This document shows, in pieces, positions 1-64,000 of a DNA stretch of 64,000 nt. A program made the position numbers and the translations under genes. Location: NCBI GenBank assembly GCA_965228735.1, contig OZ245838.1, positions 1,824,001 through 1,888,000 of the forward strand, given 5' to 3'. The notes beneath the pieces are model-generated. The model searched no databases, was not told the origin of the DNA, and saw only the letters and a list, made by a program, of their open reading frames with translations. Source of the stretch: Planctomycetota bacterium. GTDB lineage: Bacteria > Planctomycetota > UBA1135 > UBA2386. Within the stretch, counting starts at the first letter, position 1. Each line of letters starts with the position of its first letter.

Positions 1-116
1 GACCCCGATCAGCAGGTGTTCGCGCACCTGATGCAGATGAAGAAGTCGGCGACCCGGATCGTGATCCGCGCGGGTCAGCGCGCGGCCGAGCATCACCTCA
101 ACGTCACGGCCGATCG

Positions 117-2201
117 GTGACGCGAGAGCGCGCGGACTCCGGCGGCACCGCCGCGGTCGTCGTGCTCGCCGGGCTGGCGCTGGCGACGATCGGCCTCGTC
201 GTGTGGCTGGCGCTGGCCGGCTCCGACGACGGCGTGATCGAGCCGGGGCCGCGGTCACGAACGTCGAACGCGGCGCCGATCGACGGCGATCGCGCCGCGG
301 CGAATCCGGGCAGCGACGGCAGCCCGACGCGCCCAACCAGCGCGATCCAGGGCCGCGACGCCGCGGGCCTCGATCCGGAACTGGCGAACGCCGACGCGCC
401 GCAAGGCGTGAGCGGCCGCTTGCTGCGACCCGACGGCACGCCGGCAGCGCAGGCTCACGTCGAACTCGTCGCGTCGACGTTGACTGACGGTTCGACCGTC
501 GCGGCGACGACCACCGCCCCCGACGGCACGTTCGCGCTCGGCGTCGAGCGACCGGGCCAGCCGGTGCATCTGACCGCGCGATGCCAAGGCCTGCCGCCGC
601 TGCGGGCGGGCCCGTTTCGCCCGCGCCCCTCGACCTGGCTGCACCCGGGGGATCTGCGTTTCCCGGTCGCGGTCGCCGTGCACGGCCGCGTGATCGATCG
701 CGCGACCGGTGCTGCGATCGCGGGCGCCGAGGTCGCGATGTCCGATCACGAGCCGCTCCGAACCACCGTCACGGCATCGCCGGCGCGCACGACGACGGTC
801 ACGGACGCGACGGGCGCGTTCCGGTTCGAGGCCGCGCGGAGCGGAGCGGAGCACGACTTCACGGCGATCGTCCCCGGCTACGCCCGCGCCACGCTCGGTC
901 CGCACCGCATGCCCACCGCGGGCACGGCTGCGATCACGTTCGAGCTCGAACGCGGCGCCGAGCTGCGCGGCATCGTCGCCGATCCGAGCGGCCGCCCCGT
1001 CGGCGGCGTCGAGCTCGAGCTCACCCCCGTCGCCGAGGCCGGCAGCGCGCCGCCGGGAACGGCGACCGCCGTCACGGTCACGAGCGGGCGCGACGGCACG
1101 TTCACCGTCGACACCCTGCGACCCGGCAGCTACCGGGTCGCCGCCAGCGGTGGCGGCTACCGCACGACCGCGCCGACCACCGCCAGGACCGGCCCCGAGT
1201 TGCTCCGGGTGCGCGTCGTGCCCGAGCCGTGGCTCCGGCTGCGCGTGCTCGGAGCCGACGGGCAACCGCAGCGCCGCTTTCGCCTCGAGCTCAGGAACGT
1301 CACGGGCAGCACGCTCCGGCACTCGCTCCGGCTCGCGGGCTCCGGCCCCCGAACGCTCGGCCCCGCGGACCACGGCAGCGACGGCTTCGTCGCGCTGCGC
1401 GGGTTGCCCGCCGGACGATTCCGCTGCGCGATCATCGCACCCGACCACGCCCCGACCGTCACCGAGCCGTTCGCCGTCGTGCCGGGCGGCACCGCTGCCG
1501 CGGCGGAGCTCACGGTCCGGCTCGACCGCGGCGGCAGCATCGCGGGAACCGTCGTCGATGCCGCCGGCCGACCGATCCCCGCCGCCGTCGTCCGGGCCGT
1601 CCCGGCCGAGCTCCCGACCGCGGGATCAGCCCCCGCCGAATCCGCGCCCGGAGAATCGGGGCCCGGAGAATCGGGGCCCGCCCCGCGAGTCGGTCCCGAT
1701 CCCCGCACCCTGACGAACGCGGCAGGCCGGTTCCGGCTCGACCTGCTGCCGCTGCAGGACTACGTGCTCATCGTGCGCCACCCGGACCACAGTCAGGCCC
1801 GCACGACCGCCAGCCTGCGCGCCGAGCGGCCCAGCCGGGATCTCGGAGACGTCCTGCTGCCGCGGGGCGCGGCCGTCGCCGGCCGCATCACGGTCGACGG
1901 CAAACCCGGCGGCCGGGCCCGCGTCGTCCTGACAGGACGCCGGGATTCCGGCCGTTCCGGCGAGCCCGAGCGGGCCGCCGAGGCCCGTCCCGTCGTCGCC
2001 ACGGCGTTCTCGGGCCCGGACGGGCGCTACGAATTCCCGCGTCGGCTGCCTCCGGGGGAATACCGGATCCACGTGCAGCGTCTGAACGGGAGTTCCAATC
2101 CCGACCGCGCGCTGTTCGATATCCGCGAATCCCAGCGCCCGATCACGATCCCGCCCACGCGGGAGCGCCTGACTTTCGATTTCCAACTGCCGGCCCGCTG
2201 A
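117..2201 (+). CDS. Membrane-anchored carboxypeptidase regulatory-like (CarboxypepD_reg) repeat protein
   Basis: N-terminal TM helix followed by repeated 'GRV.D..G.PI.GA.V...TD..G.F' beta-sandwich units; paralog of the next gene (shared DAPQGV.GR.L and DGTFALGV motifs). Confidence 0.8.
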   Translation: MTRERADSGGTAAVVVLAGLALATIGLVVWLALAGSDDGVIEPGPRSRTSNAAPIDGDRAAANPGSDGSPTRPTSAIQGRDAAGLDPELANADAPQGVSGRLLRPDGTPAAQAHVELVASTLTDGSTVAATTTAPDGTFALGVERPGQPVHLTARCQGLPPLRAGPFRPRPSTWLHPGDLRFPVAVAVHGRVIDRATGAAIAGAEVAMSDHEPLRTTVTASPARTTTVTDATGAFRFEAARSGAEHDFTAIVPGYARATLGPHRMPTAGTAAITFELERGAELRGIVADPSGRPVGGVELELTPVAEAGSAPPGTATAVTVTSGRDGTFTVDTLRPGSYRVAASGGGYRTTAPTTARTGPELLRVRVVPEPWLRLRVLGADGQPQRRFRLELRNVTGSTLRHSLRLAGSGPRTLGPADHGSDGFVALRGLPAGRFRCAIIAPDHAPTVTEPFAVVPGGTAAAAELTVRLDRGGSIAGTVVDAAGRPIPAAVVRAVPAELPTAGSAPAESAPGESGPGESGPAPRVGPDPRTLTNAAGRFRLDLLPLQDYVLIVRHPDHSQARTTASLRAERPSRDLGDVLLPRGAAVAGRITVDGKPGGRARVVLTGRRDSGRSGEPERAAEARPVVATAFSGPDGRYEFPRRLPPGEYRIHVQRLNGSSNPDRALFDIRESQRPITIPPTRERLTFDFQLPAR

Positions 2202-2259
2202 ACCGCTCCTCCCCGACCGCATCCGCGCGCCCCCCACTGTCACTACGCCTGAGACTCCC

Positions 2260-4374
2260 GTGAATCCCAGCCGCATCCTCATCCCGCTCCTGCTCGTCCT
2301 CGGGCTCGGCGCTGCCGCCTATTGGTTCCTCATGCGCCCGACGGATGACGTCGTGACGCCGACGCCGGACCCGGGTGTCACCCAGGCCACGGTGGAGACG
2401 CCGCCCGAGCCGGTCGATCCCGGCCCGACGGTGTCGCAGGGGAACGTGAACGACGCGCCGGAGCAGGGCCCGGGCGACGACCCGGTCACGCGGCAGCGCG
2501 TCGAGGCGGACAACACCAACTCCGATGCGCCGCAGGGCGTGAAGGGTCGCATCCTGCTGCCGAGTGGCGGTCCGGCGGCCAACGTCCCGATCTACCTCAT
2601 CGAGAGCATGATGAACGACCCGATCAAGGTGTTCATCCTGACGAAGGCCGGCAAGAGTCCGCCGCCGGTTTCGAGCGGGCAGACGGCCGAGGACGGCACG
2701 TTCGCGCTCGGCGTGCGTGAGCCGGGCAAGTCGTTCGACCTGCGCATCGCGAGCGACTACCACCCCGAGCTCACCCGCCAGGGCATCAAGCCGGCGGCCG
2801 ACGACTGGTACGACACGGGCGATCTGACGCTCGAAACCGGCCGCCAGGTCACGGGCCGCGTCGTCGACGAGATCACGAAGGGCCCGGTCGCGGACGCGAC
2901 GGTCTACCTCGTCGAGAGCAACCAGGCGCACACGATGCTGCCGACGCCGGGGCGCGAACGCGGGATCATCGCGATCACGGACAACACCGGAGCGTTCCGG
3001 TTCGACAACGCACCGCAGAAGGGCAACGTCAACCTGCTCGCCGAGGCCCCCGGCTTCGCGGCCGGTCGCAAGGACAACGCCAACGTGGCGGAGCTCGACA
3101 ACGTCACGATCGAGATCTCGCGCGGCCGGCCGATCGCCGGCGTCGTCGTGAACATCGAGGGCGAGCCGATTCCCGGCGCGACGGTCGTGGCCCAGGGCCT
3201 GAGCCAGAAGACCCCGCAGACGGAGAAGACCACGACCGACCGCACGGGCGTGTTCCAGTTCCCGAGCCTGCGCGACGGTCCCTACACGCTGGTCGCCAAC
3301 GCGACCGCCTTCGGCGAGGCCAAGACACCGCCCGTGATGGCCGGCGACGTCGAGGCCAAGGTCGTCATGGTCCAGCGCCCGTGGGTCAAGCTCAAGGTGC
3401 TCGGCGCGCACGGCAAGGGGATCCGGAACTACAACGTCAGCCTGAAGCGCTACTTCCCCAACAACCCGCTCGGCATCGGCAACGTGCCGGAGTTCCGCGA
3501 TCGCCGCGTCAACCCGTCGGACTACCCGGCCAAGTTCGGGCGCGAGTGGGCCGTCATTCACGGCGTCCCGAACGGCGAGTACGTGTTCCAGATCAAGGAG
3601 CGCGGGCACGCGAAGTCGCTGTCCGAGCCGTTCACCGTCCGCGAGGGCGCCGAGCCGGTCGAGGTCGTGGCGCAGCTCACGATGGGCGCGTCGATCGTCG
3701 GCCGCGTCGTCGACGATCAGGGCGTGCCGGTGCGCGGCGCGATCGTGAACACGGACATGAACAACGCGTTCCAGGGCAGCGGCGGGATCTTCGACCTGTT
3801 CAAGTCGATGATTCCGGAGCGCCACAGCAAGTCCAGCACGCGCACGGGCGGCGACGGCCAGTTCCGCATGACCAAGCTCGCGTTCGCCGACTACATGGTG
3901 CGGGTCTCGCACGCCGACTTCTGCGAGGGCCGGCAGCTCGACATCACGCTGTCCGAGGAAGGACAGGTCGTCGACGTCGGCACGATCCAGCTCATGAAGG
4001 GCACGATCGTGCAGGGCTACACGACGGTCGCCGGCCAGGCCGCGGGCCAGGTCAAGGTGACGATCACGGTCCCGCAGGAGCAGCAGGCCCAGGCGCTGCG
4101 CAACAACGCCGGCAAGGACGGCGGCGGCAACGCGCAGGCCGCGACGTCGACGATGGCGCAGATGTTCTCCGCGAACGTCATCAGCCAGAACGACGGCAGC
4201 TTCCGCATGCTGAAGCGCGTGCCGCCGGGCACCTACAAGATCACCGCGTCCCGCAACGCGGGCGACAACAACCCGTTCGCGATCCTGCTCGACATGCGCG
4301 AAACGGAGCAGACGATCACCCTGCGGCCGGGCGAGGACGTCCGGAAGATCAACTTCGATCTGCCCTCGCGGTGA
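2260..4374 (+). CDS. Membrane-anchored carboxypeptidase regulatory-like repeat protein
   Basis: N-terminal TM helix, the same repeated motifs, typical host codon usage. Confidence 0.85.
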   Translation: MNPSRILIPLLLVLGLGAAAYWFLMRPTDDVVTPTPDPGVTQATVETPPEPVDPGPTVSQGNVNDAPEQGPGDDPVTRQRVEADNTNSDAPQGVKGRILLPSGGPAANVPIYLIESMMNDPIKVFILTKAGKSPPPVSSGQTAEDGTFALGVREPGKSFDLRIASDYHPELTRQGIKPAADDWYDTGDLTLETGRQVTGRVVDEITKGPVADATVYLVESNQAHTMLPTPGRERGIIAITDNTGAFRFDNAPQKGNVNLLAEAPGFAAGRKDNANVAELDNVTIEISRGRPIAGVVVNIEGEPIPGATVVAQGLSQKTPQTEKTTTDRTGVFQFPSLRDGPYTLVANATAFGEAKTPPVMAGDVEAKVVMVQRPWVKLKVLGAHGKGIRNYNVSLKRYFPNNPLGIGNVPEFRDRRVNPSDYPAKFGREWAVIHGVPNGEYVFQIKERGHAKSLSEPFTVREGAEPVEVVAQLTMGASIVGRVVDDQGVPVRGAIVNTDMNNAFQGSGGIFDLFKSMIPERHSKSSTRTGGDGQFRMTKLAFADYMVRVSHADFCEGRQLDITLSEEGQVVDVGTIQLMKGTIVQGYTTVAGQAAGQVKVTITVPQEQQAQALRNNAGKDGGGNAQAATSTMAQMFSANVISQNDGSFRMLKRVPPGTYKITASRNAGDNNPFAILLDMRETEQTITLRPGEDVRKINFDLPSR

Positions 4375-4430
4375 GAGCACCCTCGACGGCGCTGTTGGCG
4401 ACGCTCTAATGGGGCGTCGCGCAGCGCCTC

Positions 4431-5621
4431 ATGTCGAGACCCCACGAAGATTCCCCCGCCCCACGGGCCAACCGCGATTCCGGCGATTCGGCCAGCGGCG
4501 ATTCGGCCGAGAGGGGGCCGGCCAACTACTGGGACTACATCCAGGTCGAGCAGCTGCTCGCGATGCAGCGCGGCACCGCCAAGGCGGAAGCCGAGCTGAC
4601 CGACGACGAGGTCCGCTTCATCGTCATCCACCAGATCGACGAGCTGTGGTTCAAGCTCGTCCTGCGTGAGCTCGTGAGTGCGCGCGACCTGTTCGCGCGC
4701 GAACCGGTCCCCGAGGACGCCGTCGCGAGCGCCGTTCTGCAACTCGGCCGCGTCGCAATCTGCTTCGACCTCGCGTCGCAGCACTTCCGCCTCATGGAGA
4801 CCATGCGGACGCAGGACTACCTGCGCTTCCGCGACAAGCTGCACCCGGCCAGCGGTTTCCAGTCCGCCCAGATGCGCGAGATCGAAGTGCTGCTGGGTCT
4901 GCCCGATGGCGCCCGCATCCCGCTCGGCAACGAGGGCAGCTACCTCGACGCGCTGCGCGAGGCCGACGGCAGCCCATCGCCCGCGCTGCGCCGCGTCGAA
5001 CGCCGCATAGCCGACCTGCCGACCCTGAAACAGGCCGTCGACAACTGGCTCCACCGCACGCCGATCGACGGCAGCCACCCCGGCGACGACGGCGACGACG
5101 CCACCGTCCAGCGCTTCGTGGATCGCTATCTCGAGGGTCACGAACGGATGTACGACAACGCGATCGCACAGGCGGTGCAGATGCAGGCCCTCGCGGACGC
5201 CGACGAGGAGCGGCTGCGGGCCCGCTACCGCGGCCAGTTCGAGAGCGCCGAGCGCCACCTGCACGCCGAGGACGTGCCGGCGGAACAACGGCCGTTCGTC
5301 CGGCGCCTGCGCGCCGCGATCCTGTTCATCGACAGCAACCGCCGACTCGCGCTGCTGAGCTGGCCGGGCCGCGTCATCGACACGCTCGTCGAGCTCGAGC
5401 AGGCCATGCTCACGTTCCGCCAGCGGCACGCGCGCATGGTCGAACGCGTCATCGGCCGCCGCGTCGGCACGGGCGGCAGCGACGGCGTCGCGTACCTCGA
5501 TCAGACCGCGCTGACGTATCGCGTGTTCACCGAGATCTGGGCCGCGCGCACGCTGCTGCTGCCCCCGGAACTCTGCCCCGAGGTCAGCGACCCCGAGTTC
5601 TACGCCCTCCGCCAGGACTGA
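4431..5621 (+). CDS. kynA: Tryptophan 2,3-dioxygenase family protein
   Basis: Motifs Y.DY, FIVIHQIDELWFK, SGFQSAQ.R.IE and RHARMVERVIG...GTGGS.G..YL. Confidence 0.9.
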   Translation: MSRPHEDSPAPRANRDSGDSASGDSAERGPANYWDYIQVEQLLAMQRGTAKAEAELTDDEVRFIVIHQIDELWFKLVLRELVSARDLFAREPVPEDAVASAVLQLGRVAICFDLASQHFRLMETMRTQDYLRFRDKLHPASGFQSAQMREIEVLLGLPDGARIPLGNEGSYLDALREADGSPSPALRRVERRIADLPTLKQAVDNWLHRTPIDGSHPGDDGDDATVQRFVDRYLEGHERMYDNAIAQAVQMQALADADEERLRARYRGQFESAERHLHAEDVPAEQRPFVRRLRAAILFIDSNRRLALLSWPGRVIDTLVELEQAMLTFRQRHARMVERVIGRRVGTGGSDGVAYLDQTALTYRVFTEIWAARTLLLPPELCPEVSDPEFYALRQD

Positions 5622-5631
5622 CCCACCCGGA

Positions 5632-6836
5632 TCAGCGGCGACGGAAGCGGCGGTTCTCGGGTCGGGACAGGCGCCGCGTGAACGTGAGGAGGCCGTCGCG
5701 CTGGCGCCGCTTGCGGAAACCGAGCAGGTGGAAGATCTCGGTGACGAACCAGCGCGCGACGCCCCGGTTCACGAGGATCGTCGTGCGGTCGTCGGGGTCC
5801 CGACGCACACCGGGTAGCAGGGTGACGAAGCGATCGCAGCGCAGCCAGCGCAACGCGGCGGCGACGCGCAGCCAGAACCGTCGCACCCGCCGCGCGAGGA
5901 AGAAGCCGTCGTCGCCCTGCGGCTGGTAGAGCGGCAGCATGACGAGCGCGGGCCGCGGTGCCCGGATCTCGCCCGAGCGGTCGCGCGCGAGAACGTCGCC
6001 CTGCTCGACCGGCTGGAAGTTCACGAACCCGGGCAGCATCTCGAACTCGTCGGCCGGCGCGATCACGTGCCGCAGGACGATCTCGACGACCGGCGGCGTC
6101 GCGCCGACCGCGGCCGCGAGCAGGTCGACGAACGGCGCGAGGTCCGGCGCCGTCCCGTTCCGCTGCGCGGGACCGAGCATTCCGAGGTAGTCGAGCGTGC
6201 GCCACACCGCCGCCTCGTGGCGGTTGACCGAGCCCGGATCCTCGTGCTGCCCGGCCTCGACCGCGAGCCCCATGACGCCGCGATCGGCGAACCACTCGAG
6301 CGAGGCGCCCTCGAGCGTCTCTTCGATGCCGAGGATGATCGGCACGCCGGTCGCGAGGCCGAGACGGCGATTGTCGATCGTGTCGGCGAGGCAGAGGAAC
6401 GGCGCGCCGGGCGCCGAGCTCGTATGCAGGTCGAGCACGACGACCGGACCGCTCGCCGTCTTCAGCAGCTGTTCGAAGTGCGCGATGAGCTCGCGCTGCT
6501 CACGATCCTCGGCCAGCGGCTCCGCGCCGGCGGCCGCCGCCGCGGCGACGCGGTCGCGCATCGCCGCGATGCTCCTCGCATCCCAGCCGCGGTTGAGGTC
6601 GCGATCGAGGAACCGGCGCTTCGCCGCGAGCGCCGCGACGTTGCCGCGCAGCGCGACGACGCGACCCGCGATCTCGAGCTCGAGCTCGGACAACCGCGCC
6701 AACAGCTGCCGCGCGGCGTGCACGCCGGCGGGCTCGTTGCCGTGCACGCCCCCCAGGACGATCAACGTCGGGCCGGGTCGCCCGCAGTCCCAGGTGCCGA
6801 GTTCGCGCGGCGTCGTCACGACGTCGAGCACGTCAC

Positions 6837-6840
<4 letters not shown>
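5632..6840 (-). CDS. Succinylglutamate desuccinylase/aspartoacylase (M14-like) family protein
   Basis: Motifs GGVHGNE, RFLDRDLNR, LDLHT, VEAG; start overlaps the upstream gene's stop. Confidence 0.85.
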
Positions 6841-8765
<1,925 letters not shown>

Positions 8766-8916
8766 GGGCGAGCGTCCGACGATACCGACTCCACCCGCGA
8801 ACGACCGCCCCAAAACCGCACACGGGGCCGGCTGGCCCCGTGTCTCGCATCCGCACTTGTGCGAAGGCCGTCGAGCGCAAGAACCCGTCAGGTGATCAGG
8901 CTGACGCCGCCGGTTT

Positions 8917-9114
8917 CCGGCTCCGCGCCTAGCGGAAGAACTCGTCCGGCTCCGCGCCTAGCGGAAGAACTCGTTCGGGAGCTGGCTCCGCCAACTAGCG
9001 CCGGCTCCGCGCCGAGCGGAAGAACTCGCCCGGGAGCTGGCTCCGCCAGCTAGCGCCGGCTCCGCGCCTAGCGGAAGAACTCGTTCGATAGCTGGCTCCG
9101 CCAGCTATCGAACG
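8917..9114. repeat. Tandem 55-bp palindromic (REP-like) repeats: one 29-bp partial unit plus three units
   Basis: ccggctccgcgcc(t/g)agcggaagaactcg begins at 8917, 8946, 9001 and 9056; units contain tccgc/gcgga and ctggc/gccag hairpins. Confidence 0.85.
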
Positions 9115-10334
9115 AAGCCGTTGAACATGATCCGCTTCTGCTTGACGATCGGGTGCGTCAGGTCGACGACGAGGTCGCCCTTGAGCAGGCCGCGGGGCGC
9201 GTCGTCGGAGACGGCGATCTCGACGATGAGCTTGTTGCCATCGTTGCGGGTCGAGACGGAGACGTGCTCCTCGCCGATCGTGAGCTTCTCGAGCGTCAGC
9301 TTCTCGGCCTCGATCTTGGTGCCGTCGTTCGGCTCGAAGACGACCTCCTTCTTCATCTCCTTGCCGCGGCGAATCATGCCCAGCGGCAGGAAGCCACCCG
9401 GCTTGACTTCGAGCGGGCCCTGCACGAGCGCCATGACCCGCAGGTCGAACGACGACTGGCCGCGCACGTCGGTGAGGAACTTGAGCACGCCGCCGCCGCC
9501 AGCGTCCGTGCCGACCGGGCCGTACTTGCCGGAGATCGTCCACGTCGCGCGGTCGTTCTCGAGCTTCTTCTCCCACTTGACGTCGAACGCATCGCTGCCG
9601 CCCGTCATGCCCGTGATGTTGAAGTCCGGGTTGAGCGGCGAGGTCACCCGCACGGTGAACTCACGCGTCTCGTTCCACGTCATCTTGTTGAGATTGATCT
9701 CCGACGGCGAGACGACGAACATCTTGGCCGACTTGCCGCTCCAGCGCAGCTTGAACTGCGACAGGTCGTCGTCGGTCGTGTGCACGTCGAGGTGCGCCAC
9801 GCGCGGGCCGGGCACGTTGGGGATGTCGAGGTGGACCTCGACCTCACCCTTCTCGCCGGCGCCGATCGTGATCTGCTGCACGCGCTCGCGCTCGGGGCCC
9901 GTGCCGCTCTTGTTGAGACGGTAGAGCTCGTTCGGCTTCGGCTTCGACGACAGCTCGTACGTCCGATCGCCGACCCGGATCACCGCCTTCGCACAGGTGC
10001 AGCTGCCGCGCAGCGAACGCCAGCTGATCTCCTCCGACTTCGGGTTCTCGAACTCGAAGCGGCCGACCGCCTTCTGCGCGCCGAAGAACGTGCCGAGGTC
10101 GATCTCGGTCACCGGGAACCACGAGTTCGGCGGCAGCTTGTTGACCCCGAACTTCTGCGGGGTGGCCGTCTGGAACTTCGGGCGGTTCGGCTGGACCTTG
10201 CCAGCGTCCTCGCCCGCCTTGAGGTCGGCGCCGGTCTTGGCATCGACCTTCTGCTGGGCGCGCAAGCCGTTGTCGGGCAGCGCGATCGCCAGCATCGTCA
10301 GGCCGGCAGTAGCGATTCGGAGGTGCAGTTTCAT
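9105..10334 (-). CDS. Secreted DUF1573-like (Ig-like) protein
   Basis: Signal peptide MKLHLRIATAGLTMLAIAL; 'F.FEN......I...SCTC' motif. Real start is inside the longer 771-aa ORF call. Confidence 0.7.
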   Translation of the reverse strand: MKLHLRIATAGLTMLAIALPDNGLRAQQKVDAKTGADLKAGEDAGKVQPNRPKFQTATPQKFGVNKLPPNSWFPVTEIDLGTFFGAQKAVGRFEFENPKSEEISWRSLRGSCTCAKAVIRVGDRTYELSSKPKPNELYRLNKSGTGPERERVQQITIGAGEKGEVEVHLDIPNVPGPRVAHLDVHTTDDDLSQFKLRWSGKSAKMFVVSPSEINLNKMTWNETREFTVRVTSPLNPDFNITGMTGGSDAFDVKWEKKLENDRATWTISGKYGPVGTDAGGGGVLKFLTDVRGQSSFDLRVMALVQGPLEVKPGGFLPLGMIRRGKEMKKEVVFEPNDGTKIEAEKLTLEKLTIGEEHVSVSTRNDGNKLIVEIAVSDDAPRGLLKGDLVVDLTHPIVKQKRIMFNGFVR

Positions 10335-10595
10335 TGTTCGTTCGACTCGTCGGGATCGAGACTTTCTGGCTCGCAACCCGCAGAAACCCTCCGTGCGGGC
10401 GCTCCGGGCAACCACCAGACGGGCCGGAGCGGAATCCGGTCGCCGTTTGGGACGGAGCAGTATACCGATCGTCGAGCGAAAAACTCCCGGACCGAGCCAG
10501 GCCTTCCCGCGTTGGGACCAGAGCCGGAACGCCGCTGGGACCGGCGGTGCCGCCCCCTCGCTGGAATGTGGCGCCCGACCCGGCACGATGCCCGA

Positions 10596-11249
10596 ATGGC
10601 AATCCGGCTCGCCGCTCTCGCGCTGCTCCCGTGCCTCGGCCTCGGGAGCTGCTGCACCATGGCCCGGCTGTTCTGCGGCCCGGACAAGTCCGAGTGGATC
10701 AGCGAGTCCTACGCGACCCCGACGGCCACGGTGAAGACGGTGCTCGAGGCGATCCGGCGCGACGATCCGGACGTCATGTATCGCGCGTTCTCGGAGAGCT
10801 TCAAGGCCAGCAACGGCTTCGACAACATGACCTACAAGCTCGCCTGGGAGCAGCTCAAGGAGACCATCCCCGGGCTGCACCTCGCCGGCTACGCGGACGT
10901 GCCGGAGCCGACCCTCGGCGACAACGGCGCGACGTTCGTGCTCGACATCGAAGGGCGCAAGCTGCGCCTCGACCTCGTTCGCCAGTCGTTCCTCGAGATG
11001 CACTGGCAGCGCGAAGTGGCCGACGACCCCGACGCGCCGCCCGGCGAGATCAAGCGCCGGCTCGGCTCCTTCAGCCAGGCGATGTCGGCGACCTACCTCG
11101 AGGACGCCGAGGTCGAGACCTCGCGGATCACGCTGCGCCCGTTCCTCGTCGAGCACTTCAACGAGGACGGCATCCCGCTGCGGAACATCGACAGCGTCGG
11201 CATCCTGCGGCGCTGGCTGGTCGCGGGCCTCGAGTTCCTCGAGGAGTGA
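10596..11249 (+). CDS. Putative lipoprotein
   Basis: MAIRLAALALLPCLGLGSC lipobox-like N-terminus; 3' part of the 9153..11249 ORF with good codon usage. Confidence 0.7.
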   Translation: MAIRLAALALLPCLGLGSCCTMARLFCGPDKSEWISESYATPTATVKTVLEAIRRDDPDVMYRAFSESFKASNGFDNMTYKLAWEQLKETIPGLHLAGYADVPEPTLGDNGATFVLDIEGRKLRLDLVRQSFLEMHWQREVADDPDAPPGEIKRRLGSFSQAMSATYLEDAEVETSRITLRPFLVEHFNEDGIPLRNIDSVGILRRWLVAGLEFLEE

Positions 11250-11274
11250 TCGAGGCCCGCGACCGCGGACCGCC

Positions 11275-13506
11275 CTACTGCAGACAGATGCGGAACCGCA
11301 TGCCCTGCGTCGCCGACAGCCCCATCGGCCCCGCGGGGTCGACCGGGATGATCTGCGAGAACAGGTAGAGGTTGTCGAAGAACGGATCGTTCGGCACCGC
11401 GAACGGGAACCCGATGTCACCGTTGCCGTCCGCGAAGCGCAGCTCGGTCACGGCCGGGCTGGCGACGAGCGCCGTGATGCCGAAGACCGGGTTGTTGTCC
11501 GGCGCGTAGTTCAGCAACAGGAACGTCGCCGCGTTCGCCGGCGCACCGCCGCCTTCGATCAACGGCGTGGCGCCGATGCACGCGGGCTGCGACAGGTCGA
11601 TCGTCGGAATGCCGCTGCCGCCCGCCGTGCCGGTGCCGTAGAGCTGCGGCGGCGACGAATCCGACGTCTGCGTCACGAGCACGTCGTCGATCGCCCAGCC
11701 GCCCGAGACGCCCGACCCGTTGGTCTGCAGCACGAAGCTGATCCGGAACTGCGACGCCGTGTTCGTGACCGGCGCGAGATCGATGTCGATGTCCTGCCAG
11801 CCGCCGTCGTTCTGCCCGACCACGTTCACGTAGACGATCGCGCCGTTGACCCGCACGGTCGCGATGTCACCCGGGTAGACCTCGAGCCAGCGGCGGAAGC
11901 GCAGACGCAGGTTCTGCAGGCCGTTCGTCGGGATGATCGGCGACAGCAGCGAGCAGCTCGCGTTGTTGGCATACGAACCGTTGGTCCCGTTGCCGAGGTC
12001 GTTCGCATACACGTTGTTGCCGGAGAACGCCGACGCGGGGTCCTGCCAGGACGTGCCGCCGGAGCTGCCGGCCTGGCCGCCCGGAGCGCCGCGCTCCCAG
12101 TCGTCGTTGAACCCGCTGTGGGTCCAGCCGAGGTCGCTCTCGAAGTCGTCGAAGAAGACCTCGTTGATCGTGCCGATGAGGAACGTGTGGGTGTCGACCT
12201 GCGGCGATCGCACGGTCCCGTACTGATCGTCGGCCTCGATGTAGTACTCGACCTCGGTGACCGCGTCCTGACCCGGGATCGACGCCCGGTACTCGTTCGG
12301 CTGCCCCGTCGGGTTCATCGGGGCCGCGATGAAGCTGCCCGAACCGACCACCCGCCACTGCAGCGTCACGCTGCCCAGCGGCTGGTTCGTGGTGACCACG
12401 GCGTCGACGTCGTACGGCCCGTCCTCGTTCGCCGTGTTGGTGAGCGGCGTGTGGCTCATCGCGAGCGTCGTCAGGTTGGGTTTGACGACGTAGAGCCCCG
12501 TCGTCCGGTCGGACACGAGGATGTTGCCCGACGGCAGGAACGGGTAGCAGCCCCACGCGCCGTTGAAGCCGCCCGAACTGCCGGGCCACGTGTCGTACGA
12601 CGCGACCTCGACCGGGTTGCTCGGGTCGCTGATGTCGAGGCACCGGTAGCCCTCGGTGTACCAGCTCACGTGGCACAGGTTGCCGATGATGAAGGCGTTG
12701 TGCGGGATCGAGCTCGGGTTCGGCGTGAACGTGCCGAGGCCGACCGGGTTGGTCTTGTTCGTGATGTCCCAGAACCGCACGACGCCGCCCGACACCTCGT
12801 CGGTCGTCACGCAGAGCGTGCCGGCCGCGTTGGGCCACGCGTTGTGCGTGAAGCTGCCCGGCGTGTTGGAGTCGCTCAGCGTCGTCGGCGGGAACGTCGA
12901 CACGTCGAAGATCCGCAGGTCGCCGTTGTAGATCATCGAGCCGTAGCCGTAGCCGTTCTCGACGCAGAGATCGTGGTAGTAGTTCGAGTTGCCCTGGCCG
13001 TACGCGAAGCCGAGGAACGGCGGATTCGTCGGGTTGGCCGCGAGGTCGTAGACCGGCGTGCCGGTGTTGCAGCCCGCGAGGTAGAGCCGGCCCGCGCCGA
13101 CATCGACGCAGACGTTGTGCGAGTTGTTCGAGTTGCCGGCGCCGACGACGCCGACCACGGACGGGTTGTTCGGCGTGACGAGGCTGAGGATCTGGAAGCC
13201 CTGACCGGCCTCGGTGCCGACGTAGGCGTACTGACCGTAGGTCCGGATGTCGCGCCACCCGGACGCCGCCCACGGGAAGAAGCCGCGTTCGACGGGCGCG
13301 GCGGGGTTGGTCACGTCGACGACGACCGTGCCCGTCGTCGTGCCGAGCAGCGCGTACTCGCTGCCGTTCGGCGCCGTGTAGCCCCAGACGTCGTTGTACG
13401 GGCCGTGGTTGTTGAACGTGCCGAGCAGCGTGCAGTTGACGCCCTGGGCGGTCAGGGGAGCGGCCGCGCAGACGGCGAGGAGGAGCAGCGAGCGGGGAAT
13501 GTGCAT
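11275..13506 (-). CDS. Choice-of-anchor B family (LVIVD-repeat) secreted protein
   Basis: Signal peptide; NDVWGY...EYAL, WRDIRTY, YYHD, FTHNAW, PHN, GAWGCYPF motifs. Confidence 0.85.
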   Translation of the reverse strand: MHIPRSLLLLAVCAAAPLTAQGVNCTLLGTFNNHGPYNDVWGYTAPNGSEYALLGTTTGTVVVDVTNPAAPVERGFFPWAASGWRDIRTYGQYAYVGTEAGQGFQILSLVTPNNPSVVGVVGAGNSNNSHNVCVDVGAGRLYLAGCNTGTPVYDLAANPTNPPFLGFAYGQGNSNYYHDLCVENGYGYGSMIYNGDLRIFDVSTFPPTTLSDSNTPGSFTHNAWPNAAGTLCVTTDEVSGGVVRFWDITNKTNPVGLGTFTPNPSSIPHNAFIIGNLCHVSWYTEGYRCLDISDPSNPVEVASYDTWPGSSGGFNGAWGCYPFLPSGNILVSDRTTGLYVVKPNLTTLAMSHTPLTNTANEDGPYDVDAVVTTNQPLGSVTLQWRVVGSGSFIAAPMNPTGQPNEYRASIPGQDAVTEVEYYIEADDQYGTVRSPQVDTHTFLIGTINEVFFDDFESDLGWTHSGFNDDWERGAPGGQAGSSGGTSWQDPASAFSGNNVYANDLGNGTNGSYANNASCSLLSPIIPTNGLQNLRLRFRRWLEVYPGDIATVRVNGAIVYVNVVGQNDGGWQDIDIDLAPVTNTASQFRISFVLQTNGSGVSGGWAIDDVLVTQTSDSSPPQLYGTGTAGGSGIPTIDLSQPACIGATPLIEGGGAPANAATFLLLNYAPDNNPVFGITALVASPAVTELRFADGNGDIGFPFAVPNDPFFDNLYLFSQIIPVDPAGPMGLSATQGMRFRICLQ

Positions 13507-13695
13507 GGTGTCAGAGGCAGGGGCCGCGGAGGCAGCCGAGCCGGGGGCCGGCAGAGTCTATGGGACGGCTCCGAACCCGCCAAGGCACCCTGCCCGGGCG
13601 CCCGGATCCGCCCGACCACCGGCCAAAACCGCGAACGGCACGCCGCATGGCGTGCCGTTCGCTCGGACCGCGGCCCGTTCGTGGCGTCCTGTTTG

Positions 13696-15609
13696 CTAGA
13701 CGTCGATCTGCGCTTCGCCCGCGTCCGACACGACGATGCCGATCGAGTTCACCGCATCGACGATCGCCCATTGGTGGTAGAGGGCAAGCCCCGCGAGCGC
13801 CGGGTTGGCCGGCACGTTGAACGTCGAGCTCGCCTCGCCCGCGCCGTTGGTGAAGATCAGCTGGGTCGCCTGCGGCGCCGCGTGGATGTCGCAACCCGGC
13901 GCGCCCGTGATCGCCGCGGGCAGCGGCTGACCGTTGAAGACGGTGTTCGACAGGCCGGTGACGATGAATGCGGGCGCACTCGGCGCCGCATCCGCGAGCG
14001 TCACGTCGTAGGACGAACCGACCGACGGCACGCCGTTGTTGCCGAGCACGGGCGTGAGGAACTGCTGGCTGCCGCCGACGCAGTAGATGTTGTAGCTCGG
14101 CGTGTTCGCCAGGCCCGACTGCGACCAGCTGCCCGACACCGCGGTGCGATAGTAGCCCGTGCCCCCGGTGCCGCTCGTCAGGTTCGAGATCACGCCGCCC
14201 GGCGAGTTCTCGTAGCCGACGAAGAACCGGCCCGTGACGCTGACCGGCGGGTTGAACGTGGCCTTGTAGAAGCCCGGCGCCGAGCCGACGGTGATCGTCG
14301 TCGAGGCCAGCGGCGTCGTCGAGGGCAGGCTGCCGGCCGGCAGGTAGATGTGCGCCGGACGCGTGATCGTGCCCGAGTTCGACGCGGTGTAGATGTCGAC
14401 GCTCTCGACGAGCAGCGTCCCCGCGTTGTTGACCTCGTAGCTGTACTCGTACTGGTTGGTGTTGTTCGACAGCGTGCCGCCGTTGCCGTTGAGCGACGCG
14501 CAGGCCACCGGGACCGACGCCGAGCCCTGGCAGCCGGCTCCGTACTTGCTGAACGACGCCGCGGTCGGCTTCACGATGAAGAGGCCGGACGAACGGTCCG
14601 ACACGAGGATGTTGCCCGACGGCAGGAACGGGTAGCAGCCCCAGCAGCCGTCATAGCCGCTCGTCGAGCCCGGGTAGGTGTCGTACGACGCGACCTCGAC
14701 CGGGTTGTTCGGGTCGCTGATGTCGATGCAGCGATAACCCTCGGAGTACCAGGCGACGTGGCACTTGTCACCGACGATGAACGCGTTGTGCGGGATCGTG
14801 ATCGAGTTCGGCGTGAACGTGCCGAGGCCGATCGGGTTGCTCTTGTTGGTGATGTCCCAGAACTTGACGACCGCGCCCGAGACCTCGTCGGTCGTGACGC
14901 AGATCGTGCCGGCCGCGTTCGGCCACGCGTTGTGCGTGAACGTGTCCGGCGTCGCCCGGCTGCTGAGCCCCGCGGACGGCCACGGCAGCGGCGCGTTGGC
15001 ATCGAAGATGCGCAGCACGCCGTTGTAGATCATCGAGCCGTAGGCGTAGCCGTTCTCCACGCACATGTCGTGGAAGTAGTTGCTGTTGCCACCGGGCCGC
15101 GCGAACCCGAGGAACGTCGGGTTCGCCGGGTTGGTGTTGAGGTCGTAGACCGGCGTGCCGGTGTTGCAGCCGACGAGGTAGAGGCGACCCGCGCCGAGGT
15201 CGACGCACGCGTTGTGCGCGTTGCCCGAGTTGGCCTGGCCGAACACCCCGACCGCAGTGGGACTCGCGGGGTTGCTCAGGTCGAGGATCTGGAAGCCGGC
15301 CGTCTGCTCCGTCGTGATGTAGGCGTAGTTGCCGTAGACGCGCGCGTCGCGCCACGTGCCGCCGCCGTAGGTGAAGAAGCCGGTCTCGACCGGCGTTGCC
15401 GGGTTGGTGACGTCGACGACGACCGTGCCCGTGGTCGTGCACAGCAGCGCGTACTCGTCGCCGTTCGGCGCCACGTAGCCCCAGATGTCGTTGAACGGGC
15501 CGTGATTGGCGAACGTCCCGAGCAGAGCGCAGTTGGTGCCTTGGGCGAGGAGCGGCGTAGCCGCGAGGGTGGCGGCAGCGAGAAGGAGGGTCGGGCGGAG
15601 GATACGCAT
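13696..15609 (-). CDS. Choice-of-anchor B family secreted protein (paralog)
   Basis: N-terminal ~350 aa closely similar to 11275..13506; signal peptide begins MRILRPTLLL. Confidence 0.85.
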   Translation of the reverse strand: MRILRPTLLLAAATLAATPLLAQGTNCALLGTFANHGPFNDIWGYVAPNGDEYALLCTTTGTVVVDVTNPATPVETGFFTYGGGTWRDARVYGNYAYITTEQTAGFQILDLSNPASPTAVGVFGQANSGNAHNACVDLGAGRLYLVGCNTGTPVYDLNTNPANPTFLGFARPGGNSNYFHDMCVENGYAYGSMIYNGVLRIFDANAPLPWPSAGLSSRATPDTFTHNAWPNAAGTICVTTDEVSGAVVKFWDITNKSNPIGLGTFTPNSITIPHNAFIVGDKCHVAWYSEGYRCIDISDPNNPVEVASYDTYPGSTSGYDGCWGCYPFLPSGNILVSDRSSGLFIVKPTAASFSKYGAGCQGSASVPVACASLNGNGGTLSNNTNQYEYSYEVNNAGTLLVESVDIYTASNSGTITRPAHIYLPAGSLPSTTPLASTTITVGSAPGFYKATFNPPVSVTGRFFVGYENSPGGVISNLTSGTGGTGYYRTAVSGSWSQSGLANTPSYNIYCVGGSQQFLTPVLGNNGVPSVGSSYDVTLADAAPSAPAFIVTGLSNTVFNGQPLPAAITGAPGCDIHAAPQATQLIFTNGAGEASSTFNVPANPALAGLALYHQWAIVDAVNSIGIVVSDAGEAQIDV

Positions 15610-15858
15610 AGAGGGAGCTCTCGGTCCGGACGGACCGGGGGGGGGATGCTGAGCAGGCGCGGTCAAGTGTAGATGCGGCCGGGCAATTCGCCAAGGCAGG
15701 CCGCCACCATCATGACCGTGACGTCCTTGGGACGGACGCTTCGCGACCGCGCCGGGCCGTATTGCCGCTGCGGAACGCGGCGCGGTCCGGCCCGAACGCC
15801 ACGCCCGCCCGCACGCGCCGACTGCACGCGCCAATCGAACGGGCCGACCGACCGTGGC

Positions 15859-17172
15859 TCAGGGCGACAACAACCCGGCCACCAGCTCGAGAGTGCGCTG
15901 CGTCGCGCCCTGATTGCGCCGAATCACGGCCTGCGCGTTCTCGCCGAGCTCGGCGCGCCGAGCCGGCGCCGCGCAGAGGTCCCCGAGCACCGTCGCGAGT
16001 TCGTCGCGGTCGCCGACCTGGATCGCGGCGTCGCCCGCGAGCAGCTCCTCGACGTCGCGCCGAAAGTTCGTCGTGTGCGGACCGAACACCGTCGCGACCG
16101 AGAGCGCCGCCGGCTCGAGCATGTTCTGGCCGCCGTGCGGAATCAGGCTGCCACCGACGAACGCGACATCGGCCACCGCATAGAAGCCTTGCAGCTGCCC
16201 GATCATGTCGACGACCACGACCGCGTCGTCCGCGACCGGCGGCAGCTCCTGCATCGCGCTCCAACGCGCGACCGGCGTGCCCGCCGCCGCGAGCTGATCG
16301 CAGACCGCCGGCGAACGCTCGGGATGCCGCGGCACGAGCACGACCCGCAGCCGCCGGCCGCTCGCCCGGCTCGCGGCCGCCGCCGCCTCGAGCACCCAGA
16401 GTTCTTCGTCGGCGTGCGTCGAGCCCGCGACGAGCACGAGCTCGTCGGTCGGCGCCAGCCACCGGCGCAGGGGTGACGACGCCTCCGCGGGCTCCCCCAT
16501 CACCACGCTGTCGTACTTCATGTTGCCCGTGACGTGCACGCGGCCCGGGTCGACGCCGAGGTCGACGAGCCGGCGCTGGTACGACTTGTCCTGCACGCAG
16601 TAGGTCGCGATCAGATCGAGCTGCGGCAGCAGTCCGCGCGCGAGCCGGTAGCCCTTGAACGTGCGCTCGCTGATGCGGCCGTTGATGACCGCGACGGGCA
16701 CGCCGCGGCGATGCGCGCCCTGCAGGAAGTTGGGCCAGATCTCGAGTTCCATGAGCAGCACGCAGCGCGGCCGGATGCGCCGCAGCGCGCGGCCGGGGAA
16801 CGGGCCGAGGTCGACCGGATAGAACACGACCGGCAGGTCCGGATGCTCCTGCCGCGCGACCTGGTGACCGTTCGGCGTCGTCGACGAGATCACGAGCTGC
16901 AGGTCGGGTCGGCGTTCGCGCAGCAGCGTGATGAAGTTGCGCGCCGCCTTGACCTCCCCGACGGACACGCCGTGGATCCAGACGATATCGCCGCTCCGCG
17001 AGTCGAACCGCGGCGCGCCCCCCATCCGTTCGCGCAGCGCGGTGCGGTAGCGATGATCCCAGAGCAGTCGCCAGACGAGGATGGGGCTGTACACGAGCAG
17101 CCCCAGGAACAGCAGCGGCTGGTAGATCCCCATGGTCAACCAGCCGCGCAGCGCGGGCATCTTCGTGATCAA
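15859..17172 (-). CDS. waaA: 3-deoxy-D-manno-octulosonic acid (Kdo) transferase
   Basis: Motifs WIHGVSVGE, ELEIWPN, GNMKYD, AGSTH, VPRHPER, GGSL..HGGQNMLEPA. Confidence 0.93.
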   Translation of the reverse strand: MITKMPALRGWLTMGIYQPLLFLGLLVYSPILVWRLLWDHRYRTALRERMGGAPRFDSRSGDIVWIHGVSVGEVKAARNFITLLRERRPDLQLVISSTTPNGHQVARQEHPDLPVVFYPVDLGPFPGRALRRIRPRCVLLMELEIWPNFLQGAHRRGVPVAVINGRISERTFKGYRLARGLLPQLDLIATYCVQDKSYQRRLVDLGVDPGRVHVTGNMKYDSVVMGEPAEASSPLRRWLAPTDELVLVAGSTHADEELWVLEAAAAASRASGRRLRVVLVPRHPERSPAVCDQLAAAGTPVARWSAMQELPPVADDAVVVVDMIGQLQGFYAVADVAFVGGSLIPHGGQNMLEPAALSVATVFGPHTTNFRRDVEELLAGDAAIQVGDRDELATVLGDLCAAPARRAELGENAQAVIRRNQGATQRTLELVAGLLSP

Positions 17173-17224
17173 CGGAAACGTCGGGCTCGGGCGGCGCGCG
17201 GCCGCCAGCTGGCTGTTCTCACAC

Positions 17225-20254
<3,030 letters not shown>

Positions 20255-20458
20255 GACAGTTGTGGAATCGAATGTGGAATGCGGGAAGGAGCACGGCGGA
20301 GACGGGTGCAAGGACCCGCGTGCAAGCCGCCGAACGGGACGCACGACCGCGTGCATCCCGGGATGACTCGAACTCGATCGACCGCCGCACCGCTCGCAGC
20401 CGGCGAACGGGCACCTGCACCGAGGCGGGCAGAGCGAGCTGGCGGTCGGCCGAGCGAA

Positions 20459-20749
20459 TCAGGCGCGCGTCGGGGCGCGCGGCGCGGGCAGGCCGTGATC
20501 GCGCACGGAGCGCTGTACGGGCAGCGGTCGCACCGCCTCGACGATCGCGCGGAACGCGGGCCGTTCGGTGCCGGCGACCTCGTCGGCCTCGTTGCGCTGC
20601 TGGCGCGTGGTGCGCGCCTCGCGCAGCACCGCCGCGACGACCTCGGGCGAACCGTCGCCGCCACTCCGCGACTGGACCGCGGGCGCCGTGGCGAACAGCA
20701 CGAGCAGCAACGCCGGCGCGAACCAGGCCATACCGCTGCGCCCGATCAC
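20459..20749 (-). CDS. Small hypothetical exported/membrane protein
   Basis: GTGA overlap with the upstream gene; hydrophobic N-terminus; ends with PxRAP. Confidence 0.4.
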   Translation of the reverse strand: MIGRSGMAWFAPALLLVLFATAPAVQSRSGGDGSPEVVAAVLREARTTRQQRNEADEVAGTERPAFRAIVEAVRPLPVQRSVRDHGLPAPRAPTRA

Positions 20750-21666
20750 CGGCGATCGTCCTCCGGCCGGGTGGACCTGGCCGACCGGGTCTCGGCCGAC
20801 CTGGCTTGGGCGCCGGTCCGGGCTGCTGGCGGGGTCTTCAACACGCGGTCCATCATCTCGTAGAGCAGCGCCTCGGGGAACGGCTTGGCCAGGAACCCAT
20901 CGGCTTTCTTGATGTCCGCCATGGAGACCCGCGCCGCGCTGTTGAGCAGGATCGGCACACCGGCCGTCGCGGGATCCGCGCGAAGGCGCGCAATCACCTG
21001 CAAACCATCGAGTTCTGGAAGTTCGTAGTCGAGCAGCACGAGATCGGGCAACAGCTCACCGGCGGCTCCGACCGCGGCAACGCCATCGTGCACCGTATAG
21101 GTCCGGTAGCCGCGCCGCGAAAGGAGCGCCTCGACCGCGTCGGCGAGATCCTCCTCGTCGTCGACGACGAGCACGAGCCCGCGGCACTTCGTGCCGTCCT
21201 TGCCATCGCCCGTCGGTTCGCAGTCGGCGACGAGCTGCCGCCGCACGACGGCACAGGTATCGAGCCCGGCGTTCTCGAAGTCGGTCTCGATCGTGCCCTT
21301 GAGCTCACGGTTGAATTTCCGCAGCGCCATCCAGGCGTCGTAGTCCGGGAAATCCGGCTTGATCTCCATCTGATCGTGCGAATCGACCGCGAAGAAGAAC
21401 TCGCCGACCACGAGGTGCTCCTGCAGGAGCAGCTTCATGAACGGGTAGTTGCGGTTGCCGAGACGCAGCGAGTAGCGCTGGCACGGGAAGCCCGGCACCG
21501 TCTCGACGCTCTCCTTGTGGAACATCGCGAGCAGCTCGTCGGTGTCCGTCGTGGACGGCACCTCGACCTTCTTCCGCTTGCCGCGGCCGCCGGCGCCGTA
21601 GGCCCGGTCCTGGTAGATCTCGATCGCGCGTTCGAGCAGTGCCGCCGTCAGCGCTTCGAGTCTCAT
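20746..21666 (-). CDS. Response regulator (C-terminal REC) with uncharacterised N-terminal domain
   Basis: VLVVDDE, PDLVLLDYELPELDG, FLAKPF in the C-terminal half. Confidence 0.85.
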   Translation of the reverse strand: MRLEALTAALLERAIEIYQDRAYGAGGRGKRKKVEVPSTTDTDELLAMFHKESVETVPGFPCQRYSLRLGNRNYPFMKLLLQEHLVVGEFFFAVDSHDQMEIKPDFPDYDAWMALRKFNRELKGTIETDFENAGLDTCAVVRRQLVADCEPTGDGKDGTKCRGLVLVVDDEEDLADAVEALLSRRGYRTYTVHDGVAAVGAAGELLPDLVLLDYELPELDGLQVIARLRADPATAGVPILLNSAARVSMADIKKADGFLAKPFPEALLYEMMDRVLKTPPAARTGAQARSAETRSARSTRPEDDRR

Positions 21667-22658
21667 CGGGCCCCCTCCGCTCGAAGTCGATCGCTCGCCG
21701 TGGCACCGGAAGCCTGGCGGACCGCGCGCTGGCGCGCGTGCCGCGCGTCGTCGGGGAGCGCACTGCCGACGAGGTCGGCCGCGGTCCGCCCGAGCTCGCC
21801 GAGGCGCTGCTCGAGCTCATCGACGAGCCGCACCATGAGGGCCGGATCGGCGAACTGCGCGGTGCCGACCTGCACCGCGGCTGCTCCGGCACACAAGAAC
21901 TCGAGCACGTCGCTGCTGGTCTGGATGCCGCCGACTCCGATGACGGGGATCTGCACGTTCTTGCAGACCTCATAGACCATGCGGACGGCGACCGGGCGAA
22001 TTGCCGGACCGGAAAGTCCGCCGATACCGCGCCCGAGGATCGGCCGCTGCTGCCGCCAGTCGATCGCCATGCCGATCAGCGTGTTGATCGCCGTGAGGCC
22101 GTCGGCGCCGCCCGCCTCGGCCGCCTTCGCGATCTCGACGATGTCGGTCACGTTCGGCGACAGCTTGGCGAAGACCGGCACCTCGGTCACCTGCTTGACG
22201 GCCGCGACCGCGCGCTCGCACGAGCTCGGGTCGGTCGAGAACAGCAGCCGCCCCTCCTGCACGTTGGGACACGACAGGTTGACCTCGAGCGCGTCGACGC
22301 CGGCCGCCGTGAAGCGCTCCGCGAGCTCGACGAACTCGGCGATCGACTCGCCCCCGATGTTGACGATCAGCGCGCCGTGCTCGCCGACGAGCTCGCGCAT
22401 CTTCGGCAGCGATTCGGGGATGAAGTGGTCGACGCCTTTGTTCTCGAGGCCGATCGAGTTGAGCATCCCGGCCGGCGTCTCCTGGATCCGCGGCGGCGGG
22501 TTGCCGGGCCGCGGCTTGACCGTGACCGTCTTGCTCACGAGGCCGCCGACCTTGGACAGATCGGAGAACGCGCGGCCCTCCCACCCCGAACCGAAGGTTC
22601 CCGAAGCACTGAGGACCGGGTTGGTCAGCGTCAGCGGTCCGAGTCGGGTCTGCAGCAC
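21663..22658 (-). CDS. pyrD: Dihydroorotate dehydrogenase, family 1 catalytic subunit
   Basis: Motifs ASGTFG, GMLNSIGLEN, EVNLSCPNV, KLSPNV, INT, GGLSG. Confidence 0.93.
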   Translation of the reverse strand: MLQTRLGPLTLTNPVLSASGTFGSGWEGRAFSDLSKVGGLVSKTVTVKPRPGNPPPRIQETPAGMLNSIGLENKGVDHFIPESLPKMRELVGEHGALIVNIGGESIAEFVELAERFTAAGVDALEVNLSCPNVQEGRLLFSTDPSSCERAVAAVKQVTEVPVFAKLSPNVTDIVEIAKAAEAGGADGLTAINTLIGMAIDWRQQRPILGRGIGGLSGPAIRPVAVRMVYEVCKNVQIPVIGVGGIQTSSDVLEFLCAGAAAVQVGTAQFADPALMVRLVDELEQRLGELGRTAADLVGSALPDDARHARQRAVRQASGATASDRLRAEGAR

Positions 22659-22690
22659 GATGATTGGAGTTTACTGCCTCAGCGCGGCGG

Positions 22691-23434
22691 TTACTCGCTC
22701 TCGGCCGGTTCTTTCGGGCCGTCCCCAGTAGCAGCCGGCCCAGTAGCAGTCGGGGCAGTGGCAGTCGTCGCGGCCGGGGTCGCCGCGCGGGGTTGGCGTT
22801 CGGCCGCGGCTGCGGCGCGGTCGTCACGCCACAGCACGAAGAACAGCACGATCGCGCCGACGGTGATGCACGAGTCGGCCACGTTGAACGCCGGGAAGCC
22901 ATACTCGACCGGCCAGCGGAACGTGAAGTACAGGAAGTCGCGGACCGCGCGGCTCTGGCAGAAGAAGTTGTCGTAGAGGTTGCCGACCGCGCCCGCGAAG
23001 ATCAGCGACAGGGTCACGAGCGTCACCTTGCGCGCCCGCCCTGTCCGGTAGACGAACACGAGCAGCCCGATCACCGCGGCACAGCGCAGGACCATGAGGA
23101 TCTCGGTGCCGTCCTGGAACAGGCCCCAGATCGTGCCCTCGTTGCGCCACTGCACGAGGTCGAAGTCGAGCGCCCACGTCGCGAACACCGCGTGGCTACG
23201 GTAGGCCTCGGCCTGGTCCGCGTACTCGGTCTCGAGGAACCCGAAGACCAGGCTCTTGCTGACGAGATCGAGCGCGACGAGCAGCGGCCACGGCAACCAG
23301 AAGCAGAGCTTCCCCCCGAAGCCGCGCTCGGGCGGGGCACCAGCGCCGGCTGTTCCGGCCGAGGATGACGCCGCCGCGGATGACGCAGCCGCGGATGACG
23401 CAGCCGGATCGGAGGACGCGGCCGGATCGCTCAC
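22691..23434 (-). CDS. lspA: Lipoprotein signal peptidase II
   Basis: Motifs N.G..WG, GAVGNLYD, VRDF, PAFNVADSCI; GTG start overlapping the upstream TGA; Ala/Ser-rich termini. Confidence 0.9.
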   Translation of the reverse strand: MSDPAASSDPAASSAAASSAAASSSAGTAGAGAPPERGFGGKLCFWLPWPLLVALDLVSKSLVFGFLETEYADQAEAYRSHAVFATWALDFDLVQWRNEGTIWGLFQDGTEILMVLRCAAVIGLLVFVYRTGRARKVTLVTLSLIFAGAVGNLYDNFFCQSRAVRDFLYFTFRWPVEYGFPAFNVADSCITVGAIVLFFVLWRDDRAAAAAERQPRAATPAATTATAPTATGPAATGDGPKEPAESE

Positions 23435-23904
23435 GCGATCTCGCGTCGGCGTTCCTCGGCTTCCTGGTGGCGCACGCAATAGCGCGCCCACGGCAGGTAC
23501 TCGAGTCGGGCCTTCGGGATCCAGGCCTCGGGCTTCTTGCTGGCCTTGGCCTTCTTCGCCTTCTTGGCGGCGCGCGCCTTGGGCACCTTGCGCTCCTTGG
23601 CCTCGGCGATCTCCTCCGCGCAGAGCGGGCACTCGCCGAACGGCCAGTCGCCGTTGCCGTCGATGCGATCGAGGGCCTCCTCGATCAGCTTGATCGTCTC
23701 TTCCTCGTTCTCGATGAGGCCGAGCATGAAGCCCTGGTCGTAGTTGTCGGTGCCCTGGTCGGCGAGGTGATCGACCGACGCGTCCTGCTCCGAGGCGCGC
23801 AACGCTTCGTCGCGCATCGAGCCGACGTCACCGCGCAGGCTTGCGAGCTGCGTCTCGAGGATCTTCTTGTACTTGGTGAGATCCGCCTTCGTGGGCTTCG
23901 CCAT
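23431..23904 (-). CDS. TraR/DksA family transcription factor
   Basis: Coiled coil with HLADQGTD, then ALDRI...FGECPLC ... IP.ARLE.LPWARYC..H. Confidence 0.9.
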   Translation of the reverse strand: MAKPTKADLTKYKKILETQLASLRGDVGSMRDEALRASEQDASVDHLADQGTDNYDQGFMLGLIENEEETIKLIEEALDRIDGNGDWPFGECPLCAEEIAEAKERKVPKARAAKKAKKAKASKKPEAWIPKARLEYLPWARYCVRHQEAEERRREIA

Positions 23905-24147
23905 AAATCTCTGCTCTTTAGCTACTTCCGGCAGTGCCTACCCAGTTGCTGGTCGCGGATCGCCGCCTGTGCGGGACGCGCCCCTCCGCTTCGAACGGTG
24001 CGCATCGAGGCGATGCGGCCGAGCGGGGCGAGGACAATACAACGCCCAGCGAAGGCGTCAAGCGGTCTCGCGAGCCGGCGGGGACCATCGCACGGCGTTC
24101 TCGACTTCGCCCCTCCCACCGCCGGCGCCGAGCCCTAGAGTGGCGGG

Positions 24148-25053
24148 GTGAGCCCCCCCGCTGCCTCCCGCGACGATCGCGCGCTGGCCGACTTCCTGGT
24201 TTACCTGGGAGCGGAACTGCAGGTTTCGCCCCATACCGTCGCCGCCTACCGGCGCGACCTGAAACGCCTGCTCGACGACCGCGAGCCGAACGCCAATCGG
24301 CTTCCGGACCGCGACGCGATCGATCGGCACCTGTCGCGCCTGCTCGGCACGCATGCCCCCGCCTCGGTCGCGCGCGCCGCGGCCGCGATCCGCGGGTTCT
24401 ATCGCTTCTTGCACGCCGAAGGGCTCTGCAGTGAGGACGTCACGGACGGGCTGCTCGGCCCGGCGCTCGAACAGAAGCTGCCGAAGGCGCTCAGCCGGCG
24501 CGCCGTCGAACGCCTGCTCGATCACCGCCCCGAGGATCTGCTCGGCATCCGCGACCACGCGATCCTGCACGTGCTCTACGCGACCGGCTGTCGCGTGACC
24601 GAGATCGTGACGCTGCGGCCGAACAGCGTGATCGAGGACCACCGCCTGATCCGGGCGTTCGGCAAGGGCAACAAGGAACGGCTCGTGCCGATCTCGGACA
24701 CGGCGCTCTACTGGCTGCAGCGCTACCGCGACGAGGTCCGCCCCGAACTGCGCGCCCGGGCGAAGTCGGACCCGGGCGACGTGCTGTTCCTGTCGCGCAA
24801 CGGCCGGCCGCTCGACCGCGTGCGGATCTACCAGGTCACGAAGCGCGCGTGCGATCGCGCCGGCCTCGCGGTCGCGTGCTCCCCGCACGCCCTGCGCCAT
24901 TCGTTCGCCACCCACCTCGTCGCCGGCGGCGCCGACCTGCGCTCGGTGCAGGAGATGCTCGGGCACGCGTCACTGCAGACGACGCAGATCTACACCGCGG
25001 TGGACCACGAACGCCTGCGGCAGGTGCACAAGGACCTGCACCCGCGGGGTTAG
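24148..25053 (+). CDS. xerD: Tyrosine recombinase XerD-like
   Basis: Motifs SPHTVAAYRRDL, LPKAL, LYATGCRVTE, GKGNKERLVP, SPHALRHSFATHL, VQEMLGH.S..TTQIYT, HPRG. Confidence 0.9.
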   Translation: MSPPAASRDDRALADFLVYLGAELQVSPHTVAAYRRDLKRLLDDREPNANRLPDRDAIDRHLSRLLGTHAPASVARAAAAIRGFYRFLHAEGLCSEDVTDGLLGPALEQKLPKALSRRAVERLLDHRPEDLLGIRDHAILHVLYATGCRVTEIVTLRPNSVIEDHRLIRAFGKGNKERLVPISDTALYWLQRYRDEVRPELRARAKSDPGDVLFLSRNGRPLDRVRIYQVTKRACDRAGLAVACSPHALRHSFATHLVAGGADLRSVQEMLGHASLQTTQIYTAVDHERLRQVHKDLHPRG

Positions 25054-25077
25054 CCGTGGACGAGGCCGGGCCGCCGC

Positions 25078-26706
25078 CTACTCCGGCGGCTGCCAGCGAT
25101 ACACGTAGATCGACTCGTCGCGCTGCGGGCCGGCGCAGGCCAGCACGTCCGTGAGCTGGAATCGGTTCGCCAGCAGGGCCGCCGCGGGATCGGTTGCCGC
25201 GCGCGTCGCGATCCGGGCGTGTTCGTCGCGCAACAGCAGCACGAACAGTTCGTGCGGTCGCTCACCCCCGGTCAGCCACGCGGCCTCGGCCGCTGTCACC
25301 TGCGCGCCCAGCGTGTCGGCCGCGGCCGCGGGGTCGAGTCGTTCGACGACGATCCCGGGATGCGGGTCGCGGCGCCGACCGCGCCATTCATCGGGTCGCA
25401 GGTAGTAGACCAGGCTGTCGCGGCCCGCGCCCGCGAGCACCGTGAACCACGGCTCACTGGTGCGCTCGACGACGAGGTCACGCGCGCCGCGCCAGTCGGG
25501 CCTGCTGCCGCGCTGCGCCGTCGCGTAGAGGAACGTCGAGACGAGCAGTTCACCGGCGATCAGCAGGATCACCAGCCCCGGGATCGCCAACCTCGTGATC
25601 GACAGCGAACCCAGGAACCGACCCAACCGGGAGCCCCGTGACCCCGAACCGGGCGACCACAGGCGGTCCCAGAACTGCAGACCGACCGCGGCCGCGACGA
25701 TCGCGGCGATCGGCAACAGCAGCAGCGCATGTTCGCGGCACGGGGTGACCGCGACCGCTCCGAGCAGCGCCGGCGCACCGAGCGCCGCGGCGCTCGCGAC
25801 GAGCAGGTGCCGCACGACGCCGGCGTCGACGCCCACGCCAGCGATCGAGCCAGCCGGCGGCCACGGCAGCCGACTCGCGAGCACGACGGCGAGCGCGACG
25901 GGCAATCCGAGCGCCGCGACCTGCTCGACGAGCACCGGGCCGAGCGCCACCACGTCGCCGTTCTCCGCGGGACCGGCGAACCACCGGACCGCGAAGGTGA
26001 CCACGATCACGCCGAGCGCCATCGCGCCGGCGAACACGCGGCCCTGGACGCGTCCGATCCCACCGCGCCGCAGGACGAGCCCGAACCCGAGGACCGCCAC
26101 CGCGAGCCAGCCGAGCGGGTGGCACCAGCCCGCGACGACGAGCGCACCGGCGCCGAAGCCGTTGAGCCAACGCGCGTCGTCGATCTGGTAGCGCGCCGCC
26201 GCGATGCTGGCGACGCCGAGCATCGCGAACGTCATCGCCGGGCCGTGGCCGGACGCGGTCTGGCTCACCTCGATGTGCCACGGGTGGACCGCGAGGATCG
26301 CCGCGGCGAGCAGGCCGATTCGCCGCGCGGCGAACACGTCGACCGCCAGCGCGAGCAGGGGCACGGTCAACGTCGAGAGGAACAGGAACGGCAGCCGCAG
26401 CCAGCCCTCGCCGTGCATCGGCAGCACGCCGCCGTCGAACAGCACGCGCAGCAGGACCGCGAGCAGGGACCAGCGGCTGGCGCCGGCCGCCTCACCGACC
26501 GCCGTCGCGTCGCGCCACATCGCCGCCTCGGCTGCGGACACGGACCAGACCTCGACGCGCCACAAGCGCAGCGCCACAGCACCGATCGTCACGAGCAGCA
26601 GGATCGCGAGCTCGCCCCGCGTCCAGCCGAGCACCCCGGTTGCCGACGCGGTGCCAGCGCGTGCGGCGTCGGCGCTCGTGTCGGTCCTGACCATCGCGCG
26701 CAACAT
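25078..26706 (-). CDS. GT-C fold (PMT/GT39-like) membrane glycosyltransferase
   Basis: Multi-TM; ALRLWR, EGWLRLP, HPWHIEVSQ and DWRGA motifs. Confidence 0.65.
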   Translation of the reverse strand: MLRAMVRTDTSADAARAGTASATGVLGWTRGELAILLLVTIGAVALRLWRVEVWSVSAAEAAMWRDATAVGEAAGASRWSLLAVLLRVLFDGGVLPMHGEGWLRLPFLFLSTLTVPLLALAVDVFAARRIGLLAAAILAVHPWHIEVSQTASGHGPAMTFAMLGVASIAAARYQIDDARWLNGFGAGALVVAGWCHPLGWLAVAVLGFGLVLRRGGIGRVQGRVFAGAMALGVIVVTFAVRWFAGPAENGDVVALGPVLVEQVAALGLPVALAVVLASRLPWPPAGSIAGVGVDAGVVRHLLVASAAALGAPALLGAVAVTPCREHALLLLPIAAIVAAAVGLQFWDRLWSPGSGSRGSRLGRFLGSLSITRLAIPGLVILLIAGELLVSTFLYATAQRGSRPDWRGARDLVVERTSEPWFTVLAGAGRDSLVYYLRPDEWRGRRRDPHPGIVVERLDPAAAADTLGAQVTAAEAAWLTGGERPHELFVLLLRDEHARIATRAATDPAAALLANRFQLTDVLACAGPQRDESIYVYRWQPPE

Positions 26707-26733
26707 AGTGGAACCGGACTTGTTGCGACACGG

Positions 26734-29439
26734 ATGAACCGGCATCGTGGCGCCGTGAGTCCGAGCGCCGGGTCACCTACGCGCCGTCAGCGCCTGCAGG
26801 CGCTGGCGCTCGCCGCATTGTGCGCCGTGCTGTTCCTGCGCGATGCGCTCGTGCCCGGCACGGCGCTCGTGCCGTTCCCACCGGAGCGGTTCGAGGTGCA
26901 GCGCGCCGAGGCCCGCGCGGCCGGCACGTTCGACCCGGAGGACGCGCAGCGCGGCAACGCGAGCGGCGGTGACAAGTACATGCAGTCGCTCGCGTGGGAC
27001 CGGATCATGGCGGATCGGTTCCGGGCGTTGGACTTCCCGCTGTGGACCCGCGACATCGCGGCGGGCGCGCCGTTCGTGCCGCAGATGGCGCAGGTCTACG
27101 AACCGGTGAACCTGCTGCTCTTCGTGCTGCCGAGCGTCGAGTGGTACGGCGTGTGGTTCTTCCTGCACCAGGTGCTGTTCGGGTTCTTCTGCTACCTGTT
27201 CCTGCGGCGGCTCGGCGTGTCGCATCTCGCCGGTCTGTTGAGCGTCGTCGCGGCCTGTCTCGGGCTGTGGACGCAGTGCAAGATCCACCACAATGTCATC
27301 CTCACGGCGGCGCTGCCGCTCTGGCCGATGCTGAGCTGCGTGTGGGATCTGGCTGATCGGGGTCGGGCTGATCGGGGTTGGGCCCAGGCTCCACCGGGCG
27401 AGGACGCCCGCCGCCGCCGCCGAACGATCGCGGCGCTCGCGCTCTGGACCGGCATCTCGTGGCTGTCGGGTTTCGCCGTCGTGAGCCTGCAGGTCAGCTA
27501 CCTCGTCGTCCTGTTCACCGGTCTGCTCGCGCTGCGCGCGCCGCGCGGCGAACGGTTCCGGCTGCTGCTCGCGGTCGGCATCGGCATGGGCCTCGGCGGG
27601 CTGCTGTCGTGCGCCCACATGATCCCGGTGCTGCAGGCATCCGCGATCTCCTCCCGCGACGGCGGCTGGAACCCCGAGTTCCTCCGCGCGCACGGCCTCG
27701 AGTGGGATCACGCGCTCACGCTCTGGTGGCCCGACCTGCTGACCTGGGCGAGCGATCGGTTCTATCCGAATCCGAAGAACGAGCTCGGCGACCTCACCCG
27801 CATGCCGTGGTCGCAGCTCGTGCTGCTGCACGCCCCGCGCAGCCCCGTCACGGGCGGCTGGTTCCAGAGCTGGGTCGAGACGGCGTTCGCGGTCGGCACC
27901 GTGCCGCTCGCCTGCGTCGCGACCGCGCTGCTCGACCGCGGCCGGCGGGCGTTCGTGGTCTTTTTCGCGACTGTTGGCGCGCTGGCCTTCGGGTTCGCGC
28001 TCGCGGACGAACCGCTGCTGTCGGTCACGCGCTTCGTGCCGGGCATCGGCGCCGCCGACCTGCGCCGGCTGCTGTTCCTCACCGCGATGGCGCTCGTCGT
28101 GCTCACCGGCATCGGGGCGGACGTCCTGCTGCGGGGTGCCGCGCGCTGGCCCGCGTTCGTCGTGCTCGGCATCGGCGTGATCGGCGCCGTCGTCGCGATG
28201 CTGACGCTGCACACGGGTGACGACACCGCGTTCGCGCGCGCCATCGCCGACCTCATCGCCGCCGACGCCGACCACCCCGAAGTCGCGGGCGGCGACGCGG
28301 CGATCATCGCGAGCGCGATGCAGAGCGCCGCGGCACCCGGCGAACTCGCGAACAACCGCGCCGCACTGTTCGCCACCTGGCTCCGCGCGCTGCTCGTCGG
28401 CGGCCTCGGCATCACCGCCATCGCGTTGCTGCGGCGGTTCGCCACGCCGGTCATGCTCGGCCTCGTCGCGCTCACCGCGATCGAACTCGTCCAGACCGGC
28501 CTCGGGCCGGTGCAGACCGTGCCGGCCGAGCGCGTGACGACGCCACCGAAAGCCGTGGCTCCGGTGCTCGCGGCCACGCGCGCGAACTCGATCGACGGCG
28601 GCGGCAACGGCGTGCGGCCGCGCTTCGCATGCCTCGCCGGCGAACGGTCCCGCCAGATCCTGTCGTGGTATCCGGCCAACCTGCCGGGCTGCCACGGCAT
28701 CGAGGACGCCACGGGCTACAACCCGCTCCCGGCCCGCCGCTTCGAGGACTTCTTCACGGCCATCGAGCCGAACGCGCAGAACAAGGCCGACGTCGCGTTC
28801 GGCGGCGCGGGTGTCGGCGCGTTCCACGCCGAGGCGTCGCTGCATCACCCGCTGAGCGACCTGTTCGGCATCCGCTACGTGCTGACGAAGCAGGACGTGG
28901 CTGCGAGCGCGACGTTGCGCGATGTCACGCCGGCGGGCACCGGCCCGCATCATCGCCTGCTCGAGCGCACGACGACGCTGCCGCGCGCGACGCTCGTGCG
29001 GCAGGTCGACGTGCTGCCGGACCGCGACGAACGCCTCGCCGCCCTGACGCGCGCGGACCGTGACGTGCGGAACCGCATCGTGCTCGAGGATCCCGACGCG
29101 AAGATCCCGCCCCCGACCCCACCGGGCACGGGCCCCGACGTCGTCACGATCGTCCGGCACGAGGACGAACGCGTCGTCGTCCGCGTGACGGCGAGCGCGC
29201 CGGCCTATCTGCGCCTCGCCGACCCGTACGATCCGGGCTGGCGCGCGACGGTCGACGGCGCCGACACGCCCGTGCTGCCGGCCGATCATTACCTGCGCGC
29301 CGTCTGGGTCCCGGAAGGCGAGCACGAGGTAGTCTTCTCCTTTGATGGAATGCGCGTCCGCTGGCCGCGCTGGTTGAGTCTCACTGCCCTGCTGGCGATC
29401 GTCGCGCTCCTCGTCCGACCGCGCCTTTCGCGCGCATGA
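26734..29439 (+). CDS. YfhO-family membrane glycosyltransferase
   Basis: PLW....AG.PF, multiple TMs, GYNPL, LFGIRYVL, LPRA, YDPGWRATVDG. Confidence 0.8.
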   Translation: MNRHRGAVSPSAGSPTRRQRLQALALAALCAVLFLRDALVPGTALVPFPPERFEVQRAEARAAGTFDPEDAQRGNASGGDKYMQSLAWDRIMADRFRALDFPLWTRDIAAGAPFVPQMAQVYEPVNLLLFVLPSVEWYGVWFFLHQVLFGFFCYLFLRRLGVSHLAGLLSVVAACLGLWTQCKIHHNVILTAALPLWPMLSCVWDLADRGRADRGWAQAPPGEDARRRRRTIAALALWTGISWLSGFAVVSLQVSYLVVLFTGLLALRAPRGERFRLLLAVGIGMGLGGLLSCAHMIPVLQASAISSRDGGWNPEFLRAHGLEWDHALTLWWPDLLTWASDRFYPNPKNELGDLTRMPWSQLVLLHAPRSPVTGGWFQSWVETAFAVGTVPLACVATALLDRGRRAFVVFFATVGALAFGFALADEPLLSVTRFVPGIGAADLRRLLFLTAMALVVLTGIGADVLLRGAARWPAFVVLGIGVIGAVVAMLTLHTGDDTAFARAIADLIAADADHPEVAGGDAAIIASAMQSAAAPGELANNRAALFATWLRALLVGGLGITAIALLRRFATPVMLGLVALTAIELVQTGLGPVQTVPAERVTTPPKAVAPVLAATRANSIDGGGNGVRPRFACLAGERSRQILSWYPANLPGCHGIEDATGYNPLPARRFEDFFTAIEPNAQNKADVAFGGAGVGAFHAEASLHHPLSDLFGIRYVLTKQDVAASATLRDVTPAGTGPHHRLLERTTTLPRATLVRQVDVLPDRDERLAALTRADRDVRNRIVLEDPDAKIPPPTPPGTGPDVVTIVRHEDERVVVRVTASAPAYLRLADPYDPGWRATVDGADTPVLPADHYLRAVWVPEGEHEVVFSFDGMRVRWPRWLSLTALLAIVALLVRPRLSRA

Positions 29440-32042
29440 ACGACACGCTGAAGAACTGGCTGCTGTACGGCGCGCTCGCGCTGCTGCCCGTCGTGTGGCT
29501 CTGGCCCGCGGCGTTCGCCGGCAACACGTTCGTGCCGTTCGACCCGGCGCGGTTCCCGCCCGTGTCGATGACGCTGAGTGCCGACGAGCTCGCCGCGGTG
29601 CACGAAGGCGCCAACCTCGACGTGACCGAGGTCTGGCCGTGGTTCCTCCCCGAAACCGAGCTCGTCGCCGAACGCACCGGGCCGTGGCAGATCTCCACGT
29701 GGAACCCGCACGCGCGATCCGGCGCACCGATCCAGGAGCACGGCCTCGACGCGCTGCTCTACCCGCCGCAACGCGCCGCCCTGTTCGTCGACGAACCGCG
29801 TGACCTGCTCGTGTGGCAATGCTGGCTGAGCCTCGCGCTCGCCGGCGTCTTCCTCGCCGGCCTGCTGCGCGAGGTCAAGCTCCCGCACATGGCGGCGTTC
29901 TTCGGCGCCGCGTCGTTCGAACTCTCGACCACGCTTGCCGTCAACTCGTTCTTCTGGATGCGGCTCGCGGCGCTGATCTGGCTGCCGGCGATCCTCTGGG
30001 CGCTCATGCGCCTCTCGCACGGCAAGCGCTATCGCGCCGGTCCCCTGATCGCGACCGCGGTCGCCGTCGCGATGCCGTGGCTCGCGGGCTTTCCGCCGTA
30101 CGCGGTCGCCGGGCTGTTCGTCGCCGGCTTGCTGGCCGCGATGCTCGTGCTCGAACGCTTCGCGCGCGACGGCATCTACGCCGGCCGCGCGCTCGCGCTG
30201 CGCTTCGCGGTCGCCGTCTTTCTCGGACTGCTGCTCGCAGCACCACAGCTGCTGCCGTCGTTCTGGTTGTTCACGTTCGAGTCGGCGCGCTCGGCCAACC
30301 CGGGCATCGAAGTGCTGCACGCGACGCGGTTCGACACCTACGGTCTGCTCGGCTACCTCATGCCCGACGCGTTCGGCCACCCGATCGACGGGCGACAGGT
30401 GCCGTATGCCCAGACGCCGCTCCCGTACCTGTGGATGGATCGCTACGGCGGCGACGGCCGGCTCGCGCCGTCGAACTACAACTACACCGAGTACTCGGTG
30501 TTCTTCGGCACACTCGGGGTCCTGCTCGCCGGCTACGGCGCGGTGCGCGGCCGCCAGCATCGCCGCTGGTGGCTCCTGCTCGTGCTCGGCGCGCTGTTCG
30601 GGCTCGCGCTCTTCCTGCCGGTCGTGCGCTGGCTGTTCTACCTGCCGTTCTTCAAGAGCGTGTTCGCGATGCGCTGGCTCGCGGTCGCGACGCCGCTGCT
30701 GTGCTGGCTCGCCGCGATCGGCTACGACCGCCTGGCGCTCGTCGAACGACGCAGCGTCGTCCGCCTCGCGCTCGTCGCGTTCGGGCTCGCGGTTCTCGCG
30801 TTCTGGCTGCCGGGCCTGCCGGCCGCGTGGCACGCGGACGACCCGAACTGGCTGGCGCAGTCGATCGCGGACCGCTACGGCATTCCGGTCGAGGGTGCGG
30901 CCGGGCACCTGCTCGCCGGCAGCCAGGGCGCCGACTGGTTCGCCATCGCGCTCGCACGCTTCGCCACGGCCGGCACGACCGCCGGCTGGTGGCTGCTGCT
31001 CGCGGGCGGCCTGCTGCTCGGCTACGCGCTCGTGCGTTCCGACCGCCAGCGCGAATGGCTGCGGCTCCTGCTGCCGCTCGCCGCGATCGTGCAACTCGGC
31101 CTGCAAGGTGGCGCGCTCGTGCCCGGGCAGCGGCTCGCGCACGACACCGAGACCGCGGTCCACGCGTTCCTGCGTGAACGCGCTGACGCCGACACGGCGG
31201 AAGGCGGCGGTGGCTTCATGATCGCGCGCGGCAGCCCGGTCGCGACGCTGCCGATCCAGCTGCCGCCGGGCCAGCTCATGCACCGCGGTATCCGTGACCT
31301 GCAGTTCTACAGCCACGGCGACAAGCGCTGGATCGAGGCGCTGCGCCAAGCGCTGGGCCTGCCGGCGACGAAGTCCGGCAAGAGCTACTTCGATCTCACG
31401 CTGACCCCGGAGCAACTCGCGCATCCGCTGTTCGATCTGTTCGGCGTGCGCTACGTGCTCGCGACGGTAGCGATGCCGGGGCTCGGCGACCCGGTCGGCC
31501 CCGAGTTCGTCGGCGCGCGCGGCGGTCGGTTCCTCGTCTACGAACGCACTTCGGCGCTGCCGCGCGCGTTCACCGTCGGTGAGGTCATCGACTGCGGCAG
31601 CGACGACGCCGTCCTCGAGCGCATGGTGAGCGGGTCGACCGACTGGCCCCGGCAGGCGCTCGTCGCCGCCGCCCCCGCGAGCAGTGCCACCACAACGGAT
31701 CCCGCCGGCGACCGAATCGTGCGCTTCGTGACCGACGATCCGACGACGATCGAACTCGAGATCGAGGCCGGCGGTGACCGTTGGCTCGTGCTCACGGATA
31801 CGTGGTTTCCCGGATGGAGCGTCACGGTCGACGGTGCCGCCGCTGCCATCGAACGTTGCAACCACTGCCAGCGTCTCGTGCGCCTGCCCGCGTCGGCCTG
31901 CCGCGTACGCTTCGACTACACGACCAACCTCCTCACGCCGGCGCTGCTGTTGCATATCGCCGCACTGCTTGTACTCGTCGTGATCTTCGTCCGGAGTCGG
32001 CGCTCAAGAGCGCCATCGAACGGTGACGAAACAAGTGCGTGA
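29436..32042 (+). CDS. YfhO-family membrane glycosyltransferase
   Basis: WNP...SG.P, multiple TMs, LFGVRYVL, LPRAF, WFPGWSVTVDG; ATGA coupling. Confidence 0.8.
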   Translation: MNDTLKNWLLYGALALLPVVWLWPAAFAGNTFVPFDPARFPPVSMTLSADELAAVHEGANLDVTEVWPWFLPETELVAERTGPWQISTWNPHARSGAPIQEHGLDALLYPPQRAALFVDEPRDLLVWQCWLSLALAGVFLAGLLREVKLPHMAAFFGAASFELSTTLAVNSFFWMRLAALIWLPAILWALMRLSHGKRYRAGPLIATAVAVAMPWLAGFPPYAVAGLFVAGLLAAMLVLERFARDGIYAGRALALRFAVAVFLGLLLAAPQLLPSFWLFTFESARSANPGIEVLHATRFDTYGLLGYLMPDAFGHPIDGRQVPYAQTPLPYLWMDRYGGDGRLAPSNYNYTEYSVFFGTLGVLLAGYGAVRGRQHRRWWLLLVLGALFGLALFLPVVRWLFYLPFFKSVFAMRWLAVATPLLCWLAAIGYDRLALVERRSVVRLALVAFGLAVLAFWLPGLPAAWHADDPNWLAQSIADRYGIPVEGAAGHLLAGSQGADWFAIALARFATAGTTAGWWLLLAGGLLLGYALVRSDRQREWLRLLLPLAAIVQLGLQGGALVPGQRLAHDTETAVHAFLRERADADTAEGGGGFMIARGSPVATLPIQLPPGQLMHRGIRDLQFYSHGDKRWIEALRQALGLPATKSGKSYFDLTLTPEQLAHPLFDLFGVRYVLATVAMPGLGDPVGPEFVGARGGRFLVYERTSALPRAFTVGEVIDCGSDDAVLERMVSGSTDWPRQALVAAAPASSATTTDPAGDRIVRFVTDDPTTIELEIEAGGDRWLVLTDTWFPGWSVTVDGAAAAIERCNHCQRLVRLPASACRVRFDYTTNLLTPALLLHIAALLVLVVIFVRSRRSRAPSNGDETSA

Positions 32043-32085
32043 CCCGTTCGCAGCGTGAGCGCCGGCCCCGCCGGCGAGAGCTCCA

Positions 32086-33471
32086 ATGAGCCTCTATGGC
32101 TCGGGTCGCCGCGAAGGCGTCCTCGCCGTCGTCGTGATGGCGTTCCTCGTCCTCGCCGTGCACGCGCTCGGTGAGGCGCGACGCGACGGGCTGTGGCCGT
32201 TCGACTGGCAGGAGCCGCTGCCCCACGCCGTGATCGCGAGCGTCGCGGGCACGACGTTCTACCGCTTCCTGCGCGGCCTCGGCCGCAGTCGCTACGTGTC
32301 GTTCCTCGCGGGCACGGCCTACGCGCTCGCCCCGTGGTTCCACGCGATGACCGTGCTGCCGCGCGAGCAGGCCGCGGCCGCGCTCGCGCCGCTCGCCCTC
32401 GAGGCGTGCAACCGCGCGGGCCGACCGGACCAGTCGCGCCGTTGGCTGCCATGGACCGGCCTGCTCATCGGGGCGCCGTTCCTCGCGGGCCTGACGACGA
32501 TTGCCTGCCTGGCCGCACTGCTCGCGGTCGTGCAGCTCGGGCGCGCGATCGTCGAGGTCGAGTCCGAGGACCGCCCGCAGCGCATCGTCGGCGTCGCCGG
32601 CGCGGTGATCTTCGGCGCCGGCACGGCGTTCGCGCTGATCTGGCTCGACCTCGCGATGCCGTGGTTCGGCCTGTCGTTCGCCCCCACCACGGTCGAGGTG
32701 CTCGCCGCGCACCGCTCACCGGCCGGCGGCCTCGACGTCGCCGCGTTCGTGCGGCTGCCCGGGCCGATCCTGTTGCTCTTCGCGCTGCTCGGCATCATGC
32801 GTTGGCAGCGTCACGCGAGCAACACTGGCTGGCTCATGATCGCGCTCGTCGGCGCGATCCCGATGCTGCTGCTCACGTTCTGGCCGACGTTCGGCGAGCT
32901 GCGCAGCACCTGGCCGGTGCTCGGGCAGATCGCCGTCGCGAGTTGGTGGACGACCCTGCTCGCGATCACGGTGCTCGGCGCCGCGGGCCTCGACGACTTC
33001 CTCGAGATGCCGGTGCGCCGGCCGATCGTGCTGCGCCTGCTGCTGATGATCGCCGTCGTCGCGACGCCGGTATTGCTGTTCTACTCGGCGGCCCCGGCGA
33101 GCGAGTGGCCGATCGCGCTCGGCCTCCTGGCCGTCACCGCGCTGATGCTCACGTGGCGCCGGCTCGGGATCCTGCACTTCAAGAACGTGCTCGCGCTGTT
33201 TGCCGTGGTCGCGTTCGCCGCGCCCGCGCTGCAGGTCATCGCGGTGACCGAGCACACGACGATCCTGCACCTGCCGTCGCTGCCGATGACCGAGGTCGAC
33301 CCGCTCGCGCGCTTCGAACGCGAAGGCTGGCTCTACCTCGCCTCGCGGCCGTGGCAGTACTACTCGGGCCTCGTCGTCGCCGTCGTCTGGGGCGGAATCG
33401 CGATGTTCGCGCTGCGGCGCAGGAGCAGGGCGAGAACGGCGCCCGCGAACGCCAGGCAACCCATCGCGTAG
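32086..33471 (+). CDS. Multi-pass membrane protein, YfhO-like TM core only
   Basis: Many TM helices; FYRFLRGLGRS...AYAL and LGAAGLD resemble segments of the two upstream genes. Confidence 0.6.
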   Translation: MSLYGSGRREGVLAVVVMAFLVLAVHALGEARRDGLWPFDWQEPLPHAVIASVAGTTFYRFLRGLGRSRYVSFLAGTAYALAPWFHAMTVLPREQAAAALAPLALEACNRAGRPDQSRRWLPWTGLLIGAPFLAGLTTIACLAALLAVVQLGRAIVEVESEDRPQRIVGVAGAVIFGAGTAFALIWLDLAMPWFGLSFAPTTVEVLAAHRSPAGGLDVAAFVRLPGPILLLFALLGIMRWQRHASNTGWLMIALVGAIPMLLLTFWPTFGELRSTWPVLGQIAVASWWTTLLAITVLGAAGLDDFLEMPVRRPIVLRLLLMIAVVATPVLLFYSAAPASEWPIALGLLAVTALMLTWRRLGILHFKNVLALFAVVAFAAPALQVIAVTEHTTILHLPSLPMTEVDPLARFEREGWLYLASRPWQYYSGLVVAVVWGGIAMFALRRRSRARTAPANARQPIA

Positions 33472-34577
33472 AACGCGACGGCCGGCGATCGTTCGAACAG
33501 GTAGCCGCCGAGCAGCGCCGCGAGCACGATGCCGCCGCCCATCGAGGCCGCGCCGTGCAGCCCCTGGGCCGTCGCGCGCTGGCGCCTCGGCACGCGCCGC
33601 TCGATCGCGCCCAGCGTGCCGAGGAACGTGCAGCCGAACGAGAACGCGTGCAGCCAGTTGCTGCAGAGCAGCAGCGACAGCTCGACCGTGGAGCCGAGGA
33701 GCCCCCAGCGCACCGCGGCGAGCACGCCGCCCGTCACGAGCAGCGTCGTCGGTCGCAGCCGTTCGACCCCGCCGCGCAGCCAGACGAACAGCACGACCTC
33801 GGCGAGCACGCCCTCGGCCCACAGCACTCCTGTCGCGCTCTCCGCGATGCCGTGGTCCTGCCAGTGGATCGCGGAGAAGTTGTAGTAGACCGCGTGGCTG
33901 CCCTGGATCAGCCCGGCGCTCACGAGCAACAGCACGAACGGGCGGTTGCTGAGCAACTGCAGCACGGGCGAGCGCCCGGCGGCGGCCGCCGCGGGTTCGT
34001 CCGGATCGGGCGGCTCCGGGAACGCGTCGTCGGACGGCAGCCCGGCACAGCTCAGCGTCATCACGACGAGCGCGCCGGCGAGCAGCCAGTAGATCGTCGC
34101 GTCCGATGCGACGTCGAGCCAGAGGCCGGCGAGCAGCACGGCGATCAGGAACGCGAGCGACCCGACGGCCCGCACCCGACTGAACCCGAACCCGGCGAGC
34201 CGGCCCGTGCGCAGCGCCAACGCGTCGTGGATCGAGTGGATCGGCGGGTAGCAGCAGCCGAAGACGAACGCCCAGAGCATCAGCGCAAAGACCGAGTGCG
34301 CGGTCCACATCCCGGCAAACGCGAGGCAGCTGCCGAGACTCAGGATGGTCAGCGTCTGCCTGGTGCGGCCCGTGCGATCGACGCGCTGCGACCACAGCGG
34401 CCCGGCGAACATGCGCGCGACCGTCTGCGCCGACCACACCCACGCGACCTCCTGCTCCGCGACGCCGCGCTCGTTGCGCAGCCACAGCGGGAAGAACGTC
34501 ATGAACACGGCGAGCACCGTGAACGAGGTCGCGTAGAACCCCGCGACACCGAGCCAGGAACGCAACGGACCAGCCAA
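33360..34577 (-). CDS. MFS transporter (HcaT/MFS_1-like)
   Basis: About 12 TMs; FFPLWL, VRAVGSLAF, SHAVYYNF, LWAEGVLAE, LHAFSFG. Confidence 0.85.
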   Translation of the reverse strand: MAGPLRSWLGVAGFYATSFTVLAVFMTFFPLWLRNERGVAEQEVAWVWSAQTVARMFAGPLWSQRVDRTGRTRQTLTILSLGSCLAFAGMWTAHSVFALMLWAFVFGCCYPPIHSIHDALALRTGRLAGFGFSRVRAVGSLAFLIAVLLAGLWLDVASDATIYWLLAGALVVMTLSCAGLPSDDAFPEPPDPDEPAAAAAGRSPVLQLLSNRPFVLLLVSAGLIQGSHAVYYNFSAIHWQDHGIAESATGVLWAEGVLAEVVLFVWLRGGVERLRPTTLLVTGGVLAAVRWGLLGSTVELSLLLCSNWLHAFSFGCTFLGTLGAIERRVPRRQRATAQGLHGAASMGGGIVLAALLGGYLFERSPAVAFYAMGCLAFAGAVLALLLRRSANIAIPPQTTATTRPE

Positions 34578-34658
34578 GCGCCGAGTCTACCCAGCCGCCG
34601 CCCCGCACAGAAAGGGGATCACGGCAACGGGATCACGGCAACCGAGCGAGACGCCGGT

Positions 34659-36416
34659 TCAGCGCTGCACGAACACGCCGTCGTTCTCTGCCGCCAGCCG
34701 CTGCAGCAGATCCGCGCCGCCGCCCGTGCCCGTGAACACGCAGTGGATCCGCACCCGCGCGTACTTGTTGGCCTCGCGCACGAGGGCGAGCAGGTCGTCG
34801 GTGTTCTGCACGGCGCCGGTCGTCGGCTGACCGTCGCTGAGAACGAACAGCTCGTCGATCTCGGTCTTGTGCTGTTCGCCGTAGCCGATCTCGTCGAGCT
34901 GCAGCGCCTGCACGAGCCCGTCGAACAGGTTGGTCCCGCCGTTGGCGCGCAGCCGGCTCAGCAGTTCGGTGAGCGAACGAGTCGAGTTGCGCCCGGGCTT
35001 GACGGGCCGCCGCGTCCACGTGCGCGCGTCCGCGGCGAACGTCAGCAGCTGGTAGCGCGACGCCGGATCCATCGCCTGCACCGCGAGCACGATCTGTTCC
35101 TTGGCCGCGTTGAGGCGCGTGTGCGTGCGCCGCCGCGGGCTCGCGGACGTCCCGCCAGCTGCCCCGGTCCCCGCGACCTGTTCGTCCATGCTGCCGCTCG
35201 TGTCGATGAGGAACGCGATGGACGAACCCGTGACCGGCACGCCGAAGAACGTGGCCTGCGTGCCCGCCCCCGTGTCCTTCTTGAGCACGTCGGGCACCTC
35301 GATGCGGTCCTTCTCGCGCGCCCAGAACTCGCGCCACGCGACGTAGTCCTGCTCCGGGATCAGCGCCCCGGTCATCGCGCGCAGCAGCCCACCGGCCTTC
35401 TCGCGGAGCAGCATCGACGCGCGCTGGTTGACGGTCGCGACGAGCTTGTCCGGCTCCTTGGAGGCGCGCTCGAGCGCGTCGATCAGCAGCGGGATCATCG
35501 CCCGCGACGGGTGCCGTTCGACGAGCTCGAGCAGGTCCATGTCGGTGCGCCAACCGGACTTTCCGAACTGGCTCAGCGCGACCTCGACCGCGCGCCGGCG
35601 ATCGAGTTTGGTCGGCAGCTCGCCGGGCAGCTGCGTGAGCTTGCGCAGCAGCCGCACGAGCGCCTGCGACACGACGGGGTGCCGCTCGAGCCGCACCCGC
35701 TCCATCACCTTGGACAGCGACTGCGGCCGCCGCTGGAAGTCGAGCGCCTCCGCGGCCGCGAGCCGAACGCGCGGATCGGGATCCCACAGACACGCCTCGA
35801 TCGTGCTGCGGAAGACCGGTCGGTTCTTCATCCCGAGCAGCCGCAACGCCGCAACGCGCCGCGCCGGCCCGGCGACCACGCCGCCGCTCTCGTCGTCGTT
35901 GGTCGTGACCGCACGCTCGGCCGACAGCACGAGCACCTGCTCACCCGCCGCCGCGCGCAGCAGCATGAACCACACGCCGCGATGATCCATGCGCATCAGC
36001 GACCAGTGCCCCTGCTCGCGCACCTCGAGCGCCGTGCGGTCCAGGAACGCCTCGTCGAACCCGGCCGCCGCCACCGCGAGCGCCGCCTCGCCGAGCTCCG
36101 TCGTCGGGTTGTGCTCCGCGAAGATCAGCATCTTGCCGAGCATGTCGAGATGCGTGATCCGATCGGCATCGCGTTCGTTCACGAGCCCGGCCGCCCGCGC
36201 CGCCCGCATGTAGCGCGGCTGCAGTCCATGCCCGTTGCGCACGAGCGCCCGCGGTCCGAGCCGCCCCGCTTCGAAGTCGGCGACCCACGCCAGCATCGCC
36301 GAAGCCGTGAGTTCCTGGTTCTCGCGAGTCGGCTCGATCTGCGCTGTGAGCGGGGCGAACGGCAGCAGGAGCAGCGCCCACGCGCAGCGCCGCAGCATCG
36401 AGTTGGATTCGGTCAT
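34659..36416 (-). CDS. Secreted HEAT-repeat plus VWA domain protein
   Basis: Signal peptide; DPDPRVRLAAAEAL; TFFGVP, FLIDTSGSM, GGTN, LSDGQP. Confidence 0.85.
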   Translation of the reverse strand: MTESNSMLRRCAWALLLLPFAPLTAQIEPTRENQELTASAMLAWVADFEAGRLGPRALVRNGHGLQPRYMRAARAAGLVNERDADRITHLDMLGKMLIFAEHNPTTELGEAALAVAAAGFDEAFLDRTALEVREQGHWSLMRMDHRGVWFMLLRAAAGEQVLVLSAERAVTTNDDESGGVVAGPARRVAALRLLGMKNRPVFRSTIEACLWDPDPRVRLAAAEALDFQRRPQSLSKVMERVRLERHPVVSQALVRLLRKLTQLPGELPTKLDRRRAVEVALSQFGKSGWRTDMDLLELVERHPSRAMIPLLIDALERASKEPDKLVATVNQRASMLLREKAGGLLRAMTGALIPEQDYVAWREFWAREKDRIEVPDVLKKDTGAGTQATFFGVPVTGSSIAFLIDTSGSMDEQVAGTGAAGGTSASPRRRTHTRLNAAKEQIVLAVQAMDPASRYQLLTFAADARTWTRRPVKPGRNSTRSLTELLSRLRANGGTNLFDGLVQALQLDEIGYGEQHKTEIDELFVLSDGQPTTGAVQNTDDLLALVREANKYARVRIHCVFTGTGGGADLLQRLAAENDGVFVQR

Positions 36417-36561
36417 GGGCAGGGGCCGGACTCCGGAAGCCCGGCGGATGGGCAGGGCCGGGACCGGCCAACGCCCGAGGGGTCAGGGCTGGTTATACGC
36501 GCCCGGCGGGGATTTGGAGACCCCCGCGGCGCCGCCCGTAAGGCCGGAGGTGGGCAAACGT

Positions 36562-37323
36562 TCAATCCCACCAGACGAACCACGTCCCGGCGCCGAGCAA
36601 CGAAGCGGCCAGCGCGTTGAGCGTTTCCGTGCCCTGGTAGACGAGGTCGCCACCCGAATACACGAACTGCTCCCGCGCCAGCTGCAACGCCGCGTCACGC
36701 TCGAGCGGCGGCTCCGCGACGCGAAACTCGATCGTGTCGCCGCTCACGCAGACGACCTCGGCGCCGAATCGCCGGTGCCAATCGCGCTGCATCGCCACGT
36801 GCACCTCGGCGTCGGGGCACTCGTTCCAGCCGCCGAACCGCAGGTGCGCCAGCGCCTCCCACGGCGAAGTCGTCGGCACGAGCGCGATCCAGACTCCGGC
36901 GGCCGGCCGACCGCGGTTGTCGACCGGCACCGTGAACGCGGACTGCGGCTCGACGCCGTGCCAGTCCTCCTCCGTCCCCGACTCGACGTCGCCGTACAAC
37001 TCGGGGTCGTCCGCCTCACGTTCTGCAAGCCAGGGGGCGGGCTCGATCCCCTGCGCCGCGCGCAAGATTTCACCGACCCCGCCCTCCTCCATCTCGGGCA
37101 GCTCGGCCAAAGTGCCGTGCTCATCGCGGCACACGAGCGGATAGTGGCCGAGCTGCGGCACCAGCGGCCGAATCGCCTCCCACGTCGACAGTGCGGCCCC
37201 CCGTGGAACATCGAACCGCAGAACGTCGCCGCCGGGATCCGCGATCTGCACCCCGATCTCGCCGACCTCGATGCCGGCGTCCAGCAGCACGCGCCGGACC
37301 GTTCTTGGATCGCTCTCCGCCAT
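36562..37323 (-). CDS. DUF4253 domain-containing protein
   Basis: FGGWNECP, W..RFGAE, DTIEF.V..PP, LAREQF, W..WWD C-terminus. Confidence 0.85.
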   Translation of the reverse strand: MAESDPRTVRRVLLDAGIEVGEIGVQIADPGGDVLRFDVPRGAALSTWEAIRPLVPQLGHYPLVCRDEHGTLAELPEMEEGGVGEILRAAQGIEPAPWLAEREADDPELYGDVESGTEEDWHGVEPQSAFTVPVDNRGRPAAGVWIALVPTTSPWEALAHLRFGGWNECPDAEVHVAMQRDWHRRFGAEVVCVSGDTIEFRVAEPPLERDAALQLAREQFVYSGGDLVYQGTETLNALAASLLGAGTWFVWWD

Positions 37324-37403
37324 CGTGAACCACCCTAGCGCAACCGCGCCCGCCCGTCCTCTTGTGTCGACCCCGCGGATGGTCGATACTACTCGCCGAC
37401 CAC

Positions 37404-37755
37404 GGGGGCGATCGGCTTCGACCGGATGTCGACTCGTTCAGGGTGGCGCGCCGAGGTCCGGTGCACCTCGTTAATCCCGCCGGAAAACCTTAACTGCCAA
37501 CACGCAGTACTCCCTCGCTGCCTAAACAACGGTAACGAGCGTCGAGGCTCCTTCGCCTGCGGGGGGCCGAGACGACACACAGCAGGCTGGTCGTCGGTGG
37601 CTGCTCGGCCCATCGACGGCGAGACACAGTCGAGCTGGCTCTTGCCGCCCCTGTTCGTCGGGACGGTCGGAGTGAGAACCAACGGCGAACTACGCGCGTA
37701 GAGGCTCTGTTCGAAGCATCCTGGGACGCGGGTTCGATTCCCGCCGCCTCCACCA
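37404..37755 (+). ncRNA. ssrA: tmRNA; resume-codon tag (A)ANTQYSLAA at 37496-37525
   Basis: 5' GGGGGCG pairs with 3' CGCCTCC-ACCA with a G3:U pair; T-arm GCGGGTTCGATTCCCGC; tag ORF ending LAA-stop preceded by TTAACT. Confidence 0.95.
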
Positions 37756-37760
37756 CTTCC

Positions 37761-37798
37761 CGTTCGCGTGCGCTGGCGTTCGCCAGCGTGCGCGGGCG
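37761..37798 (+). terminator. Hairpin just 3' of tmRNA, likely terminator or processing stem
   Basis: cgttcgcgtgcgctggc-gttc-gccagcgtgcgcgggcg stem with G:U pairs on the + strand; weak U tail. Confidence 0.55.
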
Positions 37799-37816
37799 TG
37801 CTAATTGTTGCGTGGG

Positions 37817-38272
37817 TCATAATTTCGGATCCGTTCTAGGGGGTTCGGTTACGTCGGTAGTTGTTCCAGGGTGTTCGGCGTTGTTCGCCGCTGTAGCACC
37901 CGGCTCAGCACCCGGCGGGGGTGATTCCTGACAGTCGGGGGTGTTCAAGCTCCCGGAGGGTTTCCACACCACGTCGTCCAGCACGGCGTTGCGCAGCGCA
38001 TCCGGGGCGGTGTCGATGAAGTGGCCCGGAGCGACCTCGACCACCGTGTCGGGCGCGGGCTTCCAGTTCACCGGCGGCAGCGGCGTGCGACCTCCGACGA
38101 CCGTGACCATTCCGATGATGTCGTGCTCAGGCACGCCGCTGCGTCGCACGAGATCCCGCACACCGGCCTCGTCGTGCTCCGTCGGCGGCAGGCCCGCAAA
38201 CGTCTCCCCGAACTTGTAGCGTTTGAGCACGCCATCCCGGACGTAGTGGAACTCGTACCGAGCGTCAGACAT
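37817..38272 (-). CDS. Phage hypothetical protein
   Basis: ATG with GGAGG SD, overlapping the upstream gene; C-terminus runs through the att arm. Confidence 0.55.
   Translation of the reverse strand: MSDARYEFHYVRDGVLKRYKFGETFAGLPPTEHDEAGVRDLVRRSGVPEHDIIGMVTVVGGRTPLPPVNWKPAPDTVVEVAPGHFIDTAPDALRNAVLDDVVWKPSGSLNTPDCQESPPPGAEPGATAANNAEHPGTTTDVTEPPRTDPKL
37823..37916. promoter_or_regulatory. Putative att-arm protein-binding array
   Basis: GTTC at 37833, 37843, 37863, 37873, 37883 (variants at 37823, 37853), i.e. 10-bp phasing; direct repeat AGCACCCGGC at 37895 and 37907. Confidence 0.6.
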
Positions 38273-38981
38273 CGCCTCCCTCCTCCGGAGTCGCCTCGGC
38301 CGCGGCGTTCCACAGCTCAGCCATTCGCTCGGCCTCTGCCTCGGTCAGGCCGTCGCCTCGGATCTTGTGTCCGACGGTTGCGACCCAGCCGTCGAGTTCC
38401 GACCAGAACTGCACCTCATCGTCGATCGTCTCGACGCGCAGCTTGCCGTTGATCGCGATCTCGTCGTGACCTGTTGGGCCCCTCGCCGCGGACGCGGCAC
38501 CGTCGGATTCTGACAATGCCGCAATCTCATCCTCGGTCATCGACTCGCGCAGGCGCTTGACGCCCTCGGCAAACCCGAGCTCCGGCTTCGGGTTCGCAGC
38601 GTCGTGGCGAGCGAGGGCTTCGCGAAGGTCATCCGCCTCAAGCGGCTGATACTCCTCGAATGTCGCCAGCAACGCCCGCGCCGTATCCCGCACGACCCGC
38701 AGCGAGCGCAGTTCGGCCATGAACGGGTCAACCGGTGGCGACATCTCAGTGTCCTGGCACGACCAACCTCGGTTGTCACCATCGAGCGAGATGTGGAACA
38801 GCTGGCAGCAGGAACACCTCGCGGCCTCCACGCGCTCGTAGCGGTAGCGGCCCTTCACGTACGGCTGCTCGCACCACGACTTGGCCTCGGCCTCACTGTC
38901 GAACAGGTGACCGTGGCAACAGCCTCGATCAGGCACCATCGAAACCAGCTTCCAACGGGTCTTGGTTTCCACCGACATCAT
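38265..38981 (-). CDS. Phage hypothetical protein (Cys-rich N-terminus)
   Basis: ATGA overlap with the integrase stop; GGAGG SD; 3' part of the 38265..39464 ORF. Confidence 0.6.
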   Translation of the reverse strand: MMSVETKTRWKLVSMVPDRGCCHGHLFDSEAEAKSWCEQPYVKGRYRYERVEAARCSCCQLFHISLDGDNRGWSCQDTEMSPPVDPFMAELRSLRVVRDTARALLATFEEYQPLEADDLREALARHDAANPKPELGFAEGVKRLRESMTEDEIAALSESDGAASAARGPTGHDEIAINGKLRVETIDDEVQFWSELDGWVATVGHKIRGDGLTEAEAERMAELWNAAAEATPEEGGDV

Positions 38982-40195
38982 GACTGCTGCTCCTCCTCCG
39001 GCTTCCCCCAGAACGACTCCGACAACAACCGCGCCCCATCCCGCAGATCCTCGCGCCCGAGCTTCTCGTAGTGCTTGGCGGTCAGCTTCGGGTCGACGTG
39101 GCGGATCAGCCGCCGGCCGGTCTGCATCGGCACGCCCGCGCGCGCGATCAGCGTCGCGAACGTGCTGCGCAGCGCGTGGAAGTCGAGCGTCCGGCCCTCG
39201 TCGTCCACCACCGGGATACCGGCGTGCTTGGCGTCGGCGCGCACCCGCTCGGCGATGTTGTTCGGCACCTCGAACACCAGCGAACGCGGCGGCACGGCCC
39301 TGCCGGTCCGGCGCGCGGTCTCGGTGCGCTGTTTGCGCAGGCGCTCGGCCAGCACCGGGTCGAGCGGGATCGGGTCCTTGCGCTTGGCCTTGGTGAACTT
39401 CGCGCGCGGCGTCACCCAGGCGTCGACGCCGAGCTCGAGGTCGGCCCAGCGGATGCTGCGACACTCGCTCTTGCGCAGGCCGGTGAGCGCCACGAACAGG
39501 TAGAGCGTGCCGCGGCGCCAGCCGATCCAGCGGAAGCGCTCGAGGGTCACCTCGTGCGCGTCGGGGTTGGCGTCGCGGTAGTTGTCGCGGGACCGGCCCT
39601 CGGCCGCCTCGACGAGCAGCTTGACCTGCTCGGCGGTGAGCGCCAGGCGCTCCTTGCTGGCATCGCTCGGCTTGCCGACGGCGCCGAGCCGCCGGAACGG
39701 GTCCTTCGGCAGCCGGTCGAGATCGGCCAGCCAGGCGCCGAACTGGCCGAGCGCGGTGGCGTAGTGGTCGCGGGTCTTCACCGACAGGCCGGCTTCGTCC
39801 ATCAGGCGGCCGAGGAAGACCTCGGCCTTGGCGACGTCGAGGTCGCTGATCGAGGTCGCCTTCATCTCGCGGAAGGCCTTGAGCAGCCGCGAGCGCATCA
39901 GCTTGCGATGCTTCTCGGTGCGGTTGCGGGAGCTGATGCCGGCGAGGAAGTCCTCGACGTGCTGCGTCAGCGGGCGGGCGCGGTGCTTGCGGTAGGGATC
40001 GCCGAGGCCGACCTCGTCGCGGGCGGCTTCGCGTTGGCGTTGCGCGAGCAGCTGCTCGCTGGCCTTCTTGTCGGTGTACGCGCGCTCTCGTTGCCGCTTG
40101 CCGTTGGCGGTGTACTGGATCGTCCAGACCTTCTCGAGCTTGCCGTCGGCGAGCTTGCGGCGGTACAGCGATCCGTGAGAGCGGCGGCGGGGCAC
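38978..40195 (-). CDS. int: Tyrosine integrase
   Basis: N-terminal arm-binding-like domain; catalytic residues apparent in TGLRKSE, TKAK, FHALR, RH.D..LT..HY. Confidence 0.92.
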   Translation of the reverse strand: MPRRRSHGSLYRRKLADGKLEKVWTIQYTANGKRQRERAYTDKKASEQLLAQRQREAARDEVGLGDPYRKHRARPLTQHVEDFLAGISSRNRTEKHRKLMRSRLLKAFREMKATSISDLDVAKAEVFLGRLMDEAGLSVKTRDHYATALGQFGAWLADLDRLPKDPFRRLGAVGKPSDASKERLALTAEQVKLLVEAAEGRSRDNYRDANPDAHEVTLERFRWIGWRRGTLYLFVALTGLRKSECRSIRWADLELGVDAWVTPRAKFTKAKRKDPIPLDPVLAERLRKQRTETARRTGRAVPPRSLVFEVPNNIAERVRADAKHAGIPVVDDEGRTLDFHALRSTFATLIARAGVPMQTGRRLIRHVDPKLTAKHYEKLGREDLRDGARLLSESFWGKPEEEQQS

Positions 40196-40198
40196 GGG

Positions 40199-40414
40199 TC
40201 AGTCCTTGGCGTTGTCGGGCTTGGCCAGCCAGGCGCGGACCTCGTCGGCGACGAACAGCCGGCGGCCGCCGCGGACGCGGGGCTTCGGGAACGCGCCGGT
40301 GGAGACCATCTTCGCGATCGTGGTGCGGCCGAGGCCGACGACCTGGGCGACCTCGTGGTAGCTCCAGGCGATCTTCTCGTTGAGCGGGATGGGGTGGGTT
40401 TCGGTGTCGGTCAT
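40199..40414 (-). CDS. Excisionase / AlpA-family HTH protein
   Basis: EVAQVVGLGRTTIAKMVSTGAFPKP...GGRRLF..DEVRAWL; GAGG SD; directly upstream of int. Confidence 0.85.
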   Translation of the reverse strand: MTDTETHPIPLNEKIAWSYHEVAQVVGLGRTTIAKMVSTGAFPKPRVRGGRRLFVADEVRAWLAKPDNAKD

Positions 40415-40422
40415 TTCGGTCC

Positions 40423-40686
40423 TCAATCGTCGTGCGCCGGACTGATATCCTCCACCTCGGCGCTACTCACGCCGTCCACGCAGCTCAGGTAGTGCGCCAC
40501 GTGCCGCCCCCTCGCCACGATCACCATCACAGCCTCTCCCGATTCCAACGCGCGCGACAGAGCGGTGCTCGGATCGCCATGCAGGCCGAGGAACGAGGCC
40601 ATTGATTCCTCGGCCTGGTCCGCGACCATCTTCGCCGCGAGCCGGCGCGCGGCGCGCGCCACGCTGTCGGGGTTCAGGTCAGCCAC
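40423..40686 (-). CDS. Phage hypothetical protein
   Basis: GTG with GGAGG SD, packed in the operon. Confidence 0.55.
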   Translation of the reverse strand: MADLNPDSVARAARRLAAKMVADQAEESMASFLGLHGDPSTALSRALESGEAVMVIVARGRHVAHYLSCVDGVSSAEVEDISPAHDD

Positions 40687-41092
40687 GGAGCTGATCCTCC
40701 TTGCTTCGGACTCGCAGCTGGTCTACGGAGGAGCGCAGCGCGCGAGCGCAGCGCTCGAGCAGGTTCGCGCAGGCGTCCGGATCGCCGCGGATCACGAGGT
40801 AGCGAGCCTCGAGCGGGCCCCTGGCCTCGCCGATGCTGATGCGGAGACAGTCGGGGTCTTCTGGCAGGCGTCGCATGTGGACGCAGAACTTGTTGAGCTC
40901 GGCCAGCGGTTGCTCGTTGGGGCCGCCGGCGGTGATCACGGACTCGCCGTTCTCGACCATCTGCTTGGCGCGCTGCTCGAGGCGGTCGAACTGCTCTTGA
41001 GCGATCTGCTCACGCCAGGGTGATTGGTCGCCGTACAGCAGGCGACGGAGGTTCTCGGAGATCGGGGAATCGCTGTCGGGGTGGGTTTGCAT
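40679..41092 (-). CDS. Phage hypothetical protein
   Basis: ATG 41092 with GGAG SD (MQTHPDSD...). Confidence 0.6.
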   Translation of the reverse strand: MQTHPDSDSPISENLRRLLYGDQSPWREQIAQEQFDRLEQRAKQMVENGESVITAGGPNEQPLAELNKFCVHMRRLPEDPDCLRISIGEARGPLEARYLVIRGDPDACANLLERCARALRSSVDQLRVRSKEDQLRG

Positions 41093-41255
41093 GATCAGTT
41101 CTCCGCAGTTGGTTCCGACATGTTGTCGAAGATGTCCGCACGGCGGCGGAACCGTGCTTCTTGCAGAGGTCGAACACGCGGAACGCGTACTCGCGACGCG
41201 TATCACGAATGCGGGCCTCGGCGAACCGTGCTTCCTTGTCGTCCGCGCTACCCAT
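41010..41255 (-). CDS. Possible small phage protein
   Basis: ATG with GGAGG SD overlapping the upstream stop (MGSADDKEAR...); overlaps the downstream gene by ~80 bp. Confidence 0.35.
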   Translation of the reverse strand: MGSADDKEARFAEARIRDTRREYAFRVFDLCKKHGSAAVRTSSTTCRNQLRRTDHANPPRQRFPDLREPPSPAVRRPITLA

Positions 41256-41850
41256 GCCCGGCCTCCCGCAACTCCCGCTGCACGAGCACCAGTGCAGCCC
41301 CAGCCTGCGCCAGAGATGGCTGCAAGTCGTCGCACTGCAGGCCGAGGGCGAACAGATCGAACGGGCTCGAAAGGCGTGCGACCTTCTCGGGGTGGACCCG
41401 AGCAACCGCGCGAACCCGGTCGACAAGTGACTGCGCGGTGCCGAACAGCGTCCAGCTGGAGCCGAACCCGAGGACGGTGCCGAGCGCTTCGGTGAGGTCG
41501 TCGCGGAGGTCGCGGGCGTAGCGGAACGCGGCCTCCTCGCCCTCGAGCGCGGCGTCGCGCTGCGCCTCGAGGTCGATCTCGTCGGCTGGCTCGGGGCCGC
41601 CGCAGGCCACCGAGGCGCCGTCGCCGTGCTCAGCATCGAACTGGGCGGCAGCGCACCGCGCCGCGTCGTCCATGGCGTGCTCTTGCGCCAGCGCCTCGGC
41701 CTGGCCGGCCTGGCGCAGGATGCGGTCGACCTCCTCGAGGACGCCGCGCCGGATGTTGCCGAGCGAGTCGCCGGTGGTGTCCTTCTGCAGGCGCTCGCGC
41801 CAGCCGACGAGCTCGTCGTGCAGGACCTTGGCGGCCAGGGCGCTAACCAT
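41248..41850 (-). CDS. Phage hypothetical protein
   Basis: ATG with GGAGGTG SD; helical, normal codon usage. Confidence 0.65.
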   Translation of the reverse strand: MVSALAAKVLHDELVGWRERLQKDTTGDSLGNIRRGVLEEVDRILRQAGQAEALAQEHAMDDAARCAAAQFDAEHGDGASVACGGPEPADEIDLEAQRDAALEGEEAAFRYARDLRDDLTEALGTVLGFGSSWTLFGTAQSLVDRVRAVARVHPEKVARLSSPFDLFALGLQCDDLQPSLAQAGAALVLVQRELREAGHG

Positions 41851-41973
41851 GGGTCACCTCCCCGCGCGAAGTGCGCCGCGCCGCCAGTCCTCCGCACGCG
41901 ACGGGTGTCTCACGGCCGGTTCGGCCGGCCGCGGGAACACCCCGCGACCGGATCAACCGCGCGGCGCGGCGGG

Positions 41974-42049
41974 TGGTTGCCGGAGCGGGACTCGAACCCG
42001 CGACCTTCGGGGCATGAGCCCGACGAGCTGCCTGCTGCTCCATCCGGCG
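41974..42049 (-). tRNA. Phage-encoded initiator tRNA-Met (CAT)
   Basis: 76-nt cloverleaf; C1:A72 mismatch, G2-C71, C3-G70, A11-U24, three consecutive G-C anticodon-stem pairs, GTTCGA T-loop, encoded CCA. Confidence 0.92.
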
Positions 42050-42274
42050 AAAGAAGGTCCCCGAGCCCGCGGTCACGGCGCCGGTCAGAACACCGCTGGG
42101 GCGTGGCATCACCCCACGGGCTCGGGGTCGCGGCCGCGGGCGGGAACTCACGGCCGTGAATGGGAAAGGCGGCAGCGGGCGGCGGATACTGGTACTGAGG
42201 TCGCCGCCTGCGGGGCTTTCGGGAAAAGGGGAAGAAGGAGAGTCTGCCCCGGCTCGCTGCCGTGTGTTCGGTTC

Positions 42275-42339
42275 GGAGAAAAAGGGCCCGGCCGCATCGG
42301 CACGCTCCCTGCGCGTGCCGACCCTCGCGCGGCCGGGCC
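42275..42339 (-). terminator. Candidate intrinsic terminator in the leftward leader
   Basis: 11-bp outer plus 9-bp inner perfect stems (42285-42339) followed by CTTTTTCTCC on the minus strand. Confidence 0.5.
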
Positions 42340-42929
42340 GTCCCATGCACCTGCTCTGGCAGATTGCGTTCGACGCGCGCGACACCGCCCGGGTGCGCGC
42401 GGCCTGGTGTTCGGGCGGGGAAAACCTCGGGGTGGCTGTCACCGCAGCTGCGGCGCGGGCATCACTCCCTCGATGGCTTCTCGCCGAGAGGGTAGGAGCG
42501 TCGCCCGTGCCCAGCGGGTGGCGGTCCTGGTTGCGTGTACCGACCCCGCAACCCCGGCCGGCGGTTTCGGTAAGGCCCCCGAGAAAATCGCGGGAACGCG
42601 CATCCTCGGCCACCGCAGAGGCTTGGACCGGCAGCGCCGCGGCTCCTGCGGGCAATCCCTTAAGGCGGTATCGTTCTCCTCGGCGATGACGAGGAGTCCG
42701 GGAACCGACAGTCGAAAGAGTGGACCCACCGCTGCGGCCAGGCGCAGCGGTGAAGCCGTTCAGCTGGCCGCTGCTCGCGGTTGTGTGACCACCCGGTCGC
42801 ATGCACCGAGCCGCGCCTGGCGCTGTGCGGCTCGTTTCGGCGGCCAGAAGACTGGAAGCCGCGGTCGGAGAGTTCCGCCGCGGCAGTTGTGTCGTGGTTC
42901 GCATGGCGACTCCTGGGTGGTCACGGGGG

Positions 42930-43016
42930 TGAGCATTACCGGAAAACTATTGCTTCTGCAAGCAGTGGATTCCCTGGTCTGCCAAGTTTCTCGTCGGGTG
43001 CGTATGCATTCACCGA
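42930..43016. promoter_or_regulatory. Divergent promoter/operator region of the prophage switch
   Basis: AT-rich patch between divergent units; minus-strand TTGCAG (42956-42961) -35-like box; inverted repeat TGCTT-N4-AAGCA (42951-42964) overlapping it. Confidence 0.45.
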
Positions 43017-43066
43017 CCATCTGGGCAGACTGGCGAAGCGCTTCACGCCCCTCCCAGCCTCGACCA

Positions 43067-43492
43067 ATGCCGGACCTGCCGATCCTCGCCGCTCGGATCC
43101 GCGCCGCGCTCGCGCTCCGTCAAGCGACGCATGCGGCGCTCGCGGAGCGCACCGGGCGCTCGCTACGAACCGTTGGCAACTGGGTCGCGGGGCGCACTGA
43201 GCCGGAAGCGTCTGAGGTCGCTCTGATCGGCCGTGCTCTTGATGTCTCGACCGACTACTTGCTCGGACTGGTTGACCACGAACAAGGGCTACGGCCTGGC
43301 ATGTGGGTCATCGACGCCGACTCTGCACAGGTTCCCGCGCAGGGCGAGCGCTGGGCCTTTCAGATTCCGGCACGGCCACGACTTGTTGGCGAAGCCGAGA
43401 AGCTGAGGATTGAGAGCGCCGGCGAAGCGCAGCTTCGGCCGCGACCGCGCGGCCGTCCGCGTCGCAAAGGAGGGGACGATGGCCATCAATGA
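43067..43492 (+). CDS. XRE-family HTH repressor
   Basis: RIRAAL...THAALAERTG.S..TVGNW..G..EP....IGRALDVSTDYLLG; 3' part of the 41672..43492 ORF; no S24 peptidase motif recognised. Confidence 0.85.
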   Translation: MPDLPILAARIRAALALRQATHAALAERTGRSLRTVGNWVAGRTEPEASEVALIGRALDVSTDYLLGLVDHEQGLRPGMWVIDADSAQVPAQGERWAFQIPARPRLVGEAEKLRIESAGEAQLRPRPRGRPRRKGGDDGHQ

Positions 43493-43832
43493 CGCATGCT
43501 GGGGTCGCCGGGCGGCGCAGTCCCGCGAAGCGACGCTGACGCGCACCTGCAGGCGCCTCCGCGCGTTCGCAGCCTTCTCGTTTTTGCTCGCAACAGCAGC
43601 CACGACGAAAGTCGCCTACGACATCTACACATGGCAGATGCCGAGCTCGATCGCGCGGCAACTCGCGCTGAAAGCTCAAACGGCGCACGAGCAGCGCGCA
43701 GCGATCGTGGCTTTGCACCAGGATGCCCGCGCATCGATCGAAGTCTTACGCCTGATCGTAGACGAGGGCGGGCCGAACGCCGAGCGCGCCCGCAACGCCC
43801 TCACGTACCTTCACGCCAAGACCGGGCGCTAG
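43479..43832 (+). CDS. Small membrane protein
   Basis: AGGAGG SD; one hydrophobic segment; coupled to the repressor gene. Confidence 0.6.
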   Translation: MAINDACWGRRAAQSREATLTRTCRRLRAFAAFSFLLATAATTKVAYDIYTWQMPSSIARQLALKAQTAHEQRAAIVALHQDARASIEVLRLIVDEGGPNAERARNALTYLHAKTGR

Positions 43833-44167
43833 GACGGGTCGACGATGTCGCCGTTTGCTGGCGCGTTGCCGGTCGGATCCGTGATGATGAAGGACTCCGC
43901 GTCGTCGGGGACAGTGATCGTGGTGCCCGACGAGCTCGTGATCTCCACCGTCTTCGGGCCCCCATCTGGCACCCACTTGATGTCGAGCGTCACCGGCAGC
44001 GTGCCGCTGTACTCGATCGTCATCGAGCCACCTTGCGTCGGTGGTGCCGGGTCGTACGTGATCTCCGCGGCGTCTGAATCGCTCATGCTCGCGCTCCCTG
44101 CTTCGTAGTCCGGTGGGATGATACCCAGGAGCGCAAGCACGGACAGGACCGACCAGTTCCATTCCAT
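43829..44167 (-). CDS. Small secreted beta-rich protein
   Basis: Hydrophobic N-terminus and a Thr/Ser/Asp-rich beta-type body. Confidence 0.55.
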   Translation of the reverse strand: MEWNWSVLSVLALLGIIPPDYEAGSASMSDSDAAEITYDPAPPTQGGSMTIEYSGTLPVTLDIKWVPDGGPKTVEITSSSGTTITVPDDAESFIITDPTGNAPANGDIVDPS

Positions 44168-44234
44168 GCCACCGGCATCGGCTGGCGGCGGGGGCTTCTT
44201 GACCCGGGGCGCGCTCGGAGTCTAGGTTTGAGGC

Positions 44235-44969
44235 ATGGAGAGGACGCCGCTAGACGCCAATACCAAAGTCGCCGGGATCGCCATCGCCAGCGCACTATTG
44301 GTCGCAGGATTCATTGCCTGGGCCGCATCGCAGGAATACCGCAACCTCACTGACTCCCAGACCAGCGCGACCGCACACTCCGCTGCCAAACCCTATCGCC
44401 CAGGTGATGGCATCCGCCGGCGGATGCGCGAAGAGGAAGCGGACAAGCTACGCGCAAGCGGAGCCCCACAGACCGAGATCGATCGCCTACAGGCAATCGA
44501 TCAACTCACGAGGCACCACCTGCGCGCCGCGGCGCTGAGGCTCGCGTCGATCCTGCGCACGCGGCCACGCTGCGCTGGCGCTCAGCTGTCAGAATGGAAG
44601 TGGCGCGACTGCGACGGAAAAACACCGGCCTCGGTCGAGCAACGCCCCGATGGGACTTGGGCGAAGCTTGACGCAGGCTACGCCGACCGCCCCACCCACG
44701 CAGTCCGATTCCATCCGCAGAAGCCAGAACTCTTCCCTCAATGCGAGCAGTGCTTCCAAAGCAGCGAGTCCGTGTTCCCTTGGGAATTCGCGCTCGCGTC
44801 AGCGGTACCGGAGGAGCTGCGCCGCGCCCCCACACCGTACGAAGAGATGGTCGACGCAGCAGCTCAACGTCTTCGAGCCAAGAAAGAGATCGAAACTGCC
44901 ACTCAGAAGGAGGGCATCAAGAAGGCCTATCGTTTCAATGAGCAGCTTGGCATCAAGATTCCGCGCTGA
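44235..44969 (+). CDS. Membrane-anchored hypothetical (moron) protein
   Basis: GAGG SD; TM VAGIAIASALLVAGFIAWA; lower GC; CxxC motif. Confidence 0.7.
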   Translation: MERTPLDANTKVAGIAIASALLVAGFIAWAASQEYRNLTDSQTSATAHSAAKPYRPGDGIRRRMREEEADKLRASGAPQTEIDRLQAIDQLTRHHLRAAALRLASILRTRPRCAGAQLSEWKWRDCDGKTPASVEQRPDGTWAKLDAGYADRPTHAVRFHPQKPELFPQCEQCFQSSESVFPWEFALASAVPEELRRAPTPYEEMVDAAAQRLRAKKEIETATQKEGIKKAYRFNEQLGIKIPR

Positions 44970-44987
44970 CCGCCAATCAAGACGAAG

Positions 44988-45590
44988 GTGCCAATGCGCC
45001 CCTACGCGTCAGCAGCTCCTCGGGCGCTGAAGATGCTCGATTCCCGTCAAGCCCTGATCTCGAACCTCATCCTGTTCGCCTCGGACTTCGAGATGATCGA
45101 AGAGCTACGCGGAGTGGGTGTGCGCCGCAAGCTGCTCTCCGGGCTCGTGTCCTTGGGGCTTGAGAAGGTGGGCGTAAAGACGAGATGGAAGCACTGCCAC
45201 GAGCAGATCGAGAGAACCTTTTCGAAGGAGGACGCGGAACTCGTCTACGAGGAGCTCGACTGGCTGCGCATGGATTGGAATTCCTCCTCTGCGGTGAATG
45301 CGTCCGTCTTCGCCCCTGAGGACCGCAACGAGCGATTTGCCCTCAAGCTTCGCAGTGCCATGACGTCAGCGGAGGCGTACGTGCGCAGCATGGACAAAGG
45401 GGAGTACCCAGTTGGTTCTCGCTCAGAACATTGGGCGAAAAACCGAAGGGTCACCGCCGTGTCCGGGCTGGTTTGGCGCGCCTACCTTGATTCACTTCGA
45501 CGCGCCGAAGAGATGCGCTTGGCTCAGCCAGGCGCTCGCCCTTGGGCCGAGTGCCAGCAGCCGTCCGACGACTATCCGCGTCACTGGTGA
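44988..45590 (+). CDS. Hypothetical cargo protein
   Basis: Lower-GC ORF with globular composition; start uncertain. Confidence 0.55.
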   Translation: MPMRPYASAAPRALKMLDSRQALISNLILFASDFEMIEELRGVGVRRKLLSGLVSLGLEKVGVKTRWKHCHEQIERTFSKEDAELVYEELDWLRMDWNSSSAVNASVFAPEDRNERFALKLRSAMTSAEAYVRSMDKGEYPVGSRSEHWAKNRRVTAVSGLVWRAYLDSLRRAEEMRLAQPGARPWAECQQPSDDYPRHW

Positions 45591-45600
45591 GGCGGCGCGA

Positions 45601-45906
45601 ATGAACTCCAAGCTCTTCCAAACCGCCGATGACGTGTTCGACCACTTCATCCCGTCCTGGCGGAAGCACTCTCCAACCTGCGCGGTTTCCGACGCGACCG
45701 TCCAACGCACCCGCCCGGACCTAGGTGGCAAGGAGTGGCGCCGGATGCTCCGCAGTCGCGCCCGCGCCGCGGTCGCTGACGACGTCGAACAACAGCTTGC
45801 CGACGACTTCGACGGCTGCCTGTTCCCGTCCGTGATCTGCGACTGCCCGGAGTGCACGACCGACCTGGACGCGTTCGAGCGCCGCATGGAGCTCGCCGGT
45901 CGTTGA
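45601..45906 (+). CDS. Hypothetical cargo protein with C-terminal CxCxxC
   Basis: GAGG SD then MNSKLFQTADDVF. Confidence 0.55.
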   Translation: MNSKLFQTADDVFDHFIPSWRKHSPTCAVSDATVQRTRPDLGGKEWRRMLRSRARAAVADDVEQQLADDFDGCLFPSVICDCPECTTDLDAFERRMELAGR

Positions 45907-46343
45907 CCGCCAGCGCGGAAGTCCCTAGCGTGGACTGTGCCTAGCTTCCGCGACCAGCGCTCATGGCGACCCACACCCGGGCCGATATGAGAATGCCCGC
46001 CCGGCTGGTCCGGGCAGGGATCGCGCCCCTCCGGCTCGTCGACCAGCTTCCCGCAAAGAAATCAGGTCGGCGGGCCGGCTCTATTTCGGCTCCCTGACCG
46101 AATTCGCAACCCCCGGTGTTGACGTGCGTTCCGCACCGCGGAGCGCCAATGTCGCCCAATTCTGTCCGGACACCCTTGACGAAACCGCGTCCGAGGCGAA
46201 ATCTGCATACAGAGTGGGAGTCGCGAATCCCGCCGCCCCCACCGCCGTTTCCTGGGTCGCCGCGTCCTAGGAATACCTCGTTCGGATCCTCAATCTGACG
46301 GCCTCACTGGCCGATGGGATCCGACAGACTCTCGCCCGAGCCA

Positions 46344-46817
46344 ATGAGCCAGACTCCGCAAACCCTTCCGCTGCTGTTCACCTTCAGCCAACTCGTAGCC
46401 GGCAACGGCTTCGTGGCAGGCGTTCGGATGGCAGGCAAGGCGCTCGTGGAGGACGAGGACGACGAGTTCTGGGTGACTGGCGTCGCGCCCGTCGGCATCG
46501 CCGCATCCGGAGCGACCCGTGACGCCGCGCTCGCGGAGTTCCGGAAGGCCTGGACCTCGGTGCTGTTCGACCTCGCTGCGCAAGCCCAGTCGTTCGCGGA
46601 GTTCAAAACCGCGTCCGAGGCCTTCCTCGACAGCTCCGAGTCCCGCATCAGCGACCTGTGGGCAGCTGCCGTCGCGGTGATCCGCAACTCCGGCTACCAA
46701 GACCCGGAGCTGCAGCGCGGCAACGCGAACGACCAGCCGCGGTTCGAGGTCGTCGAGATCGTCCAGCCTGCGGCGGACGCGAACGAGTTCGACCCCAACC
46801 CGCTCCTCGCCGCGTAG
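46344..46817 (+). CDS. HicB-like antitoxin candidate
   Basis: EDEDDEFWVTGVAPVGIAASGATRDAALAEFRKA resembles the HicB partial RNase H fold; acidic. Confidence 0.55.
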   Translation: MSQTPQTLPLLFTFSQLVAGNGFVAGVRMAGKALVEDEDDEFWVTGVAPVGIAASGATRDAALAEFRKAWTSVLFDLAAQAQSFAEFKTASEAFLDSSESRISDLWAAAVAVIRNSGYQDPELQRGNANDQPRFEVVEIVQPAADANEFDPNPLLAA

Positions 46818-47072
46818 GTGAAGGTCGTTCTGCTGGGGAAGCTCCGCAAGGCACTCGAGAAGTGTCTTCCGGGCTGCGAGTGGAAACTCGGCGTCCACAA
46901 CTGGCACGTCTACCCGCCGGGCGGTGGTGCCTGCTTCCATGTCCCTTCGGGCCCGCACGGCAAGGGCGACCGCAGCGAGATCAAGGTGGGTTACGCCCGC
47001 CGAATGGCTCTGTTGTTCAAGATCGAGGACTGCTTTCAGACCGAACTGGGCTACCCCGCCAAGAAGAAGTAG
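46818..47072 (+). CDS. HicA-like toxin candidate
   Basis: 84 aa, basic; GVH..VY.P......VP..PH....EIKVGYARRM matches the HicA pattern. Confidence 0.55.
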   Translation: MKVVLLGKLRKALEKCLPGCEWKLGVHNWHVYPPGGGACFHVPSGPHGKGDRSEIKVGYARRMALLFKIEDCFQTELGYPAKKK

Positions 47073-47073
47073 T

Positions 47074-50000
47074 TCACCGCGACCCCGGGCTCGCCGACCC
47101 CGTCACCAACCCCCGCCAGTAGTCGAAGTCACTCGTCGGCTGCACCTCGCCGCGTTCGACGTCCCGCAGGAACCCGAACGGCTTCACCGCCGCCGCCGGC
47201 GGCGCCCCGAGCAGCAACCCGAACAGCGTGAAGATGTCGCGGATGTCGCGCCCCTTCACCTCACGTGCGATGTCCGGCTTGCTGTCGAGCACCGTGCCAT
47301 CGGTCAGCAGCTGGAACGACGCCCTGAGCCCGCGGCCCGCCGTCTCGATCGCGCCCATGGACGCCCCGAACGACAACCGACCCCGCGACCGCTCGTCGAA
47401 CAGCATCCGCGACAGCATCGGCCCCACGACCGGCGCCCCGATCGCCGCACCCGACTGCACCGCTTCCCCGAACGCCCACCGCGTCACGTCGTCCATCAGC
47501 GCGCCGTCGGCGTCCTCGTCATCCCAGCCGCCACGCAACGCCTGCGTGATCGCGGCCGCTCCGACGCCCATGAACGCCGTCAGCGTCGCGAACCGCTGAA
47601 TCCGCAGCGGCGTCGTCTGCCCCTCGAGCGTCAGGTTCCAGAACACGAACCAGATCGATCCGAACTGCGTCAGCATGCGACCGAGCGCACCTGCGCGCTC
47701 CGCCGCCGACAGGTCCGGCGCCAGCCCGCTGCCCTGCGTGCGACGCACCGCCGAGTCTGCCTCCTGCACCGCGTCCTTCTGACTCTTGCCGGTCTCGGTC
47801 GCGTGGTCGTAGACCGCGCCCCACGTGATCACGTCGACGGGCGACTGGATGAGCCGCTGTAGGAAGTACGCGTTCCGGGACATCCAGTGCTGCGAGCGAC
47901 TGAGCAGGTTCGGCTTCAACACGACATCGATGTCATCGACGATCTGCCCCATCTGCTCGACCAGGCGCAGATCCATGAACTTCGACAGCTCGATGACCCG
48001 CTGCACGTACTCGCGCGGGTTCGACACGAACTTCGCGCTCGCGGCCTTCGCATTGCGCAGCGGCGCGACAAACCCCGCAGCAACGAGCCCGGTCGCTTGC
48101 TGGGCGGCGTTCGCCACGTTGCCCATCATGTAAAGCTGGCCGACGTTGCGACGGATCGTCACCAGGATCTTGTCCAACCAGCGATTGACGCCGGGCTTCA
48201 TCACCCGGTTGAGCAGCGTGTCCTTGATCCAGGGCCGGATGATCCCCGGGATGATGTGCGGGTCGATCCGATTCAGCTCGTCCCTGAGCTCCTTGTTCTG
48301 GAGCAGCCGCCAAACCTGACGTCCCGGCTTCTGCATGTGCAGGAAACGCAGGTGCTCATCGAAGTGCTCGACGCGCTCGCGGATGTTCGAGACCAGCGAC
48401 CGGTTGACCTCGACACGCTGGTGCGCGAAGTCGCGGCCGGTGCTCGGGATCGGGCTCGCCGTGTCGTGCACACTGACGTCGCCGTCGCCGCGGGCGAGCG
48501 CCGACGGGTCTTGCTTCGGGTCTGGCTTGGCCGGCACGTAGCCGCCCTCGTAGACGCCCCAAGGCGTCTGGAACGACCGACGATCCAGCTGCGGGATCTG
48601 ATAGCCGTAGACCTCGAAGTGGACCTTCTGGGTGCGCTCGAAGCGCTCGTGGTAGGAGTTCCAGAACAGCTGCAGGAAGTCGACGTCGGCCTTCGTGATC
48701 TTGCGATCTTCGATCATGCGCTCGAAGAAGGCCCAGAACGGCGCCGTGTTGATCGGACCGTCGCGCTCGCGCGGCTGCGGCACCCACTTTGAACCGAGCA
48801 ACCGCTTGCGCAGATTGCTCTCGTTGCCCATGTCGAGCAGCGCGCCGAGCAGCTCGGCCTTGTTTGCGAACACGTGGCCGTTGAGCTCCGGCGCCTCGAT
48901 CTGGCCACTCGGCAAGTCGAGCTTGTTGAGCCCATCGTGGATCGTCTTGACGACGTCGTTCCGCTCGGCCAGGTAGTCGACATGCGCGTCGCGAAGCGGC
49001 GCAAACATGTGCTTGTGCATGACACCAGGTCGGCCGCCGTCCACCCTGACCGCGAAACTCTCGAAGTGTCGAATCGACGCCTTGACGCTTCCGAACGACC
49101 ATTGGCGCTCTTCGGCCTTCGTCAGGGGCCTGATCGGGGCGTTGGGGTCCCGGCGGTCTTCGCCAAACGTCTTCTGGACCTGCTCGACGATTTCACCGGC
49201 GACCTGAGCCAGCGCCACTCGCTCGCCATCCACCTCGGCCTGCTTGCTGTCCCGCGCCTTCTCCCACAGCGCCTTCGCGACGCGGTAGACCTCGCGCAGC
49301 TGCGCCAGCGTGAGGTCTGCACGGCTGTCCGGATGGAACTCGGCCTCCCCAATGACCTCGGACAGGTCCCTGGCGGTCGCCTCGTCGTACTCCGTCACCG
49401 CCTCCAGATGCGGCTTCCAATCATGCGGTCCGTTGCCGCGTACACCGTCGGCGTCAGGGCCGTGCACTCCGCTCCGCGGCCGCTGCGGGCCGAGGCGGTT
49501 GGAGGCCAGCAGCGCGCGGCCCGCGGCGACGATGTTCACGTCGCGGTCCTTCCCGAGCTTGCTGTCAGGCTGGTTGAACCGCTTGAACAGCGTCTCCGCC
49601 TTCTCGATCTCCTCGCGCGCCTTCGTCGCCGCCGCCGCCATCTGCTGCTGCAGCGCCTCTCGCCGCTTCGCCGCGGCCGCCGCCGGCACGTCGCCGCGCG
49701 CGATCGCCTCGGTCGCCTCCCGCCGAGCGCGCCGCTCGGCGAGCGTGAACTGATACGGCCGGATCGAACCGATCGGCCGCTCCGCGATCGCGGTCTCGGC
49801 CGCGGCCTTCGCCGCGCGCAGCATCTGACTGACCGGTCCCACCGAACCGCTCAGCGCCCGCAGCTCGAGCTGCACCAGGCGCTGCCGCGATCCGTTGCGC
49901 AGCGCCTGGTCGACCGCTGCCTGCAGCTTCGCCGCGTCGTCGGTCAGCTCGGCGTGCTCGGCCTCGATCCGCTCCTGCAGCCGCGCGTCGATCGCGTCAT

Positions 50001-53000
50001 CACGCCGCGGCGCGGCCGCGAGCGCCTTCACCAGCGCCTCGCCGGTCTCGAACTCGAACATGCCGGCGACCACGTCGGGCGGCAGGCCCTCGCGCGAGGT
50101 CAGGTTGCCGCCGCCGAAGTTCCGAAGGTCAGTGCCAGACGGCAGAATCCGGCGCACGGCGGCCGTGTTCAGCCGGTACTGGCCGGTTTCGCGCTGGACC
50201 TCCCCAGACTCGTCCACCGTTTCCCCGCGCCTCAGCCAGCGCATGGCGCGATAGACGGGGTCTTGGGCGACCTCCTCGGCAACCTCGTTGCGCATCGTCC
50301 GCCGTAGCTCGCGCTCGCGGGCGCGCAGCTGGCGCAGCTCCTTCAGGCTGCGGCGCGCGAGCTCGCTCGAGGCCGCGTCCCGCGCTTCCTGGACTGTGGC
50401 CTGGTAGTCCGCCCAGGCCGCATCGTCCATGCCGGACTGCTCCTGGCTCTCGAACGCGGACTCGGCCGCGGCGTGCTGCACCTGCTGCTCGCTCGCGAAC
50501 AGCCGGTCCATGAAGTCGCGGACCTCGCCGGTCAGCGCCGGCAGATCCTCGCCGAAGTCGCGGCGGTACGTGGCGTTGAGCTGGCCGGCGATGGCCTCGT
50601 AGACCTTCCGCAGCCAGCCCGCGAACTTGTCGTACCAGCGCTGCAGCGTCGGGGTCGGCGCCTTGCCATCGGCCATGTACTGCTCGAAGTTCAGCGCGAA
50701 CCGCTCGTGGTGCTTCCGCTGCTGTTCGAGCGACATCGCCTGCCAGGCCTCGATGCTCTCGACTCCGAACTTGTTCAGCAGCCCCTCGACGCGCTCGCGC
50801 AGCTGCACGGGAGCGTCCGGGCTCGCAGCCATGTCGGTGTAGAGCGACAGCCAGAAGTGCGCGGACTCGTGCAGGAACGTCGACAGGTTGGCGTTCTCGT
50901 GCAGCGTGATCGTGCGGGTGCGCGGGTTGAACTTGCCGCGGGAGCCGCTGCGGAGCTCGTCGTCCTGTGTCTGCTCGGACTGCGCCTGCGCATCTTGCGC
51001 ATCTTGCGCATCCGGCTGCTCCTCCTTCGTAACCGGAGGCTGATCGGCCGTTTCCGACGGCTCCGCTCGTTGCGCATCCTGTGCCTGCGCATCTTTCGCA
51101 GTTTTCGTATCCGGCTGCTCCTCGTTCTGGAGCAGGTCCGGCCCTACGTCCGGTAGATCCCGGCGCTTCACCTTCACGGTCACGCCGAATCGCTGCGCCA
51201 CGTCCGCCGGCAGCTCCCCGAGCTCGCGCGCCAGCACCTCGTAGCCGGCGCGCCACAGCGCCGCATGCGCCTGCGCCGCGGTCCGGTTCATGGCCTTCGG
51301 CAGATCGAACGCCACCCCCTCGAGCCGCGCGCGCACCACCCGCTCGACCTCGGCCCCCGACTCACGGAACTGCTCCTCGAAGTCCTCGCTCTGCTCGAAC
51401 GCTTCGCGCGCGTCCTCGGCGCGCTCCTCCTCGTTCTGGAGCAGCTCCTCGGCCTCGACCGCGCTGTACGCGTCTGCCGTCACGCGTACGTGCGGCAGCA
51501 GGGCCTGGCCGATCTCGCGGCGCGCGATGCGCTGGAAGTCGCCCGCGTTGATCTCGATCGCGCCCCCAGTGCGCACGGCCTCGTCGAGCTTCGCGGCGAT
51601 TCCTGGGATCTCCGCCTCGATCTGCTCGAGCGGGACCTGCTGCTCCTCGAGCACCTGGTTGAAGCGCTCGCCGTCGATGAACATGTCGGGCGCGTTCTCG
51701 GCGGCCTGTTGGAAGAACTCCTCGGCCCGCTCCGGGTCGCGCTCGGCCAGCTTGCTGGCCTGCAGGAAGCTGGCGGCCTGCTGCATGCTCTCGAACGACT
51801 GCTGCGCCTGGCGCGCGCGCATCGTGTCGCTCAGGAACTGCGAGCCGGCGCTGGCCCCGCCGAGCAGTGCGGTGCCGTACAGCGTCTGCACGATGATGCC
51901 ATGCAGGCGTTCGAGGACCTCGTCGGACGTGATGGCCGGCAGCGGCTGCTCCAGGTCGCCCTCGGTCGGCTGGAACGACTCGTCGAAGCCGATGACGTTG
52001 CGGGCGCTGGGGTCGAGCGACAGCGTCTCGCTGCGCGCCACGACCTCGCCGACGATGTTCGAGAGCTCCTGGACGGTCTCCGTGCCGATCTCGCCGCCGG
52101 TCGCCTTCAACGTGTTCCACCCGAGTCGCCGCAGGCGGCGCGCGAGCGTCGGATCGACCATGGCTTCGGCGATCTCTTTCGACAGGCGTCGGCGAAGCGC
52201 GTCCCGCACCGGCTTGGTGGCGATCGCGCCGCCGATGGCGCCGCCAGTGGCTTCCATGAGGCCGTTGAAGATGCCGACCCCGAACGCGGCCTGGCTCGCC
52301 GCCTGGCGGTCGTAGCCGGCTGCACGCATGTCGACGTACGCGTTGCCGGCCTCGACCTGCGCCGAGTGCGCCGCGACCCCCGCGATCGCCCCGATCCCGA
52401 GACCCTTCACAGCGCCCGCTGTTGCGGTCACGGGCGCGAGCGGGCCGCCAGCCGCCCCCAGCGCGGCGCCTGTTGCCGCGCCGATCGTCGCGGTCGTCAT
52501 GACGGTCGGCAGTCCTTCGCTCAACTGCCCGAGCGTGCGCGCCGTGCCGGTCGTGAAGCCGCTCGACTCCGCCGGCAGCGACCGCAGGCGCCGCTGCACG
52601 CTGGCCAGCTGTCGCACGACCTCATCCTCCGCCGGCAACTCCTGCAGCCTGGTCGCATCGATCGCGCGGTCGATGAGTGTCGGGTCCTTCTGGTCCTCGA
52701 TCTGCCGCCACAGGTCGCCCAGCGTTCCGCGCTGGCTGGTCAGTTCGCCGGCGCGGTAGTTGCGCCGCATCTCCTCGAACCAACCCTCGATGCCCTGCAG
52801 GTTGTCGAGGTCGTCGTGCGCGATCTGGGCGAAGCTGCGGTCCTTCAGCTGCTCCGCAAGAATGGGGCTATGCGTGGCGAGGTCGCGGAGCTCCAACTGC
52901 TCCATCGCGATCAGCTCGCGGACCTGATTCGGCTTGAGGTCGGACAGCGCATCAGTTGGCAGCCCTCGCCTGCGTGCCAGGCGCTGGATGTTCGCGGCGT

Positions 53001-53154
53001 AGGTCGGGTCGCTCGCCAGGCTCTGCCGGTAGCTCTCCAGCATGAGCTTGTTGCCCTGCTCGCGATCCGCGAGCATCCGCCGCCGAATGCCCTCTCCGGG
53101 CACGTAGGCGTCGGGCTCCTGGGGCTGAGCGAACTGCGGAACCTCACCAGTCAT
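47074..53154 (-). CDS. Giant internal virion/DNA-ejection protein with zincin-like HExxH domain
   Basis: ~2026 aa; last gene of the structural module; RG.F.P....ITL...ANLSTFLHESAH...HERFA..FEQY..GKAP; Gly/Ala-rich hydrophobic patches; ATGA coupling. Confidence 0.8.
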   Translation of the reverse strand: MTGEVPQFAQPQEPDAYVPGEGIRRRMLADREQGNKLMLESYRQSLASDPTYAANIQRLARRRGLPTDALSDLKPNQVRELIAMEQLELRDLATHSPILAEQLKDRSFAQIAHDDLDNLQGIEGWFEEMRRNYRAGELTSQRGTLGDLWRQIEDQKDPTLIDRAIDATRLQELPAEDEVVRQLASVQRRLRSLPAESSGFTTGTARTLGQLSEGLPTVMTTATIGAATGAALGAAGGPLAPVTATAGAVKGLGIGAIAGVAAHSAQVEAGNAYVDMRAAGYDRQAASQAAFGVGIFNGLMEATGGAIGGAIATKPVRDALRRRLSKEIAEAMVDPTLARRLRRLGWNTLKATGGEIGTETVQELSNIVGEVVARSETLSLDPSARNVIGFDESFQPTEGDLEQPLPAITSDEVLERLHGIIVQTLYGTALLGGASAGSQFLSDTMRARQAQQSFESMQQAASFLQASKLAERDPERAEEFFQQAAENAPDMFIDGERFNQVLEEQQVPLEQIEAEIPGIAAKLDEAVRTGGAIEINAGDFQRIARREIGQALLPHVRVTADAYSAVEAEELLQNEEERAEDAREAFEQSEDFEEQFRESGAEVERVVRARLEGVAFDLPKAMNRTAAQAHAALWRAGYEVLARELGELPADVAQRFGVTVKVKRRDLPDVGPDLLQNEEQPDTKTAKDAQAQDAQRAEPSETADQPPVTKEEQPDAQDAQDAQAQSEQTQDDELRSGSRGKFNPRTRTITLHENANLSTFLHESAHFWLSLYTDMAASPDAPVQLRERVEGLLNKFGVESIEAWQAMSLEQQRKHHERFALNFEQYMADGKAPTPTLQRWYDKFAGWLRKVYEAIAGQLNATYRRDFGEDLPALTGEVRDFMDRLFASEQQVQHAAAESAFESQEQSGMDDAAWADYQATVQEARDAASSELARRSLKELRQLRARERELRRTMRNEVAEEVAQDPVYRAMRWLRRGETVDESGEVQRETGQYRLNTAAVRRILPSGTDLRNFGGGNLTSREGLPPDVVAGMFEFETGEALVKALAAAPRRDDAIDARLQERIEAEHAELTDDAAKLQAAVDQALRNGSRQRLVQLELRALSGSVGPVSQMLRAAKAAAETAIAERPIGSIRPYQFTLAERRARREATEAIARGDVPAAAAAKRREALQQQMAAAATKAREEIEKAETLFKRFNQPDSKLGKDRDVNIVAAGRALLASNRLGPQRPRSGVHGPDADGVRGNGPHDWKPHLEAVTEYDEATARDLSEVIGEAEFHPDSRADLTLAQLREVYRVAKALWEKARDSKQAEVDGERVALAQVAGEIVEQVQKTFGEDRRDPNAPIRPLTKAEERQWSFGSVKASIRHFESFAVRVDGGRPGVMHKHMFAPLRDAHVDYLAERNDVVKTIHDGLNKLDLPSGQIEAPELNGHVFANKAELLGALLDMGNESNLRKRLLGSKWVPQPRERDGPINTAPFWAFFERMIEDRKITKADVDFLQLFWNSYHERFERTQKVHFEVYGYQIPQLDRRSFQTPWGVYEGGYVPAKPDPKQDPSALARGDGDVSVHDTASPIPSTGRDFAHQRVEVNRSLVSNIRERVEHFDEHLRFLHMQKPGRQVWRLLQNKELRDELNRIDPHIIPGIIRPWIKDTLLNRVMKPGVNRWLDKILVTIRRNVGQLYMMGNVANAAQQATGLVAAGFVAPLRNAKAASAKFVSNPREYVQRVIELSKFMDLRLVEQMGQIVDDIDVVLKPNLLSRSQHWMSRNAYFLQRLIQSPVDVITWGAVYDHATETGKSQKDAVQEADSAVRRTQGSGLAPDLSAAERAGALGRMLTQFGSIWFVFWNLTLEGQTTPLRIQRFATLTAFMGVGAAAITQALRGGWDDEDADGALMDDVTRWAFGEAVQSGAAIGAPVVGPMLSRMLFDERSRGRLSFGASMGAIETAGRGLRASFQLLTDGTVLDSKPDIAREVKGRDIRDIFTLFGLLLGAPPAAAVKPFGFLRDVERGEVQPTSDFDYWRGLVTGSASPGSR

Positions 53155-55448
53155 CGACGGCTCCGAAGGGCGGAACGGAACGCTTCCAGAGTGGCGGGCT
53201 GACCGAGGCGGATCCACTCGTTGTAGATCTCATCTGCTCGCGCGGCGCGGGCTTGCTGCACGGGCCTGCTCAGCGAGTCGACCCCGAAGGACCTACGCAG
53301 CGGTTCCCGCGGCATCCTCGACGTTCGACGTGGAGTGACCCGATCGATGATCGCCTCACGCACATGCTGTGGGATCTCGTCGAGAACCTGACGGGTAACC
53401 ACAGGATTCTCGAGCGCGGTGTCCTTGCTGATCAATTGCCCGTCGATCGTCACGAGCTCGCCGGGCTGACCGGCGACAGAACGCGGCTTGCCCTCGTCGA
53501 CCCACGCCTGCGCGAGCATCGCCCCCGTCGGATACTCTTTCGGGCCAAGCCTCGCGACCGGTGGCTCACCGGGAACCAGCTCGCGCCGCTGCCGCAGCAA
53601 GTCGACGAGATACGCCTGCGCGCGCTCGCTGATATCGGCCAGCTTCACCGGTTCGGGTTCCCCAGCCACCCGAATAGTCGCGGTGCGGCGCTGCTCAGTC
53701 GTCATGCCGATCAGCGGCATCTCCACAACGTCATCGAAGAACGTCCCTGGCACGCGCGCGTCGGCCTTGTCGCGTAGCGCCGGCTGGATCACCTTCTCCT
53801 CAAACTCCGCCGGATCCGATCCAGAGTTCAGGCCGGCCGCGCGCGCGCGCTGCTCCAGATCGTGCAGGAGCTCTCCATACCGGACCTGCTGCTCCGGCGT
53901 CTGCTTCTGGCCTCGTTTGAAGATCCCGAGCTGGTAGGCCAGCATCTCGCTGCGCTTCAGCTCGCTCATCAGCGAGAACGCCTCGTGATCGTCGCCGTTC
54001 GCCTCGGCGTGGAGCTCCATCACGCGATCGTGGTGCTTGCTATCGAACATGCCCCAGGTCATGGCGAAGAACGCGTCCTTCGGCGTCCGGCGCATCATCT
54101 CCCGAGCCTCGGGCGTCAACATCTCGGCGTACTTTCTCCAGTCGTTGACCCGCCGGTTGTTGCTGTTGTTGAAGGTGACCAGCGCGCCAAGCTGCCCGCC
54201 GTTACGCAGCACCTGGTAGAGGTCCGGGCGCAGCTGAGCGATGTCGTGAGCCGTAGCCTCCGGGTTGCTGATCAGCAGAGCCTCGGCTTCGGCCAGCGCC
54301 TTCGACTCGATACGTCCGATCTCGTCGAGCCGCAGCTTGTGCCGCTTCTCGATGCGCTGAAACATCGCGTCGGCCTGCTTCGCCGACAGCTGGCCGGCCC
54401 GCACCTGGTTGTCGAGCTCGTCGCGCGCCTGCGTCAGAAACCCCAGCCGATACCCCGCGACCGCGATCGCGCCCTGGCCCTGTGGCACCTGCGGCGGACC
54501 CTGCGGTGATTCGTCCGGCGGCAACTCTGGCCCGAGCTCGGGAGGAAGTTCGGGACCGATCTGCTCGATCGGCGCCGCGCCGCGGCGCGCCTCCAACAGC
54601 CGATCCTCGAAGTCGAGCGCGGCCGCAGCCGTGTCCGATTCCACGCGCACCGCCTTGATGACCTCGCGCGCCGCATGCTTCGCCGCCGGGCTCATCTGGT
54701 CGCCGGTGCCCTCGAGGTACGCGGTCGCGTCCGCATACCGCTGCGCATTGATCAACTGCTCCACAGCCGCCGCATGCACCCGCGTCGTCGCCCCCTGCAC
54801 CATCGCCCGCCGCTGCTCCGAATCCGCCGGCAGCTGGGCCAGATCCGCCAACTCTTCCGCAGTGCGCTTCGCGATTCCGAGCTCGAGCAGGAACGGATCC
54901 GGCTCTCCGTCTGGGTCTGGCTGTCGATCTGGATCGAACCGCGCCACCGCACGCTCGATCCTGGTCTCGAGGGCGGCCCTGGTCTCGTCGACGTTGAACC
55001 GCCGCAGCTGCCGCGCCGCGTGCTCGTCGACGGAGCGCATCTCCTCCTGGACCATCGCGTCCGTCTGCGCGCGAAACAGCTCGCGCTGTGCCTCGGTCTG
55101 CAGCTCGCCTTCGATTTCCTCTTGCCGCGCCTCGATTGCCGCCTGAATCGCGTCGTGCCCTTCAAACGCACCCTTGCCCAGAGTGCGAAAGTAGCCGCTC
55201 TCGGGGTCACGAAGCGTGCTCTGCAGCCACTTCGCGTAGTTGTTGGTGGCCTCTTTCGACTGCGCGTCGTCGACCTCGTCCTGGATGCCTTGCCCTTCGG
55301 CAGCCAGCACGCCACTCAGAGCCTGCAGCCCACGCCCCGTGTTGCCGATCTGTCGCGCACTGAAGTTCTGCGGTGGCGCAACACCCGGCGCGCCGAAGAA
55401 CGACGTACGAGCCGGCGAGGCGGCGATATCAGGAACCACGCGCACCAT
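53151..55448 (-). CDS. Internal virion (ejection) protein
   Basis: Helical 765-aa ORF between the small and giant ejection genes. Confidence 0.7.
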   Translation of the reverse strand: MVRVVPDIAASPARTSFFGAPGVAPPQNFSARQIGNTGRGLQALSGVLAAEGQGIQDEVDDAQSKEATNNYAKWLQSTLRDPESGYFRTLGKGAFEGHDAIQAAIEARQEEIEGELQTEAQRELFRAQTDAMVQEEMRSVDEHAARQLRRFNVDETRAALETRIERAVARFDPDRQPDPDGEPDPFLLELGIAKRTAEELADLAQLPADSEQRRAMVQGATTRVHAAAVEQLINAQRYADATAYLEGTGDQMSPAAKHAAREVIKAVRVESDTAAAALDFEDRLLEARRGAAPIEQIGPELPPELGPELPPDESPQGPPQVPQGQGAIAVAGYRLGFLTQARDELDNQVRAGQLSAKQADAMFQRIEKRHKLRLDEIGRIESKALAEAEALLISNPEATAHDIAQLRPDLYQVLRNGGQLGALVTFNNSNNRRVNDWRKYAEMLTPEAREMMRRTPKDAFFAMTWGMFDSKHHDRVMELHAEANGDDHEAFSLMSELKRSEMLAYQLGIFKRGQKQTPEQQVRYGELLHDLEQRARAAGLNSGSDPAEFEEKVIQPALRDKADARVPGTFFDDVVEMPLIGMTTEQRRTATIRVAGEPEPVKLADISERAQAYLVDLLRQRRELVPGEPPVARLGPKEYPTGAMLAQAWVDEGKPRSVAGQPGELVTIDGQLISKDTALENPVVTRQVLDEIPQHVREAIIDRVTPRRTSRMPREPLRRSFGVDSLSRPVQQARAARADEIYNEWIRLGQPATLEAFRSALRSRR

Positions 55449-55452
55449 GCCC

Positions 55453-56031
55453 TTACTCCTGGAATGCCTTGTATGCCTCGACGAGACTGTCCGACCTGTC
55501 GAGCAGCGTGTTGAACGCCCCCAAGGCGGGGATGATGCTGCGCCGCGTCGATCGGCGACTCCGGGCCGATAGATCCGCGAATTCAGCGCGGCTCCGAAGA
55601 TCGACTCCCTGTAAGCGCGCCTGGTTCGAAGCCCGCAGCGAATTCGCGCGCAGCGTGGCCTTGTCGATCTCCAGGCGCAGCCGTTCCGCCGCGCGCGCCT
55701 CGATCGCGCTGCGGCTGCTGCCGCGGATGCCCTGCGCCGCGGTGCGCACGCGGCCCGCGCCGCGCTCCTGCCCAGCCGCGAGCGTCAAGCGCCCCACCTC
55801 GGAGTTGCCCGCCCGCAAGATGCTCGACGCGTCACGGTCGGCACTGTCGGCATTCAGCCGCAGCATGCTCGCGCGGAACCCGAAGGTGAGCGCCTCGGAC
55901 TCGGCGAGATTCCGCTGCCCCTCGAGCTGGTAGTAGTTCGAAAGCGTCTCGTTGAAAATGCCGAGCACCGACAGTGCGGTCGCAGCGTCCTTCAGAGCCT
56001 TGGCATCGGGATCTAGAACGTCTTCGGTCAT
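55453..56031 (-). CDS. Small internal virion protein (T7 gp14-like position)
   Basis: Ala/Arg-rich helical protein directly after the nozzle gene; AAQGI.GSS segment. Confidence 0.65.
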   Translation of the reverse strand: MTEDVLDPDAKALKDAATALSVLGIFNETLSNYYQLEGQRNLAESEALTFGFRASMLRLNADSADRDASSILRAGNSEVGRLTLAAGQERGAGRVRTAAQGIRGSSRSAIEARAAERLRLEIDKATLRANSLRASNQARLQGVDLRSRAEFADLSARSRRSTRRSIIPALGAFNTLLDRSDSLVEAYKAFQE

Positions 56032-56032
56032 A

Positions 56033-59000
56033 TCACCTCTCGATCGCCACCCGCAGCGTCAGCCCCGCCACCGTGAACGGCAGCGGCCCGGACTGCCGCA
56101 GCAGCACCTCGCCGTCGTCCGTCCACCGGCCGCCGGGCGTCACCTCGAACGTGCCCGTCTGCAGCGCCGTCGGGTCCAACCCCGGCACCGCCCGCAGCGA
56201 ACTCGCATCCGGCCCGATCTGCAGCCCCGCGGTCTGCACGACGTCGATCCACGCCTCGCTGATCCGCTTGCCGCGGCCCTTCCCCAAGCCGTCCACCGCA
56301 AACGCCAGCGGCCGCGGGATCAGGTCCGAGTCGTAGTCGAGCCCGACGTGCACCTTGGCCGCCGGCGCCGGCAGGCCCAGCGTGCCGCCGCTCACCGTCA
56401 CAGGCGGCAGCACGACGCCGTCCGCCAGCATCGCGACCTCTGCGCCCTCGAGCGAATCGAGCCCCGTCAGCGTGTCCCGGGCCAGCGCCCACTCCGTCGT
56501 CACCACGTTCTGCAACGCCGCCGGCAGCTTCGCATTGGCCTTCGCCCGCACCGCAGTCGTCGACACGAACGCGGTGATCGTCAGCCGATACTCGACACCA
56601 CCGGACTCCAGCACGACCTGGTCGCCGACGTCCGATGCTCCCACGAACAGCGGGTCCGAGCTCGTCACGAGCAGCTCGTCGTTCGGGCCCCAGCTCGTGC
56701 CATCGGACAGCGTCAGCGTCGTCGAGCTCGTGTTCGCGCCGTCGTAGCTCAGCGCTGCGTCCAGGAACTGGCAGTCCGCGACCTTCTCCGGCCGCAGCTG
56801 CGGCCCCATGCGCTCGATCGTCTTCACGGCCACGCCATTGCGCACCCGGTCGACGACCGCGTACAGCCGATCCTCGCCATCCTCCGCGACCGCTGCGCAG
56901 CTCTCGAAGCGCCCGCCGGGCGTGTCGTGCACGTGCCAGCCCGCCACCCGCTCCTGCGGTAGGAACGTGAACCCGAGCAGCTCACCCGCGCTCGACACCC
57001 ACCACGAGATCTTGAACGGCGCCCGCATCTGCGCCGAATCGACGATCTGCTTGCCGTCGAACAGGTGCTGCGCTCGATGCGACATGTCGAGCGGCTCGAA
57101 GCGCTGCGCCGCGGCCTGGAACGCCAACGCGAACACGTGGCCGCCGCGCGCTCCCGGGAACAGCACGACGTTGCTGACCACCAGCGGCTGCACCTTGCTG
57201 GCGCCCTCCTCGCTCTGCGGTCGCACGAGCAGCGTCTCGGCCGTGAGTCCGCCGTCGCTGAAGATGCGCACCTCGGCCGAGTTGGTGAGCATGATCAGGT
57301 TGTCGAGCGGGATCAGGTGGCGGATCTCGCTCGCGCGGCGGAGCCCCGGGTCGATCGAGATCCGGTCATCCGGCTGCGGCGGCAGCCCGTAGCTCAAATC
57401 CGAGCGCGTTCCCGCTCGCGTCATCATGACCCGCTGCGGCCGCTCGCGCGTGCCGCCGATCACGCCGCGGTCCTCGTAGAAGGCGAACGCCCGCGGATGG
57501 TCCCCAGACCGCGCGAACTGCAGTCCGATGGAGCCGCCCTGGATGTTGACGATCGCGCCGGTCGGCGTGGCCGAGACCTGGAAGTCGTCGAGCGTGACGT
57601 TGCGGGCGTAGTAGGTCACCCCCGCGGTCACGCCAGGATCGAGCGTGTCGCTGCTGTGGAACGTCAGCTCCGCGAGCTCGTCGAGCCCGTGACCAGGCCA
57701 CTCGATGCGGTCGTTGCTGTCGTCCCAGCCGATCTGGCTCTCGGCGCTGTCGACCGCCTCGTCGCGCAGCGGCGGCGTGATCGACTGGTCGACCGGTAGA
57801 TCGTCGTCGATGACCAGACCCGGCTGCCCAGCCGCGACCTCGGCGATCATGCCGAAGATGCCGTTCAGGTTCTTGTAGACCCGATAGCGCTTGGCCTGCG
57901 GCACGCCCGTGAACGTCACCGTGTTGTAGGCGCCCGGAATCGTCAGGTCGTTGTCGGCCTCGAACTCGATCGACGGCTCCGACTCGACGCCGTTCTCGTC
58001 GATCGACGTGATGACGTACTTGCTGACGGTGTCGACCGCGAACTCGTTCGACCGGAACACCTTGCCGACGATCGTGACGTTCGGGGTCGGGGCCGGCGAG
58101 AGATCGGCCCACTGCACGATCGTCGCCGAGCCCTCGAGCGCGATCTCGAACTCGTTGTTGTTGCCCGGCGTGTCGTTGAACACCACCCAGCGCCGCGACA
58201 GCGGCTGCCCGTCGGGCACGTAGGTGTAGCCGGGCGCGTCGATGTAGACGTAGGTGCCGTTCGTGAATCCGCTCTCCTTGGCCGGGACGAGGCCGCCGCC
58301 GCCAGTCGGCAGCGCGATGCGCAGATCGCCTGCCGGACCCGGGTTCTCGTGCCCGACGGTGAAGTCGTAGCCCTGCCCCGTGGTCGGCGCCACGCTCACC
58401 GGCGACGGCGGCTGCAACGTCGGACCGTACTCGATCGGCACCAGCGACCACTGCGCCGGCCCCAACCGCCGCAGCTCGACCGCGGCGTGCTCGGGATGGG
58501 TGATCGTCAGCACGTCGCCGGACTGCGTGTCCGGCGACATGACCAGGTCCATGACCTCGGCCGCAGCGAACGGCGTGCTGATCTCGTAGACATCGCCGTC
58601 GTCGAACAGCTGCCAGAACGCGGGCGCCGACGCCGGCGTGACCTCGAGCGGGCGATCCGCCGTGCACTGCGCCCACTGGCCGCCGAAGGCCACGACGTCG
58701 CCGGGCGCATACGCGCGGTAGACCCGGTTGGTCGAGCCACCGGCGAAGCTCACGAGGTCGACGTCAGCGCCGCCAGGCGTCATTCGGAACGCGATCGTCG
58801 TCGGGTCCACGACGCGCGCGTAGTAGAGACCGCCTTCCGTCAGGCCCTCGATGATCGTGCCGACAGTCGCGCGTGCCTCGACCCGATCGTCCTCCTCGAG
58901 GCCATGCGCCACCCCGAACGTCACCGTGTTGTTCGCCAGGTTGACCGACAGGATGTTCTGCGGCGCGACGTAGTCGGGTGCGCTCGCCGGCGCATCGAAC

Positions 59001-59290
59001 AGGATCGGTGCGCCCAACGTGAGGAACCTCACGTAGTAGTCGCCGAACACGAGCACGACCGTCTGGTCGCGGCTGAACGTGAAGCCCTCCACCCGGGTCG
59101 GACCGTACACCTTGGCGTCCGCCACGTGCCCAAACCCCGGCCGGCTGCTCGCCGACCCGCGCGGGCTGCTGATCACGTTCCGCATCCGCCGCGCCCCGGT
59201 CTGCACCGCGACGTCCTCGAGGCGCGCGAGCATCTCGGGCGCCATCTCGCCGCCGGCGAACGATTGTTGCAGGGTCCGCTGGCTCGGCAT
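56033..59290 (-). CDS. Tail tubular protein B / nozzle with inserted domains
   Basis: QSFAGGE.AP....R......GARRMRN....PRG....RPG N-terminus; QSGDVL.I.HP, F.EDR...GG, AGWH.H, P.P.TV motifs. Start at ATG 59290. Confidence 0.85.
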   Translation of the reverse strand: MPSQRTLQQSFAGGEMAPEMLARLEDVAVQTGARRMRNVISSPRGSASSRPGFGHVADAKVYGPTRVEGFTFSRDQTVVLVFGDYYVRFLTLGAPILFDAPASAPDYVAPQNILSVNLANNTVTFGVAHGLEEDDRVEARATVGTIIEGLTEGGLYYARVVDPTTIAFRMTPGGADVDLVSFAGGSTNRVYRAYAPGDVVAFGGQWAQCTADRPLEVTPASAPAFWQLFDDGDVYEISTPFAAAEVMDLVMSPDTQSGDVLTITHPEHAAVELRRLGPAQWSLVPIEYGPTLQPPSPVSVAPTTGQGYDFTVGHENPGPAGDLRIALPTGGGGLVPAKESGFTNGTYVYIDAPGYTYVPDGQPLSRRWVVFNDTPGNNNEFEIALEGSATIVQWADLSPAPTPNVTIVGKVFRSNEFAVDTVSKYVITSIDENGVESEPSIEFEADNDLTIPGAYNTVTFTGVPQAKRYRVYKNLNGIFGMIAEVAAGQPGLVIDDDLPVDQSITPPLRDEAVDSAESQIGWDDSNDRIEWPGHGLDELAELTFHSSDTLDPGVTAGVTYYARNVTLDDFQVSATPTGAIVNIQGGSIGLQFARSGDHPRAFAFYEDRGVIGGTRERPQRVMMTRAGTRSDLSYGLPPQPDDRISIDPGLRRASEIRHLIPLDNLIMLTNSAEVRIFSDGGLTAETLLVRPQSEEGASKVQPLVVSNVVLFPGARGGHVFALAFQAAAQRFEPLDMSHRAQHLFDGKQIVDSAQMRAPFKISWWVSSAGELLGFTFLPQERVAGWHVHDTPGGRFESCAAVAEDGEDRLYAVVDRVRNGVAVKTIERMGPQLRPEKVADCQFLDAALSYDGANTSSTTLTLSDGTSWGPNDELLVTSSDPLFVGASDVGDQVVLESGGVEYRLTITAFVSTTAVRAKANAKLPAALQNVVTTEWALARDTLTGLDSLEGAEVAMLADGVVLPPVTVSGGTLGLPAPAAKVHVGLDYDSDLIPRPLAFAVDGLGKGRGKRISEAWIDVVQTAGLQIGPDASSLRAVPGLDPTALQTGTFEVTPGGRWTDDGEVLLRQSGPLPFTVAGLTLRVAIER

Positions 59291-62200
59291 CAGTGCCTCT
59301 TGCGCAGGTGCGTGGCCTTGTGCTCGGGATGCACGCGGCGATGCCTGCCGTCGAGCTCCTGAGCCGGTGGCAGGTAGCGCGAGACCATCCTGGCCGCGTT
59401 CTCGCCGCGCCGAATGCCCTCGTCGCCGCCGACCACGGGACCAGCCAGCAGCGACGCCAGGTGCCACGACCAGGCCAACCGGAACAGGTCCGACATCAGC
59501 GAGACGTCGCTCATGTACAGCGTGAAGAACAGGTGCGCGTCCTTCACGTCGCTGTAGATGACCTCGTAGCCGTCGTCGTCGACCTCGACCGCGAACGGGT
59601 AGTCGTCGGGGTTCACGTCGCGCAGATCGCCGGTGACACCAGGCGGCACGACCGCGCGCGGCCGCGCGACGTTCGGTGGCATGGCGTAGGCGTACTGGTA
59701 GTACTTCACCGGGTTCTGCACCTCGACGAGCTCGGTGCGGTCCTGCGCGAACGACCAGTTGCGCATCTCGAGCAGCGTGTCCCGCGACATCTCGAAGAAC
59801 TCGGCGCAGGCCTGGGCCTCCGGTGTCTCGTCCTTCAGGCTCTCGATGCGCACCGTGTGCCCCAGGTGCTTCAGCGCCTGGTTGCACAGCTCGACGGCGC
59901 CGGTCTCGTCCTGCTGCATCAACGCGGCGTTGATCGACACCGCCAGCTTGCCGGCGACCTTCTCGCCGTTGCGGGCCTCACCGACGCCGTTGAAGTGCAG
60001 CGGGTCCTCCCCGAACAGCGTGGTGCCGTCGAGCTTCGGGTGGTCCTCGGTCTCGATCGTCGAGCCGAACGGGTCGCGATACGTCAGCTGCTCGATGGCC
60101 TGGTTCACGAGGCCTTCGGTGTCCGCCACGACTGTCTGGCCGTAGAACTCGCCCTCGGCTTCCCACGGAAAGCTCGGCAGCTTGGCGTGGCAGAACGGCA
60201 GCTCGAGCAGGTCGTCGTAGGCCGAGATCCCGAGGTCGAAGATCGTCTTGCGCAGCCACCGATAGAACGCCGGCAACGAGCGGTGGTAGAGCTCGCGCCC
60301 GGCCTCGACGAGCGTCTCGGCCTCGCCCTGGAAGCCGTACGCGCCCACGATCGCGAGGCGCTTGTCGTTACCCTCGGCCGTCAGCGCGTGCGGTGCCATC
60401 TCGAGCATCGCCTGCAGGCGCGCGGCGTTGCCGGTCGGGTTGCCCGGCGTCCAGTCCAGGTTCTGGTCGTCGTCCCACCAGCCGAGCTGGCCCTGGAACC
60501 CGAACGCGTTGTTCGAGCTGCGCAGGAACTGGCCGCTGCTGTTGACGCCCAGGTGGATCACGTTGACCCGTCGACCGAGCATCGTCGACAGCTGCCAGGC
60601 CATGTTGATCATCGACCCGAAGCGGTGCGCGGGGATCCAGGTGACCTTCGACGCGGTCACCGTCGCGGGCTGCTCGAGGAAGAACGCCTCTCCGCCCGTC
60701 GGACTCGAGGTGAACACGATCTCGGCTCCACCGGGCGTCGCCGCGACCGTGATTCGGTCGGACGCCGGCACAGTGCGGACGTAGTACGTGGTGCCCGGCG
60801 TCAGCTCGGCCGGGCAGCCGGTGATGCTGAACGCGACCTCGTCGTCGACGCTTAGGTCGTGGTCGACCGCTTCGCCGTCGTCGTTCTGGAAAGCGACCGA
60901 GTTGTCGATGGCGTGCTGGAACACGGTCTTGCGATGCACGAACGGCCACACATCCACGGACGTGATCGGATCGCCGTTGGTCTCTTCGAGCTCGATCCAG
61001 CTCTGGCCCGGATCGGACGGGTTCATGGCCGTCACGCGGTACGTGCGCGTGACCTCGATGCCGTTCACCGTGCCGCCCCAGCCGCCGAGAGCGACCAGAT
61101 GACCCACCCGCGCGAAGTCCTCGAACTGGATCGCACCAGTGCCAGGATTGCTCACGCCGGCATTCTGCGTGGTGATCCGCAGCTTGTTGCCGCTGAGGGA
61201 TGCAGACAGCCACAGACCATCCGTCGCCCTCGTCTCGGCCACCTCCGACAGGTTGATCGCCTGATTCACGCTCGCGAAGATCGCCTCCCGCCCGACGTAG
61301 CTGCGCGTCAGCACCCCGCTCGGCCGGTTGTAGGTGGTCCCCGCCGACAGCGCCGACGTGCCGCCCGGCTGCATGTCGTTGGCCGGATACCGGAAGCCCT
61401 TGCCCGGGTTGCTGTGGTTCGGGTTGTCGCGGTAGTGCGGGACGTGGATCTCCCACTCCAGATCGCCAGTCGGCGCCGCCGGGATCCACTCCAGCCCGGT
61501 CAGCTGGCCGGCCGAGTTCTCGCCGATCGTCGCGCGCGCGTTGCCGCATCGCACCTCGGCGCCGTCGAACATGCCGACCTTCCACGCCGCACCCGCGACC
61601 GTCATCGACGTCGCATCCACCGACACGCCGGTTGCGTCGCCGACCGCGCCGATGCCCTCGACTCCCTCCTCCCATGCGAACTCGCGGAAGACCCCGCACT
61701 TGGCGTAGCTGTCGACCTCGGCAGGGTGGTCGTAGCCCGGGATGTCCGGCGCGCCCTCGGGGTAGTCGCCGGGCGTCTCCGGCTGGTAGGGCATGAGCAC
61801 GCGCACGTTGGCGTAGCTCTTCCAGCGGTCGTTGAAGTGGACGTAGCCGGCGAGGTTCTCGATCGCGACGTCGGCGAGCGCGAAGAAGTGCGCCCCCGCG
61901 GCGTCGCCGGCGAAGGCGATCGGCGTGCCGCCCTCGGTCTCGGCGACCTGGTAGTCGTTCACGTTGGCGTTGACGACGTAGTAGGTCTTCCGCCGCGACA
62001 GCGTGCTCGGCAGCAGATCGTCGGTCCAAAACCGCACCGCGTCGCCGTTGCTGCGACCGTGCGCGGCCGCATCGACCTGCAGATCCCCTCCGGCATCCGA
62101 GAACGTCACCGCGGCCTGACTGTCCGGCTCCAGCGGTGCGAGCCACTCCACGGTCAGCTGCAGCGCGAATACGCTGCCAGTGAACACCGTCGCGTTCGCG

Positions 62201-62556
62201 ACCACCCTGGCGAAACCGGCGCGCTGCGTGCCGGTCGGCTCGTCCCCGAACTCGAGGTGCACCAGCCGCAGGGTGGCGCCGACCAGGTCGTTGGTGCCGA
62301 AGAACTCGGCAACGGTGATGATCGACTGTTCGCCGACCGCGCCGTGCGGCTGCCCCGGCGTCACCGGGTCGATCGACAGCACCGTGATGTCGTAGCCGGC
62401 CGGGCGCAGCTGCAGGTGCGGCGCCTCGTCGAAGCCCTCGCGATCGCGGTGACCCCAGGGCCGAGCGTTGGACTGGCCCCACCCAACGATCGCGATCTCG
62501 CGGTCCTTGGGCAGGTTGGCGGCGAACTTGAGCATGTCGAACCGTTCGCCGGCCAC
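59290..62556 (-). CDS. Fusion: split SGNH/sialate O-acetylesterase plus head-tail adaptor (tail tubular protein A)
   Basis: GQSN, FQGEAE and DPLHF esterase blocks; C-terminal ~200 aa VELCNQALKHLG...LLE...WSFA...YAYAMP...F..A....LA..LA adaptor signature. Confidence 0.8.
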   Translation of the reverse strand: MAGERFDMLKFAANLPKDREIAIVGWGQSNARPWGHRDREGFDEAPHLQLRPAGYDITVLSIDPVTPGQPHGAVGEQSIITVAEFFGTNDLVGATLRLVHLEFGDEPTGTQRAGFARVVANATVFTGSVFALQLTVEWLAPLEPDSQAAVTFSDAGGDLQVDAAAHGRSNGDAVRFWTDDLLPSTLSRRKTYYVVNANVNDYQVAETEGGTPIAFAGDAAGAHFFALADVAIENLAGYVHFNDRWKSYANVRVLMPYQPETPGDYPEGAPDIPGYDHPAEVDSYAKCGVFREFAWEEGVEGIGAVGDATGVSVDATSMTVAGAAWKVGMFDGAEVRCGNARATIGENSAGQLTGLEWIPAAPTGDLEWEIHVPHYRDNPNHSNPGKGFRYPANDMQPGGTSALSAGTTYNRPSGVLTRSYVGREAIFASVNQAINLSEVAETRATDGLWLSASLSGNKLRITTQNAGVSNPGTGAIQFEDFARVGHLVALGGWGGTVNGIEVTRTYRVTAMNPSDPGQSWIELEETNGDPITSVDVWPFVHRKTVFQHAIDNSVAFQNDDGEAVDHDLSVDDEVAFSITGCPAELTPGTTYYVRTVPASDRITVAATPGGAEIVFTSSPTGGEAFFLEQPATVTASKVTWIPAHRFGSMINMAWQLSTMLGRRVNVIHLGVNSSGQFLRSSNNAFGFQGQLGWWDDDQNLDWTPGNPTGNAARLQAMLEMAPHALTAEGNDKRLAIVGAYGFQGEAETLVEAGRELYHRSLPAFYRWLRKTIFDLGISAYDDLLELPFCHAKLPSFPWEAEGEFYGQTVVADTEGLVNQAIEQLTYRDPFGSTIETEDHPKLDGTTLFGEDPLHFNGVGEARNGEKVAGKLAVSINAALMQQDETGAVELCNQALKHLGHTVRIESLKDETPEAQACAEFFEMSRDTLLEMRNWSFAQDRTELVEVQNPVKYYQYAYAMPPNVARPRAVVPPGVTGDLRDVNPDDYPFAVEVDDDGYEVIYSDVKDAHLFFTLYMSDVSLMSDLFRLAWSWHLASLLAGPVVGGDEGIRRGENAARMVSRYLPPAQELDGRHRRVHPEHKATHLRKRH

Positions 62557-62606
62557 CGATCAAGCCGCAGCGCGAGGGCCGGCTGCGCTCGCGCTGCGGG
62601 GGTTGA

Positions 62607-63128
62607 TCAGAACCCGGTGTTGGCCTCGACCGCGCGCCAGTTCGGCGGCGTGTAGACCAACTGGGCGTCCATCATGCCGGCGGTCCACGGGTTGCCCGGC
62701 GCGGCCGCGTTGTAGCAGACGGGTGCGAGGTAGCGCGTCCGACCGTCCGCACCCTGAGCACCAGCCGCCAGGTAGTAGTGCGGACGCGGCAGCGGCACAT
62801 AGTACGGCTTCAGGTCGGGATCGCCGACCGTCAGCGCAAGCCCGGCAACGAGCCACGGCGTCGCCGCCGCGCCGCCCGTCAGGATCGGCAGGTACGTGTT
62901 CACGTCGTTGGTCGGATCGTCAGGATCCGACGTGAACGCGAACCCCATCTGCAGCCGCGCACTCGCGCCCACAAACGTCTCGGACACCGTGAACTTGAGG
63001 GCGATCTCGAGGCCACGGTTGGCCGCAAGGTCGCGCTCGACCCGGAGGTCGAGGGGTTCGCCGAAGTTCCAGAGGTTGGCGTTGCCGCAGTCGATCGTTC
63101 CGAAGTCGTGGAGTGAGTCGAGAATCAT
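62607..63128 (-). CDS. Capsid cement/decoration protein (Bbp16-like)
   Basis: MILD start, V.E.F, RYL...Y, TAG...A.LV pattern; just downstream of the capsid gene. Confidence 0.65.
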   Translation of the reverse strand: MILDSLHDFGTIDCGNANLWNFGEPLDLRVERDLAANRGLEIALKFTVSETFVGASARLQMGFAFTSDPDDPTNDVNTYLPILTGGAAATPWLVAGLALTVGDPDLKPYYVPLPRPHYYLAAGAQGADGRTRYLAPVCYNAAAPGNPWTAGMMDAQLVYTPPNWRAVEANTGF

Positions 63129-63616
63129 TGGTCATCCCCCGCGTTGCCGGCGCCGAGCCCCTCGGTGTTCGCCAGTTCCTGTTCCTGGGCCGCAGCCCGC
63201 CTTTCCTGCTCCCGGCGGGCCTGCTCCTGCAGAGCCCGCACGGCCTTGGGCGACTGCCCCGCCATCACGCTCGCATCGAGCGGGCGCATCACGCCGCGCG
63301 AATCCGGACGCCCGCCGAGCAGGCGCTCCTTGCGAGCCTGCGCGATGGAGAGGCACCACTCGGGCACCTTGTCGCCGTGGCGCAGGTAGAAGATCTCGCC
63401 AGCGCGCACGCGCTGGGAGTAGTACGAGCCCTCGGTGCGCGCCATGACGCGCACCTTCTCGGGCACCTTCGCGGGAGCAGCGGGCTGCCCCTGCGCAGCG
63501 TCGGAGCCAACCGGCGCGGCCGGATCGCCGCCCGGCAGCGGGCCGTCGGACGTCGCCGCGGCCTGCTGCTCCGCGTTCGGCGCGGCGTTCGCCGCGCCCT
63601 TCTTCTTGGTTGCCAT
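63125..63616 (-). CDS. Phage hypothetical protein
   Basis: GGAGG SD; VMARTEGSYYSQRVRAGEIF motif; ATGA coupling to the cement gene. Confidence 0.6.
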   Translation of the reverse strand: MATKKKGAANAAPNAEQQAAATSDGPLPGGDPAAPVGSDAAQGQPAAPAKVPEKVRVMARTEGSYYSQRVRAGEIFYLRHGDKVPEWCLSIAQARKERLLGGRPDSRGVMRPLDASVMAGQSPKAVRALQEQARREQERRAAAQEQELANTEGLGAGNAGDDQ

Positions 63617-63635
63617 CTTGGGTTCCTCCGATGGA

Positions 63636-64000
63636 TCAGGCGGCGTTCTGGACCAGGGTTTCGCCCGCGTTCAGCGCGTCGCAGCGCCGGACCGGCAGTT
63701 CGTCGAGCATGAGCACGCGCTTGCCCGCAACCATCTCCCAGCTCAGGGTCGAGCCGCGGATGGCGTTCGTCGCCTGGCGGCGGAACCACGAGCGGCCGCG
63801 CGCGTTGCAGTACAGCGCCTTCCGCGTGACCGCGCCCTGCGGCAGCATCTCGATGGCCTCCGAGACCATGTCGAGCAGATCGGCGCCGGCGCTCGCGTCC
63901 TTGGTCAGACCAGCCTGGTCGTACTGGATGCGGACGATGTAGCGCCAATCGGGGACCGCGAGGCCGGTTTCCCAGCAGAAGTAGCTCTGGTAGCCCTCGT
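63636..64000 (-). CDS. Major capsid protein (epsilon15 gp7/BPP-1-like), 5' end outside the window
   Basis: Frame open to the window edge: EGYQSYFCWETGLAVPDWRYIVRI...YCN......RRQ...GKRVLMLDELPVRRCDAL...E. Confidence 0.85.
   Translation of the reverse strand, partial: EGYQSYFCWETGLAVPDWRYIVRIQYDQAGLTKDASAGADLLDMVSEAIEMLPQGAVTRKALYCNARGRSWFRRQATNAIRGSTLSWEMVAGKRVLMLDELPVRRCDALNAGETLVQNAA

Follow-up and report, generated by a model that had tools for sequence, protein, structure and literature searches.

We assign a probability of roughly 55% to the reading that a hairpin-rich region of about 1 kb, lying beside the repressor of a planctomycete prophage, is the translated 5′ end of the phage's lytic operon, with a tRNA and a predicted host-type small RNA nested in one open frame. 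The region is part of a 64,000-nt stretch of contig OZ245838.1 (hereafter the window; coordinates are window positions unless marked otherwise). A preliminary description of this DNA had offered three proposals: a new large structured RNA, an RNA-based termination or immunity switch, and a regulatory leader. The last of these holds in outline, in that the region opens the lytic operon, carries hairpins followed by U tracts, and places a hairpin over the next ribosome site. The small RNA at 42160-42270, which belongs to a family of the host, had been overlooked.

The prophage is 44 kb in length, sits at the 3′ end of the tmRNA, and is delimited by two copies of a 28-bp attachment repeat. Matches to PHROGs identify integrase, excisionase, repressor, internal virion, tail, major head, and head-tail adaptor genes, together with genes for portal/adaptor, both terminase subunits, RusA, and a replication initiator. 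This is a podovirus-type prophage of a planctomycete host. Its lytic genes are all on the minus strand, and its replication genes lie at the far right end (crude gene calls). A leftward operon would thus run from about 42930 to the attachment site and, after circularisation, through the replication genes to the structural genes, and the flagged region is likely its 5′ end. The divergent repressor starts at 43067 on the plus strand and matches both HTH_3 (Pfam) and a PHROG repressor. Because a sigma-70 consensus was not found in the interval between the two transcription units, the leftward promoter is placed there by inference. The features are as follows, those of the region being given in the direction of leftward transcription.

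37728..37755, plus strand: left attachment repeat, at the 3′ end of tmRNA (repeat search)
Genome 1905896-1905923, about window 81896-81923: right attachment repeat (repeat search)
42905..43066, no strand: divergent promoter/operator interval between repressor and leftward operon, richer in AT and containing an inverted repeat of 5 bp at 42951-42964
41843..42914, minus strand: AGGAG ribosome site (42914-42910) and 353-codon open frame, from ATG at 42904 to the stop at 41843
42700..42904, minus strand: 5′ hairpin cluster, comprising 42858-42884 followed by a pyrimidine tract, then 42807-42834 and 42727-42752; folding z -2.3 on the minus and -3.3 on the plus strand
42275..42339, minus strand: long hairpin of 11+10 bp with CUUUUUCUCC after it, immediately preceding the small RNA; z -3.9 (42275-42345)
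42160..42270, minus strand: predicted copy of the small RNA (CU-loop RNA), with outer stem 42262-42255/42177-42170 and inner stem 42251-42246/42216-42211
Same copy, minus strand: 24-mer loop 42244-42221, extra 3′ hairpin 42208-42178, and U/C tail
42050..42127, minus strand: branched hairpin with a 14-bp closing stem and ACCUUCUUU, directly 5′ of the tRNA; z -2.7 (42050-42135)
41974..42049, minus strand: tRNA-Met(CAU) of initiator type with encoded CCA; closest host tRNA at 6845727
41874..41971, minus strand: post-tRNA multibranch domain with an 11-bp closing stem, the outer stem unchanged in one relative; z -5.3 (41868-41976)
41855..41873, minus strand: hairpin of 7-8 bp that covers GGAGG, the ribosome site of the next gene (start at 41850)

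Two observations concern the surroundings of the prophage and its immunity region. Beyond the prophage, a second integrated element occupies the same tmRNA site (genome 1905990-1922105, about window 81990-98105); it carries a separate integrase-like gene, and the attachment repeat occurs there a third time. At 46314-47072 on the plus strand, two small genes resemble by eye what we take to be a HicB/HicA-type pair; a Pfam search of this pair returned no match.

The preliminary description reported no recognisable protein in the region. This statement stands insofar as searches of Pfam, PHROGs, and homologs with the 353-codon product were empty, but the AGGAG-led frame that spans the region had been missed. 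Both the small RNA and the tRNA lie within this frame, whose last 8 nt extend over the start of the next gene (41850). Its GC content at the three codon positions is 0.70/0.73/0.71, its codon score is -0.34, and there is no codon bias. An open minus-strand frame arises in 183 of 3,000 shuffles (6%), and both strands are open, as they are here, in 7 of 3,000. The plus-strand frame (41672-43492) lies in exact antisense register to the 353-codon frame and is stop-free for 606 codons, continuing in frame into the repressor.

Three related elements (L225, L227, and L250) are linked to this prophage via gene 41850, the repressor, or the gene behind the repressor. In each of them, a ribosome site and an ATG occupy the corresponding position right after the divergent promoter, and the first frames consist of 115-261 low-complexity codons ending in a hydrophobic C terminus. 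The first genes of L225 and L227 look coding, given their lower GC2 and frame-kept gaps, as all seven gaps in the first ~480 aligned bases are multiples of three. In L250, a hairpin/U element likewise lies within a second frame, the end of which overlaps the next start. The 353-codon product has no significant likeness to the L225 and L227 proteins and lacks their C-terminal hydrophobic segment, and a 19-nt match to L227 is read there in a different frame. A 16-mer from this match was rejected as a signal (53 of its 73 viral matches are ordinary coding sequence for G-V-L-T-G). Contig L227 (G002:C352), 12.5 kb long and near a tRNA-Ser, holds two small related elements at 3131-6222 and 9344-12319, both with a repressor, a disordered first gene with a hydrophobic helix end, a lipoprotein-like gene, and a homolog of gene 41850. 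Their shared hairpin, GGCUCCGG-N3-CCGGAGUC, has an alternative partner downstream.

One relative was recovered from run X15 as one contig (depth 2.45) with 25 differences over 41686-42075. The ten changes listed within 41854-41937 leave the 11-bp outer stem untouched and create no stop. They produce a clean 8-bp inner hairpin and strengthen the hairpin that covers the ribosome site (GGAGG) of gene 41850 to a perfect 8 bp. Since only two of the ten fall at third codon positions, the peptide itself seems unconstrained in this stretch. The changes thus give a thin hint that translation matters more than its product.

All stems listed in the preliminary description are present where it placed them. 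The stem 41874-41884/41961-41971 is a perfect 11 bp. In 42059-42072/42114-42127, 13 of the 14 positions match; the exception reads as G.U on the minus strand and as C.A on the plus. The remaining six fold as described, although 42529-42553 does so weakly (-9 to -11 kcal/mol). Compared with dinucleotide shuffles, 42050-42904 has a folding z of -3.2 on the minus strand and -3.9 on the plus strand. Both ends of the region beat their shuffles, but the middle third (42345-42699, z -0.7) does not and is unstructured. Among controls, 25 host coding 400-mers gave a mean z of -0.17 (lowest -2.95) and 25 of the 387 long host intergenic stretches, scored on the best strand, gave a mean of -0.69 (lowest -5.1). 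The region is therefore well folded yet within the intergenic range. The hairpin at 42275-42339 with its CUUUUUCUCC tract may be a terminator-like or a processing/stability element, and a strict terminator scan did not call it. The motif GAACACC does occur at 41935 and 42088, with its complement at 42406, as the preliminary description had it. However, with 20 copies in the window it was rejected as a repeated signal; its first copy is altered at 41937 in the X15 relative. The strand, left unresolved earlier, can be assigned as minus because G.U outnumbers A.C on the pyrimidine strand of the small RNA family and because the tRNA, the U/C tail, and the gene direction agree.

These folding results bear on the proposal of one large, ornate noncoding RNA beside a tRNA, which we consider very improbable. 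Phage RNAs of this kind, GOLLD and ROOL, are described as large, pseudoknotted, and covarying, and as lying near tRNAs (10.1101/2024.12.08.627333, in the part available). The likeness lies in several hundred structured bases, about 1 kb in all with the overall z scores given above, that are prophage-encoded and adjoin a tRNA. A metagenome contig from an otherwise different phage (L226) also preserves 843 nt of the region unchanged before diverging inside the next gene, but at 100% identity it is uninformative for covariation. Unlike GOLLD and ROOL, the region is modular, partly unstructured, and crossed by a frame with a ribosome site, and it matches no large-RNA model: an Rfam cmscan of 39000-46000, to E 5, returned the tRNA and three weak unrelated matches. 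Furthermore, no full-length relative, divergent or otherwise, was found in 61 related genomes or 50,697 phage records; the former yield only the tRNA and 27-mer matches, and the latter only the tRNA. A viral scan with the gene 41850 protein found nothing, and with the repressor protein it found only distant HTH proteins. The related elements have leaders of a different sequence, 350-800 nt long. Finally, the conserved part of the region is a module of ~90 nt that stands alone elsewhere. Other short matches are due to chance, as in G027:C139, where the match lies inside a Clp/HslU-type ATPase gene (a label given by reading the sequence).

The conserved module is recognised by its loop (42218-42244, 25-27 nt), which recurs exactly at other sites in the host genome and in most family relatives. 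An exact scan with the 24-mer found 93 stretches in species genomes and 12 IMG/VR contigs. A planctomycete taxon is named in 73 of the 80 titles listed for the genome stretches, and the 12 viral carriers amount to about nine distinct variants, with seven contigs rated complete. The family architecture spans ~90 nt and consists of a P1 closing stem, UU, a short P2 hairpin, GUAAAA, P3, the 25-nt pyrimidine loop, and a U-rich tail. We aligned 58 of the 81 distinct sequences found by exact loop match, trimming ends on the best P1 helix and leaving out near duplicates and longer or rearranged variants (L020, L022, L023, L024, L054, L104, L113); this alignment (A2) favours loop invariance and P1 pairing owing to its recruitment and trimming. 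Double-sided changes occur at 16 of its 18 pairs and 89% of cells pair, whereas none of 500 shuffles scored as high and slid partners scored lower. A fitted alignment of 73 sequences, which leans to the model, has double changes at all 18 pairs. On the pyrimidine strand, G.U combinations number 41 and A.C combinations 17.

A covariance model (R2), built largely from the host's own taxonomic family, matches 80 of 90 genomes in that family, 20 of 41 in the order, and 20 of 151 in the phylum. Distant members keep the scaffold and the C and U runs while the 5′ half of the loop varies. No Rfam family matched any of 11 viral or 8 host loci. From these comparisons, the CU-loop RNA is a predicted small RNA family that covaries and is absent from Rfam. 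A description of it was not found in the literature searched, including the main text of PMC5737381 (which has no occurrence of "Plancto" in the part available), or in the searchable part of the PMC10690425 supplements. The family may nonetheless be among the candidates of the latter study, since 127 planctomycete rows exist there and its files 1-2 fall outside that searchable part.

The genomic setting of the family indicates a stand-alone gene with mobile copies. A hydantoinase/oxoprolinase gene precedes the RNA at 16 of 62 loci with varied downstream neighbours, two opposite-strand genes flank it at 4 of 62, and several extra copies adjoin HamA, DUF5131, HSDR_N, DUF4062, or GIY-YIG genes. 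The host has five full copies besides that of the prophage. Full and partial loop copies there number ten, all on the minus strand and spread across both GC-skew halves; in three of them the loop is reduced to its 5′ 16 nt.

G000:C1 614398, 2834219, 4727909-4877625, 5177930, 5212894, 5936880, and window 42220, minus strand: loop copies of the host genome

In three host copies (L130, L131, and L132, at G000 4737638, 4776026, and 5212894), ~150 nt downstream of the RNA are also conserved, which suggests a repeated mobile cassette. Phage copies run in the same direction as the short genes around them, and the nearby genes that can be named encode helicase, exonuclease, or HTH proteins. In other phages the RNA mostly lies between genes rather than within a frame. 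Hosts and unrelated phages have the loop in unaltered form, and as judged from this conservation it likely lets a phage act on the partner of the host RNA.

The copy in the window departs from the family scaffold. It lacks the P1-UU-P2-GUAAAA-P3 three-way junction, having no P2 and carrying its extra hairpin 3′ rather than 5′ of the loop, and model R2 matches it only at positions 42-66, which is the loop alone. What it shares with the family is the U/C tail and the invariant loop, which is exact, predicted to be unpaired (P 0.90), and closed by a new CGGGGC/GCCCCG stem. Its folding z varies with the cut (-1.2 or -3.0). Given the missing P2, the loop-only match, and this dependence on the cut, the window copy could be a degenerate capture. 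Viral contigs L167 (2500-2522) and L022 (3001-3024) likewise have the loop on rebuilt scaffolds with the extra hairpin on the 3′ side. No convincing CU-loop RNA copy was found in L225, L227, or L250. The leader of L225 does contain an 18-nt match (E 1e-4) that ends eight bases into the loop, and its end could be a recombination joint at which the host loop was captured. A 17-mer common to the region and L225 was rejected as a signal, being at about background level in 301 genomes.

A different view is that the region is a decaying or fast-evolving gene for a disordered protein that happens to have acquired a tRNA and a fragment of a host RNA, with hairpins that are by-products of high GC and a loop that has no role here. 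The coding appearance of the first genes in L225 and L227 is in line with this view, as are the loss of the family scaffold and the joint-like end of the 18-nt match. However, the full 25-nt loop is exact, has been re-closed by a new stem, and is left unpaired; about nine phage variants retain the loop while rewriting the stems; and the end segments fold far beyond their shuffles. We therefore judge this explanation to be decidedly unlikely.

How the loop would act was approached by considering base pairing and protein binding. The loop resembles the host anti-Shine-Dalgarno end. However, its pairing to 5,358 predicted host start regions (crude gene calls) is no better than that of shuffled loops, and in each of six phage genomes at least 32 and at most 59 of 60 shuffled loops pair equally well. 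The best host target, a lone zinc-protease-like gene at -31.4 kcal/mol, was discarded because shuffled-loop minima of -26.9 to -32.4 match it. The best operon sites are G-rich starts that shuffled loops also pick, the prophage gene starts were set aside because all 14 shuffles favoured them too, and nothing above -21 was found for pairing with rRNA. Two genes between the integrase and the attachment site (38265-38981 and 37817-38272) have very G/A-rich ribosome sites, and their start regions rank 2nd and 12th of the 5,358 for loop pairing, as they also rank high with shuffled loops. With respect to proteins, Hfq and CsrA were not found in any of five genomes searched, all five of which have two Rho genes, while RRM genes are present in four and cold-shock domains in three. 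The host itself has two Rho genes and two RRM genes, and a cold-shock domain gene was not found in it. Two Rho paralogs (in the host at G000:C1 681659-682993 and 6717097-6718413) are present in the host order, and one of them has a long Arg/Gly-rich N terminus. A reading of the purine strand as a CsrA sponge was dropped, since no CsrA was found and the wobble pairs favour the opposite strand.

The closest precedent for pairing is the 6C small RNA (B11) of Mycobacterium and other Actinobacteria, whose C-rich loops act on many mRNAs through G-C pairs without a chaperone (PMC6486639, in the portion available). The likeness is in the high-GC, Hfq-less host and the C-rich single-stranded loop, and here too the C-rich loop is predicted to be unpaired, in a host with no detected chaperone. 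Whereas the available portion of that source describes 6C hairpins with C runs, the CU-loop RNA presents one 25-nt loop of mixed C and U on a three-way junction, belongs to another phylum, and has been copied by phages and islands. The Rfam 6C model matched neither the window nor the 11 viral and 8 host loci. Because a mode of action like that of 6C would leave little signal in the start-region test, we keep pairing slightly ahead of protein binding.

The main rival to pairing of the loop with mRNAs is that the loop serves as a decoy. It would bind a host protein with affinity for pyrimidine tracts (Rho, an RRM protein, or S1 of the ribosome), and phages and islands would carry it to titrate that protein, which could, for example, relieve foreign DNA of silencing by Rho. 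In E. coli, prophage genes are subject to such silencing by Rho (PMC12360218, in the part available). Such a decoy would account for 24 nt that are invariant on unrelated scaffolds while pairing targets have not been found, for the retention of C and U runs rather than exact sequence in distant members, and for extra copies beside HamA, DUF5131, HSDR_N, DUF4062, and GIY-YIG genes; two Rho and two RRM genes are at hand. On the other hand, order members without a model-detected RNA also have Rho and RRM genes, the host is without a detected cold-shock domain gene, and for loading Rho a loop of 25 nt would be short. The decoy explanation thus appears somewhat unlikely.

A further explanation, of the kind known from P4 CI and P1 C4, was also raised by the preliminary description. 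Such RNAs confer immunity or cause premature termination. Here, the RNA, once freed by processing of the tRNA, would pair with the ribosome site of its own leader (AGGAGUC), stop translation of the frame, and in this way bring about termination within the leader. The site 42908-42914 is complementary to the 5′ end of the loop, three related elements that lack the RNA have GGAGG instead, and the hairpin/U tracts and the open frame are in the right order. Against this, the pairing to the ribosome site of the leader is just 6 bp at -9 kcal/mol, GGAGUC occurs in 47 of 996 start regions that bear GGAG, and no self-target was found in six other carrier phages. The loop is also identical to that of a host RNA with five other copies, so it has no phage specificity to offer a self-targeting switch, and we find this account quite improbable. 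C4 antisense RNA regulates its own operon (PMC8198154, in the available part), and the likeness is that of a small RNA in a phage operon leader beside a translated frame. The present case differs in its host-wide loop, its adjoining real tRNA, and its want of a strong complementary site in the leader. Rfam includes C4 models, and no model for P1 C4 or P4 CI matched 39000-46000. The HK022 put RNA, a two-hairpin element just downstream of an early promoter, modifies RNA polymerase; hairpins are present here at 42807-42884, and there was no Rfam match for put.

Returning to the translated leader with nested RNA genes, we propose the following course of events. On induction, the leftward promoter would fire and ribosomes would load at the AGGAG and ATG (42904). 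Ribosomes in the frame would then carry transcription past the hairpin/U tracts and the C-rich stretches and would open the hairpin over the ribosome site of the next gene, a coupling step to which, as a whole, we give roughly even odds. The host has two Rho genes that could act at the C-rich stretches. Other transcripts would be cut at the tRNA ends to give a free initiator tRNA and an RNA of ~110 nt, which is a fairly likely step. The freed RNA would quite probably share its host partner with the chromosomal RNA and act on that partner in trans. Its exposed C/U loop may pair with G-rich mRNA leaders in a chaperone-free, 6C-like manner, a possibility that falls a little short of an even chance when weighed among all readings. 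The phage would thereby supplement a host regulator as lytic growth begins. A more speculative combination strikes us as unlikely. In it, temperate and free phages of planctomycetes would have captured the host RNA repeatedly, with the loop exact and the scaffold rebuilt, and the first lytic frame would be a translate-or-process switch: ribosomes would read through a given transcript and, by coupling, turn on the lytic genes downstream, or the transcript would be cut into regulatory RNAs, the loop serving as a decoy for a protein such as Rho.

The Rho attenuators at tnaC and cruR, where upstream frames exert the control (PMC12360218, in the part available), resemble this arrangement in having an upstream frame whose ribosomes would shield pyrimidine-rich RNA. 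As far as the available part of that source allows comparison, the present frame differs in its length of 353 codons, in holding whole RNA genes, and in having no known ligand-sensing stall motif. If the frame does function as proposed, it would represent a design that lets an operon begin with RNA genes and yet not lose its transcription to termination. In either case, annotation tools would miss the region, reporting a junk ORF or an empty gap. Regulation by small RNAs is almost uncharted in planctomycetes, a lineage that appears to be without Hfq and CsrA. A covarying RNA that is near-universal in its family and whose loop has been copied letter for letter by phages and defence islands would mark a control point of the host, and the loop offers a ready bait for finding it. 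The copy in the window indicates that the loop, rather than the junction, is what the phage retains.

The phage tRNA noted in the preliminary description was confirmed by an Rfam match on the minus strand. It has a C1.A72 mismatch, A11-U24, and three G-C pairs in the anticodon stem, which we take to be the hallmarks of initiator tRNA-fMet. Its anticodon loop has G37-C38 where the host initiator has A-A. Altered anticodon loops in phage tRNAs have been proposed to evade anticodon nucleases, and where cleavage is at the anticodon itself, phages as a rule do not encode tRNA-fMet (PMC10264068, in the part available). The present tRNA resembles those described there in that positions 37-38 differ from the host counterpart, whereas this phage, unlike most of those covered in that part, carries a tRNA of the initiator type.
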